NCBI GenBank assembly: GCA_963744145.1
Contig: CAVUSO010000001.1
Span: forward strand, 1,806,831 to 1,870,830
Source: an uncultured cyanobacterium
GTDB taxonomy: Bacteria > Cyanobacteriota > Cyanobacteriia > Cyanobacteriales > CAWUOF01
Length of the DNA: 64,000 bases
Reading direction: 5' to 3'
In this document: positions 1 through 64,000 of the stretch, piece after piece
How the letters are laid out: the number at the start of each line of letters is the position of its first letter
Numbering within the stretch: position 1 is the stretch's first letter
Program-made: the position numbers and the translations under genes
Notes under the pieces: model-generated
Told to the model about the DNA's origin: nothing
What the model saw: the letters and a program-made list of their open reading frames with translations, nothing else
The model's database searches: none

Positions 1-382
1 CTGATGATTCTAATCGCTCTAGACTGCCAAAACTGTTACGAATTATTCTCTGGCTTTCATAGACTAAGCTATCAAACCGAGAAGTTACATCATCCATCCG
101 CTCAGTTAAACTATCCATTCGCTTAGTTAGTTTGCCGATCGCTATAGTATTATGCTGTTGTTGTTCAGATACTTGATCCAGTCGATCGGATACTTGATTC
201 AGTCGATCGGATACTTGATCAAGTCGATCGGATACTTGATCAAGTTTCCTTGTTGTAATCTGTTGTTGTTCAGATACCTGATTCAGTCGATCAGATACTT
301 GATTAAGTGTGGCTGTGGTAATTTGTTGTTGTTGGGCAAGACTACCTAATATCTCCTCGATTCTGTCTAGTCTTTCACTCAT
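1..382 (-). CDS. Partial CDS (3' end lies upstream of the window), hypothetical coiled-coil protein with heptad repeats VSDRL(D/N)Q encoded by a 21-bp tandem DNA repeat
   Basis: Reverse-complement translation from ATG (complement of cat at 380-382) gives MSERLDRIEEILGSLAQQQQITTATLNQVSDRLNQVSEQQQITTRKLDQVSDRLDQVSDRLNQVSDRLDQVSEQQQHNTIAIGKLTKRMDSLTERMDDVTSRFDSLVYESQRII... open to the window edge. It is absent from the ORF track because it runs off the edge. Confidence 0.45.
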   Translation of the reverse strand, partial: MSERLDRIEEILGSLAQQQQITTATLNQVSDRLNQVSEQQQITTRKLDQVSDRLDQVSDRLNQVSDRLDQVSEQQQHNTIAIGKLTKRMDSLTERMDDVTSRFDSLVYESQRIIRNSFGSLERLESS

Positions 383-1027
383 GGACTTAGTACCTCTTTT
401 TGATGTTTTTCTAGCAGTTTGCTCTATTATAAAACTTAGTTATTCAAAGATCAATACTCCTTTCAACTAAATTTATTACTTTCTGATGCGATCGCCTGAA
501 CTAAATTATATTTTCCTCGCTCAAATTGGTTCTAATAACTATCTTATAATCACTGTTAAATTCAATTGGTTTGTGATTGATCTGTTGGTGAGGGTGGGTT
601 TTTATTATTGGCTGGTTTATGTCAATAATCCGGGTGAACCCGTCCCTACGGCGATCGCACGTTGTCAATGAATCGCACGTTGTCAATCAAATTGATCTTC
701 TATTGTTAATTTTGTCGGGGTGGGTTTACTAATCAACTTTGTTACTCACAAATCACCTATCTAAACCTACCCCCACCTAGCCGATCAGCTATCTATGATA
801 TAATTATGTGATTGTTGAGATATTTGCTTAATGGGATTTATGAAGATTTGCAGCGAACTATTGACATTTTCTCAAACTTAAGCAATAATCATATTATCGT
901 AGCCAAGCTAGCACCACACCATCACAATTAAATAACCAGGTTACCTTTTTCCCAAAAAAATTTTCTCCCTTCGCTCGGGGGCTAAATCAAGAAAGGGTAA
1001 AGGGCAAGAGGGCAAAAGAGCCAAGGG

Positions 1028-2908
1028 CTAAGAATTCCACCCAACCGAGCAGACAACCCGAAAGCCGATGCTGCGGTAGCGGTCGCCCGGGCCATAATAG
1101 TTGCGACAGGCAGAACGACAATTCCGCGGATTATCGTTCCACGAACCACCACGCACCACACGATGTTGAGAATTATTTCTATTAGTATTCCAAGCACTTC
1201 CATCTGTGGGCGCACCTTGGTAATTTTCATGCCAAAAATCTGCACACCATTCCCATACATTTCCGTGCAGATCGTATAAGCCAAAACCATTGGGCGGAAA
1301 ATTTCCTACCTCTGTTGTTTGTCCGAGATACTCTCCTTTTACTTCATTAGCGTAAGTATAACTAGCGTTATAATTAGCTAACTTACTGGTAATCGTTTCT
1401 CCAAAGTGAAACGGTGTTGTTGTTCCTGCTCGACAAGCATATTCCCATTCCGCTTCCGTCGGTAACCGATAGTTTTTACCTGTCTGTTTAGATAGTCTCG
1501 CACAAAATTCTCCAGATTCATCCCAATTTACTTGTTCTACAGGTAGATTTTCACCTTTAAAATAAGAGGGGTATGGATTTAAATCTATATTTATTTTAGG
1601 TAATTTGGCAACTGCACGCCATTGGGCTTGTGTTACTGCACATTTTCCTAAATAAAATGATTCTACTGTTACATCATGTTGGGCTTCTTCATTATCATAT
1701 CTATCCTTTTCATCCCTTGGTGAACCCATCTTAAACTTATCGCTCGGAATTTTTACCATCTCTAAAGTCGTACCGCTTCCCAGATTTTCTCTAAAAAATT
1801 CCGCTTGTTCCTGACGACTATTAATTTTCTGACCCCGTGCATCTACGGTTATTACTTCAAAAGGAAAGGTAGATATTGGTTTAGGAGGAATTGGACCTTT
1901 CGGACGCTCATTTTCGCCGATTATTGACTTAATTATCAAAGAACCAACTATTCCGACTCCGATCCACTTAACAAAATTTCTTCGCGTTGGTGAAGGTGCA
2001 ATAACTACCTGCGTTTGCGGAGAACCTGTTGGTGGTTGGGGTGGTGGTGGTGGTGCGGATGGTGCTGCGGATGGTGGTGGTGCGGATGGTTGTCCAGTTA
2101 ATGCTTGTAATGTTTCCTCTGCTGTTTGATAGCGATCGCAAAGATTATAACGAGTCATTTTCGTTAAGATCATTTTTAAGAAATCACTTACAGGGACTAA
2201 ATGTTGCCAGAGAATTTCCCTCGTGTTTGGATCTTTAGATAAATTACCAGGATATATTCCAGTTAAAGCTTGGATTGCTACCATTCCTAACGCATAAAGA
2301 TCGCTATTAGTATGAGGTTGACCTCCTGCTTGTTCTATGGGCATATAACCAGGAGTACCGATCGCAATAGTCAAATTAGTCCCTCCTTGGGTGGTGGAAC
2401 TAGCTTGCTGCCATTTTTGCTTAATTGCGCCAAAATCAATTAACACTAACTGCTCATCGGAATGGCGACGCATGAGATTATCAGGTTTGATGTCACGATG
2501 GATCACCTTGTGCTGATGCACAAAAACTAAAATTTTCAATACCTCAATTAACATTTCTCTGATCTTGGCTTCTGTCCATCGTTGACCTGATGACAGTTCG
2601 CGACTGAGAGGATGTCCGTTAATCAATTCTTGTACTAAGTAAAATTCTTGATTTTCTTCAAGAAAAGCTAAAAGTCTAGGAATATTGGGGTGTTCGCCAA
2701 GTTCGTGTAATATTTTCGCTTCTTGGTTGAATAAACGTCTAGCTATTTTTAAATTTTGAGGATCTGTACTAATCGGGTTGAGATGCTTGAGCACACATTG
2801 AGGATGACCGGGAAGTTGGGTGTCTTCCGCAATGTAGGTTTCCCCAAAACCACCTCTAGCCAAAAATTTGATAATTTTGTAACGATTTGCTATTATTTGT
2901 CCAATCAT
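1028..2908 (-). CDS. Ser/Thr protein kinase fused to a C-terminal FGE-sulfatase (formylglycine-generating-enzyme-like, DUF323) domain; Pro-rich linker
   Basis: Kinase motifs HRDIKPDNLMRR, DFGAIKQ, GTPGYMPIEQ. C-terminal motifs RLPTEAEWEYACRAG, GLYDLHGNVWEWCAD, RVVRGGSWNDNPRNCRSACR are typical of FGE/SUMF1-like domains. Linker PPPSAAPSAPPPPPQPPTG. Confidence 0.85.
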   Translation of the reverse strand: MIGQIIANRYKIIKFLARGGFGETYIAEDTQLPGHPQCVLKHLNPISTDPQNLKIARRLFNQEAKILHELGEHPNIPRLLAFLEENQEFYLVQELINGHPLSRELSSGQRWTEAKIREMLIEVLKILVFVHQHKVIHRDIKPDNLMRRHSDEQLVLIDFGAIKQKWQQASSTTQGGTNLTIAIGTPGYMPIEQAGGQPHTNSDLYALGMVAIQALTGIYPGNLSKDPNTREILWQHLVPVSDFLKMILTKMTRYNLCDRYQTAEETLQALTGQPSAPPPSAAPSAPPPPPQPPTGSPQTQVVIAPSPTRRNFVKWIGVGIVGSLIIKSIIGENERPKGPIPPKPISTFPFEVITVDARGQKINSRQEQAEFFRENLGSGTTLEMVKIPSDKFKMGSPRDEKDRYDNEEAQHDVTVESFYLGKCAVTQAQWRAVAKLPKINIDLNPYPSYFKGENLPVEQVNWDESGEFCARLSKQTGKNYRLPTEAEWEYACRAGTTTPFHFGETITSKLANYNASYTYANEVKGEYLGQTTEVGNFPPNGFGLYDLHGNVWEWCADFWHENYQGAPTDGSAWNTNRNNSQHRVVRGGSWNDNPRNCRSACRNYYGPGDRYRSIGFRVVCSVGWNS

Positions 2909-5201
2909 ATTTTAATTTAGTAGGGGCGTTCGCGTAGCGTGCCGGAGGCATAGCATTCGGGCGAAAATTTATCACTGACAACCGATAATATTATATCCGA
3001 ATGCTTCGCCCAGTCCTGCCCGAGATCCCCAAAAACCTTCTTAACTGAACCAGATTGAATCATCTAGTCGATCAATGTGTTGCATAAATGGCCGAGGGCA
3101 AAGCATTCCGGTTTTGGTTCTCTCCGTTGCAGCGATCGCTTTCCGCCGGAATGCTTTGCCCCTACAAATCCGCATATAATTATGTTTATAATCGATCGAT
3201 TTGATTCATAAATGGCTAATCAGATTTTAATTTGGTTCACCGTAGGGGCGAAGCATTCGGGCGAAAATTTATCACTGATAACCGATAATATTATATCCGA
3301 ATGCTTCGCCCAGTCCTGCCCGAGATCCCCAAAAACCTTCTTAACTGAACCAGATTGAATCATCTAGTCCTACGAATCCGGATCTAATTATGTTTATAGT
3401 TGATCGATTTGCTGCATAAATGGCCGAGGGCAAAGCATTCCGGTCTTGGTTCTCTCCGTTGTATCGATCGCTTTCCGCCGGAATGCTTTGCCCCTACAAA
3501 TCCGCATATAATTATGTTTATAATCGATCGATTTGATTCATAAATGGCTAATCAGATTTTAATTTGGTTCACCGTAGGGGCGAAGCATTCGGGCGAAAAT
3601 TTATCACTGACAACCGATCATATTATATCCGAATGCTTCGCCCAGCTCTGCCCGAGATCCCCAAAAACCTTCTTAACTGAACCAGATTGAATCATCTAGT
3701 CGATCGATGTGCTGCATAAATGCCCGAGGGCAAAGCATTCCGGTTTTGGTTCTCTCCGTTGCAGCGATCGCTTTCCGCCGGAATGCTTTGCCCCTACAAA
3801 TCCGCATATAATTATGTTTATAATCGATCGATTTGATTCATAAATGGCTAATCAGATTTTAATTTGGTTCACCGTAGGGGCGAAGCATTCGGGCGAAAAT
3901 TTATCACTGACAACCGATAATATTATATCCGAATGCTTCGCCCAGTCCTGCCCGAGATCCCCAAAAACCTTCTTAACTGAACCAGATTGAATCATCTAGT
4001 CCTACGAATCCGGATCTAATTATGTTTATAGTCGATCGATTTGCTGCATAAATGGCCGAGGGCAAAGCATTCCGGTCTTGGTTCTCTCCGTTGTATCGAT
4101 CGCTTTCCGCCGGAATGCTTTGCCCCTACAAATCCGCATATAATTATGTTTATAATCGATCGATTTGATTCATAAATGGCTAATCAGATTTTAATTTGGT
4201 TCACCGTAGGGGCGAAGCATTCGGGCGAAAATTTATCACTGATAACCGATCATATTATATCCGAATGCTTCGCCCAGCTCTGCCCGAGATCCCCAAAAAC
4301 CTTCTTAACTGAACCAGATTGAATCATCTAGTCGATCGATTTGCTGCATAAATGGCCGAGGGCAAAGCATTCCGGTCTTGGTTCTCTCCGTTGTATCGAT
4401 CGCTTTCCGCCGGAATGCTTTGCCCCTACGAATCCGGATCTAATTATATGTTTATAGTCGATCGATTTGATTCATAAATGGCTAATCAGATTTTAATGTG
4501 GTTCACCGTAGGGGCGAAGCATTCGGGCGAAAATTTATCACTGATAACCGATAATATTATATCCGAATGCTTCGCCCAGTCCTGCCCGAGATCCCCAAAA
4601 ACCTTCTTAACTGAACCAGATTGAATCATCTAGTCCTACGAATCCGGATCTAATTATGTTTATGGTCGATCAATTTGCTGCATAAATGGCCGAGGGCAAA
4701 GCATTCCGGTCTTGGTTCTCTCCGTTGTATCGATCGCTTTCCGCCGGAATGCTTTGCCCCTACGAATCCGGATCTAATTATGTTTATAGTCGATCGATTT
4801 GTTGCATAAATGGCTAATCAGATTTTAATGTGGTTCACAGTAGGGGCGAAGCATTCGGGCGAAAATTTATCACTGACAACCGATCATATTATATCCGAAT
4901 GCTTCGCCCAGCTCTGCCCGAGATCCCCAAAAACCTTCTTAACTGAACCAGATTGAATCATCTAGTCGATCGATTTGCTGTATAAATGGCCGAGGGCAAA
5001 GCATTCCGGTCTTGGTTCTCTTCGTTGTATCGATCGCTGATCTGCCGGAATGCTTTGCCCCTACGAATCCGGATCTAATTATGTTTATACTCGATCGATT
5101 TGCTGCATAAATGGCCGAGGGCAAAGCATTCCGGTCTTGGTTCTCTTCGTTGTATCGATCGCTGATCTGCCGGAATGCTTTGCCCCTACGAATCCGGATA
5201 A
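2909..5201. repeat. Non-coding higher-order tandem array of paired hairpin modules, fills the whole 2.3-kb intergenic region. About 7 copies of an ~630-bp unit made of ~340- and ~290-bp sub-repeats; each module has a 15-16-bp perfect inverted repeat
   Basis: Unit A occurs at ~2921, 3241, 3581, 3871, 4201, 4501, 4841 (gtaggggcgaagcattcgggcgaaaatttatcactga(c/t)aaccgat(a/c)atattatatccgaatgcttcgcccag). Unit B occurs at ~3091, 3431, 3721, 4051, 4351, 4681, 4991, 5111 (gccgagggcaaagcattccgg...cgatcgctttccgccggaatgctttgcccctac). There is no ORF other than one spurious 61-aa frame. Confidence 0.9.
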
Positions 5202-5924
5202 TTAATTAATTAATTTATTGGTAATTATCCGAGTTATTCCTAGTTGTGTTAGTCTTTCTAAATCTTGGATATTATCTACAGTCCAAACAACTATATCTAC
5301 ACCCTGTTTTCGGGTCAGTTCAATTAGGTTGGGATCTTCTAAAATGACTTGATAGTCACTGACCATAATCGTGTTTTCCCTTGTTGCTGCTTTGGCTAAA
5401 CGACTCAAATATTCGGTCTTAGTATCAACTGCATATCCAATTCTGATGTTACTATTGGCTGCACTGATGCGATCGATAAATAATTCGTCAAAGGAACAAA
5501 CTATACTTTTATTTTGCCAACCTGTATCAATTAATATTTGAATAAAGTTATCCACATCAGGATCAGACCAATGCTCAGGATATTTGACCTCTGCATAGAT
5601 AAACTGTTTAAGTTTCTGGTTAAGATAGGAGAGGGTTTCTGTTAAGGTGGGTATGGTTTCTTGGGCAAATTTTTGATCAAACCAAAGTCCCGCATCGAGT
5701 TGTTTTAATTGGGCTAAATTTAGTTCTTTTACTTTACCTGTTATCCCAGTAGTTCTCTGCAATGTCGTATCATGGATGATCACTGGTATTCCATCAGCGG
5801 AAAGTTGCACATCAAATTCGATCGAATCGGCTTGATGCTCAATTGCTGCGGTAAAAGCTGCTATAGTATTTTCTGGTGCTATGCTGGAAAATCCGCGATG
5901 AGCAATTATTTCTAATTTATTCAT
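5202..5924 (-). CDS. ugpQ: Glycerophosphodiester phosphodiesterase (GDPD family)
   Basis: IIAHRGFSSIAPENTIAAF...EFDVQLSADGIPVIIHDTTLQRTTG matches the GDPD catalytic signature. 240 aa. Confidence 0.8.
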   Translation of the reverse strand: MNKLEIIAHRGFSSIAPENTIAAFTAAIEHQADSIEFDVQLSADGIPVIIHDTTLQRTTGITGKVKELNLAQLKQLDAGLWFDQKFAQETIPTLTETLSYLNQKLKQFIYAEVKYPEHWSDPDVDNFIQILIDTGWQNKSIVCSFDELFIDRISAANSNIRIGYAVDTKTEYLSRLAKAATRENTIMVSDYQVILEDPNLIELTRKQGVDIVVWTVDNIQDLERLTQLGITRIITNKLIN

Positions 5925-5956
5925 TGTCTGTCTTGTTTGATTAATTGAAATGAACT

Positions 5957-7384
5957 ATGAGTAATACTACCTCTGGAGATGACATCCGTTCTGCTTTCCA
6001 ACGAATTTGGGGATATCAGGATTTTCGTCCACCCCAGCAGGAAATTATTCAATGTTTGCTATCCCAGCAGGATGCTTTAATTATTATGCCAACTGGTGGT
6101 GGTAAGTCAATCTGTTTTCAGTTACCTGCTTTGTTACAAACTGGGTTAACTTTGGTGGTTTCTCCCTTAGTTGCTTTGATGGAAAATCAGGTGCTAGAAT
6201 TGCGTCAGCTCCAGTTACCTGTGGGAATGTTGCATAGTGAATTATCCAGTATTCAGAAAAGACAAACTTACCAAGCTTTGCAACAAAATAGGTTAAGATT
6301 ACTTTATTTATCACCAGAAACTTTGTTGAGTAAATCGGTATGGGAACGGTTGTGTGATCCGGAAGTAAAGATTAATGGTTTAATTTTAGATGAAGCACAT
6401 TGTTTAGTTCAATGGGGAGATGTATTTCGTCCTGCTTATCGTCGTTTAGGGGAAGTCCGATCGCATTTACTCAAATCAAAGTCAGGAGCAAATAAAATCC
6501 CGATCGCTGCTTTTACCGCAACTGCTGATCCGCGATCGCAACAGTTAATCCAAACAGTATTAAAATTACAAACCCCAGCAGTTTTTCAGCTTAGTCCTTA
6601 TCGAGCTAATTTACATTTAAAAGTTGAATATGTCTGTACTCCGCGATCGCGAAGACAAAAGTTGTTAAAATTTATTCAAAGTCACCCGAACCAATGTGGA
6701 TTAATTTATGTCCGTACTCGTCAAGATAGTGAGTTTTTAGCAGAGTGGTTAGCAGAGAAAGGATATCATACAGCAGCTTATCATGCTGGATTAGGTGCTA
6801 ATTTACGTCGATCGATAGAAAAAGCTTGGTTGAGTGGAGAATTAAAATTTGTGATTTCCACCAGTGCGTTTGGAATGGGGGTAAATAAGTCTGATGTGCG
6901 TTGGGTTGCTCATTTTCATCCACCTTTAATTCTATCGGAATATATTCAAGAAATTGGTCGTGGGGGAAGAGATGGAGAAAAAGCAGAAGCTTTAACTTTA
7001 ATTTGTGAACCAACCGGATGGTTATATCCTGAAGATCAACAAAGACAAAAGTTTTTTGAGGAAAGATTAGATGAACAATATCGTTCAGCATTACAACTAG
7101 CAAAACAATTACCACATCAAGGTCAAATCAATGAAATAATCAAAGAATTTCCTGATGCTGCGATCGCGTTATCCTTACTACATAGTACCAATCAACTGAT
7201 CTGGAAAAGTCCGTTTGAGTATGAAATCAAATCTTTAAAAAATGTTCAATCTTCAACTCAACTGGAAGCAATTAAAATGATGAATCAGTATCTATATACT
7301 AGAGAATGTCGATGGAGATTTTTATTAAGAGTATTTGGTTTTGCCAAACCGATGTTACGGTGTGGTTGTTGTGATAATTGTTAG
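5957..7384 (+). CDS. recQ: RecQ-family ATP-dependent DNA helicase
   Basis: GYQDFRPPQQEIIQCLLSQQDALIIMPTGGGKSICFQLPAL (motif I), DEAHCLVQWGDVFRPAYRRLG (DEAH box), helicase C motifs. Confidence 0.85.
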   Translation: MSNTTSGDDIRSAFQRIWGYQDFRPPQQEIIQCLLSQQDALIIMPTGGGKSICFQLPALLQTGLTLVVSPLVALMENQVLELRQLQLPVGMLHSELSSIQKRQTYQALQQNRLRLLYLSPETLLSKSVWERLCDPEVKINGLILDEAHCLVQWGDVFRPAYRRLGEVRSHLLKSKSGANKIPIAAFTATADPRSQQLIQTVLKLQTPAVFQLSPYRANLHLKVEYVCTPRSRRQKLLKFIQSHPNQCGLIYVRTRQDSEFLAEWLAEKGYHTAAYHAGLGANLRRSIEKAWLSGELKFVISTSAFGMGVNKSDVRWVAHFHPPLILSEYIQEIGRGGRDGEKAEALTLICEPTGWLYPEDQQRQKFFEERLDEQYRSALQLAKQLPHQGQINEIIKEFPDAAIALSLLHSTNQLIWKSPFEYEIKSLKNVQSSTQLEAIKMMNQYLYTRECRWRFLLRVFGFAKPMLRCGCCDNC

Positions 7385-7400
7385 TAACGCCAATTTTATT

Positions 7401-7516
7401 CTTGCTCCCCTTTCCTCTTAGGAGAGGGGTTGGGGGAGAGGTCAATCTGCACTAGTAATAATAGACAACACTTGCTCCCCTTTCCTCTTAGGAGAGGGGT
7501 TGAGGGAGAGGTCAAT
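7401..7516. repeat. Two tandem copies of a ~46-bp palindromic dispersed element (cttgctcccctttcctcttaggagaggggttgggggagaggtcaat) between the convergent recQ and trpA genes; probable bidirectional terminator
   Basis: Copies at 7401-7446 and 7471-7516. The same element occurs at 59979-60024 and degenerate at 56553-56598. It contains the inverted repeat ctcccctttcctc / gagaggggttggggga. Confidence 0.7.
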
Positions 7517-8311
7517 TTAAACTATAGCAGCTTTAAGACTTCGACAAAAGTCGCCAATTTCTTTTAGTCCTTGTGCGGGAGAATGATCAGCTAAACGTTT
7601 AACTAAAGCACTACCAACGATCGCCGCATCAGCACCCCATTGTTTAACTTGGAGAGCTTGCGCTGGTGCAGAAATCCCAAAACCAACACCGATCGGTTTA
7701 TCAGTTACTTCTCGTAATTGTTTAATTAATCCCGGTACTCTTGCTTCCATTTGGGTTCTCATCCCCGTTACTCCAGTCACGCTGACTAAATAAATAAATC
7801 CTTGAGATTTAGCCGCGATCGCTTTAATTCGTTCTGGAGAACTGGTGGGAGCAACTAATAAAATTACTTCGATCCCCTGTGCTGCTGCTGGTTCTAATAA
7901 TGTTTCTGCTTCTTCTAAGGGTAAATCTGGCACCACTAAACCTTTGACACCAGAATTCTCGATTTGCTTTAAAAAATTAGTGATGCCACGATTGAGGATC
8001 GGATTATAGTAGCTAAAGAGAATAATTGGCGATCGCACAATTTTAGTGGTATGACTAACTATTTCTAGGACTTGTTCTAATTTTGTGCCCCGTTGGAGGG
8101 AACGGGTCGCAGCAGCTTGAATTACTGGACCATCAGCGAGGGGGTCAGAATAAGGGACACCTAGCTCAATTAAGTCTGCACCATGATCATCTAAAATTTT
8201 TATCGCCTGAGCTGTGGTCTCTAAATCCGGATCACCAGCAGTGATAAAGGGAATTAGGGCACATTCATGAGCGTCGCGTAAAGATTTAAAGCAATGGGAA
8301 ACCGAAACCAT
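7517..8311 (-). CDS. trpA: Tryptophan synthase alpha subunit
   Basis: [55 protein letters not shown] is the canonical TrpA N-terminal signature. 264 aa. Confidence 0.9.
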
Positions 8312-8332
8312 AGTTTATTGTTTTTGAGCCAA

Positions 8333-8638
8333 TTAAGAGTCTTTTTGCTGCTCTATTTCTGCTTGAACTTGAGCTAGTTCTTCTGGGGTCATTTCTGCAA
8401 ACCTTTTGCTGATGACTGTCTCTTCGTAATCTTTTAACTGTTGGTTGTAAGTCATTTTCTGGGTAAATGCTCGGATCACATAAGTAAGCAGCCAGCCAAT
8501 TAAACCACCGACCAGCAATACTTGACTCCAAATCCCAGCAGTAAGGTGATCTAGTCCTGCTCCTTGCAAAATCACATTAGCTAGACCACCAGCTAAAAAT
8601 ATACCGAAACCAATTCCCAAAGCGTCAATTCGTCGCAT
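8333..8638 (-). CDS. DUF3007-family small membrane protein (conserved cyanobacterial neighbour of trpA)
   Basis: 101 aa with two TM helices and a C-terminal acidic coiled-coil tail. Recognised by family resemblance and synteny only. Confidence 0.55.
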   Translation of the reverse strand: MRRIDALGIGFGIFLAGGLANVILQGAGLDHLTAGIWSQVLLVGGLIGWLLTYVIRAFTQKMTYNQQLKDYEETVISKRFAEMTPEELAQVQAEIEQQKDS

Positions 8639-8664
8639 AGCGGGACTTTCCTTGAGAATTAAGT

Positions 8665-8877
8665 TTAGCTAGGAATTTGACGACGTTGGGGCCGAAAATT
8701 TAAGAAGGGGGCTAAAAGTAATAACCCTGGAAAAAAGAAGGAAAGTAAGAAATACATAAAAGCCCGCTCGAAGGAACTAGCGACATACCAACGCTTTTGC
8801 AGGTACATATAAACTAGGAATGGGACGACGATGAGGTAGGCTCCAGCCAAAATTAGATATAGCAAGGGAATGATCAT
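8665..8877 (-). CDS. ndhL: NAD(P)H-quinone oxidoreductase (NDH-1) subunit L
   Basis: [67 protein letters not shown] closely matches cyanobacterial NdhL (…[13 protein letters not shown]…KQRWYVASS…FFFPGLL…NFRPQRRQ). Confidence 0.8.
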
Positions 8878-9140
8878 AGTATGGATATTTTGGGACGCAG
8901 GTATGTGATGAAGATGATCGGAACTATTCAGGATGAAGTCAGTCTACACTGCCTGATTAGTATGCTCGCGCTTGATCATACCGCGTTTTTAGATTTTTCT
9001 ACCAATGGGATCTGGTGGGTTAAATATCTGGCCCAAAAAAAATCTGAAAAAAAAATGTGATTTTAGTTGCATAAATCATGTAAATCGTGATAAATACTCT
9101 AAGAGTGATGTTTTTTCGGGATCGAGAAAGCAACCACGAT

Positions 9141-9482
9141 GGGGGCGTGGCGGAATGGTAGACGCTACGGACTTAAAAAAATGAGCACTGGTAAAGAAAT
9201 TTATCAAGTGAATGCTCTCAAATTCAGGGAAACCTAAAGCTGAAAACAGATAAGGCAATCCTGAGCCAAGCCGAATCGATTTGTGATTCAATAAAAGGTA
9301 AAATGAATCATAGATCCACAATTCGGAAGGTGCAGAGACTCGACGGGAGCTACCCTAACGTAAAGTCGAGGGTAAAGGGAGAGTCCAATTCTCAACACCA
9401 TGAGGTAGTAGCGAAAGCTACAGGAGAATGAAAATCCGTTGACTGTAAAAAGGTCGTGAGGGTTCAAGTCCCTCTGCCCCCA
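9141..9482 (+). tRNA. trnL-UAA: tRNA-Leu(UAA) interrupted by a 256-nt group I intron (5' exon 9141-9174, intron 9175-9430, 3' exon 9431-9482)
   Basis: 5' exon gggggcgtggcggaatggtagacgctacggactt ends at U34 of the cuUAAaa anticodon loop. The 3' exon aaaatccgttgactgtaaaaaggtcgtgagggttcaagtccctctgcccccA restores the anticodon stem, long variable arm, T-arm and acceptor stem. The intron carries conserved group I core segments (ggaaggtgcagagactcgacgggagctaccctaacg; gagagtccaattctcaa; gtagcgaaagct; ...gagaatg|aaaatccgt). Confidence 0.85.
9175..9430 (+). ncRNA. Group I self-splicing intron within the tRNA-Leu(UAA) anticodon loop
   Basis: Inserted between U34 and A35. Its sequence is highly similar to the well-known cyanobacterial/plastid trnL intron core (P3, P7 elements). 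Confidence 0.8.
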
Positions 9483-9740
9483 CTACTAACCAGTTGTTAT
9501 TGATGACATAAAAAAAATCGGGAACCCTGTTGATTAAAAAAAATAATTAGCATGGTAATTCCGTTTTTTCAACCCGAGGAAATGTATCAAATTTTAAGTA
9601 TTGTCCGACGGTCGAAGTGACAAAAATCACCTCTCTAGGGATAGATCGTCATATTGTTCTTCTGTTAGCGATCGCTGACTAGAACCATAAAATCGGACAT
9701 ACTCATCAGAATTACTGAGTTCAGAGTCAAGATAATTCAG

Positions 9741-11186
9741 ATGTCTAAAACCCAAACTACTATCAACCCCAAAAATTTCGTCGTTTCCCAGGGTGCATCG
9801 ATGACTATGCTTAATGATACTTTAACCACTGATTTACAGAATGGTGATACTGTTATTCAAGTAACTCAGTCTCAGTCTAAGCGATCGCTTCAGCAAGACC
9901 AAGAAATAATTTATGATTTTCTGCTCAAAATAGTTAAAGAATGGTCTCCTCCAGATGTTTTGCTAGAATTTAAGCGGTTATTTATTGATACTTTTCATCC
10001 GGAAAAAAATGATGCCTTAGAATCTCTTTATCATATTGCTTTTATCAATGATGAGCAAGAATTTACCAATACTCTCAAACGTTCTTGCTATATCATCGTT
10101 AACTATTGGGAAGTAAATCGACAGCATCATTATATTCAAGAATTAATTAATTTATTTTATAGTGACAACCTAAATAATAGTACGCTATCACCAGTTTTAA
10201 TTAGGTTACGTCGGTGGATTGCGGCTTTTATTCATAGCAAAGATTTTGATGATTTGAAAATTTTTGCCCAGAAAAATGACACAGAAATCAAGGAAAATAA
10301 TTGGAGTAGTCGTTATAATTCTTATTTATTAGTTAGTCAGTATCTCGACTTTAATAATCCTTTTGAGCAAAGAGAAGCAGCGAGAAGAATGGCAAAAAAA
10401 CTGAAAGATCAGTTTAAGTTTGATTTAGCTATGTATACGGCTTTTTATCCTTCTCATGATCCGAAAAGACAAATAAAAAATCCAACGGTCTTAGGAGACG
10501 AAGTGCTACGTTTGATTAAAAAGATTATTTTGAAAAAAAGTCCTTTTAGTTATAAAAGTTTAGCTAATATTTTCCTATCTCAAACTGAAAATAGTTTTTA
10601 TGAAGATTTTAAAAGCAGTTTAGAAACTTATCTAATCTATGGAATCGAGAAAGCTGATTTTGTGGAAACCTTACAAAAAAACTTGTCAAAAAAATTAAAT
10701 AGTTTATATGAAAATTACAATGACCAAGTTATTACAGATGCACTATTACTCAGAACTTGTAATCGGGTAATTGAATATTTAACTACTGAAGATGGTGAAC
10801 GTCCTTCTTTACTGTTTGTGTTACTTCTAACTCAAGCAAACCCTCTCACTTTAGTGATTGTACTCCTCAAAATTATTCTCATCTGTAAAGCTGCTCGGAC
10901 TCACTTAGAAGTTTGTATTGCCAAATTAGTTAAATATTACAATCATAATTCCTCTGAGGAATGTCAATGGATCATTAACTTTTTTGAAGTGTTTAATATT
11001 ACTTTTGCAATTTACGCAGAAAATACTCAATTTACTCTGATCAAAGTCAACAATAATCAGACCGAATTTGAATTAGATACTTATCGAATTTTTTCTCAAA
11101 CCAAAATTAAGCTCGATCTGGAAGCAGAACCAGAAAATTTAGAAATGGAAACAGAAATGGAAACAGAAACAGCATTTCCTGATTAA
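9741..11186 (+). CDS. Hypothetical protein (481 aa), AT-rich, with an acidic low-complexity C-terminus (LEMETEMETETAFPD)
   Basis: Long ORF with a consistent frame and no recognisable motifs. Convergent with the downstream membrane-protein gene (4-bp overlap). Confidence 0.5.
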   Translation: MSKTQTTINPKNFVVSQGASMTMLNDTLTTDLQNGDTVIQVTQSQSKRSLQQDQEIIYDFLLKIVKEWSPPDVLLEFKRLFIDTFHPEKNDALESLYHIAFINDEQEFTNTLKRSCYIIVNYWEVNRQHHYIQELINLFYSDNLNNSTLSPVLIRLRRWIAAFIHSKDFDDLKIFAQKNDTEIKENNWSSRYNSYLLVSQYLDFNNPFEQREAARRMAKKLKDQFKFDLAMYTAFYPSHDPKRQIKNPTVLGDEVLRLIKKIILKKSPFSYKSLANIFLSQTENSFYEDFKSSLETYLIYGIEKADFVETLQKNLSKKLNSLYENYNDQVITDALLLRTCNRVIEYLTTEDGERPSLLFVLLLTQANPLTLVIVLLKIILICKAARTHLEVCIAKLVKYYNHNSSEECQWIINFFEVFNITFAIYAENTQFTLIKVNNNQTEFELDTYRIFSQTKIKLDLEAEPENLEMETEMETETAFPD

Positions 11187-12163
11187 TCTTTATATGGAGA
11201 AGGAGATTGGGATAATAGTAAAGTAGCTGAAGCCGCACCAATGGTTTCAGCTAGGATACTAATGAGACGGTAAAATGCAACAGTGCTAATTAATACAGTC
11301 GGAGAAAAATTTCCCTCTAAAAGTGCGATCGCACTTGCTTCAAATACACCCACTCCTCCTGGTGCTCCAGGAATAACGAAACCTAATAACCAAGCTAAAC
11401 TAAAGTCACTATATACTAAAGGAATTTGTCCCCAAGTAACAGAGTGAAATGCTAATAAAGTCAGTAAAAATCCTGTACCTCGACACCATAAAAAACCTAA
11501 TTCTCCTAAAATAGGTATCCATAAAAAGCGTTCTATTTTGGCAACTTTTTCTGGAAGTGAAGGATCATTACTTTTTTCAGGTTTTTGTTTCCAATTACTT
11601 AAAACTTGAATTAAATAGTTTAAACTTTGGGGATGGAGGATAATTAAAACTGTAACCAAACTTAAAATACAGATGATTAAGCGTAATTCAACGGACAATA
11701 CTGGGAAAATATTAATTAATTTCGTTCCTAACAGTTGACTACCAATTAAACTAATTAATAAGGCATTTGCTGCCATTAAAATCGGTTCTAATAAGATACT
11801 TAGAGTTGCAACACTCTGGGAAACTCCTACTGATGTCATTGACCAGACTCGACCGTAATAATGCCAAATATTACCGGGTAAATATTTAGCAACATTAGTT
11901 TTTAAATAAATTTGCACTACCCAACTAATTTTCACGGGCTGGTTAAATTCTCGGAGGATCAAACTCCAAACATATCCAGCCCAGATATGAGCAATGAGAG
12001 TTATGATTAAGCCACCAATCAGAATCGTCCATGCTGTACTATTAATGCTAATCGTTCCTACTTCAGCAGCATGATCTTTAATTGTTTTAGCTAAAAAAAA
12101 GATGGTAATCCCAAAAATTACCCAACGGAGATAGGGTTTAACCTTAACCAAAATTTGTTTCAT
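11183..12163 (-). CDS. Polytopic membrane protein, UPF0104 / lysylphosphatidylglycerol-synthase-TM-region-like family
   Basis: 326 aa, 7-8 predicted TM helices, N-terminal MKQILVKVKPYLRWVIFGITIFFLAKTI. The family assignment rests on resemblance only. Confidence 0.5.
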   Translation of the reverse strand: MKQILVKVKPYLRWVIFGITIFFLAKTIKDHAAEVGTISINSTAWTILIGGLIITLIAHIWAGYVWSLILREFNQPVKISWVVQIYLKTNVAKYLPGNIWHYYGRVWSMTSVGVSQSVATLSILLEPILMAANALLISLIGSQLLGTKLINIFPVLSVELRLIICILSLVTVLIILHPQSLNYLIQVLSNWKQKPEKSNDPSLPEKVAKIERFLWIPILGELGFLWCRGTGFLLTLLAFHSVTWGQIPLVYSDFSLAWLLGFVIPGAPGGVGVFEASAIALLEGNFSPTVLISTVAFYRLISILAETIGAASATLLLSQSPSPYKD

Positions 12164-12169
12164 GCACTG

Positions 12170-12850
12170 TTATTTAGTTAGTCCATGTTCTAAAGCATAA
12201 CGAACTAATTCAGTCCGACTACTTGTACCAGTTTTGCTAAATAAGCGACTCACATATTTTTCCACATTCCGAACGCTAGTATCAAGCCGACGGGCAATTT
12301 CTTTATTCATTAATCCTTCCGCAACTAGATCCATCACGCTTTGTTCACGAGGAGTTAAGTCGATTTTGATCAGATTTGGTTTAGGTGTAATCCCATTACG
12401 TCCGGTTAAAAGTGCTTTAATTTCTGCAATCTGATTAGCTAATTCCGCAATATTTAGGGTTTCAGCACTTTCCGTATTAGCACGTCGTTCGAGGAGATTT
12501 TCAATAATCGCGATTAATTCATCAGGATCGAATGGTTTAGAAATATAAGCATCACAACCTGCTTGATAACCTTGGATGCGATCGGATGTCATTCCTCGAG
12601 CTGTTAAAAAAATGACGGGTAATGTTTTAAAACGTGGATCTTCCCGCATTTGTTTGAGAAATTCATACCCATTTACCTGGGGCATCATCACATCGGTAAT
12701 CACCAATTGGGGTGGATTTTGTTGTAATAATGCCCATCCTTCCGGGGCGTTATTAGCAGTATTTACCGTAAACCCACTATCTTCTAAATAGGCTTTTACT
12801 GCTTCTCTTAATCCTAGTTCATCATCAACCAATAATAATTGTGCTGACAT
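12170..12850 (-). CDS. Two-component response regulator, NarL/FixJ family (REC + LuxR-type HTH)
   Basis: Likely start MSAQLLLVDDELGLRE (the track ORF extends to 12931 with an implausible N-terminal extension). The receiver has D/K residues. The C-terminal LuxR HTH is MNKEIARRLDTSVRNVEKYVSRLFSKTGTSSRTELVRYA. Confidence 0.8.
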   Translation of the reverse strand: MSAQLLLVDDELGLREAVKAYLEDSGFTVNTANNAPEGWALLQQNPPQLVITDVMMPQVNGYEFLKQMREDPRFKTLPVIFLTARGMTSDRIQGYQAGCDAYISKPFDPDELIAIIENLLERRANTESAETLNIAELANQIAEIKALLTGRNGITPKPNLIKIDLTPREQSVMDLVAEGLMNKEIARRLDTSVRNVEKYVSRLFSKTGTSSRTELVRYALEHGLTK

Positions 12851-13000
12851 TGATGTTATTGCTCCTCCCAAAAAACATACCCCATCTAAACTGATTTTTC
12901 TATCCTCACAACTTGATTTAACTAGTTGCAAATTTTTTTCTGATCATAACATATTTTTCAGTTCTGCTCTAGTCCGCAATTTCGAGATTATATATTTGCT

Positions 13001-13918
13001 ATGATGACAAAAGAGTTTTCCATTTTGAGAAAAATGTCAGTATTTATGTTAGTCAAGAAAATGGCGATCGCTATCGATAACCAAACCAGAAAGGGACTAG
13101 CTAGTCAAGCGATAATAGTCTTGATCTTACTAGGATTACCGGTTTTTGCTCAAGATCAGCCTAGTGTTACTCAATTAATTAACTCGAAGGAATGTGAACA
13201 GTGTGATCTCCGAGGTGCCAATTTGCAAACATTGGCCTTAAATAATGCTAAATTGAAAGGGGCTGACTTAAGAGGGGCCAATCTGAGTGGTTCTAACCTG
13301 ACTAATGCGGACCTAGAAAACGCGGATCTCCGAGGTGCCAATTTACTTGGTGCCGACTTTAAAAATACTATCCTGATTAATTCAAATATGAGTAGTGCTA
13401 ACTTAGCCCAGATCAAACTTAAAAATGCCAATATGGCAAATGTTAATCTGCGTGGTACTGATTTAAGTGCGCTATACTTAGAAGATTTGAATTTAAGTGG
13501 TGCTGATTTAAGTGGGGCGAAACTGATCCAAACTGATTTAACTGCTGCTAATTTAAATGATACCACTTTTGTCGGTGCTGATTTGACAAGTGCTAACTTG
13601 CAAAATGCTAGTTTACGAGCTGTAAATCTAAGTGGAGCTGTCTTATTTGGTGCCACTCTGAGAAATGCCCATTTAAGTGCGGCAATTTTGAGAGGTGCTA
13701 CCTTAGAACAGACAGATCTAAAAGGTGCTGATCTAGCTGGAGCGGATTTCCGAGGCGCTAATTTAAAAAATACTAACTTAATTAATACTATTCTCCGAGA
13801 AGCAAATTTAGAAAACGCTGATTTAAAAAATGCTAACTTAGATGGCACTGATCTATGCCATGCAATTATGCCAGATGGAAAAATCCACGATTGTTTAGCA
13901 ATTGATCAAAGTAAATAG
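13001..13918 (+). CDS. Pentapeptide-repeat protein with N-terminal signal/TM segment
   Basis: Continuous A(N/D)L(x)x pentapeptide repeats (ANLQTLALNNAKLKGADLRGANLSGSNLTNADLENADLRGANLLGADF...). Confidence 0.8.
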   Translation: MMTKEFSILRKMSVFMLVKKMAIAIDNQTRKGLASQAIIVLILLGLPVFAQDQPSVTQLINSKECEQCDLRGANLQTLALNNAKLKGADLRGANLSGSNLTNADLENADLRGANLLGADFKNTILINSNMSSANLAQIKLKNANMANVNLRGTDLSALYLEDLNLSGADLSGAKLIQTDLTAANLNDTTFVGADLTSANLQNASLRAVNLSGAVLFGATLRNAHLSAAILRGATLEQTDLKGADLAGADFRGANLKNTNLINTILREANLENADLKNANLDGTDLCHAIMPDGKIHDCLAIDQSK

Positions 13919-14319
13919 AAATTCATCGGCTTTTACTAAAAGTTTGATCAAATGCGTTCTCCGAGCATAAATTTTTATTTATGTCAATGATAATCATCGC
14001 CAAAGCTTAATCACTTAATCACGAGTGAGCTTAGATATGGATCACATCATCTGAGTCCCCTAACTCAACATAATGAGGATAAATACTGATTTAAATCCAA
14101 GATTATGTATAGCGATGATCAATTTTCCGTAGAAAATATATCGGGTGAAATTCTTTTTTCAGGTAAAATTACTCGCTCTCATCGACACCAATTGCGATCG
14201 GTCTTATTAACCGAGTTCCTCAGTCCAGGAGACCATATTTTAATTGACAGGTTATTTTATGGAGTCAGAAAAGGACTCGTGAAAATAGAAGATTAAATTT
14301 TCCCAGAACCAAAGCAGGA

Positions 14320-16509
14320 TCAAGGCATTTGCCAAACTTTAATCGTGCTATCCTGACTCCCACTAACGAGGGTCTTCCCATTATGGCTAATTGCGACTGA
14401 AGTCACATCACCTTCATGGCCAACTAAAGTTCGTAATAATTTACCACTGCTAACTTCCCATAACATCACCGTATTATCATTACCAGCACTCACCAGATAC
14501 TTACCATCAGGACTAAAAGCCACAGCCAAAACCGCACCTGAATGTTCAGCTAAAGTCCTGATGCGTAAAAATTTGCTACCACTAATCTTCCAGAAAATTA
14601 CCTTATTATCACCAATCCCACTAGCGAGAGTTTTGCCATCAGGACTAAAAGCTAAGGCAAAAACCGCACCACCAAGACCTTTATTCAAGAATCGTAATTT
14701 GCCAGTATTAAAATCCCAAACTTGAATCGACTTATCCTTAGTACCAGTGACAATCGTTTGGCTATCCGGGCTAATTGCTACCGAGAGAACCGCACCCGAA
14801 TGCCCACCGATCGTCTCCACTAAATCCCCACTTTGGAAATCCCAAATTTTGGTAGTTTGGTCATTACTACCAGTCACAACATATTTACCATTGGGGCTAA
14901 TTGCCACGGCATTAATTGCTGCGGTATGACCAGTGCGAGTGAGCATCCGTGCCCCGGTTTTGAGGTCCCAAATTTTAATACTCTTATCATCACTAGCTGT
15001 AACTAACTTTTGACCATTAGGGCTAATCGCGATCGCACCAATCCGGTCAAAATGGGCATCAATTGGCTCTAACTGTTGACCAGTCTTTAAATTCCACAAC
15101 CGAACTTTGCCAACAGTCCCAGTCCCAGCCACCAGAGTTTGGTTATCGGGAGTAATGGCCACACAATTAATATTGCCAAAATTGCCAAACAAACTTCTGG
15201 CTAAAAAAATACTACTAGGTAAAGCTGAAACCAGAAAAATTGGATCACTGAGCAACAATCCATAGCGAAAATACCCATAGACTTGAGTACCTAGAAGTCC
15301 AACTATCAACAAACTAATCACAGCCAGTAATTTATTTTTTGACTTACCCTCACTAGATGTCCGTTTAATTCCTTGTCCACTGAATTGATTAGGAGTCCCT
15401 GAGCGACTGGTACTCGCCGAACCATATTGAGTCCGACTTCCCGGTCGATTACCTACCGAACTAGATTGAGAGCGAGTTCCCGGTCGATTTACATCTACCT
15501 CATTAGTGAAAGAGCGCCCGATTTTCGTACTGCTCGACTCCCCAGGAGCGTTGGCTCTCCTGGCCATTGTATTCCCATAAGTTGATTGATTGGACTGATT
15601 CATGGGCATCGTTGGGTCAGTTTCCGCCAGACACTGCAAAATCATCTGGGCATTTTGCGGTCGCTTACCTGGGAAAGGAGCCATCAGGTAATCAATCACA
15701 TCTGCCATTGACTTACCAATATGATTAGCGCGATCGCGCCAAATCAATTTGCCACTGCGCGGATCTTCGGGAAATTCATTAGGAGACTTACCAGTCAGCA
15801 AATAAACAAAGGTGCGTCCGAGGGCAAAGAAATCGGACTGAGGCACTGCTTTCCCATTTACCTGTTCTGGGGGTGTATATCCTGGTGAAACAATCCCAGT
15901 AACGTTTTGTCCTTGACCAACTTTCGCCAAATAAGTACCCGTTACTTCCCGGGCTGTCCCAAAATCAATTAAAGCCAATTGACCATCAGGGCGACGCATG
16001 ATGTTATTGGGCTTAATATCCCGGTGGAAATAATTTTGTTGATGAACTTGATCTAAAATATCGGCCAATTGCTTCAGCCATTCCATCGCCAAAGCTTGAG
16101 TAATTGGCTGATTATCTCGTTCTTTCAGCCAATCCTGTAAGTTTAGCCCTTCAATTTTCTCCATCACCAAACAATGGACTGGTTCACTCGCATCCTGGGG
16201 AAAACAAGTAAAATAAGCATCCTTATCTACTTTAGGAATCCCTGGATGACGCAAGCAAGCCAATACGGCTGCTTCCTGCTGAAATAGAGACACTGCTTTG
16301 GGATGGTCTTTGAGCAGCACTTTCAGGACTTTTACGGTGCCCTGATCGTCTACCTCAAAAGTCTGGCCAAATCCACCGCCACCTAGCGGTCGAAGAACAC
16401 GATAGCGCCCTTGCAGTAGCAGCTCTGTGCCACAGTTGCGACAATTCCGTCTGTTTTCATTAGACGGGTCAGAGGGCTTAGGGCAGTTGGGATTAATGCA
16501 ATAACTCAC
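14320..16509 (-). CDS. Ser/Thr protein kinase with N-terminal Zn-ribbon and C-terminal WD40 repeats (about 7 blades)
   Basis: CINPNCPKP...CRNCGTEL zinc ribbon. HRDIKPNNIMRR, DFGTA, SPGYTPPEQ. TM segment LLAVISLLIVGLLG. WD repeats GHTAAINAVAISPNGKYVVTGSNDQTTKIWD etc. Confidence 0.85.
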   Translation of the reverse strand: MSYCINPNCPKPSDPSNENRRNCRNCGTELLLQGRYRVLRPLGGGGFGQTFEVDDQGTVKVLKVLLKDHPKAVSLFQQEAAVLACLRHPGIPKVDKDAYFTCFPQDASEPVHCLVMEKIEGLNLQDWLKERDNQPITQALAMEWLKQLADILDQVHQQNYFHRDIKPNNIMRRPDGQLALIDFGTAREVTGTYLAKVGQGQNVTGIVSPGYTPPEQVNGKAVPQSDFFALGRTFVYLLTGKSPNEFPEDPRSGKLIWRDRANHIGKSMADVIDYLMAPFPGKRPQNAQMILQCLAETDPTMPMNQSNQSTYGNTMARRANAPGESSSTKIGRSFTNEVDVNRPGTRSQSSSVGNRPGSRTQYGSASTSRSGTPNQFSGQGIKRTSSEGKSKNKLLAVISLLIVGLLGTQVYGYFRYGLLLSDPIFLVSALPSSIFLARSLFGNFGNINCVAITPDNQTLVAGTGTVGKVRLWNLKTGQQLEPIDAHFDRIGAIAISPNGQKLVTASDDKSIKIWDLKTGARMLTRTGHTAAINAVAISPNGKYVVTGSNDQTTKIWDFQSGDLVETIGGHSGAVLSVAISPDSQTIVTGTKDKSIQVWDFNTGKLRFLNKGLGGAVFALAFSPDGKTLASGIGDNKVIFWKISGSKFLRIRTLAEHSGAVLAVAFSPDGKYLVSAGNDNTVMLWEVSSGKLLRTLVGHEGDVTSVAISHNGKTLVSGSQDSTIKVWQMP

Positions 16510-16681
16510 GGAAGCTACATAACCCTGATTCAGACTGCCGGATCAAGACCACTATAGCTTAGACTCATCTGCATTAACTGTAGGGTCATGCCAAGCTTTT
16601 TTTTTCCAGCCGCCATAACCTGATTTTTGAGCAAAAATTAGGTTTAACGGTACTACTAATCAAAATAACAGTTATAAAAAA

Positions 16682-19600
16682 TTAAATCGGGATTTCAATC
16701 CAAAATTCTGCACCAGATCCAGGTTCAGACAAACATTTTAATACCCCTTTATGCTTTTGAACAACTATTTCGTAACAGATCGCTAACCCTAACCCGGTTC
16801 CTTTGCCCACTGGTTTGGTGGTAAAAAATGGGTCAAATAATTGTTTTTTCACCGCATTGGTCATTCCTGGTCCGTTATCGATCAGCCGAATTACCACTCG
16901 TTTATTTTCCAGCACTTCGGTACAAATCCGAATCTGAGGCTGAAAATCTGGTTGACCATCTGGGGAGATATTTTCCTGGTTAGGTTCCATCATTTCAAAC
17001 GCATCGATCGCATTGCTCAGAATATTCATAAAGACCTGATTCAGTTGACCCGCATAACACTGAACTTTCGGTAATTGACCATATTCTTTGTGAATTTTAA
17101 TCTTGGCTTTTCCCTCAAAAATTGTCAATCGATGTTGTAAAATCAATAGAGTATTGTCAATGCCCTCATGGATATCTACTTCTTTAACAAAACTTTCATC
17201 TAAACGGGAAAAATTCCGCAAGCTCAAGACAATCTGACTAATTCGTTCCGCACCGATTTTCATCGACTCCAACACTCTCGGTAAATCCTCGGCTAAAAAT
17301 TCCAATTCGATCAAATCGGTTTCTTCCTGAACCTCTGACACTGGCTCTGGATAATGTTTTTGATAGAGGTTTATTAACCCAAGCAAATCTTGCAGATAAT
17401 TAGTGGCGTGAGTGATATTACCGGTAATGAAGTTAACCGGGTTATTAATTTCATGGGCGATCCCAGCGACCATCTGACCCAGACTAGACATTTTTTCACT
17501 TTGGATTAGTTGGGCTTGAGTATTGCGGAGTCCGTTTAAAGCCCCTTCTAATTGTTTAGCTTGGGCTTGAGCTTGTAAGGCTGTAATCCGCATTTGAGCA
17601 TAGAGATCCGCTTGGTTAATGGCGATCGCCAGTTGAGATACTACGGCTTGTAATAATTCGACTTCACTAATACTCCATTCCCTAGGTTGATAACAATGAC
17701 TACAAACCACTGCTCCCATTTGACCTAATTGAGTATGTAAAGGTAAGAGTAATACGGAATTAATTCCATTATTAATCAATAATTCTTTTTGGGATTCATC
17801 TAATTTCAGGGTGGTCGCGACATTATTAATTTTAACTGTTTCTAAATTTCGGACTTTTTCAATTAAAAATATTACTTGTTCGCTAGTATAGTCACCTAAA
17901 AGACTGGGTAAATTGGGGTGATGTGCTTCATGACTAACTGCTATAGTTGGTGGTAATTGTGGAGGTAAGCACCAGAGAAAGTGACAACTATCAATTTGTA
18001 ATAAACTTTTAATTTCCTGAACTGCGGTTTCCAGAATATCATTTAATTCGAGGGAATTGCGGATTTGACTAGCTAATTCAAATAGTAAGGCTTCGCGACG
18101 ACTCAGTAAAGCTTCTCTTGCCCAAAATCGATCAATTGCTACAGCGATCGCATTCGCTACCCAACCTAACATCGCACAAGCATCTTCCGTATAAGGAACA
18201 CGACTCATAATCGCGATCGTTCCCACTAACCGTTCTTCTACTACTAAAGGATAACCAGCAAAAGCCACTACTTGTCCAGTTTTTTGATTTTCCCCATCTT
18301 GGGTTTTGACAGTGACATAAGATTGACGATTTTTAGCAACAGTACCGATAATTGATATCCCTAAAGGAATGCGATCGCCAAATTCTGCTTCTTGGGGTTG
18401 TTCACCACTATAGGAACATAATTCTAAAAAGTTGTTTTGGTGATTAAAAGTCCAAATCCCTACAAAAGCTGCGTCTAAATGCTTGACTAAAGCTTGAGTA
18501 CAAATTTCTAGGATTATTTCGAGATTCCCTCTTTGTCCTAAAGCGACACCAACTTCAGCTCCTAAGGTAGATAGACGGGAACGTTCGAGCATAATTGCTT
18601 CTGCTTGTTTACGTTCAGTAATATCAAAAAAGGAAGTTAGAATCGCTTGCTCACCATTAAAGATCAGATATCTTAGAGAGACAATCACCCAAAAAGGTGC
18701 ACCATCAATTTGTTTGATTCGCATCTCATAATCTGAAACAAATCCCTCTTGTTTGAGGAGTGCTAATACCTTAGCACTTTCACCATAATCATCATAAAAA
18801 TCATTAATTTTTCGACCAACAATCTTGTCTGTTGTCAATCCAATCATGACCGCGATCGCGGGATTAGCATATAACATCACCCCATCACTATAGCGACTAA
18901 TCATAATCGGTACAGGTGTGGCTTGGGCGATCGCTCGAAATCTTTCTTCACTTTCCCGTAATGCTGCTTCTGAGCGCTTACTTTCAGTTACATCCTGAAC
19001 TAAGGATGCTACTCCAATCAGGTGATCACTTTCATCGACTAAAGGAGTATTGTACCAATCACAAATAATCTTTTGTCCAGATTTAGTAATATTTTCCGTT
19101 GTGCTGTGAGTCCCATCCCGTTGACTGAGTAAATTATTCCAGATTTCATCGATTCGCGCTTTCGCACTTAGGGGGACAATCAACCCAATTGCATGATTAC
19201 CGATCGCTTCACTTCTACTATAACCAAAAATCTTTTCCGCCGAGGGATTCCATTCAGTTACTTCAAAATTCACACTCCATTCGATTACAGCTAAGGGAGT
19301 TTTCTGAAAATGTAGTGCTAATTTTTGTTCTGATTTTCTCAGTGCTTCTTCTGAGAGTTTGCGTTCGGTAATATCCATCAGCAATCCATCTGATAGGATA
19401 TCTCCATTCCCTTGGACTTCTGGACGTGAAGCTCCTTGAAACCATTTCAGATTACCCGAGGGGGTAATAAACCTTCCTTCCCATTTCCAAGGTTCCAGGG
19501 TTTTCGCGGAGATCGTAATTGAGTCATCGTAACTTTGTTTATCATCGGGATGAAGGAGCTGCTGGAATAAACTAGCATCTCGTTTGAGTTCTTCTGGATC

Positions 19601-20209
19601 TAACTCACAAAAGTCTCCACAACTGGAATTTATATAAGGAAAAGATATAGAACCATCAGGAGCTTGTAAAGCTTGAAAAATGATCCCTGGTAAGTTACTA
19701 GCTAACTTTTGAAACTTTGTTTCCGATTGTTGTAGTGCTGTTTGCTCTTGGTGACAACTGGTAATTTCCTCAAAAACTACTAGGTATTGACTCGTTGTCC
19801 CCATCTCGGAACAGCAGGTCGCACTCATTAATAAATCTAATATTTCGTGATTTTTTTTGATCACCTGTACAGGTATATTTTGACAGCATCCCCTTTCCAA
19901 CAATTGGGGGAAAACTGTTTCTTGAAAATATTCAGCCGATTTAACAGTGAGAATTTCCCGGAAATTACGACCAATGGTTTCACTTTTCGATCGCTGTAGT
20001 TTTTGTAACCAATAGTCACTCACCATGACCACATTACCATCACGATCCCAAGCTGACAACATGATCGGGGTCTTTTCATAAACGCTACGATAGGATTCAG
20101 CTTGTCTTTGCCACCATTTTTCTGATTTGAGCATTAAGCATAAGATCATCACCCAAGCAACACCTAAGAAAATGGTCAGCCAATTATGCTCAAATAACAA
20201 CATATTCAT
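16682..20209 (-). CDS. Multi-sensor signal-transduction histidine kinase (TM, multiple PAS, GAF, HisKA, HATPase_c), 1175 aa
   Basis: PAS blocks ending ...DITERK..., a GAF, H-box SEKMSSLGQMVAGIAHEINNPVNFITGN, ATP lid DNGPGMT...GTGLGLAI. Confidence 0.85.
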   Translation of the reverse strand: MNMLLFEHNWLTIFLGVAWVMILCLMLKSEKWWQRQAESYRSVYEKTPIMLSAWDRDGNVVMVSDYWLQKLQRSKSETIGRNFREILTVKSAEYFQETVFPQLLERGCCQNIPVQVIKKNHEILDLLMSATCCSEMGTTSQYLVVFEEITSCHQEQTALQQSETKFQKLASNLPGIIFQALQAPDGSISFPYINSSCGDFCELDPEELKRDASLFQQLLHPDDKQSYDDSITISAKTLEPWKWEGRFITPSGNLKWFQGASRPEVQGNGDILSDGLLMDITERKLSEEALRKSEQKLALHFQKTPLAVIEWSVNFEVTEWNPSAEKIFGYSRSEAIGNHAIGLIVPLSAKARIDEIWNNLLSQRDGTHSTTENITKSGQKIICDWYNTPLVDESDHLIGVASLVQDVTESKRSEAALRESEERFRAIAQATPVPIMISRYSDGVMLYANPAIAVMIGLTTDKIVGRKINDFYDDYGESAKVLALLKQEGFVSDYEMRIKQIDGAPFWVIVSLRYLIFNGEQAILTSFFDITERKQAEAIMLERSRLSTLGAEVGVALGQRGNLEIILEICTQALVKHLDAAFVGIWTFNHQNNFLELCSYSGEQPQEAEFGDRIPLGISIIGTVAKNRQSYVTVKTQDGENQKTGQVVAFAGYPLVVEERLVGTIAIMSRVPYTEDACAMLGWVANAIAVAIDRFWAREALLSRREALLFELASQIRNSLELNDILETAVQEIKSLLQIDSCHFLWCLPPQLPPTIAVSHEAHHPNLPSLLGDYTSEQVIFLIEKVRNLETVKINNVATTLKLDESQKELLINNGINSVLLLPLHTQLGQMGAVVCSHCYQPREWSISEVELLQAVVSQLAIAINQADLYAQMRITALQAQAQAKQLEGALNGLRNTQAQLIQSEKMSSLGQMVAGIAHEINNPVNFITGNITHATNYLQDLLGLINLYQKHYPEPVSEVQEETDLIELEFLAEDLPRVLESMKIGAERISQIVLSLRNFSRLDESFVKEVDIHEGIDNTLLILQHRLTIFEGKAKIKIHKEYGQLPKVQCYAGQLNQVFMNILSNAIDAFEMMEPNQENISPDGQPDFQPQIRICTEVLENKRVVIRLIDNGPGMTNAVKKQLFDPFFTTKPVGKGTGLGLAICYEIVVQKHKGVLKCLSEPGSGAEFWIEIPI

Positions 20210-20350
20210 TGTTGATTTTTGGGGTTTTACTATATTACTATCAATAGGTTAAATCTATTCGTCTAGAGGTTATGTTTGCATAAATTTTTAATTAACAAAA
20301 CACCTCCAAGCACAATATGCTAATTTTTCCACCCTGATTCTAAACTAAAA

Positions 20351-23300
20351 TTACCAATTTTGTCTAATGGGGAGTTCAATCCAAAATTCGGCACCTTCTC
20401 CGGGAGAAGAAAAACATTGCAGAGTCCCACCATGTTGGTCTACCACGATTTTATAACTAATTGATAGACCGAGACCTGTCCCCTTCCCAACTGGTTTAGT
20501 GGTAAAAAACGGGTCAAATAAACGACTTTTAACTGCTGCGGTCATTCCTGGGCCATTATCACGGATTTTAATTAATACAGAACCAGAAGTGAGTGGAGCA
20601 GTTACTGTCTGGACAGATGTACTTGGCTGAGTACCTCCATTCATTTGATCATGTCTAAAATTTTCTTCCATTGGTTTGGGAGCAATTACCTGGGTGGTAA
20701 TGGTAATCACTCTTGGGTCTGGATGATTTTCGAGAGCATCGATCGCATTACTGAGAATGTGCATAAATACCTGATTTAACTGACCAGGATAGCAAGCAAG
20801 TGGGGATAAATTCCCATATTCCTTAATTATTTCAATCTCAGCACCGTCTTCCATCGGGTTAAGTCGATGTTGCAGAATCAATAGAGTATTATCAATTCCT
20901 TCATGAACATCAACTGGTTTCATGTCTGCTTCATCAAGACGGGAAAAATTGCGTAAACTTAGGACAATTTGTCTGATCCGTTCAGCCCCCATCTGCATTG
21001 ATTCCAATACTTTTGGGATATCTTCGGTCAAAAATTCTAAGTCGATCGCTTCTGCTTCTGCTTGGAGTTCAGCCACTGGGACGGGATAATAGGTCTGATA
21101 TAAGCGTAATAAATTTAACAAATCTTCAAAATAAGTAGTCGCATGGGCCAGATTTCCCGTAATAAAAGTCACTGGATTATTAATTTCATGAGCAACACCA
21201 GCGACCATCTGACCCAAGCTGGACATTTTTTCACTTTGCACTAATTGGGCTTGAGTTTGTTGTAACTCATATAAAGCTGAACTCAATTGTTGAGCTTGGG
21301 CCTGGGCTGCGGCAGCGGTGGCCCGAGTTTGGGCATAAAGTTCTGCTTGGTCAATCGCGATCGCTAATTGATCGACGACTCCGGCTAATAATTCTACTTC
21401 CCGATCGCTCCAAGGACGAATTTCCCGACTATGACTACAAAACACTGCACCCAAGTGACCCGAATGAGTGATTAAGGGTAGTAGTAAACCTGCTCTTACC
21501 CCAAAATTACTTAACAATTCTTGAATGTGACGATCTACGGGTGCTGCTGTTTGAATATCATCAATCCGAATCAGCTCTAAATGTTGGATTTTGGCGATTA
21601 AAGCCGAAATTTGTGCTGGTTGAGGGGACAAAAATTCAGAAGTAGCCTCAGAGCGGGGCCAATCTCCTAATAAACTCGAGCGATCGCTATGTTGAGATTC
21701 GTGACTAACGGTAATTTTCGATTCAGTTAATGATGCACGACACCATAAAAAATGACAACGGTCAATCTGTAATAAACTCCGAATTTTCTGAACCGCAGTT
21801 TCCAGGATTGTATCTACATCTAGGGAGTTACGAATTTGACTGGCTAAACGATTGAGTAATTCCTTTTGTTGGGCGAGATTTTGATAGCGAAATTGAGACT
21901 GTCTTAATTCTTCTTCAGTCTGCTTACGCACGGCAATTTCTCCTTGTAATTGCCCAATTGCTGCTTTTAATTCCGTTGTGCGTTCTTCCACCCGAATCTC
22001 TAACTCTTCATTAGCTTTTTGGAGTGCTTCTGCGGCTTTTTTCCGTTGGGTAATATCGAGAATTGTCCCAAATATTTTAATAATTTGATCATGTTCATTA
22101 AAAATTGGTTGTCCTTTAATTGAAGCATAGCCAATGGCACCATCTTGACGGAGAATGCGATAGTCAAATTCGCAAAAATTTCCCTGAAGTGCTTGTTCAG
22201 TAAAAGTAAACCAAAGTGCTTGATCGTCGGGATGAATTAATTGTGAAATATCATGAGCGTGAGGTAGAGGATAACTAGGATTAAGACCAAAAATCCGAAA
22301 AGCTTCATCAGACCAAGTGATGGTATTAGCAATTACATCAAATTCCCAACTACCGACATGGGCAACTTTTTGCGCTTCTGCTAGTCTCGCTTCACTTTTC
22401 CGTAATGCTTCTTCAGCTAATTTACGTTCGGTAATATCCATCACCAAACCATCCCACAGAATATCACCATTCGCCAGCTTTTCTGGTCGGGATGCAGCTT
22501 GAATCCATTTCATTTTTCCTGAAGGTACAATAATACGTCCTTCCCATTTACAGGGTTGTAAAGTTTCGGCTGAAATAGCAATACTTGTTTGAAAGCTTTC
22601 TCGATCTTCAGGATGGGGCATTTCTAGCACTTGGGCAGGATTTTGCTGGATTTCTTCCGGTTCTAATTCGTACAGTTGACGACAACTAGAACTGACAAAG
22701 GGAAAAGATTCTACCCCATCCTTGGATAAGCAAAATTGATAAATTATTCCCGGTACATTGGTAGCAAGTTTTTGAAATTTACTTTCAGATTTTCGCAGGG
22801 ATTCTAATGCTTGTTTAGTGGGAGTAACATCGTAAAAAACGATCAAAATTGCTGGTTGACTATTAAAGGTTAGCGATCGCATGGATACTTGTACCCATCG
22901 AATTTCTCCTGCGGGTTGTTTAATTTTTACCTCATAATTGCTGAGAAATCCTTCTTTTAAAAAGATTTCTAGCATCGCCGCTTGATCGTCGGGATTATCA
23001 TAAAATTCTAAGGTTTTTCGTTTGAGAATTTCTGCTGCTGATATCCCCAATGTTGCTCCGGCTTGCAAGTTAGCATATAAAATGGCATTATCAGCTATTC
23101 TAGTAATAATAACTGGCATCGGTGTCGCTTCAACAATGGCACGAAACCGTTCCTCACTTTCCCGCATCGCTGCTTCCATTTGCACCCTTTGGGAAATATC
23201 TAAACCAATAAAAACCGCAGCTTGTCTTTGTAAATATTTTTGAGCGACAATTAAACAGCGACGACGATTTAGTAAAGGTGAAGAGGTTCCTGGTTTGGTT

Positions 23301-24187
23301 TCTATATCAACTTCCTGAGATGCAGAGATTGCAGGACTCGCAAAAAATTGTTGCACTAAATTAACAAAATTGGTATTAACTTGACTTAGAAAACCAATTT
23401 CTTTACCATAAAAATCTTCTGGAGATAACCCAAAACTAGCTGCTAAGTTGTGATTTACTCCCATATATCGTAGGTCAGAACTCATCCAAGAAACATATCC
23501 TGGTACTGCTTCTAAAACTGCTTGGAGTTGTTCATTAGCTGCTTTGATCGCTGCTTCTGCGTGTTTGGTTTCGGTAATATCATTTAAGGTGCAAACTAAT
23601 TGTTCTACTTTACCCGTGGCTGAATTTTGGGGATAAACGTTGACCATCAGCCATTTATCAGCATTTTGGCGATTGTTATGATAGGCTGGAGGAAAGTAGA
23701 AATTGTGCATTCTTTGGGGTGTTCGGTTAGTCTGGGTTGTTTGGGTTTGGCTAAATTTAATCCCAATAATTGCATTTCGGACTGGTTCTCCACTCGCGAT
23801 CGCTTGCTCTATGGGTCTAAACTCCTGGGCTAAAAATTTTCCCTCTTCGTCTATGATTTCCCATTCTGATGGAAAGGCAATTTGACCCACTACTGATTCG
23901 ATATCTAGAAGTTGATTATTTTTCTCTAAGGCGGTAAAATTTAAACTTCCCTTAATTATTTCTAAAGCAGCTTGGTTAGTAAATAAAATTTCTCCCCTTT
24001 GTCCCAATAATAATACCCCTATTTCCATCTGTAGGATCAGATTTTGGAAAATATTTGACCTGGGTAAATTTGCTGTGGGGATCTGGGACGGTAAGGTTGA
24101 TTTTAGCTGTTGAATGAACAAAAGCAGAAAAATAGCCATTCCGATCGCAATAACGATTTCGTAGATGTCTAATGTGTTGATGACCAT
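20351..24187 (-). CDS. Multi-sensor histidine kinase paralogous to the downstream one (TM, >=4 PAS, GAF, HisKA, HATPase_c), 1278 aa
   Basis: Same H-box SEKMSSLGQMVAGVAHEINNPVTFITGN and C-terminal catalytic core as the neighbour. PAS/PAC repeats and a coiled-coil linker. Confidence 0.85.
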   Translation of the reverse strand: MVINTLDIYEIVIAIGMAIFLLLFIQQLKSTLPSQIPTANLPRSNIFQNLILQMEIGVLLLGQRGEILFTNQAALEIIKGSLNFTALEKNNQLLDIESVVGQIAFPSEWEIIDEEGKFLAQEFRPIEQAIASGEPVRNAIIGIKFSQTQTTQTNRTPQRMHNFYFPPAYHNNRQNADKWLMVNVYPQNSATGKVEQLVCTLNDITETKHAEAAIKAANEQLQAVLEAVPGYVSWMSSDLRYMGVNHNLAASFGLSPEDFYGKEIGFLSQVNTNFVNLVQQFFASPAISASQEVDIETKPGTSSPLLNRRRCLIVAQKYLQRQAAVFIGLDISQRVQMEAAMRESEERFRAIVEATPMPVIITRIADNAILYANLQAGATLGISAAEILKRKTLEFYDNPDDQAAMLEIFLKEGFLSNYEVKIKQPAGEIRWVQVSMRSLTFNSQPAILIVFYDVTPTKQALESLRKSESKFQKLATNVPGIIYQFCLSKDGVESFPFVSSSCRQLYELEPEEIQQNPAQVLEMPHPEDRESFQTSIAISAETLQPCKWEGRIIVPSGKMKWIQAASRPEKLANGDILWDGLVMDITERKLAEEALRKSEARLAEAQKVAHVGSWEFDVIANTITWSDEAFRIFGLNPSYPLPHAHDISQLIHPDDQALWFTFTEQALQGNFCEFDYRILRQDGAIGYASIKGQPIFNEHDQIIKIFGTILDITQRKKAAEALQKANEELEIRVEERTTELKAAIGQLQGEIAVRKQTEEELRQSQFRYQNLAQQKELLNRLASQIRNSLDVDTILETAVQKIRSLLQIDRCHFLWCRASLTESKITVSHESQHSDRSSLLGDWPRSEATSEFLSPQPAQISALIAKIQHLELIRIDDIQTAAPVDRHIQELLSNFGVRAGLLLPLITHSGHLGAVFCSHSREIRPWSDREVELLAGVVDQLAIAIDQAELYAQTRATAAAAQAQAQQLSSALYELQQTQAQLVQSEKMSSLGQMVAGVAHEINNPVTFITGNLAHATTYFEDLLNLLRLYQTYYPVPVAELQAEAEAIDLEFLTEDIPKVLESMQMGAERIRQIVLSLRNFSRLDEADMKPVDVHEGIDNTLLILQHRLNPMEDGAEIEIIKEYGNLSPLACYPGQLNQVFMHILSNAIDALENHPDPRVITITTQVIAPKPMEENFRHDQMNGGTQPSTSVQTVTAPLTSGSVLIKIRDNGPGMTAAVKSRLFDPFFTTKPVGKGTGLGLSISYKIVVDQHGGTLQCFSSPGEGAEFWIELPIRQNW

Positions 24188-24595
24188 AGCACCGTTTTCC
24201 CTGTAGGAGATGAAGACTAAAAAAAATTAGCCCATTTTTCTTGAACAAGTAATTTCATCTTAGTAAAAATCCATTCCGTTCCCTTGTCAGAAGCTTAATC
24301 TATTTTATTGTGATGATCAGACAAAAGAAGCGAGGAGCTAACCGACGACCATAGTTCAACGGTTTTAGGATACTGGTCAAAATAATCTGTTCTAGTCCTG
24401 ATGGGAATAGTTTTGCTCGTTCCTGGGATAGAGAACTTATATGTATCTGGTTATCTTGGGTCAGAGAAAGCTTCTGTTCGAGCTGGTCTTTCGCGATCGT
24501 CTGCGGTAATAGCATCAAGATTGAAGCGATCGGGTTTAGCTTGACATCAATATTACTCAATAATTAATCTAGTAAAGACTAAAACCCAAAACTTA

Positions 24596-25156
24596 TTAAT
24601 ATTCACCGACAAATTGAGGATGTACCCACAAAAATTCCCGTCGTTTGTTTTGGACTCGGATCAGTCCCCCAAAATCAGGATCTTTTTCTTTAAGTAAAAC
24701 ATGAATTTTTCTGAGGGTGGAACCTTCAGCACGAATCAGTTTACCTTGTGCTAATTCAGGAGGATCTGGTTTGGGTTGGGAATCTAGAGCCATATCGCTA
24801 CTTTTTAAAGCAAAGTCAAGACTCTTTTCACCTAAATCTAGTTCTTTTTCAAAGCTTTTGTAAGTTGCATCATCTAGTGCTAATTGGGTAACTGATGTTG
24901 CTAGGGGTAAAACCAAAGTTAGTGTTTTAGTCAAAGCTTTTAAGTAGGGAATTGCTCCCGTCACCCATTCACGATTTATTTCAAATTCATAAACACCCGT
25001 TTTAGTGTCTGGGTAATTTAGAAAAGGAAGTGGTTGACGAGAGTGTTCACACCAGAGGGTAAGTTTACACTTGATACTCATCCATTTGGGGCGATCGAAA
25101 AACCCTGGATCAATTAGTTTAATACTAAATAATCTTGGTCCAATCTTTAGCTTCAT
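24596..25156 (-). CDS. Hypothetical protein (186 aa), overlaps the ROCO gene stop by 32 bp (possible translational coupling)
   Basis: ORF only; no recognised motifs. Confidence 0.35.
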   Translation of the reverse strand: MKLKIGPRLFSIKLIDPGFFDRPKWMSIKCKLTLWCEHSRQPLPFLNYPDTKTGVYEFEINREWVTGAIPYLKALTKTLTLVLPLATSVTQLALDDATYKSFEKELDLGEKSLDFALKSSDMALDSQPKPDPPELAQGKLIRAEGSTLRKIHVLLKEKDPDFGGLIRVQNKRREFLWVHPQFVGEY

Positions 25157-28100
25157 CGATAAATGTTTGGATTACACCTTCATAATGTGCGTCGATCTGG
25201 CTTAGAATAGCACTACTCTCTTTAGATAACGTTGTTTTAATTTCATCAACAATATTTCGGACTTTTTCAGCATTAATATCTGGAGATAGTGGTTTAGATG
25301 TTGATGCGTTAGAAAGCATTTTATCAATGTCTTGCCATTCATCACAGCCTGTAATTGGACAGGGATAATCATGACGATTTTTCTTTTTACTTTCAATCAG
25401 CTTTTCTACTTCAAATAATCCTTGTCCTGGTGCTTTTCTTCCGCAAGGTTCAACGCAAGACACCATCACATTACACCGTAATCCTTCCCAGAAATGTTCG
25501 ATTAACCATTTCACCTCTTCTGTTAAATAGGAGAGAAATCTCTCTGGATAAGCAGCCCGTACTGTAATTTTGATATCTGTACCAATATATTCTAACAAAG
25601 CACGACCATTGTAATCATTATCAAGCATTAAGCCTCGTTGCCAGTGAATGCTGTCTTGGTATTTCTCACGTCCCAGAGAATATTTGTGCAAGCGAACAAT
25701 AAGTTGATAAAACAATCCTTCTGCATTAGCAAATTGTCCGCGATCGTCCACAATGCGGCAAATTTGTACTTGTTGTCTATCTCCTGGTGCTGGTAGTTCA
25801 CCCCAATCAGGAAATAGCTCTGGACGTTGGTCTGGTACTAATTGAGCAATCAAACTGGTGTTACTGGGTTCATTTGGGTCAAATACAACTTTGTAGGATA
25901 AATCGAAGCGTTCCATTAGTCGTAAAAACACTGGATGGAGTTCTTTTGGATAGCCCTTCTCATTTGCAAAGGGAGGATAGCTCCATAAATTGCTGAGGTG
26001 ATCAAAGTTCACCAATCCGTTCTGTTCGCGGGTGGTTTTATCATCTAAAACAAAACTGATTGCTTTGGCTAACCAGTCAGGTTTGAGAATCACAATATCC
26101 TGCAAAATGGGATCATAATGATAATGGATTAAATACCCTAGCGTGTGAGAAACCCGCACAAATAGTTCAGCAGCAAATCCCTTTAGACCTTGTTCCTCAC
26201 AAATTGCAATTACATCTTTGTATGGTAAATGGGTTTTGTTCGATTGTTCCAAAAGTTTCTGAATTTGTTGCCATTTCTGGGGAACTGTTCGACCTACACC
26301 AGGTAAGGTAATAGCTATTTTAGCAATTGTCTCTTTCAATTCTGCAATTCCAGAGCAAGACTGGTTTTCTAGATGAGGTTTGCTATCAATATGGAAGAAA
26401 TCAATAATAGTTTCACGACCAAATAGGTCAAATAATTCTTGGCGATCGATATCGGGCTGGCGCTGTCCAGGTCCACCGTGGGTTGCTACTACTAGAATCT
26501 TCGCATCTGGTTCTCGGTGTTTAATCAGAGTAATCCACTCTTTGACAAAGCCCTGTTGTGGTCCTTCCCGTGGTTTCCAGACTACTAAATATACCGCAGG
26601 GGCACTAAAAAACAACTGATGAGTAGGACGATAAACTCTTTGTCCGCCAAAATCCCAACCATTTAGGGTGATTTCTGTGTTGCAATCAGGAGTTTTAACA
26701 ATGACAGGTTTAATTTCAATTCCATGAGTTGTCGGACGACCATCTATCCATTGATCGCCGCGTAATGCTCCCAATAAACAACTTTTACCTACCTCTCCCT
26801 CTCCTACCAAAATTAACTTGGCTTCATTTAAAGTTACTTCTCCCTCTGCTTTTGCCCGTAGGTATTGCATGACTGCTTCTATACCTTGTTCATTAGCAGC
26901 AGCAAAATCAGGATTAAGCGGATTCTTGTCAAGCTTAAGTTCAGTTAGCTTAATAAGCTTTATTAAACTATGGGGCACTTCCGTCAATTGGTTATTGGAG
27001 AGGTAAAGCCTTTGCAACTGTGTGAGGGCTGCGAGCGCCGCTGGCACTTCCGTCAATTGGTTATTGGAGAGGTCAAGCCATTGCAACTGTGTGAGAGCTG
27101 CGAGCGCCGCTGGCACTTCCGTCAATTGGTTTTTGGAGAGGTCAAGCGCTCGCAACTGTGTGAGAGCTGCGAGCGCCGCTGGCACTTCCGTCAATTGGTT
27201 TTTGGAGAGGTCAAGCCATTGCAACTGTGTGAGAGCTGCGAGCGCCGCTGGCACTTCCGTCAATTGGTTTTTGGAGAGGTCAAGCCATTGCAACTGTGTG
27301 AGAGCTGCGAGCGCCGCTGGCACTTCCGTCAATTGGTTTTTGGAGAGGTCAAGCCATTGCAACTGTGTGAGAGCTGCGAGCGCCGCTGGCACTTCCGTCA
27401 ATTGGTTTTTGTTGAGGGAAAGCAATTGCAACTGTGTGAGGGAAAATATTACCTCTGGCACTTTTGTCAATTGGTTTTTGTCGAGGTAAAGCGCTCGCAA
27501 CTGTGTGAGAGCTGCGAGCGCCGCTGGCACTTCCGTCAATTGGTTATTGTCGAGGTAAAGCGCTCGCAACTGTGTGAGGGAAAATATTACCTCTGGCACT
27601 TCCGTCAATTGGTTATTGTCGAGGGAAAGCGATTGCAACTGTGTGAGGGCTGCGAGCGCCGCTGGCACTTCCGTCAATTGGTTTTTGTTGAGGGAAAGCG
27701 ATTGCAACTGTGTGAGGGAAAATATTACCTCTGGCACTTCCGTCAATTGGTTATTGTCGAGGGAAAGCGATTGCAACTGTGTGAGGGCTGCGAGCGCCGC
27801 TGGCACTTCCGTCAATTGGTTATTGTTGAGGGAAAGCGATTGCAACTGTGTGAGGGCTGCGAGCGCCGCTGGCACTTCCGTCAATTGGTTATTGTCGAGG
27901 TCAAGCCATTGCAACTGTGTGAGGGAAAATATTACCTCTGGCACTTTTGTCAATTGGTTTTTTGAATCTTTCCAAAATTTTCCACCAAGATTAAGTTTTT
28001 GCAAATTGGTAAGTTGACCGATCGCCTCTGGCACTTCCGTCAATCCCATATCGCTAAGATCAAGTTCTGTAGCTCCATTTTCCAGTGCTGCTTCAATGCG

Positions 28101-28157
28101 CCGTTCAGCTTCCCGATATGCTTCATCCCGTGCCATCGTCAACCTCTGCTTGCTCAC
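25125..28157 (-). CDS. ROCO-family protein: about 15 leucine-rich repeats + Roc (Ras-of-complex GTPase) + COR domain
   Basis: 23-aa LRR units NNQLTEVPAALAALTQLQSLSLD repeated. Roc P-loop LILVGEGEVGKSCLLGAL, DFGGQ switch II, followed by a COR-like region. Confidence 0.85.
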   Translation of the reverse strand: MSKQRLTMARDEAYREAERRIEAALENGATELDLSDMGLTEVPEAIGQLTNLQKLNLGGKFWKDSKNQLTKVPEVIFSLTQLQWLDLDNNQLTEVPAALAALTQLQSLSLNNNQLTEVPAALAALTQLQSLSLDNNQLTEVPEVIFSLTQLQSLSLNKNQLTEVPAALAALTQLQSLSLDNNQLTEVPEVIFSLTQLRALYLDNNQLTEVPAALAALTQLRALYLDKNQLTKVPEVIFSLTQLQLLSLNKNQLTEVPAALAALTQLQWLDLSKNQLTEVPAALAALTQLQWLDLSKNQLTEVPAALAALTQLQWLDLSKNQLTEVPAALAALTQLRALDLSKNQLTEVPAALAALTQLQWLDLSNNQLTEVPAALAALTQLQRLYLSNNQLTEVPHSLIKLIKLTELKLDKNPLNPDFAAANEQGIEAVMQYLRAKAEGEVTLNEAKLILVGEGEVGKSCLLGALRGDQWIDGRPTTHGIEIKPVIVKTPDCNTEITLNGWDFGGQRVYRPTHQLFFSAPAVYLVVWKPREGPQQGFVKEWITLIKHREPDAKILVVATHGGPGQRQPDIDRQELFDLFGRETIIDFFHIDSKPHLENQSCSGIAELKETIAKIAITLPGVGRTVPQKWQQIQKLLEQSNKTHLPYKDVIAICEEQGLKGFAAELFVRVSHTLGYLIHYHYDPILQDIVILKPDWLAKAISFVLDDKTTREQNGLVNFDHLSNLWSYPPFANEKGYPKELHPVFLRLMERFDLSYKVVFDPNEPSNTSLIAQLVPDQRPELFPDWGELPAPGDRQQVQICRIVDDRGQFANAEGLFYQLIVRLHKYSLGREKYQDSIHWQRGLMLDNDYNGRALLEYIGTDIKITVRAAYPERFLSYLTEEVKWLIEHFWEGLRCNVMVSCVEPCGRKAPGQGLFEVEKLIESKKKNRHDYPCPITGCDEWQDIDKMLSNASTSKPLSPDINAEKVRNIVDEIKTTLSKESSAILSQIDAHYEGVIQTFIDEAKDWTKII
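26940..27965. repeat. Near-perfect tandem 69-bp repeats (about 15 units) encoding the LRR solenoid of the ROCO protein
   Basis: Direct reading: ggcacttccgtcaattggtt(a/t)ttg(g/t)(a/c)gaggt(c/a)aagcc(a/t)ttgcaactgtgtgag(a/g)gctgcgagcgccgct reiterated. The long + strand ORFs here are shadow frames. Confidence 0.9.
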
Positions 28158-28487
28158 TCAATCCTCTACAAACTCAGTTATACTTTAATTTTGGCAAAAA
28201 ATTATAACCACAAATAGGATAATATTGATAAATATTCTCAAAAGATGGTGGTGCAGAAATTTCTACTTTAGTAGAATTATTAGATACAAGCTTGTTTTCC
28301 GATCGCGATCGCACCTCCCCCCTGAAACCTTAACATGATCTAATCAAATAGACGCAAAAATACTAATATATGAATTGTTAAATGCGCTGGTTTTTAGAAG
28401 AGCGATCGCACCTAAAAATTTAGACAAGCGATCGCACCTAAAAATTTAGACAAGCGATCGCCAACAATCTAGTTCTGATCTATGAAA

Positions 28488-29351
28488 TTAGGCATCTGCA
28501 TCAGGATCAATCCCCATTGCCCGTAGGCGTTCTGCAAGTCTTGCTGCTTTAATTTCAGCTTGTTCTGCCCGTTGATCCGCCTGGATAGCCCGTTGATCCG
28601 CTTGGATGGCCCGTTGATCCGCTTGGATGGCTCGCTGACGTTCCTGTTCAGCTTGCAGTTTTTCTAGCTCGGCTTTTTCATTGCCAATCAGTAATAGATT
28701 ACCTTCATGATCCCACCATCGCAACCAGATTTGCGTTTGGTTTTGATAAGTTCCTTGCCATAGCCCTAGTTCTACTCCTAATGGCTCAATCAAATAATGG
28801 TTACGTTCATTCGGCTCTAATTTTCGATAGGAAAAATCTACTAAGTGATACACTTCTAACTTGGCAGTTTTGATTTCATAGATGCCATAATAGGGAATCC
28901 GAATGATTTGTTCATACACCCAAAATTTCCCTGGTTTAATTTTCTTACCGTCGGGAGAAATGGCAAGTGGAGTTCGATCTCGTTCTTCTTCACCATTACC
29001 ACTAGCAAACTCTAAGGCAATCAATGGGGCTCTTAATTCCCGCCAAAACACATAGGAACGGCGGATCTCTCCATCAAGATTAGGTGGGACATTTGGCACA
29101 TAGAACCAATCGGGAGCTTCAGCACCTTTTTCGGGAGGATCAGTTTCCAGCCAGTAGATGCCACTATCTTGTCCAATACAATAATATCCATCTGGATGCA
29201 ATTGTTGTAAAATTTGCCCAATCGAGTCCGTCAGGATCAGACTCTGGGGATGTTCCTGAAAATTTTTCACAAATGTACCGTCTTCGTCTGGCAGTTGGGT
29301 ATGATCTGGGAAGGAGGAATGGCGATTTACTTGGGTTAATGTTTCTGTCAT
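28488..29351 (-). CDS. Uma2-family (DUF820) putative endonuclease with C-terminal coiled coil and AIQADQR x3 repeat; copy 1
   Basis: Uma2 signature blocks APDWFYVPNVPP..., PLIALEFASGNGEEERD..., GKFWVYEQIIRIPYYGIYEI... (PD-(D/E)xK-like), C-terminal ...LRAMGIDPD. Confidence 0.7.
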   Translation of the reverse strand: MTETLTQVNRHSSFPDHTQLPDEDGTFVKNFQEHPQSLILTDSIGQILQQLHPDGYYCIGQDSGIYWLETDPPEKGAEAPDWFYVPNVPPNLDGEIRRSYVFWRELRAPLIALEFASGNGEEERDRTPLAISPDGKKIKPGKFWVYEQIIRIPYYGIYEIKTAKLEVYHLVDFSYRKLEPNERNHYLIEPLGVELGLWQGTYQNQTQIWLRWWDHEGNLLLIGNEKAELEKLQAEQERQRAIQADQRAIQADQRAIQADQRAEQAEIKAARLAERLRAMGIDPDADA

Positions 29352-29510
29352 AATTTTAATCTTATTGCCGCTGATGTTAACTATAGCTTGAATAAATTAT
29401 GAACGATAGTGGTGCAGAAATTTCTAGTTTGGTGGAGTGATTAGATTCATGCTGGTTTTTGGATTGCGATCGCGCCTATTATTAAAATACTAATCTGATC
29501 TAATCAATTC

Positions 29511-29855
29511 ATGGAAGCGAGACCGAGAGAAATTCAAAACTACCTAACGACAGAGGGAAAAAGTCCTTATGAAGAATGGGTCGAATCATTTCGCGATCGC
29601 CAAACTAGATCTCAAATCGATAAGAGACTTAAACGAGTTAAATTAGGTAATCTAGGAGATTATCGATCTGTTGGAAAAGGAGTTTTTGAGCTTAGAATAG
29701 ATCAATGTCCGGGCAATCAGATTTATTTTGGTCAAATTGGATTAACCATAGTGCTGCTACTCTGTGGTGGAGATAAAAGCACCCAAGAACAGGATATTGG
29801 TAAAGCTAAGGAATATTGGAGAGATTATGAAAGACGTAAAAATACCAACCCATAG
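29511..29855 (+). CDS. Addiction-module killer protein (RelE/ParE superfamily, TIGR02683-like toxin); copy 1, intact
   Basis: KRVKLGNLGDYRSVGKGVFELRIDQCPGNQIYF...CGGDKSTQEQDIGKAKEYW matches the conserved block of the killer-protein family. Confidence 0.7.
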   Translation: MEARPREIQNYLTTEGKSPYEEWVESFRDRQTRSQIDKRLKRVKLGNLGDYRSVGKGVFELRIDQCPGNQIYFGQIGLTIVLLLCGGDKSTQEQDIGKAKEYWRDYERRKNTNP

Positions 29856-30150
29856 AAGTTACGACGAATATTTTATTTCTGCTCTGAAAAACTCCGATCG
29901 AGCGGCTGGGTATATCGAAGCTATTTTGGAACCAGAAGAACCTGATTCTGAACTATTGCGATCGGGAATCAAAGATGTAATCGAAGCTCGCGAACAGATG
30001 AATAGTCTCTCGGATGAAGCCAAACAGAAATGGGAGAAATTTGACCAAATGTTATCCAAAGATGGTGGTGCAGAAATTTATAGTCTGGTAGAATTATTAG
30101 ATGCTCTTGGGTTTCGGATCGCGATCGCTCCCAAGGAAACAAATCTGTAA
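29827..30150 (+). CDS. Addiction-module antidote protein (TIGR02684-like, DNA-binding); copy 1; start MKDVKIPTH overlaps the toxin stop
   Basis: Overlapping gene pair with the upstream toxin. Conserved C-terminus SDEAKQKWEKFDQMLSKDGGAEIYSLVELLDALGFRIAIA shared with copy 2. Confidence 0.65.
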   Translation: MKDVKIPTHRSYDEYFISALKNSDRAAGYIEAILEPEEPDSELLRSGIKDVIEAREQMNSLSDEAKQKWEKFDQMLSKDGGAEIYSLVELLDALGFRIAIAPKETNL

Positions 30151-30354
30151 TTGACAGCCTGTAAATTAAGCTGAATCAGCATCACATCAACATTTCTCTC
30201 AATCTACTTTGCGATGATTAACTATGATGCTGCTGCTTGAATTTAAGTCTCATTTTCTAATAATTCTGATAGTTGTTTGTAATTAACTTGAAGCCGAACT
30301 ACCTGAACATTTTTCCATTGTGTTTCGTCACGGATTGGAAGTTGAATTTGGAAT

Positions 30355-30789
30355 TCATAAAACCCTGATTCTAAACTTGTGAAAACTTGCAGCATTAGGT
30401 CGTTTCTCATATTGTAAAAGTAAATTGGCAAATTTTGTAGCCCACCAACCATTTTCTGCTTGAATAACAAATCCAGCAGCCGTTTGAGCTATTTCTAGAT
30501 TTACCATACTAAGCGCCCAGAGGTAAACAGCCAAAGCAGTATCCCAAGGATTCTCATATTCTAAATTAATTTCATTGCGTGAAAGATCAACAGCTCTTTT
30601 AAAAACCAACCAGATATTTTCAGGAGAGTCTTGAAGTTGCTTGACCAATTCTTTTGTCACCAATTCTTTCGATGCAGCACCCAAGAAGACTTTAAAACTG
30701 CTAGCAATATTCAACATAGCAGCAAATTCATGGCTTTCTACTTGAATCATAAGTTTTTTTAACACTAGCTTGTCCTCCTGTCTGTCCAA
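30355..30789 (-). CDS. Hypothetical protein (144 aa, TTG start) between the two Uma2-TA modules
   Basis: ORF only. Confidence 0.3.
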   Translation of the reverse strand: MDRQEDKLVLKKLMIQVESHEFAAMLNIASSFKVFLGAASKELVTKELVKQLQDSPENIWLVFKRAVDLSRNEINLEYENPWDTALAVYLWALSMVNLEIAQTAAGFVIQAENGWWATKFANLLLQYEKRPNAASFHKFRIRVL

Positions 30790-31006
30790 AATTCTCTGAT
30801 TGTTCCATAAGGTTCTGGGACTTCATCAATTAAGTGAATGTACTCACCATCAGCTCCCCATTGACTGATCACAGTAATCTCAAAAGATGCTTTTCTGATA
30901 TCTGGTTCCTTTTTGACTACTACAGCAACATGAGAATACTCGTCACCGATCGCTCCTAAAAATACTTAGATGAGTGTGCGCCAAGCATCTAGTCCAATAT
31001 GTAAAA

Positions 31007-31849
31007 TTAGTCATCCGTATCAGGGTCAATCCCCATTGCCCGTAGACGTTCTGCAAGTCTTGCTGCTTTAATTTCAGCTTGTTCTGCCCGTTGATCCGAT
31101 TGGATTGCCCGTTGATCCGCCTGGATGGCTCGCTGACGTTCCTGTTCAGCTTGCAGTTTTTCTAGCTCGGCTTTTTCATTGCCAATCAGTAATAGATTAC
31201 CTTCATCATCCCACCATCGTAACCAGATTTGCGTTTGGTTTTGATAAGTCCCTTGCCATAGCCCTAGTTCTACTCCTAAGGGCTCAATCAAATAATGGTT
31301 ACGTTCATTCGGCTCTAGTTTTTGATAGGAAAAATCTACTAAGTGATACACTTCTAATTTGGCAGTTTTGATTTCATAGATGCCATAATAGGGAATCCGA
31401 ATAATTTGCTCATACACCCAAAATTTCCCTGGTTTGATCTTTTTACCGTCGGGAGAAATTGCCAGCGGAGTTCGATCTCGTTCTTCTTGACCATTACCAC
31501 TAGCAAACTCTAAGGCAATCAATGGGGCTCTTAATTCCCGCCAAAACACATAGGAACGGCGGATCTCTCCATCAAGATTAGGTGGGACATTTGGCACATA
31601 GAACCAATCGGGAGCTTCAGCACCTTTTTCGGGAGGATCAGTTTCCAGCCAGTAGATGCCACTATCTTGTCCAATACAATAATATCCATCTGGATGCAAT
31701 TGTTGTAAAATTTGCCCAATCGAGTCCGTCAGGATCAGACTCTGGGGATGTTCCTGAAAATTTTTCACAAATGTACCGTCTTCATCTGGCAGTTGGGTAT
31801 GATCTGGAAATGAGGAATGGCGATTTACTTGGGTTAATGTTTCTGTCAT
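31007..31849 (-). CDS. Uma2-family putative endonuclease, copy 2 (about 97% identical to copy 1; AIQ(A/S)DQR x2)
   Basis: Collinear with 28488..29351, differing by one heptad-repeat unit and a few substitutions. Confidence 0.7.
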   Translation of the reverse strand: MTETLTQVNRHSSFPDHTQLPDEDGTFVKNFQEHPQSLILTDSIGQILQQLHPDGYYCIGQDSGIYWLETDPPEKGAEAPDWFYVPNVPPNLDGEIRRSYVFWRELRAPLIALEFASGNGQEERDRTPLAISPDGKKIKPGKFWVYEQIIRIPYYGIYEIKTAKLEVYHLVDFSYQKLEPNERNHYLIEPLGVELGLWQGTYQNQTQIWLRWWDDEGNLLLIGNEKAELEKLQAEQERQRAIQADQRAIQSDQRAEQAEIKAARLAERLRAMGIDPDTDD

Positions 31850-31997
31850 AATTTTAATCTTATTGCCGCTGATGTTAACTATAGCTTGAATAAATTATGA
31901 ACGATAGTGGTGCAGAAACTTCTAGTTTGGTAGAATTATTAGATGCTCTTGGGTTTCCGATCGCGATCGCACCTACTAATGAAAAACCGATCTGATC

Positions 31998-32353
31998 TAA
32001 TCAAATCATGGAAGCACAACCGAGAGAAATTCAACGTTACCTAACCCGCGAAGGTAGAATTCCTTTTGCTGAATGGCTGTATTCTATTCGAGAATCTTAA
32101 AACTAGAGCTAAAATCGATCATAGAATTAAGCGAGTCAAATTAGGTAATCTGGGAGATTATCGATCTGTTGGAGAAGGAGTATTTGAACTGAAGATCAAT
32201 TATGGCCCCGGCTACAGAGTTGATTTTGGTCAAATCGGATTAACCATCATAATTCTTCTATGTGGTGGAGATAAAAGTACCCAAGAACAGGATATTTGTC
32301 AGGCTAAGGAATATTGGAGAGATTATGAAAACCGTGAAAATTCCGACCAGTGA
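31998..32353 (+). pseudogene. Addiction-module killer protein, copy 2, disrupted by a +1 frameshift near 32090-32100 (N-terminal MEAQPREIQRYLTREGRIPFAEWLYSIRES* then out-of-frame continuation ...KIDHRIKRVKLGNLGDYRSVGEGVFELKINYGPGYRVDF...)
   Basis: Aligned with copy 1: the N-terminal 33 codons are in frame 1 and the conserved remainder is in another frame. The downstream antidote is intact. Confidence 0.6.
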
Positions 32354-32642
32354 TAGTTGGCAAGAAGCATTAATTGAATCTTTAAAAAATCTTGAATATG
32401 CTGCCGCTTATCTAGAGACTGCACTAGAAGAAAAAGAATCCGAACCAGAATTCTTGCCAGCTATAATCAAAGATGTAATCGAAGCTCGCGAACAGATGAA
32501 TAGTCTCTCGGATGAAGCTAAACAGAAATGGGAGAAATTTGACCAAATGTTATCCAAAGATGGTGGTGCGGAAATTTATAGTCTGGTAGAATTATTAGAT
32601 GCTCTTGGGTTTCGGATCGCGATCGCATCTAAAAATACCTAG
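32325..32642 (+). CDS. Addiction-module antidote protein, copy 2 (start MKTVKIPTS)
   Basis: C-terminal half is identical in protein to copy 1 (SDEAKQKWEKFDQMLSKDGGAEIYSLVELLDALGFRIAIA). Confidence 0.65.
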   Translation: MKTVKIPTSDSWQEALIESLKNLEYAAAYLETALEEKESEPEFLPAIIKDVIEAREQMNSLSDEAKQKWEKFDQMLSKDGGAEIYSLVELLDALGFRIAIASKNT

Positions 32643-32751
32643 ATGAGTGTATGCTAAGAATGTGGGAATATGTGAAAGTAGTCATCCGCATCAGGGTCAA
32701 TGGCTATTACTCACAGATATTCTGATGTTTAGAGCAACTCAAGGTATAATC

Positions 32752-33804
32752 ATGGATTGGAAACCAGAAACCACTTTAATTTTTGCCGTAGGAATTTTGA
32801 CATGGGAAAACTCGGATGTTTGGCCATCTTTTCCCGAAGCAATTCCAGGACGTTTTGATCAAAAATTGGTTGATTTTTTTCGCGCTCAAGGAGTTCCTGA
32901 AGCGCAAATTGTTTATTTACAAGATGCCAAGGCGACTCTGGCAGAAATTCAATCAACTCTACCAGAATTTTTAGCTAATCATAGTGATGAAGATTACCTA
33001 CTAATTTTTTATTTTGCTGGTCATGGAGATTGGGATAAAGAAACAGGTGAACATTATTTTATAAATTACGATGCTGATGGCGATGATCGAGATAATTATT
33101 GGTCAGTCACTTCGATTTTTGGTGATATTGAAGATAATTTTAAAGGTTCTAAGGCTTTGTTATTAGCTGATTGTTGCTTTTCAGGTGGTTTAATTGATCA
33201 GGTAAAGGAAGGAGATGATTTAGAGATTTCCTATGCTTGTATCAGTTCAGCTTATACCCATAACTTTTCGACCGGGAATTGGACTTTTACAGAAGCTTTG
33301 TATCAAGGATTGCTGGGAGATCCTGTAGTTGATTTAGACGGCGATCGCGAGATAACTTTATATGATTTTGCTCGTTATGCAGAATTAGAAATGGCTTTCA
33401 TTGAATCTCAGAAATCGATGTTTGTGACTACTAAAGATTTTGATCCTCAGATGGTGTTAGCAATTGTATCTGATGATATTCCAGCGATCGAAGGAAAGCG
33501 GGTCGAAGTAGAATATGAGAATGAGTGGTACAAAGCTAAGACTTTAGAAAGAGAAGGAGATCAAGTTTTAATCAAATATGTTGAGGATGATGAGGAACCA
33601 GCATGGGTAACCAATGATCAGATTCGTCCCTATCAACCAGAGCTGTTTGCTATTGGAGAAAAAGTAGAAGTTGAATCAGAAGAAGAATGGTGTTCAGCAA
33701 CGGTTTTAAAAGCTTGGTATGGGTTGCATTTGATTAGTTATGACGATTATGATGAGTCCTATAATGAATGGGTAGGAAGCGATCGCATTCGTCCTCAACA
33801 GTAG
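32752..33804 (+). CDS. Orthocaspase (peptidase C14 caspase-like domain) with two C-terminal Tudor/Agenet-like domains
   Basis: Catalytic dyad context YLLIFYFAGHGDWD (His) and KALLLADCCFSGGLID (Cys). Two repeats GKRVEVEYENEWYKAKTL...VLIKYVEDDEEPAWVTNDQIRP and GEKVEVESEEEWCSATVL...HLISYDDYDESYNEWVGSDRIRP. Likely start MDWKPE at 32752; the track start 32647 lies in repeat-derived sequence. Confidence 0.65.
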   Translation: MDWKPETTLIFAVGILTWENSDVWPSFPEAIPGRFDQKLVDFFRAQGVPEAQIVYLQDAKATLAEIQSTLPEFLANHSDEDYLLIFYFAGHGDWDKETGEHYFINYDADGDDRDNYWSVTSIFGDIEDNFKGSKALLLADCCFSGGLIDQVKEGDDLEISYACISSAYTHNFSTGNWTFTEALYQGLLGDPVVDLDGDREITLYDFARYAELEMAFIESQKSMFVTTKDFDPQMVLAIVSDDIPAIEGKRVEVEYENEWYKAKTLEREGDQVLIKYVEDDEEPAWVTNDQIRPYQPELFAIGEKVEVESEEEWCSATVLKAWYGLHLISYDDYDESYNEWVGSDRIRPQQ

Positions 33805-34250
33805 GAATACTAATCTAATCCTGAATGGCGATTAATAATATGCGCTCGTTACTCAAACAGAATTAGCAAGAGCGAGCGCTAGCAATAAATCAACAGCGAA
33901 GATTTAGTTAAACCAGCAAAGAGAATTTTTAGGAATTAGGACTGTCTGTTTGATTAGCGATCGCTGGTGATGTCTAAAGACCTAATTGATATCTACTTTT
34001 GTGTGAGTTTACTTGGGTAGCAACGTGGAAAAGGTTGTTAATACCAACAGGATCTGTTACAATTATCACTAAAATTAGTTCCAAATTGCTCATCTTTGCC
34101 ATCATTTGCTCTTTCTGGTCTAATCGGTCACTTTCCTTGACAACTGTGAGCAAGAGAGTGAGCATTAAGACTTAAGCTAGATCGACTGTCCATGAGTCTT
34201 GCGGTTTAACCCTATATAATATTGGAATAACTTGGGGAGATGAATAGATA

Positions 34251-37200
34251 ATGACTGTCTATGTTTATATCACCGAGCAATGTAAAAATGACGCTAGCAG
34301 ACATGGTGCCATCAATGATATTGAGAAATTCAAGGAAAAGCTAGAAAATGACCAAAGTGCTCGTCTGCTCACTCGTCTTGATTATCGATATCACAGAAGG
34401 GTCATGGGGACGAATAGTAGCGCAAGATTGGTGATTGAAGAATATCGTACTGATCACGACACCATCGTTTTGTGTTTTGTAGGATATCATATCCGGAGTA
34501 GCGCTGATTACAGTTTATTACTAAACAGTCCAAACACTTACTACGAACGATATGGGGTAACAGATGAAGAAATTGAAGCATTTCTCAAAGAGAAAACTAT
34601 AAATCCAATCAAGAAAAAGCCACAACTGACAGAATTTGAATCTGAGTATCTTCAGTCTGCAAGCGGATACGATTACACTAATGATGGTGCCTTTTTAGAA
34701 AGTTACGACTGGGTTGAGCGCATTTCTGAAGATTGGGCTAAAAGCTACTTAAATCGTTACCATGATCTGATTTTTAAGTTGACAGAGGAAGTTGAAAGTT
34801 GTATAAGTCATGTAGGGATAGACACGCTTTCCCATGATAAGAACCCAAATATAAAAATAATTTTCCGGAGTTTTCCTGAACATAGACGAATTTTCCTGAT
34901 CGCTCCTATTAATTGGCAGAAAGATAGCGATGAAAAAAATATCCGTGAGCAATACGCCGATTTATTAACAGCAAACTCACTCAAAATGGAAGACCTAATC
35001 CGCAACAGTCTTCGCGCATATCCAACAATTATTATCTATGATGAAGATATTTGGATGCGAGTAGAAAATACTACAGAAGCAAATCTAGCCCTGTCACCAG
35101 AAGAAGAATGTGTTCTTGGATCTGTAAAAAGTCGAGTTAGCAATGGGGCTAAGTATCCTCTATTTATTAATGGTCGTCCTGGGAGCGGAAAATCTACAAT
35201 TCTTCAGTATTTATTTGCAGAACAGCTAGCTAATTTTATTAAATTGCTTAATAATTCAAACATCAATAATCCTCCACTTTATCTTACTTATAGTACGCCC
35301 TTGTTAGAAGAAGCCCGCGAATTAGTCAAAAAAATTTTAACTTGTGGAATTCGCCATGTAGAGGATGAAAGTATACAAGCATTTGTCACAGATTATAACA
35401 AACTGCATTCATGTTTCCGTAATTTTCGTGAGTTTTTGCGCTCATTACTACCACTCGAAATTCGCGATCGCTTTGTCCAAGCTAATTATGTAGACTTTGC
35501 TCGTTTTCGCAAACTTTGGGAAGACAAGCGTGGTAAACATCCGCAGAAGGAAGTCCGCAGCATTGGGCCGGAACTAGGGTGGCACGCAGTGAGAACTTTC
35601 ATTAAAGGTATGCAATCGGAATCGGGAATTGTGGTAGACCCTGATTATTATCGAGATGAGCTAGCGCGAGACAGTAAATCCATTTCCGATCAGACTTTTG
35701 AAATCATTTACGAGCATATTTGGAAGAAGTGGTATGAGCCTCTTTGTAAGAATGAAAAGTATTGGGATGACCAAGACTTAGCACTTGAGGTTCTGATTAA
35801 TGTAGGGGAACAATTATCGGGTTATCCAGCGGTGTTTTGCGATGAGGCTCAAGATTTCACCACGATTGAGCTAGGACTGATTGAGCGGCTTTCAGTCTAC
35901 TCTGGGAAAGAAATACATAGCTTTTGGGTAAAGAATGTACCCTTTGCCTTTGCTGGTGATCCGTTTCAGACTCTGAATCCAACAGGGTTTAATTGGAGTG
36001 CCATGCAATCTAATTTTTATGACAATATTATTAAGCAGTTAGATCCTAGGGGCATAGCGAAGCTAGAGTTTAATTTTCAGGAGCTAGCATTTAACTATCG
36101 ATCGGCAGAACATATTGTCAAACTCGCTAATCTGATTCAATTACTACGTGCTGTCTTACTTCGGATTAAGGGAATTCGTCCTCAATATAGCTGGACTCGT
36201 AAAATTACCAACAGTCCTGTTTATTTTCGGTGGGATGATATTAACTGCCGCGCCAAACTCCGTGAACAAGATGAATTAGTTATGATTGTTCCTTGTCAGG
36301 AAAATGGTGAATTTGAATATGTAAAAGAAAATGAATTTCTGACATCGATCGCGATTAATCAGGCTGGAGAAATATCTAGAAACATTCTCAGTCCAGCCAG
36401 GGCTAAGGGCTTAGAGTATGATCGGGTTGTTCTCTATGGATTTGGTGATGAAGCAGGAAAGCGTTTTCCAGATTTACTAGCACAGATCAATGATCCTAGT
36501 AAAGATCCGCCGGATCTAGAACAAAGATTATCATGGGAGTATTTTCTCAATCAGTTTTATGTGGCGATTAGTCGTCCCCGTAAGCGATTATTTATAGTTG
36601 ATTCAGATGAATCATTGAAAAATTTCTGGTTGTTCACTGCTCCTCTAAAACAAAAAGTATTGCTCAGTCTCTATGATCTTTATCAACCTAATCATAATTG
36701 GAGTTTAGATGAACTGGGAGGTATGCTGGAAGGGGATAATTCAAGTTGGTTAGACGATCGAGACGATCCTTTAGAATTAGCTTCTCAATGGCGAGATCAG
36801 GGTCAGCTTCAGCGTGATCCTTATTTATTACGTCTGGCTAAAGATAACTTCTATCGGGCTGAGCGTTTTGAGGACGCAAGTTTGTGTGAAGCTAAACAAT
36901 ATGAATATGAAGGTGAGTTTAAAAAAGCTGCGGAACTATTTATTAATCTTGGTCAATCTGGTGAAGCTTGTCGTTGTTACTGGACAGATCGAGATGCTAA
37001 CTCGGTCGTTCGTTTGGTTGAAAAGTTTCCTAAGATTACAACTGATCTACGTTTTATTGCTGCGGGTTCTATTGTGAGAGAGCGCAATACAGTATTCCAG
37101 CTTAATCACGTACTGACAGCACTCGAACAAACCCCCCCATCATTGACAGAGCTACCGGAGGAAGTGGAGGGGTGGCGCTGGTTTTTTAGTTGTTTTGCAG

Positions 37201-38723
37201 ACAAGATCAGTGAAGAAATCTTAGCTTCTGACCGCGCAACAGCAGAATGGAAACCCTATATTGAACGTTTGATTCAAACTATTAAACGGTTTGAATTACC
37301 TCTGAGCGCTTATCCAGAAATTGCTAAACTCCTTTATTTGTCTGGAGATGCAAGAGTCGCGATCGATCACTGGAATCGGTACTGTCGGGATTATAAATCC
37401 GATCGACCGGGAGAAAAATGGCTCACTCAAGCCCGAGCAGAAACAGAAGCATATCCTACAAATATCCGTTTTTACCATGAACTGGGTGATTATCAAACGG
37501 TTATTAATCAATGGACATTAGCCGATCGCATCATCGATAGCGATACACCAGTAAGTTTGCTACTTGATAGCGCCGCTAGGTTGAATGATCTTACAGCACT
37601 GCGAGCTATATTACCAGCAACTGACGATCTTAACAAATTGAATCGGGCGCTTAGTCTGCTTAATGACAAGACTATTCTCTCTTTAGAGGGAGCATTATGC
37701 GTTGCAATTACCCACTCAATGGAATCTTATGGTGATGGGGAAAAAATTATCCAGTTTGTGGTCAACAAAACCACCTCAAACAAAGAGCTAGATGCGAGAA
37801 TTAAAAATGCAGGAATCGCATGGAAAGGTAAAGTGTTAATAGCTGCGGCAGTTCGAGCTATAGCCCGTTCAGAGCGATTATTCCAAGATCAGGTTAAAGC
37901 TCAAAAAATATCTGAATTTTTGAAGCAAGTTCTAATTTTAGAAAAAGATGCAAATCCCAATAAACAAAATCGAGTCAAGTCGGTTTTGGAATTAATAGAT
38001 ATTACCGAGGCTGGAGCAGCATTTGAAAGAGGATTTCGTCGGTTAAATTATGCACTGGATTTTTATGAACAATTCTTTGAAAATAGCTATCTTGCTTATC
38101 GTGTACTAAATCCTTCTCAGGAGCAAACTGAGTTTGCTAAACTACGATGGATTTTTTGCAAGCGTCGTTTAGCTGATATCACCAGGGATAATAAATATAG
38201 GACTGAGGCTGACAATCGGGGACGTGAGTGGAATATTTCAACTAATCAAAAACCTGATTCTCTAAACCTTCAGCCCATCAGTGAGCTAAAGCTTTCTATT
38301 CCTGGACTAGCTGCTCCATCATCCAGTCCTTCAGCTAGTGAAATAACCAAACAAAAACAACCATTACCAACCAAAATTAAACCATTAGATAAAAGTAAGA
38401 AAACGATTATATTCAAATTAGATAACCAGCAAATAAAAGTGGAAGCTTTTCCCCTGAAAAAGCGAATTATTTTGACTGATTATGAAACTCAAAACCAAGT
38501 AAAATGCGAGTTTCAAAATGTGACAAGTGAAGATATTGAGATTAAGGAGGAAGTCTCTGTCTCTGAACAGATCCGAATCTGGAATATTTCTGATTGGGGA
38601 CTTCGATGTGAAATGGAAGCTAAAGAAGATTTAGCGACAATCCGTTTTCGTCTTCCTCATGGAGTGGTAAAGGAATTTAGATTTATCGTGAATAAAAAAG
38701 TCGAAGATAAAGATCACCCCTAG
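34251..38723 (+). CDS. Giant (1490 aa) UvrD/Rep-like SF1 helicase fusion protein with an unknown ~280-aa N-terminal region and a ~650-aa C-terminal alpha-helical/TPR-like plus beta-rich extension
   Basis: Motif I FINGRPGSGKSTIL, II VFCDEAQDF, III FAGDPFQTLNP, IV FNYRSAEHIV, V ARAKGLEYDRVVLYGF, VI YVAISRPRKRLFIVD. Confidence 0.7.
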   Translation: MTVYVYITEQCKNDASRHGAINDIEKFKEKLENDQSARLLTRLDYRYHRRVMGTNSSARLVIEEYRTDHDTIVLCFVGYHIRSSADYSLLLNSPNTYYERYGVTDEEIEAFLKEKTINPIKKKPQLTEFESEYLQSASGYDYTNDGAFLESYDWVERISEDWAKSYLNRYHDLIFKLTEEVESCISHVGIDTLSHDKNPNIKIIFRSFPEHRRIFLIAPINWQKDSDEKNIREQYADLLTANSLKMEDLIRNSLRAYPTIIIYDEDIWMRVENTTEANLALSPEEECVLGSVKSRVSNGAKYPLFINGRPGSGKSTILQYLFAEQLANFIKLLNNSNINNPPLYLTYSTPLLEEARELVKKILTCGIRHVEDESIQAFVTDYNKLHSCFRNFREFLRSLLPLEIRDRFVQANYVDFARFRKLWEDKRGKHPQKEVRSIGPELGWHAVRTFIKGMQSESGIVVDPDYYRDELARDSKSISDQTFEIIYEHIWKKWYEPLCKNEKYWDDQDLALEVLINVGEQLSGYPAVFCDEAQDFTTIELGLIERLSVYSGKEIHSFWVKNVPFAFAGDPFQTLNPTGFNWSAMQSNFYDNIIKQLDPRGIAKLEFNFQELAFNYRSAEHIVKLANLIQLLRAVLLRIKGIRPQYSWTRKITNSPVYFRWDDINCRAKLREQDELVMIVPCQENGEFEYVKENEFLTSIAINQAGEISRNILSPARAKGLEYDRVVLYGFGDEAGKRFPDLLAQINDPSKDPPDLEQRLSWEYFLNQFYVAISRPRKRLFIVDSDESLKNFWLFTAPLKQKVLLSLYDLYQPNHNWSLDELGGMLEGDNSSWLDDRDDPLELASQWRDQGQLQRDPYLLRLAKDNFYRAERFEDASLCEAKQYEYEGEFKKAAELFINLGQSGEACRCYWTDRDANSVVRLVEKFPKITTDLRFIAAGSIVRERNTVFQLNHVLTALEQTPPSLTELPEEVEGWRWFFSCFADKISEEILASDRATAEWKPYIERLIQTIKRFELPLSAYPEIAKLLYLSGDARVAIDHWNRYCRDYKSDRPGEKWLTQARAETEAYPTNIRFYHELGDYQTVINQWTLADRIIDSDTPVSLLLDSAARLNDLTALRAILPATDDLNKLNRALSLLNDKTILSLEGALCVAITHSMESYGDGEKIIQFVVNKTTSNKELDARIKNAGIAWKGKVLIAAAVRAIARSERLFQDQVKAQKISEFLKQVLILEKDANPNKQNRVKSVLELIDITEAGAAFERGFRRLNYALDFYEQFFENSYLAYRVLNPSQEQTEFAKLRWIFCKRRLADITRDNKYRTEADNRGREWNISTNQKPDSLNLQPISELKLSIPGLAAPSSSPSASEITKQKQPLPTKIKPLDKSKKTIIFKLDNQQIKVEAFPLKKRIILTDYETQNQVKCEFQNVTSEDIEIKEEVSVSEQIRIWNISDWGLRCEMEAKEDLATIRFRLPHGVVKEFRFIVNKKVEDKDHP

Positions 38724-39065
38724 TCAGAGTTGGTTTGAGCTGCTGTCGATGACTTTTCTGCCGAAGTTGAGGGATTGAGTTAAAATCAGAAATTTATGGA
38801 TTTTTTGGCGATCGCTACCCCTTGACAAATCAAGACAGTATCTACCAATTTTATCCTCAATTTGCGGATTTCTGTAGGGGCAGGTTCACCAATCAATTCT
38901 GTCACCAATAGATCATTATTATAAACCTGCCCTGGCCTAACCGATCAACCTCAGATTAAGTGCATTTTCTCTGACCAAAGTGACAAAATAGGGATTAGCC
39001 ATTAGTTGATCATTGATTGATTAGCGATCGCAATTATTAAATCATTAATTCAGTTTTTCGGTAAG

Positions 39066-42000
39066 TCAAAATAAAAGTTGACTTTCTTGGGAGCGAGAGG
39101 GCAATGACCAGCTCTTGACTTTACCCAAGGTGACCGGCATCGGCAGGGCCACATCAATAGTAAAGCGGAAGACCTTACGCCCCCGACGACTATTATCTGG
39201 GTCGTAAAACTCGAGTTTGATATCCCAACAGTCACTGTTGATGCGACAGAAGGGGCTTTTTTCAACTTGAATGGTGTCAAGTTGACGACCCTCGGCGATC
39301 GCTAGAGCAAAGGTTAAAGCCGCTTGGAAGATATTGGTAGCAGCGAAATTAAGAGCGCGATCGCGGGAAGTCTGCCCTACATTGCGTAAATCATTGTAGA
39401 CTCGGTTAAGGAAGATGATCAGAGCTTGTCGAACCAAGGGTTCTTGGGCTGCATCCACTCGATTGGAAATGGCTGTCATTGCCGCGTTTACCAGAGTATT
39501 TACTTTCCATCCATACATTCCCCGCACATCATGGACTTTCACCACAGGCAAAACCTGACCTGAGAAGAGTTCCACCGTGCGGTTGGTGCGTCGGGCTGGT
39601 ATGCTAATTCGCTCTACAAATTCATCACTGGTTTCTGGTTCGAGTTGCCCCACCAACATCAGCAAAAACATCTCGTAGATATCTGATGAAAACGCTCCTG
39701 TTGGTTCAAGGGCATAAATAGTATCGCCATCAAGGCTCAAAGTCCAGATGAGGGAACGGCTCTCATCTGGGTGGCGATCGAGATGCTCGACCATCTGACG
39801 GACATCGTAGGGGTCAGGCGGAACCATTATCCCGTTAACTTCAGTCGGAGCCATCATTTGCTTGAAGGTATCGCAGCGGGCTTCATCTCCAAAGTCGTAG
39901 TTAATAGTCCCTAAAACGTAAACGTTGCCAGAGAAAGCCGTGCTAGCTTCGATCGTGCCTAGCTCTGCGGTAGTCTCAGCTACTGTAAGGGATATTTCAG
40001 TTGGTGTGGCAGATGCGGTGAGTGGCATGGCTAAACTGGTGGTTATAGCAGTGCTGATCCTTGTCTGGGCAGCAATAGCGCTAGGAACAGCATATCCACC
40101 ACGCTCTGTACGGGTGACTTGGTCACCTGCAAAGGAAATGGTGACAGATGGTTGCCCAAACAGCACCTTCATCGTGCCCGGTATATTGACAAAACCGCGC
40201 ATACAGCGTTCGGATTCTTCTACAATCTTTGGATCGCAAGGAATCGCAGTATTGAGCAATGCCGTTCGGATCGCTTCAGCATCGACGGGTTTACCCTCTT
40301 GTAGCTGCAAACTCATCATTAGTGCAGAGATTCCGGTCACGATCGGAGCAGCTCCACTGGTGCCCGTTCTGAGCCTCGGTTTCTCAGTTGCTAATTGTGC
40401 GCCCCAAATGTCGTCACCAGGAGCCATAATCCCTTCTTCAGTATAATTGCCTCCCCAATTATTGTAGTGGGCTGGTGGGTTGCCTAGATCCATTGCTCCT
40501 ACAGGAAGAGTTCCTGGCAATACACCAGGTAAACACCAGTATTCACCCAAACCGTTACCCGCAGGCCCGACAATCAAAATATTGTTATCTAGGCACTTCT
40601 GTACAGCTTGGGTAAACAACTCTTCTCCTTGACAAGTTTGGGTGGGGCGACATATTCCACAATGAATGATATTTGCCCCCAAATCCAGGGCCAGTTCAAA
40701 AGCACGGGCTAGATTAAGGGGAGAGGCAAGTTCCTCCGCCATCTCTATGCTGTCAAGTGGTAGATTAATTAGGCGACAGTTAGGAGCAATACCAGCAGCA
40801 GGGGTATTTTCTTGACCCACAATGATACTGGTGACATGGCAAGTATGGTCATCAATTTTAAGACGTGCGATCAGAGGTTCCGGAAAACTAGCCCTGAGTT
40901 CTGCTTCTTTCTCCTGCTTGGTGCGATCGCTGTCTTCAATAGCTCGGAAGGTGGCGTACTGTTCTGAAGAAATTGGCCCTGGAGTCTCGTGCCAGTAAGG
41001 AAAGACTTTAGAAATTGCAGCTCCCTGGAAACAGGACAACGAGTGGTCGGGGTTGCCTTCGAGAACCACAATAGTGATGCGAGGGTCGCCGAGAGTTTGG
41101 TTGCGGAGTTCAGCCAGTCCCGGGATGCGATCGTCAAGGTCGTGGGGATGAAGTGCCATAGAAACATCTTGTGCTGTCGCCTCAACTGTGCTCGTTGAAA
41201 CGGTTGCAGATGAACTCAAGGATGCGAGCAAATCTGACTCTTCGTCAACCGAAACACCAGTCTGCGTTGCTTCAGTTATTAGTTGTGCTGATGTAGAAAC
41301 ATCTACAGATCCAGCCCCATTCACCACAACCTCCGTGGTATAGTCATTCTCCTCAAGTTCGTAGGATGCCACTTCACTAGCCGAAACTTCTACTGACCTA
41401 AGCTTGTTCCAGCCAGCTACTGTAGCTGAACTCGCATCACTTGTACCCACAGCATGGTTTGGTAACGACCCCAACATGAACTCACCCACAGCCGACTCTT
41501 TCACATAATCCAGACCTGCTAATTGCCCAAAACCGTCGCTATCTCCACCTCCCAACGCGCAGGGAGCAAGACCCATATTAGTAGACACTAAATAGAGATT
41601 TTGCTGTAGCACTCCAACATCTTTCAACACCAACGAATAGGCTACAGAGCGATACTTGCGGAACAGCCTGCCAAACCTTGCCGTAATCACAAGAAGAACT
41701 TGTGGTTGGGGTTTGTAATAAATATAAGGTTCTAGAGCAAGGACATCCTGGGATGCAGCAATCTGCTCCAATTGATGATTTATTGGATCGTAGTGATACA
41801 ATCCTGTGTCTAGTCCTTGACAAAGTCGCACCACTGGATAAATTTCTAGCTCATACATTGCTCCGCTACCAGGATAAGGCCGACTACCTAGCTCACCATA
41901 GTCAATATCCGCGTCAAAGCCGAGTATTTTCCGCCAATTTTCACCAAGCCACTCCTCCTCTCGAAGAATATTTTTGACACGGGCAGTGCGATAAAGAAGT

Positions 42001-42932
42001 TCACCGAGTTGTTCTATCGTGATAGGATGTGCATCGTCGTGTTCTCGAATCGATTTCCGTCTCTCAATCACTTCTGTGAGTGTAGCATCGTTACATTGCA
42101 ATGCCTCCAAGTTTGGACGCGGTAGAGACACAACTTTGTCGCTCATGGGTGGCTTTACCACCGGAAAATCAGACCACTGTTCGATGTTGATATCTCCTAC
42201 TGGATAGTCATGGCGGCCTAATCTGCTCCGGCTGTGGAACAACAGGTTGTGAAAGTCCCAAAGTTGGAGCGAGGGGGTTTCAGGGTCAGCCGTCAGAAAT
42301 CCTGATGCCCACAGCAATTTGAGAAACTGATAGGCTGTTTCTGGACCTAGGTAGGGTGGTGGTGTCAGTGTGCCCAGAGATTGGGGTTGGGCAAGTTGAG
42401 CCAGAATAGCACTTGCCCGCCAGTCGAGAAGTTTAACCCGAAACTTTGAGAGGGGGGACTCCAGCACCATGGTGCCGTCGTGGGGATGCTGATAGGCAAA
42501 GCGGGAGAGGGTGATATTTGTTTGTGTCCAGTAGGGTTCGGTCAGATTTAGCTCGGCAGATTCCACCATCGGGATCGCTAGTGCTAGGGGCAACACAGCA
42601 TAACTCAACCAACCCCGCTGATCCAATTGTTGTAGCATTAGGGCGAACTGTTCCCCTGCTATCCGACCATCAAGTTCGACTAACCCTTGCACAAGTGATT
42701 CATTGGTAGAGTTGCCTACCTTGAGAAGATCAAGAGCCATACTGATTCCAGGTGTTGTTGCTAGGGTGAGCAAATCATTGGGATTGGATTCTGCTGATGA
42801 ACGTAGAATATAGTGGTCTTCGGTACTTGTCACTTGGACAAAAGGATTGAGGAAAATATTGAAGGGATGGTTGCTCATAGCAAATGATAATGGGAAACAA
42901 TGATTAGGCAAGTGAGTCAATGGCAATAGCAA
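39066..42932 (-). CDS. patG: PatG-like cyanobactin maturation protein: N-terminal SagB-type FMN dehydrogenase (azoline oxidase), subtilisin-like (S8) protease/macrocyclase domain, and the PatA/G C-terminal DUF
   Basis: SRPYPGSGAMYELEIYPVV (SagB/nitroreductase motif). S8 blocks ITIVVLEGNPD, ILIVGPAGNG, GTSGAAPIVTGISALM. C-terminal ~230 aa is about 60% identical to the C-terminus of the PatA-like protein (…LNFAATNIFQAALTF…EKSPFCRINSDCWDIKLEFYDPDN…). Confidence 0.8.
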   Translation of the reverse strand: MLLPLTHLPNHCFPLSFAMSNHPFNIFLNPFVQVTSTEDHYILRSSAESNPNDLLTLATTPGISMALDLLKVGNSTNESLVQGLVELDGRIAGEQFALMLQQLDQRGWLSYAVLPLALAIPMVESAELNLTEPYWTQTNITLSRFAYQHPHDGTMVLESPLSKFRVKLLDWRASAILAQLAQPQSLGTLTPPPYLGPETAYQFLKLLWASGFLTADPETPSLQLWDFHNLLFHSRSRLGRHDYPVGDINIEQWSDFPVVKPPMSDKVVSLPRPNLEALQCNDATLTEVIERRKSIREHDDAHPITIEQLGELLYRTARVKNILREEEWLGENWRKILGFDADIDYGELGSRPYPGSGAMYELEIYPVVRLCQGLDTGLYHYDPINHQLEQIAASQDVLALEPYIYYKPQPQVLLVITARFGRLFRKYRSVAYSLVLKDVGVLQQNLYLVSTNMGLAPCALGGGDSDGFGQLAGLDYVKESAVGEFMLGSLPNHAVGTSDASSATVAGWNKLRSVEVSASEVASYELEENDYTTEVVVNGAGSVDVSTSAQLITEATQTGVSVDEESDLLASLSSSATVSTSTVEATAQDVSMALHPHDLDDRIPGLAELRNQTLGDPRITIVVLEGNPDHSLSCFQGAAISKVFPYWHETPGPISSEQYATFRAIEDSDRTKQEKEAELRASFPEPLIARLKIDDHTCHVTSIIVGQENTPAAGIAPNCRLINLPLDSIEMAEELASPLNLARAFELALDLGANIIHCGICRPTQTCQGEELFTQAVQKCLDNNILIVGPAGNGLGEYWCLPGVLPGTLPVGAMDLGNPPAHYNNWGGNYTEEGIMAPGDDIWGAQLATEKPRLRTGTSGAAPIVTGISALMMSLQLQEGKPVDAEAIRTALLNTAIPCDPKIVEESERCMRGFVNIPGTMKVLFGQPSVTISFAGDQVTRTERGGYAVPSAIAAQTRISTAITTSLAMPLTASATPTEISLTVAETTAELGTIEASTAFSGNVYVLGTINYDFGDEARCDTFKQMMAPTEVNGIMVPPDPYDVRQMVEHLDRHPDESRSLIWTLSLDGDTIYALEPTGAFSSDIYEMFLLMLVGQLEPETSDEFVERISIPARRTNRTVELFSGQVLPVVKVHDVRGMYGWKVNTLVNAAMTAISNRVDAAQEPLVRQALIIFLNRVYNDLRNVGQTSRDRALNFAATNIFQAALTFALAIAEGRQLDTIQVEKSPFCRINSDCWDIKLEFYDPDNSRRGRKVFRFTIDVALPMPVTLGKVKSWSLPSRSQESQLLF

Positions 42933-43439
42933 GTGGTGAAATCATCAGTAAGGGATAGAAATTAAATAACTAGCTTGCTTGTAGTAACACATCAGAGCGA
43001 AGACAGCGCTTACTACGAACCAAACCGTCAAGTTATTTATTTTTCATTCCTAATGGCATCTTATATGTTGTTAAAAATTCGATCCCGTATAACTTTAAAA
43101 GGTTAGGTTTTTTTGGACGGTTCAACAATTGTTTTATCCGCTAACTATAACAAAAGATTTATTATGTTCGATCGCCCTCAACATCGCAATTAGGCTCAAT
43201 CCCACACAAACCTTCTATTCCAAGAACAGCTTCTTCAAATAAAGGAATCGGAAAACTAGGTTCTACATCAAAAGCATCTCGGTGAGCCCGCATAAACCGA
43301 AGACGGTGTTCTCGTAGATAATTATGTAAAAATCCAGAATTTATCGTCATAATCGTATTTCCTCATCCAACACTTTTTAAGTTATCTGCTGCAAATTATA
43401 TGCACCCATTCAGAATAGGTTTTGAGTTTGGATGCACTT

Positions 43440-45233
43440 TCATTTTATCTTGTTCACAAAATTATTTATTTCGTAGTACATTTTTACTCTCTGAATTGAA
43501 TCAATATAAAACTCAGATTCAGGAATACCTAAATACAGCCTCTTAAAGACTCGATTCCGGTAATAAGCATGGACTTTATTCACCATCTCATTGCCCAAAT
43601 ATTCAACAGCACTATTGGGAGATTTGAAATTAGTGAAATAAAGGACATCACTATCGTTCTCATTGCTAATACCGATTTGAACAACTCTACTCTCATAGAA
43701 AAGAGGAAGTGCTCTAGCAGGTAATCTCGAAGTTAAATATGCTTGTACATCCAGGCGATCGAGATCGGCAGGATAAAAAGTAGGATAGACTTCTACCGCC
43801 GCTTTATTGTTAAAGAAAAAGTCAAACCCTACTAATAAAGTCCCATTGATAATTAATTTCTCCCAGTCTCGCTTTTCTCCGCAAAGTGCGATGGCAATTG
43901 CTATCTTTTCTGGATAATCCCTGATGCTAAGAAATAACTTTATTCGTGAACGTTTTAGTTCTGGACGAACATCGACACCGACAGACACCATATCTACTTT
44001 ATGAGGGTCTATACCTGTAGCTAAAAACTGCTGAAGTAAACTGCGATCAAGCTGAATTTCTGGACTTCCTTCTATCAAACGAGAGAAAGAGAGGAAATCT
44101 TCAATATCAAGCAATTTCACTACTGGATCGGGAACACCAACTTCAGAGAGATAAGTAAAACGAGCTGGATAAAAACAATCTTTTTCAATATTGCAGCAAC
44201 AGGCAATACAACCTCCTTGATCTTTTCTCTGCTTACCGATAAATTCTGCAAATAAATTTAATGGATAAGAATTTTCAATATTAAAAACTTGTTTGTGTTC
44301 TTCAAAATAACGCAAATTTTCTTCATGGCGATTCAATCCGAAACTGGACTTCACACCAGAAAAATGCTTTTGGGGTTCAACTTTTATTCTGGCAGGTTTG
44401 ACCGCTTTAATATCAGCAAAAAATAAGGGTAAATTGGGGTGAAGGAAATTTGCAGAAGCTAGACGTAGAGCTAGTGATGGCATCTTAACTGTTTGGTTTT
44501 CATCATATTCAATAGATTGGAAACCAGCCTCATGAACAAGCTCAACTAAGTTCTTAAGAGGAATAACATGGCTGTTTTGGAGTTCTTGCTGGTTGATTTC
44601 ATCCATTGCTTTTTGCTCTAGTGGAGAAAGGGGTGGCTCTTTAACAAAGAGACCCGTAATATATAGAGTTCCCCCCGGATTTAGCACGCGTCTGGCTTCA
44701 GCAAGGACTTGGGATACCCGATTAGAATACTTGATGCTGTCGTTGAAAAACACTACATCAAATACTTCATTGGGAAAAGGTGGGAAATGAAAATCACCTA
44801 CTTGGACCCGCACCCGATCAACCAAGTTAGCTTGGGCAATCCGAATTTGGGCTTCTGCCGCTTCCACCTCAGAAATTGTTAGACCCTCAATCCGGGTTCC
44901 TGGAAACAACTGAGCAATATGAATCGCCGGAATTCCTGCTCCACAACCAGCATCAAATATATAGTTTCCGGGCTTTATCCCCATGCGATCTGCTAGACTA
45001 AGGTTGTGTGATCTAGCTACTGCATCAGGAACCATCCGACTAAAGTTGATGGAGTGCTTATTATAAAAAGTGCGAACTTCTTCGACTTCGGGCGTAGGGT
45101 TAGGTTGAATAGGAGCACTTGGACTGATGTAGTTATTTTGCATGATGTTCGATAGGGATAACTGGCGGAAAGAAAAGTCTGGATGACTTGATGGTGAGCT
45201 TAAGTGCATCTTCAACAGTAAAGACAAGACCAA
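43440..45233 (-). CDS. Class I SAM-dependent methyltransferase fused to a C-terminal domain occupying the PatF (cyanobactin prenyltransferase family) position; putative bifunctional MT-PT
   Basis: MTase motif I IFDAGCGAGIPAIHIA, post-I acidic residue, motif II/III region. ~350-aa C-terminal domain of PatF-like size immediately downstream of the precursor gene. The PT call is positional/inferential. Confidence 0.5.
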   Translation of the reverse strand: MVLSLLLKMHLSSPSSHPDFSFRQLSLSNIMQNNYISPSAPIQPNPTPEVEEVRTFYNKHSINFSRMVPDAVARSHNLSLADRMGIKPGNYIFDAGCGAGIPAIHIAQLFPGTRIEGLTISEVEAAEAQIRIAQANLVDRVRVQVGDFHFPPFPNEVFDVVFFNDSIKYSNRVSQVLAEARRVLNPGGTLYITGLFVKEPPLSPLEQKAMDEINQQELQNSHVIPLKNLVELVHEAGFQSIEYDENQTVKMPSLALRLASANFLHPNLPLFFADIKAVKPARIKVEPQKHFSGVKSSFGLNRHEENLRYFEEHKQVFNIENSYPLNLFAEFIGKQRKDQGGCIACCCNIEKDCFYPARFTYLSEVGVPDPVVKLLDIEDFLSFSRLIEGSPEIQLDRSLLQQFLATGIDPHKVDMVSVGVDVRPELKRSRIKLFLSIRDYPEKIAIAIALCGEKRDWEKLIINGTLLVGFDFFFNNKAAVEVYPTFYPADLDRLDVQAYLTSRLPARALPLFYESRVVQIGISNENDSDVLYFTNFKSPNSAVEYLGNEMVNKVHAYYRNRVFKRLYLGIPESEFYIDSIQRVKMYYEINNFVNKIK

Positions 45234-45403
45234 AGAAGGAACATAGGACTTTAAAAAAGTTTTTTATCTAAGCCTCCTTGGCCTTGTCTGTAGTCTCAAG
45301 CCTATCAACGTTTAATCCCGATATTTAGGGCAGTAAACTGCAATTTTACCGGATTTGGAAGGCTTAAGATGCAATTTGCTGGCCATTCGCAAATTGGAAG
45401 AAT

Positions 45404-45646
45404 TTAGGCATCACCATCGAAGGAACAGATGCATATGATAGCTGCATCTACACCATCGAAGGAACAAATGGTTGGAACGAAAGCTGCATCTACACCATCG
45501 AAGGAACAGATGCATATCATAGCTGCATCTACACCAGCACCACCGAGAGCTTCCTCAGATAGTTCAGCCAAGTGGCTGGGGAGTTGACCATTGGTAATGC
45601 GGAGTACGGGTTTGGCTTGTTGGGGCAGGATATTTTTCTTATTCAT
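45404..45646 (-). CDS. patE: Cyanobactin precursor peptide (PatE-like), 80 aa: conserved leader + three core cassettes
   Basis: Leader MNKKNILPQQAKPVLRITNGQLPSHLAELSEEALGGA is PatE-like. The rest is GVDAA-MICIC-SFDG-VDAA-FVPTIC-SFDG-VDAA-IICIC-SFDGDA. The DNA shows three cassette repeats at 45420-45540. The track ORF (to 45745) has a spurious N-terminal extension. Confidence 0.8.
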   Translation of the reverse strand: MNKKNILPQQAKPVLRITNGQLPSHLAELSEEALGGAGVDAAMICICSFDGVDAAFVPTICSFDGVDAAIICICSFDGDA

Positions 45647-45780
45647 GGAACTAATCCTTATTTTGTTGCTTGGTTTGTTGACCCGTTTAGGTGGGTTAAT
45701 CCTCTCCTTCATTGAGAAGAAGGCTGATGAAGCAACATCTGGCACGTAGAGAAGCCCGTTGCCTGCAAACTTTAAAAGAC

Positions 45781-48129
45781 TTAGAATGGTATATTCATAG
45801 GATTCATTTCTGCCTCAGCCAGGGGTAAAATTTGCCACCCTAACTGCACCGGAACATCATAAAGCCGCCCGGGAGCAAACCGCGACCATAAACCTCTCAT
45901 TCCGGGTATAATCACTTTGACGACATTCAAGCCAATGTCCGGTCGCGTTTGGTCTAATACCAAAGTTTCTAGCCCTACTGTTTGAGCTATCCCTACACAA
46001 GTCATCACATCTGTATAGATATCATCACTCCAACGTTTCGGGTAATCATTGGCAGTCTTCATCGGCTGTGTTTGATCGGGAAGTAGACAAGGATGACTAG
46101 ATCGAGTCACTTCTAAAAACCAGTCTTTCGACTCATCTTTGAGTTGCTCGTCAGGAATTTTGTCAAGTTCCAGTCCAACCTGACTCACCTCAGTCAAACT
46201 GCGAAGAATAGCAATCTTCGGGTCTAGATGCGCCCCAAAACCGACGATCACCCGCTCTGAACTTCCTACTGTGCGATACGATATACCCGCAAACGCCGGA
46301 ATTCCCAGGTCAGCAGTTAAATCCAGCACCCAAAGTTCTCGGTTCCGCTCCTGGTAGAACTGCTGCAACTGGAGAAAATAAGGCTCATCAAAGCTGCTGA
46401 GATCCACCCCTGGACGTCTAAGGCGGTTGTACCACCACAGGGCTACGCTATCACGCTCCACCAGTTCCATAAACCCTTGCAATATTGCCTCTTCAAGGGT
46501 ATTGCCCGCCGCGTTACCGTTGGAATCTGCCTTACAGAAACGATTGGTTTCTGGGATGGGATAGTGGTAGTAGCAAAAGGCAGTGGGAAGGTATTTGTGT
46601 GTCTGTGCAGTCAATGACCATACTGGTGTCCAGTCAATGGCTTGACTGGCATCAAACCGATGGGGAATCCAGCGATAGGCTGCTTCTGTCCCTTGAGCGT
46701 TTAGGGCTTCTCGATTAGCATACTGCCCATCGCTAAAGTACAAACACTGCTCCGGATGAATTGCCAAGTCTCCTAGTTCTGCTAGAGTTGCCCGTTTACG
46801 GGGTTCATCTCCCTGAAAGATCCCTGAATAGCGTTCCACTGCCTCACATAACCCACTTGCCCGCGATTGGCTATCGGTTTTGCCCTTGCCCGAACTCTTG
46901 TGGCGGAGGGTATTACGTAGTCCCCGCAGGGATATAGCACTACCAAAACTATGCCCTGCCCGGTAAGTATGAACCAATTGGTTGGCTGGATCGGTGATTC
47001 GCACTAGTTCTGTCACTACCCCTGTAATCGGGCTGATCAGGTGTTGGTATTTCTGAACAGTCTGTTCCGGGGTAACAGCGCGGTGACCACCATCAGCCGT
47101 GAAGTGCTTGGGGCGCGATTCTAGCTGTAGCGGTTCAAATCCCCGTCGTTGCAGGATACCTGAGTCGCCACAGGTCGGACATTGAGGTCGCTTAATCAAG
47201 ATATGACTTTTCAAGTCCAGAATCGTCTGGTTAAAGGTGATAATCTTGCCGTCTAGGGTAGGGAAGAGCGCAGTTCCTGGTGCAGTTTTATTGGCATAGT
47301 GCTTGACAATCCACTTGGCAATTTCAGTTGCTGCAAACTGTAACCCCGTTTGTAAGGTTGAAGGTAGTGTTGCCCGTGCTGTGGGGAGGCAACCTACCAC
47401 CCGCACTTTTTGGCCATTGCGCTCTTGTTGGGCTTGTTTTTGCCGCAAGACCGACGACTCAACTTCTCGATTGCCCCGCAATCGCTGGGCAAGACAGTCC
47501 CAACACCCCGTCTTTCCAGGAACAAACACCGGACCTAACCAGAGAACACTGCCCACTGGCTTGATTAGTAGCCAAGCTTGTTGGTGTTGCAGAGCCTGTT
47601 GGTTAATTGCCCCTAGTTCGGGCTGTAAATAATCATCAGTCAAAACTATGTTAATTACTGCGGAGGAACCCGCATCTGTGGGTTTTTGTACCGCAATACC
47701 CATCTCCTGCAACGCATTGGTGAGAGCAGTAGCAGTTACTTCATTGATGTTCTCCCCCACTGTTGTCAGCGTGACCGGCTGATGTAGTCCCTGTGCTGCA
47801 ACAGCGGGTGAAATCCCTAACTCGCTCCAAAATGCCGCCACTTCTGGGGATAAAATCGGGGCAGCCTCGGTGAGGTATCCCTTCTCTGCCAGGCGATTGA
47901 GCACATAGTCAATATATTCTGGTGGAACTTCCCCATCCAGCTTTTCGACAATCTGCATCTGGGTATATTGCCCATCCAACAGAGGCAATATTTGGCAGTA
48001 GAGTTGCCCTGTGAGGACATAGTTAGCCTGTTCGCCAAGTAGATAAACTTGCTTTGGCTCAATGATCTCGACATGAAAGTGGGGCTTAATTTGCAGCAGT
48101 GTGGTAGATTGCATGGAGCGAACAGTCAT
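45781..48129 (-). CDS. patD: PatD-like cyanobactin heterocyclase (E1-like docking domain + YcaO cyclodehydratase), 782 aa
   Basis: Size and domain order as PatD/TruD. Cys-x-x-Cys pairs (CWDC, CPTC) in the N-terminal zinc-tetrathiolate region. YcaO-type C-terminal domain. Located directly upstream of the precursor. Confidence 0.8.
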   Translation of the reverse strand: MTVRSMQSTTLLQIKPHFHVEIIEPKQVYLLGEQANYVLTGQLYCQILPLLDGQYTQMQIVEKLDGEVPPEYIDYVLNRLAEKGYLTEAAPILSPEVAAFWSELGISPAVAAQGLHQPVTLTTVGENINEVTATALTNALQEMGIAVQKPTDAGSSAVINIVLTDDYLQPELGAINQQALQHQQAWLLIKPVGSVLWLGPVFVPGKTGCWDCLAQRLRGNREVESSVLRQKQAQQERNGQKVRVVGCLPTARATLPSTLQTGLQFAATEIAKWIVKHYANKTAPGTALFPTLDGKIITFNQTILDLKSHILIKRPQCPTCGDSGILQRRGFEPLQLESRPKHFTADGGHRAVTPEQTVQKYQHLISPITGVVTELVRITDPANQLVHTYRAGHSFGSAISLRGLRNTLRHKSSGKGKTDSQSRASGLCEAVERYSGIFQGDEPRKRATLAELGDLAIHPEQCLYFSDGQYANREALNAQGTEAAYRWIPHRFDASQAIDWTPVWSLTAQTHKYLPTAFCYYHYPIPETNRFCKADSNGNAAGNTLEEAILQGFMELVERDSVALWWYNRLRRPGVDLSSFDEPYFLQLQQFYQERNRELWVLDLTADLGIPAFAGISYRTVGSSERVIVGFGAHLDPKIAILRSLTEVSQVGLELDKIPDEQLKDESKDWFLEVTRSSHPCLLPDQTQPMKTANDYPKRWSDDIYTDVMTCVGIAQTVGLETLVLDQTRPDIGLNVVKVIIPGMRGLWSRFAPGRLYDVPVQLGWQILPLAEAEMNPMNIPF

Positions 48130-48163
48130 TGATTAAGTGGACAAAAACCAAACATCCCATTAA

Positions 48164-48763
48164 TTAAGCCCAGATGCGACCCCGTCGGAAGTCCTTGGGC
48201 TGCTGTTCAGGGGTTTTGGCAGATCTTTTGGCATAATCCCACCAATAGGAATAATCTTGCAGCCCGGTCTGGGAAGTGGGCACATAAGACTTTTTCGGTT
48301 CAGGGGTTGAGGAGACTTCCGAGGTTGTTGGTGTTGGTGTTGGTGTTTTCTTAGCCATCGTTTTTTTAGTTTCCTTGGGTGTTTCGGGTGTTTGGGAGGT
48401 TGGCGGTAGCTGGAGATTAACCACTCCCTCTAGCTTGAGGTAGTCGATCCGGTGTACTCCATCTCCCGACCCTTTAACAGTGGTCAGGGTTAGGGTATGT
48501 TGCCCAGCACTGAGGGCTGGTAAGGGAATCTGGGTTTGGGTTGGCTTGCCTGACCCGACGCCGACCAGTTCGGTTACTAGTTCACCATCAACCCAGAGGG
48601 TGTCAACTTCAGAGCCAAAAAAGTTATAAAAGAGTGTAAGTTCGCCTGTACTGTAACTTTGGGTTAGGGTGAATTGAATATTTAGTTTGTCGGTGGAAAA
48701 AAGCTGTTTTCCTTTGTGCTGTGGTTTCTTCTTGCGACCTGGAACCAAGAGCAACGATGGCAT
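48164..48763 (-). CDS. Hypothetical protein (199 aa) in the PatC position of the cluster, Thr/Pro-rich linker
   Basis: Positional only. TPETPKETKKTMAKKTPTPTPTTSEVSSTPEPKK low-complexity segment. Confidence 0.35.
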   Translation of the reverse strand: MPSLLLVPGRKKKPQHKGKQLFSTDKLNIQFTLTQSYSTGELTLFYNFFGSEVDTLWVDGELVTELVGVGSGKPTQTQIPLPALSAGQHTLTLTTVKGSGDGVHRIDYLKLEGVVNLQLPPTSQTPETPKETKKTMAKKTPTPTPTTSEVSSTPEPKKSYVPTSQTGLQDYSYWWDYAKRSAKTPEQQPKDFRRGRIWA

Positions 48764-48939
48764 ATGTGGATGGTTAATGGGTTCTGGATCTGACCCAACA
48801 ATGTAGGTAAATTCCTTTTGCCAGCCACCTACCTGCGAAAACTCTTGCCCTCCTTTACCAGGATGACCAATTTGCCATAGAGTTTCAGTTTGCTGAGGTA
48901 TGGTGATGAGCGACTTATCAGTGGCTCTTTAGTGGCTTA

Positions 48940-49191
48940 TTAATAAAATCCTCCCATACCCGCAAAGCCGCCCCAGCCCTGGCTGGATGTACTCTGGCTA
49001 GTACTAGAGTGCATCACCTGGTTGAAACTGCGGTTGGCAAAGGCTGGAGGATCGTTATAGTTAGCGGCATGGAGTAGATCCATCCGAATACCTACCAAAT
49101 CATCAGGACTACCATTTTCCACATCCACACACAACGCTGGTTGGATGAAATGGGGACGTTTAACGGGAGGAGACAATATAGGAAGTCGCAT
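48940..49191 (-). CDS. Hypothetical small protein (83 aa) in the PatB position
   Basis: Positional only. Confidence 0.3.
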   Translation of the reverse strand: MRLPILSPPVKRPHFIQPALCVDVENGSPDDLVGIRMDLLHAANYNDPPAFANRSFNQVMHSSTSQSTSSQGWGGFAGMGGFY

Positions 49192-49296
49192 GGTTGAGGA
49201 TTCTCCGTATGAATATTATGGATAGGATCAACAAACTTAGATGTCTGGACGAGAGTGCATTTGGTTTTTGCACTCTCATGCAAATTGTATTTCCTT

Positions 49297-51249
49297 TTAA
49301 TACGGTGAAGACCAGCTGCGAACTTCGCCCAAGGTAACTGGAATCAAATCGCTCACATCAATGGTGAAGCGGAAAATCTTCTTGGCGCGGCGGTTGTTTT
49401 CCGGGTCGAAGAACTTCAGTTTCACATCCCAACAGTCGCTATCCACACGACAGAAAGGACTCTTCTCCACGGTGATGCTGTCAAGTTCCATGCCCACTGC
49501 TACCGCTTGACTGAAGGTTTGTGCGGCTTGGAAAGCGTTGGTAACTGCGAAGTTGAGAGCGCGATCTTGAGATGTGGTTCCCAAGTTGCGGAGGTCGTAG
49601 TAGATGCGGTTGAGGAAACCATCCAAAGTCCTGCGAATCGTTTCTTCGTCAGCATCCCCAGTTTCCGCTTGAACTGCTGCCAATGCCGCACTCACCAGGT
49701 TGTTGACTTTCCATCCATAGATACCGCGGGTACTTTGGGGTTCAATGACTGGAACAATTTGACCGGAGTAGAGCTTGACCGTGCGTTTGGTTAATATACC
49801 TGGTATGCTGACGCGCTCAACGTATTCGGTATTAGATTCAGGTTGGATTTGACCTGATAGCAGTTCGTGAAGGGCTCGGTAGGATTCAGCACCGAAGGGA
49901 CCTGTGGGGTCGATCGCGTATACTGGAGTTAATTCAATGTTGAGTGTCCAAATTAGCGATCGCGCCTCCGAAATATTATCGTTCAGGTAGTCCACCATCT
50001 GGCGAGCATCGTAGGGGTTAGCCGGGACCATCACCCCTCCCCCCAAGTCAAACGGTGGCATCAGTTGCTTAAATGAGTCCCTCCGGGCTTCAGTTCCGAA
50101 GTCATAGCCGAGGGTGCCCAGGGAATAGACCAGCTGACCGAGATCGGCAAGTTCGCTGGGGGCTTGGCTGGCGGTGACAGAGTTAGCAGTGAAGTTGGGC
50201 ATCGTTGGTGGTTGGGTGATAGGGTTAGGAAAGGATTGAATCAATTCTTGCAAGTTGGGGGTGTTGCTGGGGACAGCTCCAACCGCTCCGGGCGTGGCAG
50301 CGATCGCTTCACTGGTGTTGGTTAAGCCACCAGTACAACCGCAACCTCCCGCTTCTACTGATGAGGCATCTACTGATGCAAATTCCTCAGCCATTTTTCC
50401 TCCTTTTAATAACGTTATGGCACCAGGGATGTTTAGTTTGCCTGCCAGACACCGTTTAGTGTCTGGCAAGTCTGGGTCGTCGCAGGGTAAGGCACTCTGC
50501 AACAAAATTTGCCGAATTTTGTGGGAGTCTGGGGTTTCTCCCTCCTCCTGCTGCATACTCAGCAAGACCGCTGCTACACCTGAAACGATAGGAGTAGCGA
50601 AGCTCGTACCACTCAGGCGCTGGGTGCCGCCCCCAGGTTTAGCCCCCAGGATATCCTCCCCTGGGGCAAGAATACCTTGTTCTTGGTAGGTTTCGCCCCA
50701 GTTGCTAAAATCCAGGGGTTTACCATTAGCATCCATAGCTCCCACCGCTAGTACATCGGGCAAGGCAGCGGGCACATGTAAGCAATCACAACCATTGTTG
50801 CCAGCGGCAGCGACCAGCAAAACATTGTTCTTTTGGCACAAACGAATGGCATTCTGAAGCCAGCCATCGGATTCGCCAAAATCAGTCAGTTGACCCCCAC
50901 TGATGTTGATCACATGGGCTCCAGCATTGATCGCTTGCTCTATTCCTCGCGCCAAATCTAGCTGAGAGGTCTTGCGCCGATCGTCGGCAAAAACCGGTAC
51001 AATTATTCCCTTACATTGGGGCGCAATCCCCTGGACTGGACTCCCCGGTTGCCCAAATATAATGCTGGCAACGTGGGTTCCGTGGGTGGACATACTGCCA
51101 TCGCTCTTTGCTTTTTCTTGCACCAATGTGGGTAGATACTTAATGTCTGCGCCTTGGAAGCAAGCATGAGTCTGATCGACAGGACCATCCAAAACTGCTA
51201 TACAAATACTGCTATCTCCCTGAGAGATGCTACGCAATTTATCTAGCAT
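49297..51249 (-). CDS. patA: PatA-like cyanobactin N-terminal protease: subtilisin (S8) domain + C-terminal PatA/G DUF
   Basis: ICIAVLDGPVDQTHACF (Asp), STHGTHVASIIFG (His), AAAGNNG (oxyanion Asn), LSGTSFATPIVSG (Ser). C-terminal domain homologous to the PatG-like C-terminus. Confidence 0.85.
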   Translation of the reverse strand: MLDKLRSISQGDSSICIAVLDGPVDQTHACFQGADIKYLPTLVQEKAKSDGSMSTHGTHVASIIFGQPGSPVQGIAPQCKGIIVPVFADDRRKTSQLDLARGIEQAINAGAHVINISGGQLTDFGESDGWLQNAIRLCQKNNVLLVAAAGNNGCDCLHVPAALPDVLAVGAMDANGKPLDFSNWGETYQEQGILAPGEDILGAKPGGGTQRLSGTSFATPIVSGVAAVLLSMQQEEGETPDSHKIRQILLQSALPCDDPDLPDTKRCLAGKLNIPGAITLLKGGKMAEEFASVDASSVEAGGCGCTGGLTNTSEAIAATPGAVGAVPSNTPNLQELIQSFPNPITQPPTMPNFTANSVTASQAPSELADLGQLVYSLGTLGYDFGTEARRDSFKQLMPPFDLGGGVMVPANPYDARQMVDYLNDNISEARSLIWTLNIELTPVYAIDPTGPFGAESYRALHELLSGQIQPESNTEYVERVSIPGILTKRTVKLYSGQIVPVIEPQSTRGIYGWKVNNLVSAALAAVQAETGDADEETIRRTLDGFLNRIYYDLRNLGTTSQDRALNFAVTNAFQAAQTFSQAVAVGMELDSITVEKSPFCRVDSDCWDVKLKFFDPENNRRAKKIFRFTIDVSDLIPVTLGEVRSWSSPY

Positions 51250-51590
51250 TTAAAAATGTTTATTCCCAAAATTAATAAATATAATCGCATACTTGTTCAG
51301 ATGAGCAACCTGGTAGTGATTGGGCATGACTCTCCTTTAAGTTAACTAGCTATTAAGTTTTTTGGCCAGTTGTTGTTTATAATACAAAGCGATAAAATTA
51401 TTTAAGCATACTAAATTGCTTATCGTACCAGGGAATAAAAAAAAATACAAAACTTTACAATTAACATCTGGTTGACTTTGATCACCAAATAGGTTATTAA
51501 AAATATCTTCCTTCAACTCCAATCTGAGTTTGGGATCATCCATATTACCCATAGAGACCTATTGTTCTTACGCCCCTACTAAAAGTTATC

Positions 51591-51840
51591 CTTGATAATA
51601 TTGGATAAATCGAGCGGGAATTTCTGGAGATATTCCCCAATGGAGATGAATATAGGAAGCGTATAATTGATATATTTGCCATCCTTCATATTCAATGACA
51701 CTTTGACGAGAATAACCCCCTGTTTTTAACAGAGGACTTGCTGAATTTTCACTTAAATGCGATCGATGAAATTCATGCCCAAATGCCCAAAAATATTTGT
51801 TCCTTGCTAATTATTATTTCTTCAGATCAAATCATGGCGA
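51591..51840 (-). repeat. Displaced ~250-bp copy of the 3' end of cobB (last ~80 codons) abutting the stop of the hybrid kinase gene
   Basis: Reverse complement encodes ...GYSRQSVIEYEGWQIYQLYASYIHLHWGISPEIPARFIQY.., matching the cobB C-terminus at 60064-60300. Confidence 0.75.
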
Positions 51841-54015
51841 TCGCATCATCGGTTCCAGGAATTTAAGAATACCAGCATCATCAAAATTATCGACAAAATT
51901 AATTAAACGAGTAGCAAAAGATTTATACTCAGAATTCAACTGCTCTAACCGATAAGCTTCATTTATTACTAGATCCATATCACCAATTCTACTAGCTTGA
52001 TAGATCTGCTCAAGTTCAACTACCGGTGGAAATATTACTTCTGGCTGGTTTACTACTTCTATTTCTTCATAATTCCACGTAATTTGTAAATACTTTGCTA
52101 AGAGATTAAATAAATATTGGGCATTAACTGGTTTAGCTAAAAAGCCATCAGCACCAGCATCGAAACTCATTTGTTGATCTACTTTTGCTACTGAAGCTGA
52201 GGAAACTACTACTTTTAGATGTTTGAAATTTTCATCATTTCTTAATTGTTTAATAAAATCAAAACCATCCATTACCGGCATAGCTAGGTCTGTAATTATT
52301 AAATCTGGTAAGTTCTCTCTGATTTTTTCTAAACCAACCTTTCCATTTTCTGCCTCACTAAGTATAAAGCCAATGGGTTCTAATAGACTTACAAGTACCG
52401 CTCTATTTGCCCAGCGATCGTCTATGATTAATATATGTTTTTGATCTCCATTATAACTAATAATATTACCAGCTCTATTAGAGTTAGTAATATTACTCGT
52501 CTGATCTAGTGCCGATTCGACATTGAGCGGTAATGCTAATTTAAAAAAGAATTTACTTCCTACTCCTAATTTACTCTCTATTTTAATCTGTCCGCCCATT
52601 AATTGTACTATTTGCTGACTAATGGCTAATCCTAATCCGGTTCCTTCAGTTTGACGAGAATGATCGCCTACTTGTTGAAAAGCTTGGAATAATTTATTGA
52701 TATTTTCTTCACTAATCCCGACTCCAGTATCGATCACAGAAAAATTTAGGGAAATAAAGGAATTTCGATCAATATTTGAGTTTAATCGTTCAATTTTTAG
52801 GGTAACACTACCTTGATCAGTAAATTTAATCGCATTACCTAAGAGATTAATTAATACCTGTCGTAATCGTTTCTCATCAGCAATAACCCCTTGAGGTAAA
52901 TTAGCATCTGGAGTATAATAAAAATCAAGTTTTTTTTGTTTAGCGCGGATTTGGGCGATTTCCACAACACTTTGCACTAACGCTGGTAAATTCACAGCAC
53001 TCGGTGCTAGTTCAAGTTTACGAGCTTCTATTTTGGAGATATCTAGAACGTCATTGATTAGATCTAGTAAATGAGAACCACACTGATGGATAACGTTAAT
53101 TCCATTTTTTTCGTTATTGGGAATAGCTTTAGAACGTCCTAGAATTTGGGTATAACCTAAGATTCCATTTAGAGGTGTTCTTAATTCGTGGCTCATGTTA
53201 GCGAGGAATTCACTTTTAGCTTTATTAGCATTATCCGCTAATTGTTTAGCAAGTTCTGCTTCTTCTTTAGATTTTTTCAGTGCGCTAGTGCGTTCTTCTA
53301 TTCGTTCTTCTAGTTCATTATTAGCTTGGGATAAGAGCTTAAATGCGTCATCAACTTGAATAGTTTTTAAATTTAATTTTTTTCCGAGGTCTAAGAGTAA
53401 ATATGCCACCAATACAGCGATAATTATAATTACCATAACTCCTAAATTTATTAAGCTAATAAACCACTGTGTTTCATCATTACTGAATCTCAACAAATTT
53501 TTCTCAAATTCAGCTAATTCGTTATTTATTTTCTCGAATTCTCCCAAGTTACTTTTTGATTCCTTCAGATATAAATCTATTGCTTCTTTTAGCTTACCTT
53601 CTTCTCTCAAGCGAAAAGTTTTGTCGGCAAGGTTTTCATATTCATTCTCTAGTTGTATCATTTTAACAATTTTTTCTTTTTCTTGAAAATCAGGATCTTC
53701 TTCTACCAGACTTTTTAAGTTTTCTTTAGCTTTTAAATAATTACCTCTTTCTCTTTCATAGGTTCGTATAGCACCCTCAGCATTACCCACAAGTAGATAA
53801 CCACGAACTTGCCTAGCCATCAAAGCTACTCTCAAAAGCATATTATTTGCTTCCAGAACAGTATCTTGAGTTATTCTTGCTTTCTTATAAACTTGACCTA
53901 AGTGAATAACACTTAGATATACTATCCCGCTAAACATTATCAATACTATAAATAAGATCGCTGGCAGCAAAGAACTAGGGATGAAGTATTTTTGGAAGTT
54001 ATTTTTTTCAACCAT
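51832..54015 (-). CDS. Hybrid sensor histidine kinase with CHASE3-like periplasmic domain, HisKA, HATPase_c and C-terminal receiver
   Basis: TM-flanked sensor, coiled coil, H-box SEFLANMSHELRTPLNGILGYTQIL, G-boxes, REC HILIIDDRWANRAVL...DLAMPVMDG. Confidence 0.8.
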   Translation of the reverse strand: MVEKNNFQKYFIPSSLLPAILFIVLIMFSGIVYLSVIHLGQVYKKARITQDTVLEANNMLLRVALMARQVRGYLLVGNAEGAIRTYERERGNYLKAKENLKSLVEEDPDFQEKEKIVKMIQLENEYENLADKTFRLREEGKLKEAIDLYLKESKSNLGEFEKINNELAEFEKNLLRFSNDETQWFISLINLGVMVIIIIAVLVAYLLLDLGKKLNLKTIQVDDAFKLLSQANNELEERIEERTSALKKSKEEAELAKQLADNANKAKSEFLANMSHELRTPLNGILGYTQILGRSKAIPNNEKNGINVIHQCGSHLLDLINDVLDISKIEARKLELAPSAVNLPALVQSVVEIAQIRAKQKKLDFYYTPDANLPQGVIADEKRLRQVLINLLGNAIKFTDQGSVTLKIERLNSNIDRNSFISLNFSVIDTGVGISEENINKLFQAFQQVGDHSRQTEGTGLGLAISQQIVQLMGGQIKIESKLGVGSKFFFKLALPLNVESALDQTSNITNSNRAGNIISYNGDQKHILIIDDRWANRAVLVSLLEPIGFILSEAENGKVGLEKIRENLPDLIITDLAMPVMDGFDFIKQLRNDENFKHLKVVVSSASVAKVDQQMSFDAGADGFLAKPVNAQYLFNLLAKYLQITWNYEEIEVVNQPEVIFPPVVELEQIYQASRIGDMDLVINEAYRLEQLNSEYKSFATRLINFVDNFDDAGILKFLEPMMRSP

Positions 54016-54310
54016 AATAATTATAGCTCTATTAGGAAGATAAATGCAAAGTTAACTATCGCTTCGATCGCTTGCTCAAAAAAGCCAACCACATCACATT
54101 ATTGACGATGACAAGTTCTGGAGTAAACACTCTTTTCGCAACTTTAACATATTACCTTAATTTTTAATTCATATTTCGCACATTTTTAGGTTTCATTACA
54201 TATTTTAATCTTATGGCGAAAATGGCATAAACTTAAACTAACCTTAAATTCTTTTACGCGCCATCATGGTATCAAAGGTTAGAGTTAAGAGTTTTTAACC
54301 CAGCAAATCC

Positions 54311-54430
54311 GTGACAATATTGGATAAATCGAGCGGGAATTTCTGGAGATATTCCCCAATGTAGATGAATATAGCAAGCGTGTAACTAATATATTTGTCA
54401 TCCTTCATATTCAATGACACTTTGACGAGA
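54311..54430 (-). repeat. Degenerate ~120-bp copy of the cobB 3' end (contains an in-frame stop)
   Basis: ttggataaatcgagcgggaatttctggagatattccccaatgtagatgaatatagcaagcgtgtaactaatatatttgtcatccttcatattcaatgacactttgacgagaataac aligned to 60071-60190. Confidence 0.7.
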
Positions 54431-54580
54431 ATAACTATTCCACTCCAATTACATTTACCCACTAAATTTAGTTTAGTAATTGGTATAAGTCTTCACCCAG
54501 AAGGGAAAACAGCACTGTTGCACATTAGTCAATTACAGCTTGAAATACGGGTTCAGTTTCCTAGAGATCCTGTGTCATAC

Positions 54581-56281
54581 CTAAGTGGTAAATCTTTGGT
54601 CAATATACTCCCCACCTTGAATAGCCAACCCCAACTCCAAAAGCTTTTCTAAAGCGATCGCTTGAGCCTGATGTATTTGACTATAGCTAAACAGAGCGGG
54701 AATCTCGGCAGGTAATAGAGGGACTAATTCTTGCCAAATGTATGGGCTACCGTAGAGGATCAGCGCTTGTAATTGTCCCGCATTTAGTAAGGACTCTAAC
54801 CAGAGCCGCGCTAGATCGATCAAACCCCTCGTATTCTGAAAGGGGTTAGCCTGGATAAACAGTTGCAGTAACGTGGGCTGAAGATCTTTGATAGATTCGA
54901 TCGCAGGCACTTGACTATCAACCCATTGCCAGCGATAGCCCCATCCTTGCGGTACTCTAATGGCAGGAGCGTGTATTCCTAGAAAACTAGCTTGCAATAA
55001 GTTGTCAACTACAATCAGATTTGTACCTTGCACGTTTGGGTTAGAGCTTGAAGGCGATCGCTGTAGCGGTTGGCGCAAATCGATCGTTGACGGAGCGTGA
55101 ATTGTCAGGGATTGCTCTAGAACGATGCGGCAAAATTCATCGGCTTGAGGTTGGGCTACCCTCTCAAACCAAGGGAGACTAGACTCGTTAACGGCTCGCT
55201 TTTCCTCTGACTTTTCAGTTGAGCGGAAAACCTGCTGTTTAGCTTGCCAAATCCGCTCCAGGGAGGCATAAATTCTTTCCCGACTCAAACGCCCTGTTTG
55301 CACAGCTTCATAAATTGCCTCAATTGTCCCAGGTGGATCAACGGGCATGAGAACGACATCTGCACCAGCCGCCAATGCCATAATGGGAGCTTCTAATGCT
55401 CCATAATGCCGAGTAATCGCTTGCATCACCAGCCCATCGGTCACAATCAACCCGTCAAACCCCATCTCTTGGCGCAATAACTTAGTCAACACTAAAGATG
55501 AGAGAGTAGCAGGATAATCTGGGTCTAAAGCAGGTACTTGTAGGTGTGCAGTCATCACCGAACTTACCCCTGCCGCAATTGCCGCTCGAAAAGGAGCTAA
55601 TTCTACCTGGTCTAGACGTTCTCGTGAATGAGGAATCAGTGGTAAGTCCAGGTGGGGATCGGTGGCAGTGTCCCCATGTCCCGGAAAGTGTTTAGCCGTT
55701 GTCAAAACCCTGTAGTCTTGGGTGCCTTGGATAAACGCCTCAATTAAAGGAATGACAATTTCTGGTGTTTCTCCAAAAGCTCGCAAACTAATTGCCGGAT
55801 TTTCCGGGTTATTATTCACATCAACAATAGGAGCCAGCAGCCAGTTGAGACCAACAGCTTGAGCTTCCTGAGCGCTAATAGCTCCCATCACTCTTGCATA
55901 CTGGCAAGCTTGGGTCAAATCAGATTGAGCGATCGCACCCAGAGCCATTGCTGGGGGCATCCAGGTAGCACCGGAGAACCGTTGACCTACTCCTTGCTCA
56001 ATGTCCGCTGCCATCAGCAGGGGAACTTGCGCCCAGCTTTGCATCTGTTCAATTCGTACAGCTAGTTCAGCGGTGCTTCCTCCCAGGAGAATCACACCCC
56101 CCACCCCCAGATCCTCAATCCAATGTCGTAGTTTGGCTGTAGGCGCTTCCCACTGTGGGTAACGGATTTCGCGATCGAAGAGATGCCCACAGGTCCGCAC
56201 CACTACCAGTTGTGCTACCTGTTGCTTTAGGCTCAATTCCTGCCAGGGAGGTAGGGAACGGTCGTATACGAAGTCACTCAA
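54581..56281 (-). CDS. Glycoside hydrolase family 3 (NagZ/beta-glucosidase-like) protein with C-terminal extension; TTG start inside repeat R1
   Basis: GH3 N-terminal domain blocks GVGGVILLGG, KHFPGHGDTATDPHLDLP, GFDGLIVTDGLVMQAI. Confidence 0.75.
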   Translation of the reverse strand: MSDFVYDRSLPPWQELSLKQQVAQLVVVRTCGHLFDREIRYPQWEAPTAKLRHWIEDLGVGGVILLGGSTAELAVRIEQMQSWAQVPLLMAADIEQGVGQRFSGATWMPPAMALGAIAQSDLTQACQYARVMGAISAQEAQAVGLNWLLAPIVDVNNNPENPAISLRAFGETPEIVIPLIEAFIQGTQDYRVLTTAKHFPGHGDTATDPHLDLPLIPHSRERLDQVELAPFRAAIAAGVSSVMTAHLQVPALDPDYPATLSSLVLTKLLRQEMGFDGLIVTDGLVMQAITRHYGALEAPIMALAAGADVVLMPVDPPGTIEAIYEAVQTGRLSRERIYASLERIWQAKQQVFRSTEKSEEKRAVNESSLPWFERVAQPQADEFCRIVLEQSLTIHAPSTIDLRQPLQRSPSSSNPNVQGTNLIVVDNLLQASFLGIHAPAIRVPQGWGYRWQWVDSQVPAIESIKDLQPTLLQLFIQANPFQNTRGLIDLARLWLESLLNAGQLQALILYGSPYIWQELVPLLPAEIPALFSYSQIHQAQAIALEKLLELGLAIQGGEYIDQRFTT

Positions 56282-56639
56282 CTGTCTTTTACCGAAATTA
56301 CAATTTTGCCATTATTCCCTATTATTGTAGGCTAAGTTGAGAGAGATTCCTCGAAAATCTATTTAATATGTCCCTCGCGATCGCAAAGAAGGACTCTCAA
56401 TTTTTGGCGATCGGGCTTTCTGCGCTCAAACGAAAAACCTAACCCCCTAACCCCCTTCCCTAGGAGGGAATGGGGAGTAAGAGAATTATTGAGCGCGTTT
56501 TCTTCGCTGCAAAGAGCATTTTTATGATACAATGGAAAAATAGATCTAAGAATTCTTGCTTCCCTTTCCTTTTAGTAGGGGGGCTGGGGGAGAGGTCAAT
56601 ATCCGCGATCGCTACATAACTATTCTTACCCCCCTTTCC

Positions 56640-57668
56640 TCATCCTTGACAATATTGGATAAATCGAGTAGGAATTTCTGGAGATATTCCCCAATGGAGA
56701 TGAATATAGGAAGCGTGCAATTGATATATTTGCCATCCTTCATATTCAATGATACCTTGACGAGAATAGCTCCTTGTTTTTAACAGAGGACTTGCTGAAT
56801 TTTCACTTAAATGCGATCGATGAAATTCGTGCCCAAAAATATTTGTTCCTTTCGATAATAATGGACTATCTTGTAAAGCAACTGCTTGTCGATAACCTAA
56901 GATCAAGCGAGAACTCATTACGGCTATAGTTGGTAATATTCCCACCATTTCCCAAGATTTACCGTTAAAGTCTACTATAGCTTGACACAAATACATTAAA
57001 CCACCACATTCAGCATAAGTAGGAATCCCATTAGCGATCGCTGATTTAATTGCATCACATCCAGCTCGATTAGCAGATAACTGCTCTGCAAAAACTTCGG
57101 GAAAACCCCCACCAAAGTATAATCCTTGTACTCCCTCTGGTAAAGCTGAATCGGTGAGGGGACTCCAAAATACTAATTCAGCTCCAAGCTGTTCTAATAA
57201 ATCTAAATTATCTTGATAATAAAAACTAAAAGCTCGATCGCGCGCGATCGCAATCCTTACTTTAATTGGTGATGTGAATTTTACTGCTACCGACGGTCTA
57301 CTCACTACATTTTTGAGCAAAGGTAAAAGCAGTTCCCAATTAAAACACTCCTTACCTAGATGAGCAATTTTATCAATAATAGTTTCTAAATTTAGCATTT
57401 CTGCCACAGGAACTAAACCCAAATGGCGATCGGGAATAGTAATCTGATCCTGTCGTCGAATTACACCTAAAATTGGTAACTGTAAAGACTCTAAAGCATC
57501 ACTGAGTAATTCCAAATGCCGATCGCTACCAACCCGATTCAGAATCACCCCAGCTAACTTAATCCGCGCATCAAAAAAACGATAACCAAACGCGATCGCA
57601 GCTACCGATCCAGACAAATGACTACAATCGATCGCCAAAACCACAGGTAAATTCAACAATCGAAACAT
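56640..57668 (-). pseudogene. Truncated paralogous copy of cobB (lacks ~120 N-terminal codons incl. the P-loop); part of a 1.4-kb segmental duplication
   Basis: ~97% nt identity to 60064-61085. Translation MFRLLNLPVVLAIDCSHLSGSVAAIAFGYRFF... equals CobB residues ~120-461. Confidence 0.7.
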
Positions 57669-57718
57669 TTCTTGTAACTAGATAACAGAGCCAATATTTG
57701 GATCTAAAAAATCAGTAA

Positions 57719-58795
57719 TCATAGATCGTCACATGGGCCAATTCCTGCTGAATCAGTGCCAGCCGTGCCGACGATTTCATCTAACGCCGCCCCCAACTGC
57801 TCAATACTTGGCAAAACATCCCGCAACCCCTCTGGAAGCTCCTGTTGGTATCGAGCAACCGCGATAGGTTTATTCACATCTCGTAAAGCATACTCCACAA
57901 TGGTTTGATTGCGAGACTTGCACAAAATCAGCCCGATCGTCGGTTGATCATTCGAGCGACATAGTAAATTATCCGCCACCGACACATAAAAACTCATCTT
58001 GCCCGAATACTCCGGCTTAAACTCTCCCATCTTGAGGTCAATTACCACATAGCAATGCAACCACAAATGGTAAAACAGCAAATCCAAATAAAAATCCTCA
58101 CCGCCCACTTCTAAATGGTACTGACTGCCCACAAAGGCAAACCCCACTCCAAGCTCTAATAAAAAATCCCGAATTCTTTCCAATAAAGCCTTCTCTAAAT
58201 CCCGTTCCTTCGCTTCTGCTCCCAAACTAAGAAAATCAAAAGTGTACGGATCTTTGAGTAGTTGATTGGCTAAATCTGATTGGGGCTTGGGTAACGTTGC
58301 CTCAAAATTTGTGATCGCCTTGCCCTGCCGCTGGTACAGTTTCGTCTCAATTTGATGCTCCAAAACCGCCCGACTCCAGCCATAGGCGATCGTTTGTTGG
58401 ATGTACCATATCCTTTCCTCTGGTTGTTTTACCTTGTCCAGCAAGATGCAGTTATGGAACCAAGGAATTTGTGCAGCAAGTTGCTGCACAATTAACTCAT
58501 CCCCCCATGACTCAGCAAAAGCCCTCATGTACTTGAGGTTGCGAGATGAGAACCCTTTCAGATCGGGGAACTCATGCTTTAAGTCTTTAGCTAGGCGTTC
58601 GATCACCTTGGAACCCCAGCCCTCCTGCTCCTGCTGTGTCAGAATTTCCCGCCCAATTTGCCAGTAGAGCAACACCAACTCTCGATTAACGGCTAGAGAC
58701 GCCCGAACCTGCACTGATCGGATTTGCTCCTTGATGTCAGCTAGCAACGCCCCGTAACCTTCCGGCACCATTTCAGAGGTCCTATCCAAAGTCAC
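57719..58795 (-). CDS. PDDEXK-nuclease-domain protein of the DUF1016 / YhcG family; GTG start inside repeat R1'
   Basis: N-terminal wHTH-like region plus C-terminal nuclease-like core (…DLLFYHLWLHCYVVIDLKMGEFKPEYSGKMSFYV…), typical of DUF1016. Confidence 0.65.
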   Translation of the reverse strand: MTLDRTSEMVPEGYGALLADIKEQIRSVQVRASLAVNRELVLLYWQIGREILTQQEQEGWGSKVIERLAKDLKHEFPDLKGFSSRNLKYMRAFAESWGDELIVQQLAAQIPWFHNCILLDKVKQPEERIWYIQQTIAYGWSRAVLEHQIETKLYQRQGKAITNFEATLPKPQSDLANQLLKDPYTFDFLSLGAEAKERDLEKALLERIRDFLLELGVGFAFVGSQYHLEVGGEDFYLDLLFYHLWLHCYVVIDLKMGEFKPEYSGKMSFYVSVADNLLCRSNDQPTIGLILCKSRNQTIVEYALRDVNKPIAVARYQQELPEGLRDVLPSIEQLGAALDEIVGTAGTDSAGIGPCDDL

Positions 58796-59064
58796 TCAAC
58801 TGTTTACCGAAATTACAATTTTGCCATTATTCCCTATTATTGTAGGCTAAGTTGAGATCGATTCCTCGACAATCTGGTTCTTTTAAACTAGAGAGCGTTA
58901 TCCACAATTGATTTGGCAAGATTTAGCGGATTCCAAGTTAATGAAGTACAGTCAGTTCTCTCGTTTGGTTGGGCAGGTTTATGAGTGGGACAGGCAAGAT
59001 GCCTGTCCGTAATCTGTTTGGAGCAGAATTGATTGGTGAACTGGCCCAACCAAATCCTGGTTGA

Positions 59065-59514
59065 TTGTCAATTGAATATGAGTCTATCTTTATGCAACTA
59101 CTTGAGCAAATCAATGAAAAGACAAGTAGTGGATATATTAAAGGCTTTTTATTCAGCAACAATATTACAGAAACTGAATTATTAGCTTGGTTAAAACGCC
59201 ATAGTACAAAATGGGAAGAAACCCCAGAACAATATGAAAAATTAGGACAAAAATTGATAAATATTAGCAAAGTTGCTAGGAGAGAATTGACAATATTTGC
59301 TGGAGAAGTTGGCCAGAAATTAGTTAAATCTCCTAATGAGAATCCTCCAGAAAATATTTTAGATGATGCAGAAGAATGGTTCAACAAAGGTAATAAACTA
59401 TATGATCAAGGTGATTTTCTAGGTGCGATCGCCGCCTACGACCACGCGATCGCCATTAAACCCGACTTTTACGAAGCTTGGAATAACAAGAGCTTGGCGC
59501 TGAATTACTTATAA
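59065..59514 (+). CDS. Hypothetical protein ending in a single TPR unit; probably a gene fragment within a ~900-bp insertion
   Basis: AEEWFNKGNKLYDQGDFLGAIAAYDHAIAIKPDFYEAWNNKSLAL is a TPR repeat cut by the stop. Confidence 0.3.
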   Translation: MSIEYESIFMQLLEQINEKTSSGYIKGFLFSNNITETELLAWLKRHSTKWEETPEQYEKLGQKLINISKVARRELTIFAGEVGQKLVKSPNENPPENILDDAEEWFNKGNKLYDQGDFLGAIAAYDHAIAIKPDFYEAWNNKSLALNYL

Positions 59515-60063
59515 TCCGAATTATGTTTTGCTAATCCCTACTTTTGGAGTGCATACATTCTGATCGGATTATAATACAATATGGTTCAGTTAACGATGTT
59601 TTGGGAGATCTCGGCTTTAGAAGGGTGAAGATGTTTTGGGAGATATCGATTCAGAACTGGATGAAGATGTTTTGGGAGATCTCGGCTTTAGAAGGGTGAA
59701 GCATTCGGATATAATATTCCTAGTTTGATTGTTCAATTGTCGCCCGAATGCTTCACCCCTACAATTAACTGAACCTGATTGGATGATAATATGTCCTTCG
59801 CGATCGCAACGAAGGAATATCAATTTCTAGCGATCGGGTTTTCTGCGCTCATAAGAAAGACCTAACCCCCCAACCCCCTTCCCTAAGAGGGAATGGGGAG
59901 TAAGAGAATTATTGAGCGCGTTTTCTTCGCTGCAAAGAGAATTTTTATGATACAATAGAAAAAATAGATATAAGAATTCTTGCTCCCCTTTCCTCTTAGG
60001 AGAGGGGTTGGGGGAGAGGTCAATCAACCCGATCGCTCCATCACCATTCTTACCCCCCTTTCC

Positions 60064-61449
60064 TCATCCTTGACAAAATTGGATAAATCGAGTAGGAATT
60101 TCTGGAGATATTCCCCAATGGAGATGAATATAGGAAGCGTGTAACTGATATATTTGCCATCCTTCATATTCAATGATACCTTGACGAGAATAACTCCTTG
60201 TTTTTAACAGAGGACTTGCTGCATTTTCAGTTAAATGCGATCGATGAAATTCATGCCCAAAAATATTTGTTCCTTTCGATAATAATGGACTATCTTGTAA
60301 AGCAACTGCTTGTCGATAACCTAAGATCAAGCGAGAACTCATTACGGCTATAGTTGGTAATATCCCCACCATTTCCCAAGATTTACCATTAAAGTCTACT
60401 ATAGCTTGACACAAATACATTAAACCACCACATTCAGCATAAGTAGGAATCCCATTAGCGATCGCTGATTTAATTGCATCACATCCAGGACGATTAGCAG
60501 ATAACTGCTCTGCAAAAACTTCGGGAAAACCCCCACCAAAGTATAATCCTTGTACTCCCTCTGGTAAAGCTGAATCGGTGAGGGGACTCCAAAATACTAA
60601 TTCAGCTCCAAGCTGTTCTAATAAATCTAAATTATCTTGATAATAAAAACTAAAAGCTCGATCGCGCGCGATCGCAATCCTTACTTTAACTGGTGATGTG
60701 AATTTTACTGCTACCGACGGTCTACTCACTACATTTTTGAGCAAAGGTAAAAGCAGTTCCCAATTAAAACACTCCTTACCTAGATGAGCAATTTTATCAA
60801 TAATAGTTTCTAAATTTAGCATTTCTGCCACAGGAACTAAACCCAAATGGCGATCGGGAATAGTAATCTGATCCTGTCGTCGAATTACACCTAAAATTGG
60901 TAACTGTAAAGACTCTAAAGCATCACTGAGTAATTCCAAATGCCGATCGCTACCAACCCGATTCAGAATCACCCCAGCTAACTTAATCCGCGCATCAAAA
61001 AAACGATAACCAAACGCGATCGCAGCTACCGATCCAGACAACCGACTACAATCGATCGTCAAAACCACAGGTAAATTTAATAATCGAGCTACATGAGCTG
61101 TACTCGCAAAATCAGCAGCACCAGGATTCTGCTCTCTATCATCAGGGGAGTTAACTAAATTAGTTTCTACCCCATCAAACAAACCCATCACCCCTTCCAC
61201 CAAAGCCAATTCTACCTGAGAACTATGCAGAGCAAAACATTCCTGTACATAACTCTCAGAAGTCAAAATCGGGTCTAAATTGCGACAAGGACGACCAGTA
61301 ACATAATGATGAAACATCGGGTCAATATAATCCGGACCAACCTTAAACGATTGTACCGACATCCCCCGACGCTGTAAACAAGATAAAAGGGCGAGAGTAA
61401 TCGTTGTTTTTCCCGCCCCACTGCGATCGCCAGCAATTACAATTGCCAT
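60064..61449 (-). CDS. cobB: Cobyrinic acid a,c-diamide synthase
   Basis: MAIVIAGDRSGAGKTTITLALLSCLQRRG (P-loop), ...FKVGPDYIDP..., C-terminal glutamine amidotransferase-like domain with GGFPE. Confidence 0.85.
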   Translation of the reverse strand: MAIVIAGDRSGAGKTTITLALLSCLQRRGMSVQSFKVGPDYIDPMFHHYVTGRPCRNLDPILTSESYVQECFALHSSQVELALVEGVMGLFDGVETNLVNSPDDREQNPGAADFASTAHVARLLNLPVVLTIDCSRLSGSVAAIAFGYRFFDARIKLAGVILNRVGSDRHLELLSDALESLQLPILGVIRRQDQITIPDRHLGLVPVAEMLNLETIIDKIAHLGKECFNWELLLPLLKNVVSRPSVAVKFTSPVKVRIAIARDRAFSFYYQDNLDLLEQLGAELVFWSPLTDSALPEGVQGLYFGGGFPEVFAEQLSANRPGCDAIKSAIANGIPTYAECGGLMYLCQAIVDFNGKSWEMVGILPTIAVMSSRLILGYRQAVALQDSPLLSKGTNIFGHEFHRSHLTENAASPLLKTRSYSRQGIIEYEGWQIYQLHASYIHLHWGISPEIPTRFIQFCQG

Positions 61450-61465
61450 TACTAAACTTGATTCA

Positions 61466-62836
61466 TCATCGATTTGACAAACGTAGAATTTGCCCGGTCA
61501 CTGCTAAACTTTCTTCAAACAACACATCACGACCCCATTGACGTAATTGCTGACTTAACAAAAACTCTGGTTTTTGATCAGATAAAGGAGTTACCTCCTG
61601 AATCCGACAAGATTGAGCACCACCACCAGCTTCCATCCGCATACAACCAGTAGTTTCTGAACACAAAATCGTACAACAGTCAGCATTGACATTACTAGAA
61701 GTCAATTTAATCGCAATCAAATCACCGGGAATTTCTCCCCAATCAGCAGTAGGAATACCGGCTAATTCTGCTTCTACTGGATGGCGATCGGCAGTTAGTA
61801 AACGAACCTTTCTGAGATCGTATTCCCCACCTTCTTTTTGATAAGATACAGGATGCCAATTCAGGCGACTAGCGAGCCAACCCAAAAACATCAGTGCTTG
61901 AGTTGGATTACCTTTTTCATAATTAATCGTTACCTGATCAACTTCCGATAGAGCTGCACGACGTTCGGGAGGGTCAAAAGCTTCTGCTGTCAATTCTTGC
62001 CAAGCAGCCAAACGACGCCAGTTAAGATCAGCGATTTGAATACCTTGCTCCAGCAGAGTAATTAATCTGGCTAAATCATTTTCCGGTTCACTGAAGTTAC
62101 TCGAATCAACAATCACAGTAGTACACTGAGCAGCTAGTCGTTTAAACAGACTAGATTCCGGATCAGGTGTTGCTTTCCACCAGATAAACTTAGGTAGATC
62201 ACTAATCATCAACTCCGAAACCACACCACCAACTCGTTCCAGAGCAGAAGCCGTACCTCGCAGAGTAATATATTCGCAACAGATCAGAGTATTGGAACTT
62301 TGCTTATTGATCGGACAATAGGCTGATACTTGGGCAGTAACACCTTCATCTTCGCCTGATACAGGACATAGAGCAATAATCCGACAAGGATTAGCCGAAG
62401 CGATCGCATCAGCTACGACAAAACCGCGTGAATGTAAATCTTGTAATTTATTACTCGTATCAACTACTACGGACGGAGTTGCACGTCGCTGGGCAAAATC
62501 TTCCCGGAGACGCTCTAAAGTTTCCGCATTAATTTTCCCTGTTCTTGGTAGTCCGTAAGCTTTTTGAGCAGCTTTAATCCCTCTCATGGTCAGAGGTCCA
62601 CTAATCCCATCAATCGGACCAGTATAAAAGCCTAATGCTGCCAATAACTGTTGAGTTTCCTCTGGTTCATAAACCAGAAAGGTAAAAGTTGTTGCTCTTG
62701 TGGCACCAGGAAAATCTCCATTTTCATTATTGGTATTATAACTTTGCCAGATCCCACTCAGCACCCCTTCAATGTCAGCGATCGACACATCTTTAGGGGG
62801 TTGTAAGGAAAATATCGGTGGAGCTTGTGCAACCAT
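61466..62836 (-). CDS. opcA: Glucose-6-phosphate dehydrogenase assembly protein OpcA, with an inserted peptidoglycan-binding-like domain
   Basis: Immediately downstream of zwf. PG_binding_1-like segment LGFYTGPIDGISGPLTMRGIKAAQKAYGLPRTGKINAETLERL. Confidence 0.75.
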   Translation of the reverse strand: MVAQAPPIFSLQPPKDVSIADIEGVLSGIWQSYNTNNENGDFPGATRATTFTFLVYEPEETQQLLAALGFYTGPIDGISGPLTMRGIKAAQKAYGLPRTGKINAETLERLREDFAQRRATPSVVVDTSNKLQDLHSRGFVVADAIASANPCRIIALCPVSGEDEGVTAQVSAYCPINKQSSNTLICCEYITLRGTASALERVGGVVSELMISDLPKFIWWKATPDPESSLFKRLAAQCTTVIVDSSNFSEPENDLARLITLLEQGIQIADLNWRRLAAWQELTAEAFDPPERRAALSEVDQVTINYEKGNPTQALMFLGWLASRLNWHPVSYQKEGGEYDLRKVRLLTADRHPVEAELAGIPTADWGEIPGDLIAIKLTSSNVNADCCTILCSETTGCMRMEAGGGAQSCRIQEVTPLSDQKPEFLLSQQLRQWGRDVLFEESLAVTGQILRLSNR

Positions 62837-62887
62837 GTTTTTAGTCCTTTGCTAATTGAAAACTTACTCAAAAGATCGTCAAAACCT

Positions 62888-64000
62888 TTATACTCTGCGC
62901 CAACGACGACCATCTTGATTAATCAGAAATTCTGCTTCTGCTGGTTCCCATGTTCCAGCTTCATACTGGGGAACCAAAGCTGGATTACTAGGTGCATCCC
63001 AAGTTGCTAACGCTGGAGTAACTACCCTCCAAGCTTCTTCAACTTCATCAGCGCGAGTAAACAAAGTTTGATCTCCACGCATACAGTCTAGCAACAGGCG
63101 ATCGTAAGCATCTGTTGTTGCCATTCCAAAAGAACTTCCATAACTAAAATCCATATCTACTGAACGAGTTCGCAGTTCAGTTCCGGGCATTTTAGCTTCA
63201 AACCTGAGTGAAATTCCCTCATTCGGCTGAATCCGCATGGTCAATACATTGGGATTTGCTTGTTGAGCCGCAGATTGGAAGATTAATAATGGTACTTCCC
63301 GAAACTGGATGGCAATTTCTGATACTTTTTTCGGTAATCGTTTCCCGGTTCTTAAGTAAAATGGTACTCCTTTCCAGCGCCAGTTATCAATCAAAAATTT
63401 CATTGCTACATAGGTTGGGGTAGTTGAGTTTGGATCAACACCAGGTTCCTGACGATATCCAGGTACTGGTTTACCTTTCATCCATCCGGCTGAATATTGT
63501 CCGCGCACTGCTGAAAATTCTAGATTATGTTCGTCAGCTAAATGTGTTGCTTGCAACACTTTCATCTTTTCTGTCCGAATACTATCTGCATCCAGGGAAT
63601 TAGGTGCTTCCATTGCGGTTAAACAGAATAGTTGCATCAGGTGGTTTTGCAGCATATCTCGCAATGCTCCTGATGTTTCATAATAACCAGCTCTGTCTTC
63701 TACCCCTACTGTTTCTGCTACGGTAATTTGGACGTGATCAACAAATTGTCGATTCCACAATGGTTCAAAAATCGCATTTGCGAACCGAAAAACTAACAGA
63801 TTTTGAACTGTTTCTTTACCCAGATAGTGGTCAATCCGATAAACTTGTTGCTCTTTACAAACTTGAGTTACTACTCGATTTAGAGCTTGAGCTGAACTTA
63901 AGTCACGTCCAAAAGGTTTTTCAATGACTAAGCGGTTTTTAATCGGATCGTCCAGCATTCGGGCTGAACCTAATTGACGAATTGCTTCTGGGAAAAATTT
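62888..64000 (-). CDS. zwf: Glucose-6-phosphate 1-dehydrogenase, C-terminal ~370 codons (the N-terminus lies beyond the window end)
   Basis: [30 protein letters not shown] and the rest of the G6PD C-terminal domain. The frame stays open upstream of the track's internal Met at 63958 through to 64000. Confidence 0.9.

Follow-up and report, generated by a model that had tools for sequence, protein, structure and literature searches.

A 2.3-kb array of paired GTAG-footed hairpins in a cyanobacterial genome is probably a BIME-type cluster of REP elements

Results

The intergenic block at positions 2909-5201 of the window (the whole 64-kb stretch of DNA that was analysed) is very probably a BIME-type tandem cluster of REP elements of the RAYT / TnpA_REP subclass 2.4 type, carried by a filamentous-type cyanobacterium. 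Elements of this kind are known, although seldom at such a size, and the block is not a new RNA gene. The GTAG and CTAC feet of its hairpins, together with the opposite orientation of its two hairpin types, make it identifiable as a REP cluster.

Layout of the array

As the initial annotation had stated, the block is highly repetitive and non-coding and fills the gap between a kinase-FGE gene and a glycerophosphodiester phosphodiesterase (GDPD, ugpQ-like) gene. A coding region was rejected from the sequence, the longest open reading frame within the array having 61 aa. Seven A hairpins and eight B hairpins were found, arranged as follows.

1028..2908, minus strand: flanking gene for a Ser/Thr kinase with a fused FGE-sulfatase domain; start codon 12 nt from the first GTAG foot
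2920..5198, no strand assigned: whole array, 15 REP hairpins; a tandem run of seven A+B heterodimers with GTAG outside, and one additional B
2920..3011, plus strand: A0 REP; GTAG foot at 2920-2923; nhmmer 45 bits on the plus strand
3096..3165, minus strand: B1 inverted REP; 16-bp stem, 34-nt loop; 43 bits on the minus strand, 30 on the plus strand
3242..3311, plus strand: A1 REP; GTAG, 15-bp stem and 36-nt loop; 64.4 bits on the plus strand, 47.6 on the minus strand
3428..3497, minus strand: B2 inverted REP
3574..3643, plus strand: A2 REP
3728..3797, minus strand: B3 inverted REP
3874..3943, plus strand: A3 REP
4060..4129, minus strand: B4 inverted REP
4206..4275, plus strand: A4 REP
4360..4429, minus strand: B5 inverted REP
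4508..4577, plus strand: A5 REP
4694..4763, minus strand: B6 inverted REP
4840..4909, plus strand: A6 REP
4994..5064, minus strand: B7 inverted REP; loop variant of 35 nt
5119..5189, minus strand: B8 inverted REP; follows B7 at a 125-nt period without an intervening A
5202..5924, minus strand: flanking gene, GDPD; its stop codon lies 13 nt from the last CTAC foot

A on the plus strand and B on the minus strand alternate strictly, so that the array has the alternating REP and inverted REP with conserved linkers that mark a BIME. From start to start, the spacing is 150 or 182 nt from A to B, in alternation, and 150 nt (once 152) from B to A, not the alternating 340 and 290 bp that had been proposed; B7 and B8, at the right end, are separated by 125 nt. 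About seven copies of the basic A+B unit, 300 or 332 bp long, are present. Because the two unit types alternate, a higher-order period of 632/634 bp arises, as had been described (about 630 bp), but it has only about 3.5 copies; the earlier count of seven belongs to the A+B unit.

Units of the same type are 96-99.4% identical, and the three full short units are 92-96% identical among themselves. Between neighbouring A+B units identity drops to 84-88%, a 32-nt indel being the main cause. Of the higher-order copies, the first and second agree at 97.6%, and copy 3 is about 92% identical to both; the initial annotation had given more than 95% for these copies.

Such similarity also bears on whether the array, although real, owes its length or copy number to the assembly, by over-expansion, collapse or mis-joining of repeats. 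The 96-99% identity of the units would fit this, as would a short-read assembly of the same organism, which ends after 32 nt of array sequence, exactly within the REP next to the GDPD stop; this break point also counts in favour of a REP cluster. However, the source contig is 7.63 Mb long, which fits a long-read or finished assembly. Moreover, the copies bear ordered, unit-specific variants in a regular long/short alternation, and the two ends are distinct: the rightmost pair is B-B at 125 nt, and a unique 23-nt insertion at 2929-2951 splits the 5' arm of A0, the leftmost A. Ordered variants, alternation and distinct ends together are hard to generate by mis-assembly, and we consider an artefact improbable. 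A CRISPR array was rejected, in agreement with the initial annotation, since the sequences between the hairpins are themselves repeated and there are no unique spacers.

Hairpins and feet

The stems proved to be exactly those given earlier, 15 bp in A (GGGCGAAGCATTCGG / CCGAATGCTTCGCCC, with six perfect 5' arms and seven perfect 3' arms) and 16 bp in B (GGGCAAAGCATTCCGG / CCGGAATGCTTTGCCC, with eight occurrences of each arm). The loops are shorter than the approximately 45 and 40 nt first reported, at 36 nt in A and 34-35 nt in B. With perfect stems of 15-16 bp, the hairpins measure 66-67 nt, at the upper end of the range published for REP hairpins (~21-65 nt). The sequence GTAGGGGCG occurs eight times against 0.2 expected, far above chance, and DNA folding of the hairpins gave energies between -17 and -21 kcal/mol and z-scores between -5 and -7.

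A GTAG foot, matching the REP foot GT[AG]G, stands on the plus strand in all seven A units. It stands on the minus strand in all eight B units and in a solitary copy, where it reads CTAC on the plus strand. An A and a B unit therefore form a heterodimer with GTAG outside. The initial annotation missed both the feet and the opposite orientation of A and B. Every copy carries GGG...CCC, the three G-C pairs at the stem base of a canonical long REP. The A and B stems differ by one substitution and one indel, and their loops are unrelated. An oriented REP profile built from 84 foreign REPs scored A at 61-64 bits on the plus strand versus 45-48 on the minus strand, and B at 39-43 bits on the minus strand versus 30-31 on the plus strand.

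The window holds 15 clustered REP copies, one solitary copy and one possible remnant. The solitary relative of unit A that had been noticed earlier is indeed present, in the orientation opposite to the A units of the array.

59690..59762, minus strand: solitary A-type REP; stem GGGTGAAGCATTCGG; CTAC at 59759-59762; between convergent genes
59595..59701, no strand assigned: 35-nt triplication of the tail of the solitary REP (GCCGAGATCTCCCAAAAC...); the tail is homologous to the A-unit tail

Its hairpin (59694-59758) shows a compensatory change from C-G to T-A, and the copy sits within a larger imperfect palindrome (TTAACTGAACC motifs).

Linkers and traces of duplication

The linkers measure 84 or 116 nt from A to B and 84 nt from B to A. 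Two of their parts are informative.

3370..3401, also 4002-4033 and 4636-4667, plus strand: optional 32-nt block (CTACGAATCCGGATCTAATTATGTTTATAGT), whose presence yields the long A-to-B linker
3194..3241, plus strand: stretch within the B-to-A linker; diverged copy of unique left-flank sequence (2882-2919); recurs in every unit

We found paralogy among the linkers, and between them and this unique left flank, which comprises the start codon and first codons of the kinase gene. The similarity of linker to flank is modest, with a local score of 29 versus a maximum of 24 in 300 shuffles. The presence of degenerate first codons of the kinase gene in the linkers points to growth of the array by segmental tandem duplication. 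The optional 32-nt block is a copy of the sequence coming after each B unit, has TAGTC microhomology at its bounds, and starts exactly at a CTAC foot sequence (GTCC/TACG). A recombination or slippage hotspot, one of the three interpretations first offered, is supported by the paralogous linkers and the TAGTC-bounded block as the route by which the array grew.

BLAST against all loci found no match to the linkers in other genomes, the similarity ending at the 70-nt GTAG plus hairpin. Metagenomes were scanned twice, once for a 22-mer from the linker and once for a 22-mer from the B stem-loop, and neither scan gave a match. The nearest available GDPD homologue has only 58% protein identity. In the two relatives examined the RecQ-GDPD pair is kept, the downstream spacers are short and free of REPs, and the downstream genes differ.

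The hairpin in other genomes

The GGGCGAAGCATTC...GAATGCTTCGCCC hairpin (about 65 nt) was found in at least 119 genome stretches, mostly from cyanobacteria of many genera; among the matches listed there were also Chloroflexi, KSB1, Latescibacterota, Calditrichota and Acidimicrobiia. Other genomes carry several separate hairpin loci each. GTAG stands at one or both feet in 102 of 108 perfect copies. Their 216 feet include 117 GTAG, 23 GTAC and 14 GTAA, and 15 of the 108 copies have the double foot GTAG...CTAC. The search pattern fixed 13 nt of the stem, and extension was counted only beyond those 13 nt. Further complementary bases of varied sequence lengthen the stem in 97 of 104 distinct hairpins; with shuffled arm pairings, 48 of 104 were without stem extension.

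Close pairs elsewhere (18 listed, 16 distinct) have GTAG outside in 15 cases, and in most of them the two partners have unlike inner stems, which also holds for A and B. Since GTAG-outside heterodimers are usual elsewhere, the array can be read as seven tandem BIME-type REP dimers with one extra B. Clustering of the open reading frames near the 119 foreign copies gave no recurrent neighbour gene besides common signalling families.

The hairpin lies within and beside RAYT genes

In all three RAYT-like Y1 transposase genes examined, the hairpin occurs within the gene and again beside it. The first, an open reading frame at 6463-7026 of locus L010, matches Pfam Y1_Tnp and has REP_Tyr_transpos as its best NCBIfam match (E 3.8e-19); one hairpin lies inside the gene and another 6 nt past the stop. 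The gene at L121 (Egbenema) has one intragenic copy and a near-identical copy 82 nt upstream, and at L122 the hairpin occurs within the gene and again some 60 nt downstream of it. The RAYT proteins score 58-72 bits, under the NCBIfam curated cut-off of 80. In the main text of Quentin et al. 2018 (PMC6006769), subclass 2.4 is described by the motifs NH[IFV]H, WQ and YIxNNP and by long REPs whose stems start with three G-C pairs at the base and which sit in frame inside tnpA_REP. A hairpin inside and beside RAYT genes is the published signature of TnpA_REP subclass 2.4 (RAYT Group 4).

Common to this RAYT family, which has more than 5000 members, is a segment between the HuH and Tyr motifs in which RRGEAF is followed, after residues that vary, by NASPL; other members read the same REP DNA as GAKHS or GEAL...QCFAP. 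That the same DNA is read in several frames within RAYT genes indicates a constraint on DNA and not on protein. As a practical warning, where annotated RAYT proteins show GEAF...NASP peptide motifs, these come from translation of REP DNA.

An approximate E. coli RayT query followed by the family HMM found no RAYT gene within the 64-kb window, and the same search of the foreign hairpin loci matched only L010. We assume that a cognate RAYT and dispersed REP copies lie elsewhere in the 7.63-Mb source genome.

Small RNA genes and MITEs as alternatives

Each unit might instead be an independently transcribed gene for a structured small RNA, like the tandem NsiR1 genes of Nostocales, to which the initial annotation had likened the array. 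Tandem small RNA genes occur in cyanobacteria, the hairpins also fold very stably as RNA, and a perfect TATAAT hexamer stands on the plus strand of every B-to-A linker (GCATATAATTATGTTTATAATCG). However, Rfam gave no family match to the array, either in a search of the whole window at the gathering threshold or in one of the array at E up to 10; only sub-threshold, chance miRNA- or snoRNA-like matches appeared. A promoter scan found none inside the array, two adjacent matches at the edge of the kinase gene, and fewer over the scanned region than in shuffles. A terminator scan found no terminator-like site, as the initial annotation had already judged from the stems. Furthermore, across more than 100 genomes conservation is confined to the 70-nt GTAG plus palindrome, which occurs on either strand, between genes and also in RAYT coding sequences in several frames. 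Such strand-independent, multi-frame occurrence is the behaviour of a DNA element recognised by a protein and not of a strand-specific RNA gene, and we regard the small RNA reading as very improbable. The Rfam searches also returned an unrelated group I intron.

Classical MITE amplification, in which elements with terminal inverted repeats are moved by a DDE transposase and inserted repeatedly or in nested fashion at one site, would account for the resemblance of each hairpin to a short element with perfect terminal inverted repeats, for the dispersal of the hairpin family across phyla, and for the palindromic setting of the solitary copy. Against it, there are no direct target-site duplications: GTAG stands on one side and CTAC, the complement of GTAC or an unrelated sequence on the other, so that the flanks are inverted and not direct. 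Near the copies, no transposase recurs besides the Y1 RAYT. The units of the array also share linkers, and the linkers copy the unique flank, which indicates segmental duplication and not repeated insertion. The nested-MITE proposal thus survives only in the broad sense of small non-autonomous elements; these are REPs with a GTAG foot, associated with a Y1/HUH RAYT and not with a TIR/DDE system. Classical MITE amplification is highly improbable.

Discussion

How the BIME-type REP cluster may have arisen can be sketched from its linkers. A single A+B dimer between the kinase and GDPD genes would have been the start, and it would then have been amplified by segmental tandem duplication, with unequal crossing-over or slippage during replication as the route. 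A RAYT that cuts and rejoins DNA at the CTAC foot possibly started or helped this amplification, and the hairpins, on single-stranded DNA, would be RAYT substrates. The high identity of same-type units suggests recent duplication of the 632-bp double unit.

More speculatively, the array could have been produced in this cyanobacterium by RAYT-catalysed BIME amplification, whether now frozen or still active, although we think this rather unlikely. The basis for this reading is that the start of the 32-nt block, GTCC/TACG, resembles the CC/TAC site at which E. coli TnpA_REP cuts and rejoins. If it is true, the array would be the first in-vivo footprint of the activity of a subclass 2.4 RAYT, and the block of 15 hairpins would act between GDPD and the kinase gene as a tunable insulator or stabiliser, or would be a loading site for a nucleoid protein or gyrase.

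Both flanking genes lie on the minus strand, and a read-through transcript from GDPD would carry up to 15 stable stem-loops. Such stem-loops could protect the upstream message by slowing its 3'-to-5' decay, and could lower expression of the downstream kinase gene by attenuation, as has been proposed for REPs in other settings.

Assignment to a REP cluster settles a case open to misreading as a new RNA gene family or a satellite. As a specimen, the array combines a size that is very large for a BIME-like array (15 REPs in 2.3 kb) with a clean higher-order structure; its linkers preserve a readable history of duplication, and it comes from a phylum for which no experiments on REP biology are known. 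It would be a convenient substrate for testing whether a subclass 2.4 RAYT cuts and joins at CTAC feet, and it can be used to test the effect of a run of REP hairpins on transcript stability and read-through in cyanobacteria. Arrays of this kind break short-read assemblies.

Comparison with known systems

The closest likeness is to the REPs of TnpA_REP subclass 2.4 / RAYT Group 4 (Quentin et al. 2018, BMC Genomics 19:475; Bertels et al. 2017). As the main text describes them, these have the same 5' GTAG foot, three G-C base pairs and long stem, are likewise abundant in Cyanobacteria and scattered over other phyla, and likewise lie in frame within the RAYT gene, in the interval from HuH to Tyr, with some double-foot copies. 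Membership in a REP family listed by Quentin et al. would follow from this description, the main text carrying no consensus.

In full-text literature the GGGCGAAGCATTC stem motif has a sole match, Klemencic et al. [quoted passage not shown]

GTAG-tagged palindromes (Di Nocera et al. 2013; GTAG-12, -15 and -16 in cyanobacteria) share the GTAG tag and the grouping of elements. According to the available text of that paper, they likewise form GTAG-outside (HH) dimers, 20-100 bp apart, in hosts that include Cyanobacteria and Chloroflexi. The families described there have stems of 6-13 bp and loops mostly of 2-15 nt, versus 15-16 bp and 34-36 nt in the array, and this mismatch in size probably places the array REPs outside the 24 families as that text presents them.

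REPINs (Bertels and Rainey 2011) have the same basic unit, two inverted REPs, and the REPIN doublet is the presumed replicating entity, served by a single-copy, vertically inherited RAYT. In the array, by contrast, A and B differ in the stem and have unrelated loops, and the doublet is tandem at one site and not dispersed.

In its overall design the array resembles BIME-2 of E. coli (y REP / z2 iREP, linkers S and s/l/r; Ton-Hoang et al. 2012, NAR 40:3596), which likewise alternates REP and inverted REP in two stem variants, with fixed linkers of two or three types, lies between genes, and has tandem copies that are well conserved per locus. The hairpins of the array, at 66-67 nt, have about double the length and large loops, and its linkers are much longer (84-116 nt), giving a unit of 300-332 bp, a period of 632 bp and a total of 2.3 kb; the RAYT subclass would be 2.4 for the array versus 2.2 in E. 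coli. Variation of copy number between strains and binding by gyrase or other nucleoid proteins are further traits of BIME-type arrays. Tandem BIME-2 copies with conserved linkers vary in number, and TnpA_REP cleaves inside CTAC, strand transfer then assembling tandem BIMEs (PMC3333891). For BIME-2, as here, amplification has been proposed to proceed via recombination and/or strand transfer by TnpA_REP.

Structure and orientation of the hairpin array

The region at 2909-5201 is a tandem BIME-like cluster, in which REPs (GTAG-footed palindromes) of a known class alternate with inverted REPs, and it is unusually large. The array and its neighbours are:

1028-2908, minus strand: Pkinase and FGE-sulfatase ORF, 626 aa, start bordering the array
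2909-5201: hairpin array
5202-5924, minus strand: GDPD ORF, 240 aa, stop bordering the array

The initial annotation was right that the array is real and made of repeats throughout, and its stems were correct to the letter, in agreement with an independent repeat finder. The A stem, GGGCGAAGCATTCGG, starts at 3246, 3578, 3878, 4210, 4512 and 4844, and its complement occurs seven times; there are eight occurrences each of the B stem, GGGCAAAGCATTCCGG, and of its complement. The seventh A copy is at the left edge of the array, with the foot GTAGGGGCG kept at 2920 and the 5' arm of this leftmost REP divided by a 23-nt insertion (TTCGCGTAGCGTGCCGGAGGCAT, 2929-2951) that has no second copy in the window. 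A lone GTAGGGGCG at 51571-51579 (minus strand), without a partner arm, is either a REP remnant or a chance match.

The dimensions first reported for the array required revision. Loops put at about 45 nt (A) and 40 nt (B) measured 36 nt and 34-35 nt. Alternation of A and B stood, the 340/290-bp spacing did not: A-to-B is 150 or 182 nt in turn, B-to-A is 150 nt, and the final two B units follow one directly after the other with a 125-nt step. Given these spacings, the A+B repeat unit is 300 or 332 bp in about seven copies, and the 632-bp unit, which had been counted as some 630 bp present about seven times, occurs only about 3.5 times. As assembled, the array is the A+B dimer seven times plus one additional B. 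Identity above 95% applied to same-type units (96-99.4%) and not to the three full short units (92-96%) or to neighbours (84-88%); between higher-order copies 1 and 2 the identity is 97.6%. G+C is 44% in the array versus 41% in the window.

The GTAG/CTAC feet are a feature absent from that annotation. GTAG on the plus strand directly precedes all A hairpins, and CTAC (GTAG on the minus strand) directly follows all B hairpins. Because the feet lie on opposite strands, A and B are a single type of element placed in opposite directions. Between the two stems there is one compensatory G-C to A-T change, and one C-G pair is inserted. When an orientation-specific profile was made from 84 foreign REPs, all set with GTAG at the 5' end, A units scored 61-64 bits on the plus strand versus 45-48 on the minus, and B units 39-43 bits on the minus strand versus 30-31 on the plus.

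The solitary relative is present at 59694-59758; it likewise terminates in CTAC, and its stem has an additional compensatory C-G to T-A change. Its tail occurs three times with a 35-nt period (59595-59701), and a larger imperfect palindrome encloses the element, with TTAACTGAACC motifs at 59571-59614 and 59765-59787.

Related hairpins in other genomes

When one genome per species was scanned with the pattern AAGCATTC N25-55 GAATGCTTYRCCC, the hairpin pattern was found in at least 119 stretches. Cyanobacteria predominate among the matches listed (Microcoleus, Microcystis, Pseudanabaena, Anabaena, Planktothrix, Hormoscilla, Leptolyngbya and others), which also include Chloroflexi, KSB1, Latescibacterota, Calditrichota, Acidimicrobiia and Chthonomonadia; a few Rhizobium and Opitutia matches, without the full palindrome, look like chance. 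The 108 perfect hairpins among the matches listed span 51-67 nt (median 65). GTAG stands at one foot in 102 of them, and at both feet in 15 of these 102; the remaining feet are chiefly GTAC or GTAA. The stem was longer than the 13 nt that the scan required in 97 of 104 distinct hairpins, with varying added complementary bases (GG, CGG, CCA, GC, GCGC and so on), and in a control with loop ends randomly re-paired 48 of 104 had no extension.

Likeness between the A unit and foreign copies is limited to GTAG and the hairpin (about 70 nt, 80-86%), and the array linkers were not found in the foreign copies compared with it. Closest among the matches listed were Aerosakkonema, Oscillatoria PCC 10802 and Floridaenema. 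Fifteen of the 18 close pairs listed elsewhere (16 distinct, stretches L122-L124 being one locus) run plus then minus with GTAG outside, at gaps of 24-227 nt. As in A and B, the partners are mostly unlike in the inner stem, for example GCATTCGG with GCATTTGG and GCATTCCCC with GCATTGGCC. This shared order and these differing inner stems indicate that A+B is the family's ordinary heterodimer. Among the stretches listed, mostly from short-read assemblies prone to break at such arrays, none besides the window had more than four copies in 8 kb.

REPs within RAYT transposase genes

No recurrent gene family was found adjoining the copies among the stretches listed. In a Chloroflexi stretch (L010), a 187-aa ORF (6463-7026) matches Pfam Y1_Tnp, and its best NCBIfam match is the REP-associated tyrosine transposase, or RAYT (E 3.8e-19; 69 bits, short of the 80-bit cut-off). 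This gene holds one GTAG-footed hairpin, translated as SRRGEAF...NASPV, and a second hairpin lies 6 nt past its stop. A classical IS200 tnpA (7450-7914, minus strand; Pfam Y1_Tnp, E 3.7e-41) directly adjoins this RAYT gene.

Homologues of this protein number more than 5000, and many are named RayT by their sources. In an alignment of 20, a near-universal RRGEAF is followed by 8-15 variable residues and then NASPL, with the HuH motif (MPNHxHG) on one side of this block and the WQRNYY and YIxxNP motifs on the other. In some members GAKHS or GEAL...QCFAP replaces it, which is the identical nucleotide sequence in another frame; since one nucleotide sequence is read in differing frames, the constraint is on DNA, not protein. 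The RAYT gene of Egbenema bharatensis has one internal copy and, 82 nt upstream, another that is nearly identical, and that of L122 has one and a half internal copies and another about 60 nt downstream. For six more members REP_Tyr_transpos was the best family, all under the cut-off and matching chiefly past the insertion. Several tandem REPs are present in some RAYT genes, whose proteins reach 230-305 aa; P0205 (305 aa) has about six repeated PNAT...GVAFG blocks, which are REPs amplified in tandem within the RAYT gene. REP frames vary by gene (L122, 4315-4450; proteins P0205, P0143, P0165 and P0177), the 5' arm giving RGEAF, GAKHS or GEAL and the 3' arm NASP or QCFAP.

Growth of the array and alternative readings

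The long units have, ahead of B, a second occurrence of the roughly 58 nt found 3' of every B (CTAC[A/G]AATCC...CATAAATGGC). Their optional 32 nt begin exactly at CTAC and have TAGTC at both borders. About 40 nt ahead of each A foot (for example 3194-3241 and equivalents) are a diverged duplicate of the unique stretch that leads up to the first A foot (2882-2919), namely the kinase start codon and first codons (AATCAGATTTTAATTTGG versus AATCATATTTTAATTTAG; local alignment score 29, the highest of 300 shuffles being 24). In these B-to-A linkers the start is degenerate, with ATG changed to CTG and a stop codon further in. At the right edge the post-B linker is repeated in truncated form. To judge from this pattern, an existing dimer was duplicated segmentally and in tandem, flanks included, in line with the recombination or slippage hotspot first suggested. 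Growth by repeated insertion was rejected, as linkers and flanks were copied along with the dimer. E. coli TnpA_REP cleaves between CC and TAC and can join tandem BIMEs in vitro (PMC3333891). A RAYT may have started the amplification; homologous unequal exchange or slippage could equally account for the whole growth.

An assembly artefact could mimic such an array, but the source contig is 7.63 Mb long and the units differ by ordered variants. Furthermore, a separate short-read assembly of this organism stops within the first REP past the GDPD stop, so the junction is real, with copy number as assembled. Nor is the array a nest of classical DDE-type MITEs, as neither target-site duplications at the hairpin copies nor a DDE gene beside them was found. 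It is not an sRNA locus either: the element is indifferent to strand and frame, and no Rfam family, terminator or promoter enrichment was found in the array.

Location, possible effect and host

The array occupies a co-directional spacer, both neighbouring genes being on the minus strand, and the solitary copy lies between convergent genes; Di Nocera et al. name such spacers and convergent gaps as preferred REP sites. Only 12 nt separate the kinase start codon from the first GTAG foot, and 13 nt the GDPD stop from the last CTAC. Any transcript entering the kinase gene from upstream must include REP hairpins, and a 632-nt double unit folds as RNA at -227 kcal/mol (z = -8). Roles proposed for REPs in two papers (PMC3733652, PMC3333891) are upstream mRNA stabilisation, transcription termination or attenuation, and gyrase or IHF binding. 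The likeliest side-effect of the array would be buffering of mRNA together with attenuation.

There are 62 HIP1 octamers (GCGATCGC) in the 64 kb and only two of them in the 2.3-kb array. A group I intron (Rfam RF00028, 9165-9406, 85.5 bits) interrupts a tRNA-Leu(UAA) gene (9143-9480), whose exon halves are legible on both sides; ARAGORN found no tRNA in the whole window. Oscillatoriales genera give the nearest protein matches, at 58% identity or less. Together, the HIP1 count, the intron and these matches indicate a filamentous-type cyanobacterial host without a close sequenced relative in collections.

A 69-bp tandem repeat (13.8 copies, 26974-27925) is coding; it lies within an ORF (25125-28157, minus strand) for a 1010-aa LRR-Roc-COR (ROCO-type) protein and encodes 23-aa leucine-rich repeats. 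Two Uma2-family (putative restriction endonuclease) paralogues 2.5 kb apart (28488-29351 and 31007-31849, both minus strand) carry a 21-bp tandem repeat (GCCCGTTGATCCG...) near their 3' ends (28567-28638 and 31085-31126).

Comparison with known REP systems

The array would chiefly serve as a clean substrate for work on RAYTs and REPs of subclass 2.4 in cyanobacteria. TnpA_Y1 subclass 2.4, the RAYT Group 4 of Bertels (Quentin et al. 2018, PMC6006769), has NH[IFV]H, WQ and YIxNNP motifs and about 194 aa; compared by description, all its described points agree with the RAYTs and REPs observed here. Group 4 RAYTs are frequent in Cyanobacteria, Chlorobia and Caldilineae (Bertels et al. 2017). Di Nocera et al. 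(2013) list families of GTAG-tagged palindromes, some of them from cyanobacteria and Chloroflexi, and include grouped elements and dimers with GTAG outside; the stems and loops described there are shorter, so the present hairpin is probably outside those 24 families. Among the papers searched, one prints the stem motif GGGCGAAGCATTC, calling it a local inverted repeat close to a toxin-antitoxin module of Microcystis. The A+B dimer is an analogue of the E. coli y/z2 pair, and the documented precedent for the array is E. coli BIME-2, in which REPs and inverted REPs stand in tandem with fixed linkers, conserved within a locus and varying in number between strains (PMC3333891).

What the first reader, a model, noticed from the sequence alone, without database searches (positions are those of the whole stretch)
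28200..33804. Duplicated module: Uma2-family endonuclease + RelE/ParE-type killer/antidote pair, arranged head-to-tail twice
Module 1 (28488-30150) and module 2 (31007-32642) are ~95% identical at the DNA level. A third partial copy of the module's leading sequence (tagatgagtgt…gtcatccgtatcagggtcaat) lies at 32643-32720 and forms the 5' region of the orthocaspase gene.

Degenerate relics of the antidote 3' end (…gatggtggtgcagaaatttct…gatcgcgatcgc) sit just upstream of each Uma2 gene at 28225-28310, 29395-29470 and 31895-31980. This implies repeated insertion of Uma2 next to older TA copies. The Uma2 copies differ by one AIQADQR heptad unit.

The pattern suggests an actively rearranging defense/addiction hotspot. 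Pairing Uma2 (a putative PD-(D/E)xK nuclease) with TIGR02683/TIGR02684-type TA genes as a unit is not, to my knowledge, a described system.
Basis: partly seen in the sequence, partly recalled or inferred. Interest (0 to 1): 0.7.

Follow-up and report, generated by a model that had tools for sequence, protein, structure and literature searches.

The report
Tandem toxin-antitoxin array carrying Uma2
A cyanobacterial chromosome carries a decaying head-to-tail array of a known toxin-antitoxin gene pair that has swept along an unrelated Uma2 nuclease gene; the three genes are not a conserved system, so this is an ordinary rearrangement hot spot.

Summary
The repeat is real, but its numbers and meaning need correcting. 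Unit 1 (28429-30128) and unit 2 (30947-32626) are 87.8% identical, not about 95%. The identity is mosaic. Uma2 plus its upstream junction is 95-100% identical and the antitoxin 3' half 98%. The toxin is 79% and the antitoxin 5' half 58%. The antitoxin-3' relics, the third truncated Uma2 end and the one-heptad difference are all confirmed.

The Uma2+TA "unit" is not conserved. None of 80 loci around Uma2 orthologues in other cyanobacteria holds this TA. Most TA homologues stand alone.

The same antitoxin-3' relic lies about 34 nt upstream of the toxin in genomes that have no Uma2 nearby. TA-TA and T-A/T-A-A/T-A arrays also occur elsewhere. The relics therefore mark tandem TA duplication and decay, not repeated Uma2 insertion.

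The Uma2-relic junctions are shared between units, so a single capture was followed by duplication or gene conversion. The array is eroding. Toxin 2 has a +1 frameshift. Toxin 1 has lost the family's GYR motif. An 825-bp insertion splits the array, and unit 3 is truncated.

Both Uma2 copies are intact (dN/dS 0.06). Unrelated Uma2 paralogues do sit near this TA family in 3 of about 16 other contexts. That points to shared cassette hot spots. Verdict: ordinary, low interest.

The parts
28205..28316 (+). Relic R0a: about 110 nt copy of the antitoxin 3' end (codons ~65-101), ending in a double HIP1 (GATCGCGATCGC)
   Evidence: blastn 28206-28312 vs 30022-30128, 79.8%, E 3e-16; repeat family D4; tblastn A1 residues 75-92
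28366..28416 (+).
   Evidence: tblastn 70.6% identity; repeat family D8
28393..28461 (.). 26-nt tandem repeat (2.7 copies), each copy holding a HIP1 site. It reiterates the antitoxin-end/tail junction.
   Evidence: TRF, 95% matches; HIP1 at 28402, 28428 and 28454
28488..29351 (-). Uma2-1: PD-(D/E)xK-type Uma2 family protein, 287 aa, with a C-terminal heptad-repeat tail (3.4 x 21 nt)
   Evidence: PF05685, 61.8 bits; identical to database protein P0001; all ortholog-invariant residues kept
29402..29477 (+). Relic R1 of the antitoxin 3' end. It sits between the Uma2-1 start and the toxin-1 start, ends 34 nt before the toxin ATG, and has an in-frame stop.
   Evidence: local alignment z=23 against shuffles
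29511..29855 (+). Toxin T1, RelE/ParE superfamily (HI1419 type), 114 aa. The ORF is intact, but the family-conserved GYR motif reads GNQ.
   Evidence: TIGR02683, 114.6 bits vs cut-off 62.85; alignment with 15 homologues
29827..30150 (+). Antitoxin A1, 107 aa (ATG 29827). It overlaps the toxin by 29 nt and belongs to a divergent HI1420-like family. Its last codons were altered by the downstream insertion.
   Evidence: identical to P0121; TIGR02684, 21.5 bits, below cut-off; 21 of 29 homologues weakly hit PF21716
30132..30956 (.). 825-bp insertion that splits the array. It is bounded by the 10-nt direct repeat CGATCGCTCC (30122-30131 and 30947-30956). On the minus strand it carries a 5'-truncated ORF and a probably frameshifted ORF pair of unknown family.
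   Evidence: removing it restores an A1->Uma2-2 junction collinear with the A2->Uma2-3 junction; frame translations; no Pfam/NCBIfam hit
31007..31849 (-). Uma2-2, 280 aa, 96.8% identical in DNA to Uma2-1, with one heptad fewer
   Evidence: PF05685, 63.1 bits; P0002; dN/dS 0.064 against Uma2-1
31900..31975 (+). Relic R2 of the antitoxin 3' end, upstream of toxin 2. It is still an open 32-codon frame.
   Evidence: 91.5% to 30058-30128, E 6e-23; z=41; translation
32008..32353 (+). Toxin T2 pseudogene. A +1 frameshift lies between 32080 and 32098, and deleting any one base there restores a 114-aa ORF.
   Evidence: tblastn matches in two frames; repair test; TIGR02683, 105.1 bits for the 3' ORF
32325..32642 (+). 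Antitoxin A2, 105 aa. The 3' half is 98% identical to A1 and the 5' half 58%.
   Evidence: P0122
32643..32724 (-). Remnant of a third Uma2 copy (tail junction plus the last ~15-19 codons). It is truncated and lies just upstream of the probable orthocaspase start.
   Evidence: 30947-31030 vs 32620-32701, 82%, E 1e-14; repeat family D9
32753..33804 (+). Neighbouring orthocaspase (Peptidase_C14 plus Agenet/Tudor), with probable start at ATG 32753. It is not part of the repeat.
   Evidence: PF00656, 33 bits; PF05641, 45 bits; NF047832 alignment begins at profile position 40 at residue 82 of the GTG ORF

Best explanation
This is a eroding tandem array of a known type II toxin-antitoxin cassette in a cyanobacterial chromosome. 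An independent Uma2 nuclease gene became embedded in the array once and was then copied along with it.

Shown:
- The repeating unit is [Uma2 (minus strand) - antitoxin-3' relic - toxin - antitoxin].
- There are two full units, a leading relic pair before unit 1 and a truncated third unit.
- The units fall into two age classes. The toxin and the antitoxin 5' half are old (dS 0.6 to 2). The tract running from the antitoxin 3' half through Uma2 into the first 34 nt of the relic is young (dS 0.14-0.19).

Inferred:
- This cassette family duplicates head to tail by unequal recombination in the highly conserved, HIP1-containing 3' end of the antitoxin gene. That process leaves antitoxin-3' relics directly upstream of the next toxin promoter.
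- Uma2 replaced most of one unit.
- Later unequal crossing-over and gene conversion spread and homogenised the Uma2-containing tract.

Function:
- The TA pair should work as an ordinary RelE/ParE-type toxin neutralised by its overlapping, downstream-encoded antitoxin. This rests on family membership.
- Both toxins look compromised here: T2 is frameshifted and T1 has GYR changed to GNQ. Both antitoxins and both Uma2 genes are intact.
- Uma2 acts on its own. Its orthologues are conserved in many cyanobacteria without this TA. Its cellular role is unknown; the family is predicted to be an endonuclease.
For: - Repeat structure and mosaic identity.
- Two age classes by dS: Uma2 0.143, antitoxin codons 47-end 0.19, toxin 0.635, antitoxin codons 1-46 2.1.
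- Shared junctions: 97.6% across the Uma2 upstream/relic junction. The A-tail/Uma2-3' junction is present three times.
- Relics without Uma2: the antitoxin C-terminal relic ends about 34 nt before the toxin start in L081-84, L087-90 and L095, and a relic is also present in L099. Local-alignment z scores are 19-76.
- Tandem arrays of the same family elsewhere: L100/L102 T-A-T-A, with copies 78.6% identical, like here. L094 is A-T-A. L123 is A-A with a toxin remnant. L124 is T-A, T-A-A, T-A.
- No conserved co-occurrence: 0 of 80 loci (1.13 Mb) around Uma2 orthologues of 61-75% identity hold a T or A homologue at E<1e-3. No gene is a conserved neighbour of Uma2 across genera.
- Uma2 is intact and under purifying selection: dN/dS 0.064, and every residue invariant in 120 orthologues is kept.
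- Decay: T2 frameshift, T1 GYR->GNQ, the 825-bp insertion with a 10-nt repeat, and the truncated third unit.
Against: - Uma2 paralogues of other subfamilies lie within 56-630 nt of this TA family in 3 of about 16 other contexts: L092/93, L109/110 and L125/126. That is more than a uniform background of about 10 Uma2 genes per Mb predicts, so some non-random link cannot be excluded. A shared hot spot is the likeliest form, but a functional or mechanistic tie is possible.
- The order of events (replacement, duplication, conversion) is inferred from one genome. No closely related strain was available for comparison.
- The T2 frameshift could be a sequencing error.
- No expression or activity data exist.
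Confidence: 0.75

Rival explanations
1. Uma2, toxin and antitoxin form one functional three-gene addiction or defence module that was duplicated as a unit.
For: The three genes are repeated together, with Uma2 and the toxin diverging across a 159-nt region. Other Uma2 paralogues lie next to this TA family in L092/93, L109/110 and L125/126.
Against: 0 of 80 orthologue loci of this Uma2 clade carry the TA. About 13 of 16 other TA contexts lack Uma2. Where Uma2 is adjacent, it belongs to a different subfamily (a 189-aa canonical form, a Uma2+DUF4351 form, a 197-aa form) and sits in a different position and orientation each time. PADLOC gives no hit. In this window the toxins are decaying while Uma2 is under strong purifying selection.
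Confidence: 0.05
2. Uma2 is a selfish, mobile nuclease cassette (homing-like or HIP1-associated) that repeatedly targets the HIP1-containing 3' end of the antitoxin gene and duplicates its target on insertion.
For: Uma2-1 is flanked by direct copies of the antitoxin 3' end (28241-28316 and 29402-29477, 82%). Breakpoints coincide with HIP1 sites. Uma2 paralogues recur next to this TA family.
Against: The same relic is present upstream of toxins that have no Uma2 nearby. Only 2 of 74 Uma2 orthologues elsewhere have flanking direct repeats. None of the 80 orthologue loci carries an antitoxin relic. The junctions in the window are shared between units, which argues for one event plus copying.
Confidence: 0.1
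3. The duplication is an assembly artefact, either a mis-assembled repeat or a chimera.
For: Repeats are error-prone in assemblies. The T2 frameshift lies next to a short A run.
Against: The units differ by 12% overall and by more than 40% in the antitoxin 5' half, and the differences are codon-structured (dN/dS 0.06-0.3). An artefact would not produce that. Both Uma2 and both antitoxin proteins are separate database entries from one 7.63-Mb contig.
Confidence: 0.03

Closest known systems
HI1419/HI1420-type type II toxin-antitoxin pairs (RelE/ParE toxin TIGR02683 / COG3657, with antidote TIGR02684 / PF21716 / COG3636)
   Same: Toxin first and antitoxin second, with a 29-nt overlap. The toxin scores well above the TIGR02683 cut-off. 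Antitoxin homologues are named 'DNA-binding phage protein' or 'transcriptional regulator' by sources, and 21 of 29 weakly match PF21716. The COG3657 + COG3636 pair is listed in PMC2701414.
   Different: The antitoxin is a divergent cyanobacterial branch that scores below the curated cut-offs, and its HTH fold could not be confirmed. This branch habitually forms tandem arrays and leaves antitoxin-3' relics. In this window T2 is frameshifted and T1 lacks the GYR motif.
Uma2 / DUF820 / TT1808 family (PF05685, COG4636), a predicted PD-(D/E)xK endonuclease expanded in cyanobacteria
   Same: Clear Pfam membership and conserved motif residues. The family is described as abundant in cyanobacteria, as a possible solo toxin, and as rarely associated with known antitoxins (PMC2701414, PMC3424549).
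   Different: This clade carries a C-terminal heptad-repeat tail of variable length, and it is conserved at 61-78% identity across many genera. Here it sits inside a TA array, which its orthologues elsewhere do not.
Tandemly amplified TA arrays and orphan antitoxins in bacterial chromosomes
   Same: Head-to-tail copies, partial units, toxin loss with antitoxin retention, and gene-conversion mosaics.
   Different: The repeat unit here includes a passenger gene (Uma2). Breakpoints coincide with the cyanobacterial HIP1 palindrome.

Membership tests
Uma2 (PF05685) | Score above Pfam's gathering threshold over most of the domain | tested here: met
   61.8 and 63.1 bits against a cut-off of 27, covering profile positions 35-168 of 172
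Uma2 (PF05685) | Conserved acidic/lysine motif residues of the PD-(D/E)xK-like core retained | tested here: met
   Both copies keep every residue invariant in 120 orthologues, including E33, P80-D81, E114-F-A-S and K142. Assigning these to catalytic roles is my inference.
Uma2 (PF05685) | Endonuclease activity | not testable with these tools
   The family is only a predicted endonuclease (PMC3424549). phmmer found no close solved structure.
RelE/ParE toxin, TIGR02683 (upstrm_HI1419) | Score above the curated cut-off | tested here: met
   T1 scores 114.6 bits and the T2 3' ORF 105.1 bits, against a cut-off of 62.85
RelE/ParE toxin, TIGR02683 (upstrm_HI1419) | Intact reading frame and family-conserved core motif (GYR..FGQ) | tested here: not met
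   T2 has a +1 frameshift. T1 reads GNQ where at least 80% of 17 family members read GYR. Equating this motif with the RelE active-site arginine comes from memory and was not tested.
Addiction-module antidote, TIGR02684 / PF21716 (dnstrm_HI1420) | Score above the curated cut-off | tested here: not met
   21.5 and 23.5 bits against a cut-off of 53.7. 21 of 29 homologues hit PF21716 only weakly, with best E 9e-6.
Addiction-module antidote, TIGR02684 / PF21716 (dnstrm_HI1420) | Encoded immediately downstream of, and overlapping, an HI1419-type toxin | tested here: met
   A 29-nt overlap occurs in the window and in nearly all homologous loci
Addiction-module antidote, TIGR02684 / PF21716 (dnstrm_HI1420) | XRE-type helix-turn-helix fold | tested here: inconclusive
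   The AF2 model has pLDDT 83 and five helices. Foldseek against the PDB gave no match at E<0.001, and HipB appeared only at low probability. A profile search of PDB sequences gave nothing relevant.
Type II toxin-antitoxin system (functional) | Toxin arrests growth and the antitoxin neutralises it | not testable with these tools
   Needs expression assays
Proposed Uma2 + TA three-gene system | Conserved co-occurrence across genomes | tested here: not met
   0 of 80 Uma2-orthologue loci carry the TA. Uma2 lies near the TA in only 3 of about 16 other TA contexts, each time a different subfamily and geometry.
Known anti-phage defence systems (PADLOC-DB v2) | Match to a defence-system protein model | tested here: not met
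   No hit for either Uma2 or either antitoxin, and only chance-level Csm4 matches for T1

The most novel reading that the evidence does not exclude
In cyanobacteria, HI1419/HI1420-like TA cassettes and Uma2 nuclease genes could be shuffled as short cassettes whose boundaries lie at HIP1 (GCGATCGC) sites. The doubly HIP1-marked antitoxin 3' end would then act as a preferred recombination or insertion point. That would explain four things together: the family-wide antitoxin-3' relics, the arrays, the HIP1-bounded direct repeats around some cassettes, and the recurrent nearby Uma2 genes. It would also give HIP1 a concrete role in accessory-gene rearrangement.
Probability: 0.12. Interest if true: 0.55.

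Novelty: new member of a known kind. Interest (0 to 1): 0.2.

Why it matters
It matters mainly as a correction. A striking repeat that looked like a new three-gene defence or addiction system is a tandem array of a known TA family with a passenger gene. It should not be catalogued as a new system.

Two modest by-products may be useful. First, this cyanobacterial branch of the HI1420-like antitoxins is missed by the curated models. It also habitually leaves 3'-end relics and forms arrays, which can mislead annotation. Second, several breakpoints coincide with HIP1 sites, which adds anecdotal material to the open question of what HIP1 does.

Tried and rejected
- Looked for T/A homologues in 80 loci around Uma2 orthologues. 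Found none, even at E up to 10 nothing credible appeared.
- Looked for any conserved neighbour of Uma2 orthologues. Found none beyond within-genus synteny.
- Looked for synteny between the window and the nearest relatives. Found none.
- Tested whether Uma2 orthologues are flanked by direct repeats, as mobile cassettes would be. Only 2 of 74 were.
- Asked whether the relic is a conserved small ORF. Rejected: R1 has an in-frame stop, and the relics in L081, L087 and L090 differ by several amino-acid changes.
- Ran PADLOC on all genes of the locus. Nothing relevant.
- Searched PDB sequences for Uma2, the toxin and the antitoxin profile. Nothing informative.
- Predicted the antitoxin structure and ran Foldseek against the PDB. 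Inconclusive.
- Searched Rfam across the window. Nothing in the locus.
- Scanned for promoters and terminators. Counts did not exceed the shuffles.
- Tried to look up the source genome by exact protein sequence. The closest Uma2 relatives are in Laspinema.
- Ran Pfam and NCBIfam on the ORFs of the 825-bp insertion. No family.
- The metagenome scan returned only 16 TA loci, so the count of TA contexts stays small, at about 16.

Full report
**1. What is in the sequence**

The window is cyanobacterial. The HIP1 octamer GCGATCGC occurs 62 times where 0.4 is expected.

Between 28.2 and 32.7 kb there are two full copies of a unit. Each unit holds:
- a minus-strand Uma2 gene (28488-29351, 287 aa; 31007-31849, 280 aa; PF05685 at 61.8 and 63.1 bits);
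- a plus-strand pair of small overlapping genes.

The first gene of each pair is a RelE/ParE-superfamily toxin (TIGR02683, 114.6 and 105.1 bits against a cut-off of 62.85). The second gene starts at ATG 29827 or 32325, not at the upstream GTG of the longest ORF. Its products are identical to the database proteins P0121 (107 aa) and P0122 (105 aa). It matches the partner family TIGR02684 only below threshold (21.5 and 23.5 bits against 53.7). 21 of 29 homologues weakly match PF21716, dnstrm_HI1420.

**2. Check of the observation**

blastn aligns 28429-30128 with 30947-32626 at 87.8% over 1711 columns, not about 95%. The identity is strongly mosaic:

| Segment | Identity |
|---|---|
| Uma2 5' half | 99.1% |
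| Uma2 3' half (plus one 21-nt heptad indel) | 95.2% |
| Uma2 upstream region plus first 34 nt of the relic | 97.6% |
| Rest of the relic plus toxin promoter | 77% |
| Toxin | 78.8% |
| Antitoxin codons 1-46 | 57.6% |
| Antitoxin codons 47-101 | 98.2% |

Synonymous divergence shows the same split: Uma2 0.14, antitoxin 3' half 0.19, toxin 0.64, antitoxin 5' half about 2.

The relics of the antitoxin 3' end are real. They lie at 28205-28316, 29402-29477 and 31900-31975, with E values from 1e-9 to 1e-23. A fourth relic lies at 28366-28416. It overlaps a 26-nt, HIP1-containing tandem repeat.

The third partial Uma2 end at 32620-32724 is real (82%, E 1e-14). It most likely sits upstream of the true orthocaspase start at ATG 32753, because the caspase-domain alignments imply that the domain begins about 7 residues after that methionine. 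The one-heptad difference between the Uma2 copies is confirmed.

**3. Anatomy of the array**

Read along the plus strand, the order is:

R0a, R0b | Uma2-1(-) | R1 | T1 A1 | 825-bp insertion | Uma2-2(-) | R2 | T2(pseudo) A2 | Uma2-3 remnant | orthocaspase

The 825-bp segment is bounded by the 10-nt direct repeat CGATCGCTCC (30122-30131 and 30947-30956). Removing it recreates an A1-to-Uma2-2 junction collinear with the A2-to-Uma2-3 junction. The original array was therefore a plain head-to-tail repeat of [Uma2 - relic - T - A] with a period of about 1.7 kb. The insertion carries only a 5'-truncated ORF and an apparently frameshifted ORF pair with no recognisable family.

T2 carries a +1 frameshift between 32080 and 32098. 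Deleting any single base there restores a full 114-aa toxin. T1 is intact, but it reads GNQ where at least 80% of 17 family members read GYR.

Both Uma2 genes keep every residue that is invariant among 120 orthologues, and they differ mostly at synonymous sites (dN/dS 0.064).

**4. Is Uma2 + TA a conserved unit?**

From the Uma2 side, the answer is no. This Uma2 clade, which has a C-terminal heptad tail, has thousands of homologues. Orthologues of 61-78% identity occur in Laspinema, Coleofasciculus, Moorena, Microcoleus, Nostoc, Prochloron and others. In 80 genome loci around them (1.13 Mb), tblastn with T1, A1, A2 and T2 finds nothing at E<1e-3. No other gene is a conserved neighbour across genera.

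From the TA side, the answer is mostly no. The antitoxin family has about 236 database homologues, all cyanobacterial. In about 16 distinct genomic contexts, the T(114 aa)-A(about 105 aa) pair usually stands alone among unrelated genes.

A Uma2 gene lies nearby in three contexts:
- L109/110: a canonical 189-aa Uma2, same strand, 84 nt upstream of T.
- L092/93: a Uma2+DUF4351 protein, same strand, 56 nt downstream of A.
- L125/126: a 197-aa Uma2, opposite strand, behind an inserted PemK-type pair.

In L116-121, L125's context has no insert at that position. These are different Uma2 subfamilies in different geometries. They point to shared insertion hot spots rather than to an operon.

The frequency is nevertheless higher than a uniform background of about 10 Uma2 genes per Mb would give. 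I keep that as a minor open point.

[quoted passage not shown] It also lists RelE COG3657 + HTH COG3636 in its table of characterised and candidate TA pairs (PMC2701414). PADLOC has no model matching these genes.

**5. What the relics mean**

The same relic, the last 20-30 codons of the antitoxin, ends about 34 nt before the toxin start in L081-84, L087-90 and L095. None of these has a Uma2 nearby. L099 also carries a relic. Local-alignment z scores are 19-76 against shuffles.

Whole or partial tandem arrays of this family are common:
- L100/102: T-A-T-A, with copies 78.6% identical, the same divergence as here.
- L094: A-T-A.
- L123: a toxin remnant followed by A-A.
- L124: T-A, T-A-A, T-A within 3.2 kb.

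The relics are therefore a signature of head-to-tail duplication and decay of the TA cassette itself. The C-terminal GGAEIYSLVELLDALGFRIAIAPK is the most conserved part of the protein. Its coding sequence contains a double HIP1, which makes it a natural site for unequal recombination.

Uma2 orthologues elsewhere are not flanked by direct repeats (2 of 74). The repeats flanking Uma2 in the window therefore belong to the TA array, not to Uma2. Both Uma2 junctions are shared between units, so a single capture of Uma2 into the array, followed by duplication or gene conversion of the tract [antitoxin 3' half - Uma2 - relic start], is the simplest history.

**6. How it most likely works**

- The TA pair (inferred from family): a RelE/ParE-type toxin held in check by its co-translated antitoxin.
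- State in this window (shown): both toxins are compromised, both antitoxins are intact, and the locus carries an insertion and truncations. This is a decaying array.
- Uma2 (shown): intact, under purifying selection and conserved elsewhere without the TA.
- Uma2 (inferred): it acts independently. Its biochemical role remains only a predicted endonuclease (PMC3424549).

Attempts to place the antitoxin fold among HTH proteins were inconclusive.

**7. Comparison, novelty and verdict**

The parts are members of known kinds: the Uma2 family, and the HI1419-type toxin with a divergent HI1420-like antidote. The arrangement is a tandem amplification with a passenger gene.

The 'repeated Uma2 insertion' and the 'new Uma2-TA system' are not.

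The most novel reading still open is that HIP1 sites delimit and promote the shuffling of such cassettes. Supporting hints are:
- the 10-nt HIP1-overlapping repeat around the 825-bp insertion;
- HIP1 at the left edge of the conserved toxin promoter block in most loci;
- 40-60-nt HIP1-bounded direct repeats flanking the cassette in L111/L112.

I rate this about 12% likely on present evidence. Overall interest is low (0.2).

Noticed in passing
window 30122-30956: An 825-bp insertion is bounded by the 10-nt direct repeat CGATCGCTCC, which overlaps HIP1. On the minus strand it carries a 5'-truncated ORF (ending ...EVPEPYGTIREFWTDRRTS) and an apparently frameshifted ORF pair (30355-30789 and 30243-30470). 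No Pfam, NCBIfam or PADLOC family matches.
   Followed up: partly
L081-L121 upstream of the toxin start (e.g. L100 4636-4684): A conserved ~45-nt block, GCGATCGC-TTTCAAGTAAATTAAGCCATGAYGCGTTTAYAATC, directly precedes the toxin start codon in most loci of this TA family. Its TATAAT-like box lies about 6-8 nt from the start, which may mean a leaderless mRNA. Cross-locus similarity begins at the HIP1 site.
   Followed up: partly
L111 ~4555-4595 and ~5345-5385; L112 likewise: The TA cassette is flanked by a 40-60-nt direct repeat of host sequence that starts, and in L112 also ends, at HIP1 sites. It looks like a duplication made on insertion.
   Followed up: no
L124 227-3390 (Microcoleus sp., GCA_036700505): An array of three toxins and four antitoxins of the same family lies next to a Rieske gene, with a 157-aa minus-strand ORF of no known family between units. 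L116 (one TA) and L125 (TA + PemK pair + Uma2) occupy the same Rieske-adjacent position.
   Followed up: partly
window 29700-29725 (T1 residues ~64-72): Toxin 1 reads DQCPGNQ where the family consensus is (D/N)YGPGYR. Toxin 2 keeps GYR but is frameshifted.
   Followed up: partly
window 9165-9406 (+): A group I catalytic intron matches Rfam RF00028 at 85.5 bits (E 2e-20). ARAGORN finds no tRNA gene anywhere in the window, so the host gene of the intron was not identified.
   Followed up: no
window 25125-28157 (-): A 1010-aa LRR-Roc-COR (ROCO) protein. Its LRR region is a 69-nt tandem repeat of 13.8 copies at 89% identity (26974-27925), which also creates long spurious ORFs on the opposite strand.
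   Followed up: partly
window 39066-48129 (-): A cyanobactin-type biosynthetic cluster: a PatG-like oxidase/protease (ThcOx, Peptidase_S8, PatG_C), a methyltransferase with DUF5838, and a YcaO cyclodehydratase.
   Followed up: no
window 34251-38723 (+): A 1490-aa protein with only a weak UvrD_C match and weak PADLOC GajB-like helicase matches. It lies next to an orthocaspase that carries Agenet/Tudor domains.
   Followed up: no

What the first reader, a model, noticed from the sequence alone, without database searches (positions are those of the whole stretch)
32752..33804. Orthocaspase fused to tandem Tudor/Agenet-like domains, embedded in the defense-like island
The caspase His/Cys dyad contexts (FAGHG; DCCFSGG) are intact, so it is probably an active protease. 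The C-terminus has two ~45-aa repeats with a Tudor/Agenet-like pattern (G-K/E-x-V-E-V-E…E-W-x-x-A-x-V/T-L…Y…IRP). This domain combination is unusual for prokaryotic caspases.

The 5' end of the gene is built from the repeated module-leading sequence, so its promoter and N-terminus were created by the same rearrangements that duplicated the Uma2-TA modules. Its position between the TA modules and a giant helicase suggests an abortive-infection-type effector.
Basis: partly seen in the sequence, partly recalled or inferred. Interest (0 to 1): 0.65.

Follow-up and report, generated by a model that had tools for sequence, protein, structure and literature searches.

The report
Caspase-like protease with two Tudor barrels
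This is an intact bacterial caspase-type protease fused to two Tudor-like "reader" barrels; it belongs to a widespread family that was described by sequence analysis in 2018 but never tested, and nothing ties it to the toxin-antitoxin or helicase genes beside it.

Summary

The fusion is not unusual. At least 278 loci in GTDB species genomes carry it, in Cyanobacteria, Planctomycetota, Chloroflexota, Acidobacteriota, Bacteroidota and others. Kaur et al. 2018 (Sci Rep 8:6196) already named caspase + chromo-like as one of the most common architectures of secreted bacterial chromo-like domains.

No neighbour gene is conserved across 81 loci, so an abortive-infection role coupled to the TA modules or the helicase is unsupported.

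The repeated "module" sequence ends 27 nt upstream of the ATG. It is a decayed Uma2 3' fragment. The protein's N-terminus is conserved in homologs and was not created by rearrangement.

One twist: most family members carry Sec or Tat leaders. This protein and its cyanobacterial clade have none, so it probably acts in the cytoplasm.

Most likely function: a Tudor-targeted endopeptidase. Substrate and ligand are unknown.

The parts
32752..33804 (+). Complete CDS (350 aa plus TAG stop) of the caspase-like / tandem-Tudor protein
   Evidence: ORF listing and sequence. Homologs of 46-73% identity cover 99-100% of it and start at the same position.
32752..33465 (+). Caspase/metacaspase-like (C14) catalytic domain, residues 1-238
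33022..33024 (+). Codon of catalytic His91 (YFAGHG)
   Evidence: Aligned with the GHG His of AtMC4 and AtMC9. Invariant in 80/80 close homologs and 105/106 diverse homologs.
33175..33177 (+). Codon of catalytic Cys142 (second Cys of ADCCFSG). Asp140 (33169-33171) lies two residues before it.
   Evidence: It aligns with the Cys of DSCHSG in AtMC4. The C139A entry 6w8r and the C147A entry 8a53 carry Ala in exactly this column. Invariant in 80/80 and 106/106 homologs.
33490..33645 (+). Tudor/chromo-like barrel 1, residues 247-298 (strands 250-255, 258-268, 271-276, 284-287, 291-293)
33649..33801 (+). Tudor/Agenet-like barrel 2, residues 300-350 (strands 304-309, 312-322, 325-330, 339-342, 346-348)
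   Evidence: Best Agenet and Tudor_4 stretch at residues 302-349. Foldseek matches the FXR2 tandem Tudor 3h8z (E 3.5e-7, 26% id) and FMRP 4ova. Y330, Y333, Y337 and W340 are present. Position 314 is Cys here and Tyr in 71/80 homologs.
32647..32751 (+). In-frame upstream extension (GTG start of the 385-aa ORF). Not part of the real protein.
   Evidence: No homolog shares it. Close homologs have a stop codon 6-35 codons upstream of the conserved DW motif.
32620..32725 (.). Third, truncated copy of the TA-module/Uma2 junction. On the minus strand, 32678-32725 is a decayed Uma2 3' end.
   Evidence: Repeat families D10 and D11, three-way alignment, translations showing in-frame stops and a lost stop codon.

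Best explanation
The gene encodes a stand-alone, catalytically competent C14 cysteine endopeptidase of metacaspase/orthocaspase type. Its C-terminus is a rigidly attached tandem of two Tudor/chromo-like SH3-fold barrels.

It is a vertically inherited member of a large bacterial family with one fixed architecture. That architecture is the 'caspase + chromo-like' fusion of Kaur et al. 2018.

Proposed mechanism (inferred). The barrels act as the targeting or ligand-sensing module. Through conserved aromatic pockets they would bind a short peptide carrying a cationic, possibly methylated, amino group. The caspase domain would then cleave the bound or nearby protein. Cleavage is probably after Arg or Lys, because the acidic residues Asp36 and Asp140 that flank the metacaspase S1 site are invariant.

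Most family members are exported through Sec or Tat leaders. This protein belongs to a single cyanobacterial clade that lost the leader, so it most likely works in the cytoplasm.

It is not a functional partner of the adjacent Uma2/RelE-ParE modules or of the UvrD-like helicase. It simply lies next to a locally duplicated, decaying TA/Uma2 array.
For: Shown:
- Domain hits pass the curated cut-offs.
- The dyad aligns with the catalytic His and Cys of solved metacaspases. The Cys-to-Ala mutant entries mark the same column.
- H91, C142 and D140 are invariant in 80/80 close homologs. In 106 diverse homologs H91 is kept in 105, C142 in 106, D140 in 105 and D36 in 104.
- The AF2 model has pLDDT 94.6 and pTM 0.92, with no disordered linker.
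- The architecture is conserved over residues 1-347 in at least 278 genomic loci from many phyla. There are 238 clusters at 50% identity with E<=1e-30.
- The architecture is published (PMC5906684).
- Neighbourhoods are not conserved.
- Leaders: 46/46 of the <=52%-identity sequences in the alignment have Sec-like leaders. Of the 33 homologs at >=57% identity, 31 have none and 2 have Tat leaders. The Tat pair is sister to one leaderless clade.
- The leaderless proteins begin within 0-6 residues of the conserved DW motif, about where the predicted leader ends in the Sec-type homologs.

Inferred: Tudor-mediated targeting, P1 basic specificity and cytoplasmic location.
Against: - There is no biochemical data for any family member.
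- In this particular protein neither barrel has the full three-aromatic pocket. Barrel 1 lacks the Trp49-equivalent (clade-wide deletion). Barrel 2 has Cys314 instead of Tyr. Methyl-lysine-type binding may therefore be weak or altered.
- Signal peptides were judged by hydrophobicity and motifs only; no SignalP was run. Non-classical export cannot be excluded.
- The mapping of Asp36 to the metacaspase S1 Asp rests on motif position and my recollection of the TbMCA2 pocket, not on a residue-level structural alignment.
- Uma2 genes flank homologs in 5 other cyanobacterial loci. Some recurrent association with Uma2-rich variable regions therefore exists.
Confidence: 0.55

Rival explanations
1. Abortive-infection or defence effector. 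On phage attack the caspase is activated, together with the adjacent RelE/ParE-TA modules, the Uma2 nucleases or the 1490-aa UvrD-like helicase, and it kills or arrests the cell.
For: - The gene lies between TA/Uma2 modules and a UvrD-like protein with weak GajB-type hits.
- It has a weak PADLOC 'caspase' hit (25 bits).
- The Cylindrospermum homolog also sits among ParE/Phd, PIN and AAA_15/21 genes.
- Uma2 neighbours, which PADLOC calls candidate PDC-S03, occur at 6 of 20 cyanobacterial-clade loci.
Against: - No neighbour family recurs in more than 9 of 81 loci. The helicase family appears only in this genome.
- Planctomycete, Chloroflexi and Ignavibacteria homologs sit beside housekeeping genes such as DUF1501, a Mn/Zn ABC transporter, ABC-F, PfkB and Fe-ADH.
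- Most family members are exported, which does not fit an intracellular suicide protease.
- The NCBIfam EACC1-associated caspase model scores 42.7 against a cut-off of 140.
- TA and Uma2 genes are very abundant in cyanobacteria (own knowledge), and the Uma2-bearing loci are partly syntenic, so they are not independent.
Confidence: 0.07
2. Exported cell-envelope or matrix peptidase, as proposed for the family by Kaur et al. 2018. The barrels dock on methylated-lysine-like or other cationic groups in murein or extracellular-matrix peptides, and the caspase domain trims them. This protein would still reach the envelope by an unrecognised route.
For: - Published prediction for the family.
- About 85-90% of diverse members carry Sec, lipoprotein or Tat leaders.
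- Sister cyanobacterial sequences P0023 and P0036 have Tat leaders.
- Some homologs lie near envelope genes: LytR_cpsA_psr, MurJ and PMT.
Against: - The window protein and 31 of the 33 closest aligned homologs have no leader at all.
- An in-frame stop lies 6-35 codons upstream, and the 35-codon extension here is not hydrophobic.
- The leaderless state is clade-wide and conserved, so it is not an annotation artefact.
Confidence: 0.15
3. General stress or programmed-cell-death orthocaspase of cyanobacteria. It would be a broadly acting executioner protease, and the Tudor barrels would serve only as a structural or regulatory appendage, like Ig3 in MALT1.
For: - The cyanobacterial orthocaspase literature links true (His-Cys) orthocaspases to cell death and shows many accessory domains (PMC7475262).
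- The model shows barrels tightly packed on the catalytic domain (pTM 0.92).
- Top Foldseek hits are MALT1 caspase-Ig3 structures.
Against: - The same architecture is mostly exported in non-photosynthetic phyla, which does not fit a cytoplasmic death protease.
- Aromatic pocket residues are conserved far beyond what a passive appendage needs.
- There is no experimental link of this family to cell death.
- Tudor and Agenet are absent from the accessory-domain table of that review.
Confidence: 0.15
4. Decaying or non-functional gene: a pseudo-protease or a remnant carried along in a rearranging region.
For: - The upstream region is a relic of a rearrangement.
- Two otherwise conserved positions deviate: Y314C and E284A.
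- No promoter-like site was found in the spacer.
Against: - The reading frame is full length, and all catalytic and most structural invariant residues are intact.
- It is 70-73% identical to its nearest homologs over 100% of its length.
- The same-strand upstream TA genes, with no predicted terminator, could supply transcription.
Confidence: 0.05

Closest known systems
Bacterial caspase + chromo-like (Tudor-like) fusion proteins described by Kaur, Iyer, Subramanian and Aravind 2018, Sci Rep 8:6196 (PMC5906684)
   Same: - N-terminal caspase-like peptidase followed by tandem chromo/Tudor-like barrels with conserved aromatic residues.
- Same phyletic range: planctomycetes, cyanobacteria, bacteroidetes, chloroflexi.
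- The window protein is 46-73% identical over its full length to such proteins.
   Different: That paper describes the bacterial chromo-like domains as consistently secreted. This protein and its cyanobacterial clade lack any signal peptide. Their barrel 1 has lost one pocket aromatic through a small deletion.
Plant type II metacaspases AtMC4 (6w8s/6w8r) and AtMC9 (8a53)
   Same: - The sequence motifs GHG and D-x-C-H-S-G-G-L-I-D align residue for residue, including the catalytic His and Cys and the preceding Asp.
   Different: - No long p20-p10 linker and no separate p10 region typical of type II metacaspases.
- The catalytic domain is one compact 238-aa unit with no low-confidence segment.
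- The window protein has Phe where the family consensus and metacaspases have His after the Cys (DCCFSG versus DSCHSG).
- It carries C-terminal Tudor barrels that metacaspases lack.
Cyanobacterial orthocaspases (e.g. MaOC1 of Microcystis aeruginosa; review PMC7475262)
   Same: Prokaryotic C14 homolog with an intact His-Cys dyad, a 'true' orthocaspase in that nomenclature, with an accessory C-terminal domain.
   Different: Tudor and Agenet are not among the accessory domains tabulated for 98 cyanobacterial orthocaspases. The Arg specificity and autoprocessing of MaOC1 (own knowledge) are untested here.
MALT1 paracaspase (caspase-Ig3)
   Same: Top Foldseek hits, E about 3e-10. An unprocessed caspase-fold domain is followed by a tightly docked C-terminal beta domain.
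   Different: The C-terminal domain is an Ig fold in MALT1 and SH3-fold barrels here. Sequence identity is only 11-14%. There are no death or Ig N-terminal domains.
Eukaryotic 'Royal family' readers: FMRP/FXR1/FXR2 tandem Agenet-Tudor, and the MRG15/Eaf3/MRG2 chromo barrels
   Same: - Five-stranded barrels, rmsd 0.8-1.3 A over 52-57 residues.
- 24-26% identity to the FXR2 and FMRP tandem.
- The family profile aligns WY-KAK, HY and GF/GW with the MRG pocket residues Tyr26, Tyr46 and Trp49.
   Different: - Bacterial, and fused to a protease.
- The pocket is incomplete in both barrels of this protein.
- The ligand is unknown, and there are no histones in the host.
Defence-associated caspase-fold proteases (EACC1-associated caspases NF047832; CHAT proteases of type III-E CRISPR and SAVED-CHAT)
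   Different: - The score is far below the NF047832 cut-off of 140.
- There is no EACC1, SAVED or TPR module.
- There are no conserved defence partners.

Membership tests
Peptidase family C14 (caspase/metacaspase/orthocaspase) | Sequence match to the family model above the curated threshold | tested here: met
   PF00656 at 33.2 bits against a cut-off of 21.4, residues 59-187.
Peptidase family C14 (caspase/metacaspase/orthocaspase) | His-Cys catalytic dyad in the canonical positions | tested here: met
   The profile alignment puts His91 on the GHG His and Cys142 on the DSCHSG Cys of AtMC4 and AtMC9. The Cys-to-Ala mutant entries mark the same column. Both residues are invariant in homologs.
Peptidase family C14 (caspase/metacaspase/orthocaspase) | Caspase-hemoglobinase alpha/beta fold | tested here: met
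   [not shown]
Peptidase family C14 (caspase/metacaspase/orthocaspase) | Endopeptidase activity, with Arg/Lys P1 preference for the metacaspase and orthocaspase branch | not testable with these tools
   Only indirect evidence: Asp140 aligns with the Asp of DSCHSG, and Asp36 is invariant.
Tudor/Agenet/chromo 'Royal family' (Pfam clan CL0049) | Sequence match above threshold, present in tandem | tested here: met
   PF05641 Agenet at 44.8 bits against a cut-off of 27, two stretches. Sub-threshold Tudor_4, MBT, PWWP and MORC2-chromo hits. Internal repeat E 6e-5.
Tudor/Agenet/chromo 'Royal family' (Pfam clan CL0049) | Five-stranded SH3-like beta-barrel | tested here: met
   [not shown]
Tudor/Agenet/chromo 'Royal family' (Pfam clan CL0049) | Complete aromatic cage (equivalents of MRG15 Tyr26/Tyr46/Trp49) | tested here: inconclusive
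   Barrel 1 has Y260 and Y276, but the third column is deleted in the cyanobacterial clade. Barrel 2 has Y330 and Y333 (plus Y337), but position 314 is Cys here and Tyr in 71/80 homologs.
Tudor/Agenet/chromo 'Royal family' (Pfam clan CL0049) | Binding of methylated Lys/Arg peptides | not testable with these tools
   No binding data exist for any bacterial member. It is a prediction in PMC5906684.
Secreted bacterial caspase + chromo-like fusion family (Kaur et al. 2018) | Caspase-like peptidase followed by tandem chromo-like domains | tested here: met
   Full-length homology to planctomycete, cyanobacterial, chloroflexi and bacteroidetes members.
Secreted bacterial caspase + chromo-like fusion family (Kaur et al. 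2018) | N-terminal signal peptide (secreted) | tested here: not met
   There is no leader. The conserved DW motif starts at residue 2, and the 35-codon upstream extension is not hydrophobic (maximum 12-aa hydropathy 1.4). 31 of the 33 closest aligned homologs are also leaderless, against 46/46 Sec-like in the other clade. This is a heuristic test; no SignalP was run. Homology to the family is unaffected.
EACC1-associated / defence-system caspases | Match to NF047832 above its cut-off, and presence of effector-associated or sensor modules | tested here: not met
   42.7 bits against a cut-off of 140. Only C14 and Tudor-type domains were found.
EACC1-associated / defence-system caspases | Conserved genomic association with defence or NTPase partner genes | tested here: not met
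   Clustering of 1101 ORFs from 81 loci: apart from the caspase itself, no family occurs in more than 9 loci. PADLOC and Pfam scans of 92 neighbours from 18 cyanobacterial-clade loci give Uma2/PDC-S03 as the top family (6-7 proteins) and nothing else recurrent.

The most novel reading that the evidence does not exclude
The leaderless cyanobacterial clade, including this gene, would be an exported envelope protease that was relocated to the cytoplasm. There its remaining aromatic pocket would read a methylated (or otherwise cationic) Lys/Arg mark on an intracellular protein and direct site-specific cleavage. That would make it a bacterial 'PTM-reader protease', with reader and effector in one polypeptide. 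The complementary decay of pocket 1 in cyanobacteria and of part of pocket 2 in planctomycetes would reflect a change of ligand that accompanied the change of compartment.
Probability: 0.1. Interest if true: 0.7.

Novelty: new member of a known kind. Interest (0 to 1): 0.3.

Why it matters
The family is large, with hundreds of 50%-identity clusters across at least eight phyla. Its catalytic and pocket residues are strictly conserved. It is thought to represent the bacterial ancestry of eukaryotic chromo/Tudor readers. Even so, no member has a known substrate, ligand or phenotype.

For this window the practical result is negative. The gene should not be counted as part of a defence or abortive-infection module, and its domain fusion is not new.

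The modest new point is a clean, clade-wide loss of the export signal in cyanobacteria. A Tat-bearing sister group offers a natural comparison. This gives a simple experimental handle on what the Tudor barrels recognise inside and outside the cell.

Tried and rejected
- Conserved operon or defence context. I called ORFs in 81 loci (window +/-10 kb plus 80 fetched loci) and clustered them with all-vs-all BLASTP. Nothing was family-wide. Local synteny only: a Mn/Zn ABC transporter in 4 loci, DUF1501 in 9, DUF4126 in Ignavibacteria.
- PADLOC and Pfam scan of 92 neighbours from 18 cyanobacterial-clade loci. Only Uma2 (PADLOC PDC-S03) recurs, with 6-7 proteins. A local HMM iteration places Uma2 at 6 of 20 loci, partly syntenic. 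I judged this a feature of variable-region context, not a functional link.
- The helicase neighbour as partner. It is found only in the same genome (L001).
- The longer 385-aa ORF (GTG 32647) as the true protein. Rejected, because homologs start at the ATG-equivalent position and the extension is antisense to a Uma2 relic.
- Promoter and terminator scan of 32400-34300. No + strand promoter-like site upstream of the gene and no terminator, so this was uninformative.
- Literature searches. 'orthocaspase + Agenet' gave 0 papers. The cyanobacterial orthocaspase review lists no Tudor or Agenet domain.
- Naming the organism through the protein cluster. No name or accession is held. The window's own genome was not among the 80 loci kept from the genome-contig scan (best hit 71% identity).
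Full report
**What is there**

The + strand ORF ending at 33804 can be read from GTG 32647 (385 aa) or from ATG 32752 (350 aa). Homologs decide for the ATG. In an alignment of 25 full-length relatives, the conserved sequence begins at residues 2-3 of the 350-aa form (DW.PE.T..F.VG; W3, T8, F11, G14 invariant). Close cyanobacterial homologs have an in-frame stop only 6-35 codons upstream of that motif.

**Domains and chance**

- Pfam finds Peptidase_C14 at 33.2 bits (cut-off 21.4, residues 59-187).
- Pfam finds Agenet at 44.8 bits (cut-off 27, two stretches, best at 302-349).
- There are sub-threshold Tudor_4, MORC2-chromo, MBT and PWWP hits, all from one clan.
- The two C-terminal repeats are 45% identical to each other over 49 residues, E 6e-5.
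- NCBIfam gives only a sub-threshold 'caspase, EACC1-associated type' hit (42.7 against 140).
- PADLOC gives a weak generic 'caspase' hit.

**Catalytic residues**

A profile built from 80 homologs aligns 'YfaGhG' with 'YSGHG' of Arabidopsis metacaspase-4. It aligns 'laDcChsGalide' with 'ISDSCHSGGLIDE'. The deposited C139A (6w8r) and AtMC9 C147A (8a53) mutants carry Ala in exactly the column of Cys142. His91 and Cys142, the second Cys of 'DCC', are therefore the dyad.

| Residue | 80 close homologs | 106 diverse 50%-cluster representatives spanning both ends |
|---|---|---|
| H91 | 80/80 | 105/106 |
| C142 | 80/80 | 106/106 |
| D140 | 80/80 | 105/106 |
| D36 | 80/80 | 104/106 |

**Structure**

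AlphaFold2 with the 80-sequence alignment gives pLDDT 94.6 and pTM 0.92, with no disordered segment. The model has one alpha/beta domain (about residues 1-238) followed by two five-stranded barrels (250-293 and 304-348).

- Foldseek gives MALT1 caspase-Ig3 at E about 3e-10. It also gives the FXR2 and FMRP tandem Tudors at E about 4e-7 with 24-26% identity.

The second refutation test, a non-Tudor fold, is also not triggered.

**Aromatic pockets**

The family profile aligns barrel 1 to the MRG2/MRG15 chromo barrel. The methyl-lysine pocket of MRG15 is Tyr26, Tyr46 and Trp49 (PMC1747190). The equivalents are Y260, Y276 and a 'GF/GW' column.

| Group | Barrel 1 | Barrel 2 |
|---|---|---|
| Clade with Sec-type leaders (mostly planctomycete) | All three aromatic ('VHYvGFddsWDEWV') | Equivalents of Y314/Y330/Y333 kept; only the extra aromatic at position 337 is weak (about 30% aromatic) |
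| Cyanobacterial clade | Third column and a neighbouring aromatic deleted ('rYI--EDqsE-EWV') | Full set kept (Y314, Y330, Y333, W337) |
| Window protein | As the cyanobacterial clade | Cys at 314 (Tyr in 71/80); also Ala at 284 in barrel 1 (Glu in 74/80) |

Neither pocket of this particular protein is canonical. I leave that membership feature as inconclusive.

**How common and how known**

- The word-indexed search returned 287 hits. The top 120 are all full length, 46-73% identical and share the architecture. Sources name them 'agenet domain-containing protein', 'caspase family protein' or 'Tudor domain-containing protein' (Cylindrospermum Cylst_3944, Aerosakkonema, Desertifilum, Planctomycetes MAGs).
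- The exhaustive search of 1.84 billion cluster representatives found 238 clusters at E<=1e-30.
- In one-genome-per-species GTDB contigs, at least 278 loci encode a relative. Nearly all 80 that I kept match residues 1-347. They come from Cyanobacteria, Planctomycetota, Chloroflexota, Acidobacteriota, Myxococcota, Verrucomicrobiota, Chitinophagaceae, Ignavibacteria and Leptospirales.
[quoted passage not shown] They predict binding of methylated-lysine-like moieties in murein or matrix peptides.

The combination is therefore neither rare nor new. It is, however, missing from the cyanobacterial orthocaspase review's domain table. No paper in the library combines 'orthocaspase' and 'Agenet'.

**Genomic context**

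In the window the gene follows two copies of a Uma2 / RelE-ParE toxin / antidote module.
- The Uma2 genes are at 28488-29351 and 31007-31849 (both minus strand).
- TIGR02683 toxins are at 29511-29855 and 32066-32353.
- Weak TIGR02684 antidotes are at 29764-30150 and 32262-32642.

The gene precedes a 1490-aa protein with a UvrD_C region (34251-38723; weak GajB-type hits). Further out lie a Ser/Thr kinase-WD40 protein, two PAS/GAF histidine kinases, an LRR-Roc-COR protein and a cyanobactin cluster (PatG, methyltransferase-DUF5838, YcaO, PatA). That is a variable region, but hardly a defence island.

To test functional linkage I called ORFs in the window +/-10 kb and in 80 fetched loci (1101 ORFs) and clustered them.
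- The caspase cluster is present in 71 loci.
- The next most widespread family occurs in 9 loci (DUF1501), then 8 (an ABC ATPase).
- The helicase family occurs only in the window and in L001, which is the same genome.
- Pfam-annotated contexts of three close homologs differ completely. They are TA modules with AAA_15/21 in Cylindrospermum, PMT/NMT1/histidine kinases in Aerosakkonema, and radical SAM and unknowns in Desertifilum.
- A scan of 92 neighbours from 18 cyanobacterial-clade loci gave Uma2 (PADLOC 'PDC-S03') as the only recurrent family, with 6-7 proteins.
- Uma2 lies next to the gene in L003, L004, L010, L011 and L013 as well as the window. L003, L010 and L013 are syntenic. Uma2 genes are very numerous in cyanobacteria (own knowledge).

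I read this as a shared preference for variable regions, not as a system.

**The 5' end claim**

Repeat families D10 and D11 place a third copy of the module junction at 32620-32724. The three-way alignment shows good identity up to about 32701, decay until about 32725 and nothing thereafter. On the minus strand this is the last 15 or so codons of a Uma2 gene. It now has an internal stop, and its own stop codon is mutated: '...SEYL*VIAIDPDADDY' against '...AERLRAMGIDPDTDD*'.

The relic ends 27 nt before the ATG. It accounts for most of the 110-nt spacer and for the spurious 35-codon ORF extension, but for none of the protein. The rearrangement may have replaced the native upstream region. No sigma-70-like site or terminator is detected there, so read-through from the TA genes is possible. 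That last point is an inference.

**Export signals**

| Group | Leader state |
|---|---|
| 46 sequences at <=52% identity (80-sequence alignment) | All 46 have an N-terminal basic-hydrophobic-AxA-type leader that ends 3-6 residues before the DW motif |
| 33 homologs at >=57% identity | 31 have no leader; 2 (P0023, P0036; also loci L005 and L008) carry a twin-arginine leader ('SRRKFTQ/K') |
| 106 diverse representatives | 86 have a hydrophobic leader, 4 are Tat-like, 8 have none, 8 are ambiguous by my crude threshold |
| Ignavibacteria versions | Look like lipoproteins |

A neighbour-joining tree puts the Tat pair as sister to a single leaderless clade that contains the window protein. These calls rest on hydropathy and motifs, not on SignalP. 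Still, the pattern is clear. The family is ancestrally exported, and this clade has lost the signal. This is the one respect in which the window protein departs from the published description.

**Mechanism**

Shown: an intact, strongly conserved metacaspase-type active site; two Tudor/chromo-type barrels rigidly attached; no conserved partners.

Inferred:
- The barrels target or gate the protease by binding a short peptide with a cationic, possibly methylated, amine.
- Cleavage is after basic residues. The Asp of D-x-C aligns with the metacaspase motif, Asp36 is invariant, and metacaspases and orthocaspases are Arg/Lys-specific (established knowledge).
- No inter-subunit processing is needed, because the model has no linker. 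This resembles MALT1 and GSU0716.
- The site of action here is the cytoplasm.

I put about 0.55 on this package. That breaks down as about 0.95 for what the protein is, about 0.8 for its independence from the neighbours and about 0.4 for the targeting mechanism.

Rivals:
- Still-exported envelope peptidase: 0.15.
- Generic cell-death orthocaspase with a regulatory appendage: 0.15.
- Abi/defence effector: 0.07.
- Decaying gene: 0.05.

**Verdict**

The claims of rarity, of a rearrangement-built N-terminus and of an abortive-infection role are not supported.

The gene is a new member of a known but experimentally untouched family, with a clade-specific loss of the export signal. Interest is 0.3.

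Noticed in passing
window 27521-27962 (within gene 25125-28157, minus strand): There are five to seven tandem 69-nt units, several 100% identical to each other. They lie in the leucine-rich-repeat part of an LRR-Roc-COR protein. Local GC is 51% against about 39% around. This suggests very recent repeat expansion or gene conversion.
   Followed up: partly
window 28241-32642: The Uma2 + RelE/ParE toxin + antidote module is duplicated with a 2498-nt period. The Uma2 parts are 97% identical and the toxin parts 76%. Orphan copies of the antidote gene's 3' end lie at 28241-28316, 29402-29477 and 31900-31975. The second toxin copy (32066-32353) matches TIGR02683 only from profile position 18, so it is N-terminally shortened.
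   Followed up: partly
window 39066-51249: This is a cyanobactin-type RiPP cluster: PatG-like oxidase/protease, methyltransferase-DUF5838, YcaO cyclodehydratase and PatA-like protease. The patG-like gene has 48-50% GC against about 38% in the flanks, which suggests foreign origin.
   Followed up: no
window 34251-38723: A 1490-aa protein has only a short UvrD_C / P-loop signature (residues about 300-790) and about 700 C-terminal residues without any family match. It was not found next to any other caspase-Tudor gene.
   Followed up: partly
L016:2-2863, L017:1375-4155, L039 and L043 (three ORFs directly upstream of the caspase-Tudor gene at about 10001): A Mn/Zn-type ABC transporter lies directly upstream of caspase-Tudor genes, on the same strand, with gaps of 28-179 nt. 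It comprises an ABC ATPase and two ABC-3 permeases, the second with a DtxR-like C-terminal domain. It occurs in two very different lineages: leaderless Chloroflexota-labelled MAGs and Sec-type Schlesneria. It could be an operon or could be chance.
   Followed up: partly
L005:1389-2429, L008:2424-3464; proteins P0023, P0036: These cyanobacterial caspase-Tudor homologs carry a twin-arginine (Tat) leader, 'MSKLSRRKFTQ...'. They branch as sister to the leaderless clade. In cyanobacteria Tat can target either the periplasm or the thylakoid lumen (own knowledge).
   Followed up: partly
L003, L004, L010, L011, L013 (Uma2 ORFs at -1, +1 or +3 relative to the caspase-Tudor gene): Uma2 (PADLOC PDC-S03) genes sit next to cyanobacterial caspase-Tudor genes. 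In three loci they are convergent with a 52-53-nt gap. In the window an Uma2 relic abuts the gene's upstream side.
   Followed up: partly
window 14320-16509 (minus strand): A Ser/Thr kinase-WD40 protein gives very strong PADLOC PD-T4-6 hits (E 2.6e-148 over the kinase domain). This is probably generic kinase similarity rather than evidence of a defence gene.
   Followed up: no
protein P0041 (homolog, 419 aa): One cyanobacterial homolog carries a C-terminal tail of about 70 residues, made almost entirely of Asp/Glu, after the second Tudor barrel.
   Followed up: no

Follow-up and report, generated by a model that had tools for sequence, protein, structure and literature searches.

The combination of a RelE-like fold with an SF1 helicase is known from ArmD and from CnuH. 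ArmD, which consists of an N-terminal RelE-like domain and a GajB-like helicase, is one of the four components of ARMADA type II, a system with experimentally validated activity against phages, and is essential for its defence (bioRxiv 10.1101/2025.09.15.676423). The mechanism of ARMADA II is direct and non-abortive, and thus a fusion of RelE and helicase need not imply translation shutdown or abortive infection. In CnuH, a predicted defence protein from type II/III-A CoCoNuT, a RelE/colicin-D-fold "RNase toxin-like" (RTL) domain is located directly N-terminal to the SF1 helicase, and this domain was recognised by structure, not by sequence (eLife 2024, PMC11090510). A RelE domain is also found in Cami1 (CARF-RelE, an ancillary effector of type III CRISPR; PDB 8PHB/8PHJ), which is a small, CRISPR-linked protein of about 380 aa. 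Here we describe a large protein with a RelE-type N-terminus and an SF1A helicase core, encoded in a stretch of 64,000 nucleotides from an uncultured cyanobacterium (referred to as the window). The closest known analogue of this protein is ArmD. The gene, its domains and the neighbouring gene that is discussed below are located as follows.

32647-33804, + strand: caspase-Agenet gene, neighbour of the helicase gene
34251-38723, + strand: complete ORF with ATG start, 1490 aa; the span includes the stop codon
34251-34610, + strand: RelE/ParE-fold domain, residues 1-120 (residues 1-~95 form the core; further helices in addition)
34683-35075, + strand: second alpha/beta domain, residues ~145-275 (invariant E150, W154, R255, Y257, W268)
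35082-36650, + strand: divergent SF1A (UvrD-like) ATPase/helicase core, residues 278-800, assigned from motifs, Pfam and alignment
36768-38231, + strand: TPR-like solenoid, residues ~840-1327, all-helical with ~30 helices, evolving fastest within the family
38304-38393, + strand: predicted disordered linker, residues 1352-1381, Pro/Ser/Lys-rich and of low complexity (pLDDT <50)
38400-38687, + strand: C-terminal all-beta domain, residues 1384-1479, 10 strands (AF2 pLDDT ~80-90)

The ORF was listed mechanically with the translation quoted in a preliminary description of this DNA. It represents a stand-alone gene, with intergenic regions of 446 bp upstream and 342 bp downstream. No credible small ORF was found within the 446-bp upstream region, promoter and terminator scans around the gene gave nothing better than shuffled controls, and Rfam has no match within or near the gene. 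A protein identical to the 1490-aa window protein (P0001) is encoded on a 7.63-Mb contig. The gene order had been described correctly, with the caspase-Agenet gene and two Uma2 genes upstream and a convergent PatG-like cyanobactin gene downstream, while the AT-richness of the context turned out to be marginal (GC 0.393 for the gene, 0.414 as the window mean).

The helicase motifs Q and I-VI occur in canonical order and are invariant or near-invariant in a family alignment of 64 sequences. Walker A (GRPGSGKST) covers residues 308-316 (nt 35172-35198) and Walker B (DEAQDF) residues 531-536 (nt 35841-35858), followed by motif III (FAGDPFQT, 567-574), motif IV (NYRS, 615-618), motif V (ARAKGLEYD, 716-724) and motif VI (YVAISRPRKRLFIVD, 770-784). 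All seven SF1A motifs had been claimed earlier; every quoted string is present, but only six strings were listed for the seven motifs, and there is in addition a near-invariant Q-motif-like sequence, ANLALSPEE, at residues 277-285. While Pfam UvrD_C scores above its threshold (31.1 bits, cutoff 25.6), the N-terminal model UvrD-helicase stays below (12.8 bits, cutoff 23), indicating that this SF1A helicase core has diverged very far. Pfam matches to nSTAND3 (13.7 bits, cutoff 27.2) and NACHT (13.2 bits, cutoff 26.7) are sub-threshold and concern the P-loop only. When the PDB was searched by sequence with phmmer, the family profile, an N-module profile and the helicase core, neither a helicase nor a toxin was obtained; UvrD, PcrA, Rep and GajB sequences were retrieved by neither phmmer nor the family profile.

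The folds of the N- and C-terminal regions are seen only in AF2 models, which are read here at the level of single domains (pTM 0.51). The first ~110 aa had been called toxin-fold-like, and indeed residues 1-~95 are predicted to form the beta-alpha-alpha-beta-beta-beta core of the RelE/ParE superfamily. A low-confidence linker (residues 133-142) connects this domain to the second alpha/beta domain, for which no sequence signal points to a duplicated RelE domain (hhalign E 0.29). A Pfam scan of 26 N-modules at E<=10 returned noise only. The model also bears out the suggestion of a TPR/alpha-solenoid followed by a beta-rich domain in the C-terminal region. The TPR tail is less conserved than the core, yet it is homologous throughout the family, and the beta domain, with W1449 among its conserved residues, can be aligned in distant family members. 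The linker between them has the lowest conservation of any block in the family (0.19).

For the comparison with ArmD we used the E. coli protein WP_000218177.1 (Sakai ECs_5264), retrieved from SpLE6. Both proteins have a RelE-like N-terminus, a spacer of ~150 aa and a UvrD-family SF1A helicase, with the Walker A lysine at position 266 in ArmD and 314 in the window protein. Profile comparison shows homology between the helicase core of the family and that of ArmD (hhalign probability 91.6%, E 8e-7), whereas the N-terminal modules of the family show no detectable similarity to ArmD residues 1-260 (E 0.14, 10 columns). ArmD has 704 aa and lacks the TPR and beta tail, which adds ~690 aa to the window protein, and it matches the PADLOC GajB model at 2.4e-36, in contrast to 1.2e-7 over partial stretches only for the window protein. 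Furthermore, ArmD is always encoded after armA (BrxHII-like), armB (PglX-like) and armC (YprA-like), while the neighbours of the window gene are the caspase-Agenet and PatG-like genes; armABC-type genes do not recur across 72 homologous loci. Orthology to ArmD was thus rejected, since only the helicase core aligns, armABC is absent and there is the extra tail of ~690 aa.

CnuH, with which the window protein was compared by description only, is the helicase of McrBC-type CoCoNuT operons and has an SmpB-like OB domain; the window protein has a UvrD-like motor with a TPR and beta tail, and no McrB/McrC-type genes are found near its gene within the window. In Cami1 the sensor is a CARF domain that binds cyclic oligoadenylate, and there is no ATPase or TPR region as in the window protein. 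The SF1A motif set is shared with GajB and with UvrD, Rep and PcrA, but compared with these the window protein has large N- and C-terminal additions, and it matches the GajB HMM only in part. Gabija does not fit either: GajB is not matched over its full length, and GajA (OLD-family ATPase/TOPRIM nuclease) is missing from the window. Avs/STAND receptors have the same layout of effector, NTPase and repeat solenoid, and a solenoid whose evolution outpaces that of the core, but their NTPase is of the STAND type while motifs III-VI identify an SF1 helicase here, so that this is an analogy and not homology. The protein had been put forward as a candidate new helicase-based defence protein. It is missing from PADLOC-DB v2.0.0 (catalogues to 2023), where no full-length defence model matches and only partial matches of the GajB and RTasHel models to the helicase core were obtained; its combination of RelE fold and SF1 helicase, however, has precedents in ArmD and CnuH.

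We tentatively propose that the protein is a self-contained conflict system on a single polypeptide, most likely directed against phages, in which a RelE effector is combined with an SF1A motor and a TPR/beta sensor or scaffold, and in which an invader cue frees the RelE domain and shuts down translation. This is the reading that we favour, and we consider its chance of being correct to fall slightly short of even. At rest, the RelE domain would be kept inactive in cis. The cue might be a protein, sensed by the fast-evolving TPR/beta module, or a nucleic-acid structure, sensed by the helicase. Its recognition would be coupled to ATP binding or hydrolysis and would release the RelE domain, which could then cut ribosome-bound mRNA and turn off translation. 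The more specific version, an antitoxin-less RelE toxin that is gated in cis by the SF1 helicase and the TPR/beta sensor and so acts as an Avs-like pattern-recognition receptor of immunity on a helicase chassis in place of a STAND NTPase, with invader sensing converted to ribosome-dependent mRNA cleavage and translation shutdown, is possible but doubtful.

If the proposal is correct, RelE, a classic type II toxin, would be controllable without an antitoxin through a fused ATPase motor and a repeat sensor, and the family would be a third, autonomous member of an emerging immune class of RelE-fold and SF1-helicase proteins, beside ArmD and CnuH. It would then be a clean system for studying how a helicase/TPR signal becomes ribosome-targeted RNase activity, and would also offer a route to the role of the RelE domain in ArmD. 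The family is experimentally tractable, being a single gene with clear sites for point mutants (R59, Y87, K314), and it is distributed over many phyla; among its hosts are filamentous cyanobacteria, a group in which tests of defence systems have been few.

A defence function of the family, which we infer from the genomic setting of several homologues, is plausible. Several homologues are located in defence or toxin-antitoxin islands. An association with defence islands is seen in only about 8 of the 11 annotated contexts, a count without statistical control, and in about one in three of the contexts inspected the surroundings are ordinary housekeeping genes. In loci L025 and L028, the order is HerA-NurA-UvrD-PDDEXK-[member]-type III Mod/Res, with the member co-directional and separated by gaps of only 18-27 bp from the UvrD+PD-(D/E)XK pair on one side and the Mod/Res pair on the other. 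In L029 the member directly follows HmaC (HmaB-HmaC-[member]), in L002 a HindIII R-M system is near the member, and L092 carries a type III Res and, ~5 kb from the member and thus non-adjacent, an OLD-TOPRIM ATPase. A member wedged between a nuclease-helicase pair and Mod/Res or placed after HmaB-HmaC would speak for an accessory module that acts in trans with a nearby DNA-targeting system, as ArmD does in ARMADA, with the helicase working on invading DNA, the RelE-fold domain being regulatory or a backup, and the protein non-autonomous; ArmD itself, although essential, shares ARMADA II with three other components, and that system is non-abortive. We regard this as unlikely. Neighbour clustering revealed no conserved neighbour, and hence no recurring partner, across the 72 loci, the largest neighbour cluster covering 11 of them and consisting of promiscuous signalling domains, and many members, including the window copy, are without adjoining defence genes as obligate partners. 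The adjacency to the caspase and Uma2 genes, which had been taken as a clue to defence, is conserved in no other locus.

In RelE, a constellation of basic residues and a tyrosine serves the cleavage of mRNA in the ribosomal A site. We used the E. coli RelE constellation (K52/K54, R61, R81, Y87; sequence checked against PDB 4V7K) for comparison. RelE-type residues are strongly conserved in the family, with R59 in 64 of 64 sequences, Y87 in 62, K49 in 61, and K/R50 and R/K82 in 63 each. R59, Y87, K/R50 and R/K82 (97-100% conserved) align with RelE R61, Y87, K54 and K80/R81, respectively, in weak alignments (hhalign E 0.11). This residue mapping is based on low-significance alignments and fold matches, and the RelE-type catalytic constellation of the family is a putative one. 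The fold as such is common to RelE and its ParE-type (gyrase-poisoning) relatives. The RelE-fold domain might be catalytically inert or ParE-like, an adaptor that binds ribosome, RNA or gyrase; the protein would then be a helicase that remodels nucleic acids and has an output other than mRNA cleavage. We consider this quite unlikely, given the strong purifying selection at the positions aligned with the RelE residues, and given that Foldseek ranks the ribosome-dependent mRNases RelE, HigB, YafQ, YoeB and Cami1 above ParE.

A toxin fold for which no separate antitoxin is encoded might also belong to a selfish, fused addiction or stress module resembling a toxin-antitoxin system, with the rest of the polypeptide as antitoxin in cis, that persists by stabilising genomic islands and not by sensing phages. 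In L094 there are toxin-antitoxin modules (MazE/PIN and YoeB/Phd) flanking the member, and L001 has a ParD-like gene upstream of the member, but this gene is limited to that one locus. No cognate antitoxin in the layout of type II systems adjoins the window gene, and a recurring small ORF is not seen upstream of its homologues; neither a Pfam/PADLOC census that pooled 120 flanking proteins nor a small-ORF listing revealed a partner gene or antitoxin, and tblastn with a Planktothrix ParD-like protein revealed no recurrent antitoxin. The conserved ATPase, TPR and beta domains, which together make up ~1350 aa, exceed by far what neutralisation needs, and the intact motor motifs favour a signal-transducing role, so that we regard an addiction module as improbable.

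On sequence comparison, the family appears as a rare and patchy one that has spread horizontally between phyla and is without a name so far. It occurs in at least 285 species representatives from many phyla (~0.15% of the species representatives), and more than 600 sequence clusters keep its five-part architecture; the best 150 of 807 clusters from the N-module profile search all share the RelE-helicase-TPR-beta architecture. With its homologue from Thiocapsa the window protein shares 58% identity, but with those from other cyanobacteria only 44-47%, which indicates horizontal transfer. Although homologues are labelled "DNA 3'-5' helicase II" or "UvrD-helicase domain-containing" in UniRef and NCBI and some loci lie among housekeeping genes, a lineage-sporadic housekeeping factor, such as a ribosome-associated RNA quality-control or an accessory DNA-repair helicase, is hardly probable, as these names are automatic and reflect the UvrD_C match only, and as full-length homologues are rare, found in many phyla, without conserved synteny and clearly transferred between phyla. 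The protein is no orthologue of a housekeeping helicase. No full-length family member is present in PLSDB and INPHARED, and a single one was found among the 2.9 million contigs of IMG/VR.

The helicase fusion is encoded by a single uninterrupted reading frame with an ATG start, at the position given in the preliminary description. Each SF1A motif string quoted there is present in the product, and almost none of the motif residues vary among 64 aligned full-length homologues.

34251-38723, + strand: helicase-fusion ORF, 1490 codons
residues 308-316 of the protein: Walker A
residues 531-536: Walker B
residues 567-574: motif III
residues 615-618: NYRS motif
residues 716-724: motif V
residues 770-784: motif VI

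The 446-bp intergenic region 5′ of the gene contains no credible ORF, and a gap of 342 bp separates the gene from a convergent PatG-like gene. Its GC content of 0.393 is near the window mean of 0.414, and the AT-richness attributed to its context is therefore marginal. The helicase core is strikingly divergent relative to the curated libraries: Pfam UvrD_C is the sole curated model that passes threshold for it (31 bits), the Pfam UvrD N-terminal model stays below threshold (12.8 bits), and the NCBIfam scan gave no match. Searches by sequence retrieved none of the solved helicases, either with the single sequence or with the family profile. PADLOC v2, which had been proposed as a check, returned only partial GajB-type matches (best E 1e-7).

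The structural guesses for the flanking regions, a toxin-like N-terminus and a C-terminus of TPR and beta parts, turned out to be right. In the structure prediction, residues 1-295 (mean pLDDT 86) form two domains connected by a floppy linker (133-142). Conservation is lowest in the C-terminal half; even there, homology extends to the remotest members of the family, beta domain included (hhalign probability above 99%). Thus, the family is defined by a five-part architecture: RelE-fold domain, second alpha/beta domain, helicase core, TPR-like solenoid and C-terminal beta domain. An exhaustive HMM search with a profile of the N-terminal 295 residues gave 807 clusters at 50% identity (636 at E<=1e-10); as the top 150 all represent the same architecture or its fragments, this module is virtually confined to the family.

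A homologue search against 5.8 billion proteins gave 417 matches. Nearly all of the best 120 of these are full-length (~1350-1690 aa), with 30-61% identity to the window protein and with names that are absent or "hypothetical". A pattern-seeded scan in which each species was represented by one genome detected 285 loci, which is a lower bound, so that at least roughly 0.15% of species carry the family. These loci span Cyanobacteria, Alpha-, Gamma- and Deltaproteobacteria, Chloroflexota, Planctomycetota, Verrucomicrobiota and Bacteroidota, and further Acidobacteriota, Gemmatimonadota, Firmicutes, Nitrospirota and one CPR bacterium. No full-length member occurs in PLSDB plasmids or INPHARED phages, and one of the 2.9 million IMG/VR contigs carries the family. 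The homologue from Thiocapsa marina shows 58% identity to the window protein and metagenomic homologues show up to 61%, but identity is only 44-47% for those from Aerosakkonema and Planktothrix and about 30% for those from other cyanobacterial genomes. The higher identity to Thiocapsa marina than to cyanobacteria is direct evidence for transfer between phyla. The family is patchily distributed and horizontally transferred.

At 72 non-redundant loci, every ORF lying up to 6 kb from the gene was included in a clustering, and no conserved neighbour was found; the largest cluster, from 11 of the 72 loci, consists of promiscuous signalling proteins. When the 120 proteins encoded closest to the gene were pooled, no Pfam family occurred more than three times and no PADLOC family more than twice. 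There is no recurrent small upstream ORF among the homologous loci, and a ParD-like gene 5′ of the Planktothrix copy was seen at that locus alone. The gene is therefore a stand-alone unit that lacks an antitoxin. A survey for homologues in defence islands, as had been suggested, was positive for many loci, which are rich in defence or TA genes, but three others have housekeeping or transposase surroundings.

155-17343 of L025 (alphaproteobacterium), co-directional: Dam-like MTase/HerA/NurA, UvrD, PD-(D/E)XK nuclease, family member, type III Mod, Res
143-13445 of L028 (Anaerolineales), co-directional: near-identical array, ending at type III Mod
L029: HmaB-HmaC, directly followed by the member
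L092 (closest relative, 61% identical): member after type III Res, OLD-TOPRIM ATPase and SbcCD-like genes
L094: member between MazE/PIN and YoeB/Phd pairs
L002: HindIII R-M pair 4 kb upstream of the member
L003, L004, L093: housekeeping or transposase surroundings

The member in the L025 and L028 arrays has flanking gaps of 18-27 bp. That near-identical arrays occur in alphaproteobacterial and Anaerolineales MAGs suggests that this island has been transferred as one unit.

A RelE-fold domain N-terminal to an SF1 helicase has two precedents in the literature, ArmD of ARMADA type II (bioRxiv 10.1101/2025.09.15.676423) and the CoCoNuT helicase CnuH, which carries an RTL domain (eLife 2024, PMC11090510). 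Phage defence by ARMADA II in E. coli needs all four arm genes (bioRxiv 10.1101/2025.09.15.676423). ArmD was found in E. coli O157:H7 Sakai on the leuX-linked element SpLE6, where it follows Zorya II, Druantia III and armA-C.

NC_002695.2, 5357499-5391646: Zorya II-Druantia III-ARMADA II island of SpLE6

RefSeq names in this island are still generic (ArmD, ECs_5264, "DNA helicase"; ArmC "RNA helicase"; ArmB "hypothetical protein"). The 704-aa ArmD aligns with the family profile in the helicase core alone (299-785 against ArmD 251-694, probability 91.6%, E 8e-7). No similarity was found between the two N-terminal modules, GajB models match ArmD at 2e-36 but the window protein at 1e-7, ArmD lacks the ~690-residue TPR/beta tail, and it is never stand-alone, whereas the family is. 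For these reasons, ArmD orthology was rejected; the window protein implements the ArmD design either independently or after a very ancient divergence. The effector-NTPase-TPR layout of Avs/STAND receptors is also parallel, but this is analogy only, since P-loop matches to STAND models are sub-threshold. The window protein had been proposed as a candidate new helicase-based defence protein. Its family is architecturally distinct, and no description of it was found in the literature and libraries searched; as ArmD, CnuH and Cami1 precede it, the concept is not categorically new. It seems unlikely that members act as ArmD-like accessories of neighbouring DNA-targeting systems: the tightly spaced L025 and L028 arrays would suit such a role, but no neighbour recurs across the 72 loci.

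For the RelE-like domain, the E. coli RelE reference sequence was checked against PDB 4V7K. Profile and MAFFT alignments, which are weak (hhalign E 0.11), place R61 on R59 of the window protein, Y87 on Y87, K54 on residue 50 and K80/R81 on residue 82. Among 64 family members, residue 59 is R in all, residue 87 is Y in 62, residues 50 (K/R) and 82 (R/K) are basic in 63 each, and residue 49 is K in 61. This is what would be expected of a functional RelE-type active site. The RelE fold is also common to ParE-type toxins, and for this reason and because of the weak alignments the domain is only putatively catalytic. That it is inert, or a ParE-like adaptor on a remodelling helicase, is improbable given how strictly these residues are kept.

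We tentatively read the window protein as a conflict or anti-phage system that acts autonomously as a single protein. Its effector would be the RelE domain, kept inactive in cis, while invader-derived nucleic acid or protein might be sensed by the SF1A motor together with the fast-evolving TPR/beta module. An ATP-coupled rearrangement would then free the RelE domain, which may cleave ribosome-bound mRNA. ARMADA acts non-abortively, which warns against assuming that a RelE-helicase fusion causes abortive infection. The defence function proposed earlier is plausible though unproven. A fused selfish TA-like module would fit the toxin fold, the lack of a separate antitoxin and the TA pairs at L094, but is very unlikely in view of the intact motor motifs; a sporadic housekeeping helicase, recalling the surroundings of L003, L004 and L093, is equally hard to credit in view of the patchy, transferred distribution. 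The family is experimentally tractable.

The caspase, Uma2 and cyanobactin neighbours noticed earlier are all present, together with an LRR-Roc-COR protein, but none of these associations recurs at other homologous loci.

9141-9481, +: tRNA-Leu(UAA) gene with a group I intron in the anticodon loop
14320-28157, -: run of large eukaryote-like signalling proteins
14320-16509, -: Ser/Thr kinase-WD40 protein
16682-24187, -: two PAS/GAF histidine kinases
25125-28157, -: LRR-Roc-COR (ROCO) GTPase
28488-29351 and 31007-31849, both -: Uma2-family nuclease genes
28241-28316, 29402-29482, 30058-30138, 31900-31980 and 32556-32636, +: five copies of a ~76-81-nt repeat
32647-33804, +: caspase (Peptidase_C14) with two C-terminal Agenet/Tudor-like domains
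39066-51249, -: cyanobactin-type RiPP cluster

The caspase-Agenet/Tudor fusion, directly upstream of the helicase gene, is an unusual bacterial combination, and this pairing is found in no homologous locus. The cyanobactin cluster, with a GC content of 0.47-0.51 above that of its surroundings, codes for a PatG-like protein (ThcOx oxidase, subtilase and PatG_C), a methyltransferase-DUF5838 protein, a PatA-like subtilase, a PatD-like YcaO cyclodehydratase with a wHTH domain, and a 199-aa ORF without Pfam match.

A block of ~2.5 kb is tandemly duplicated at 28400-32650. Each copy holds one of the Uma2 genes and two small + strand ORFs, and identity between the copies falls from 97% to 75% along the block. 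The ~76-81-nt repeat (AAAGATGGTGGTGCAGAAATTTnTAGT...GGATCGCGATCGC), which terminates in the HIP1-like palindrome GCGATCGC, marks the boundaries of the duplicated block and the ends of the small ORFs and is absent from the window outside one 4.4-kb stretch (chance expectation, 0 copies).

An intron-split tRNA-Leu(UAA) is a classic cyanobacterial arrangement. The intron presumably explains why ARAGORN detected no tRNA in the window; the exons (GGGGGCGTGGCGGAATGGTAGACGCTACGGACTTAA ... GGTTCAAGTCCCTCTGCCCC) were recognised by eye, and the intron matches Rfam RF00028 at 9165-9406 (85.5 bits, E 2e-20).
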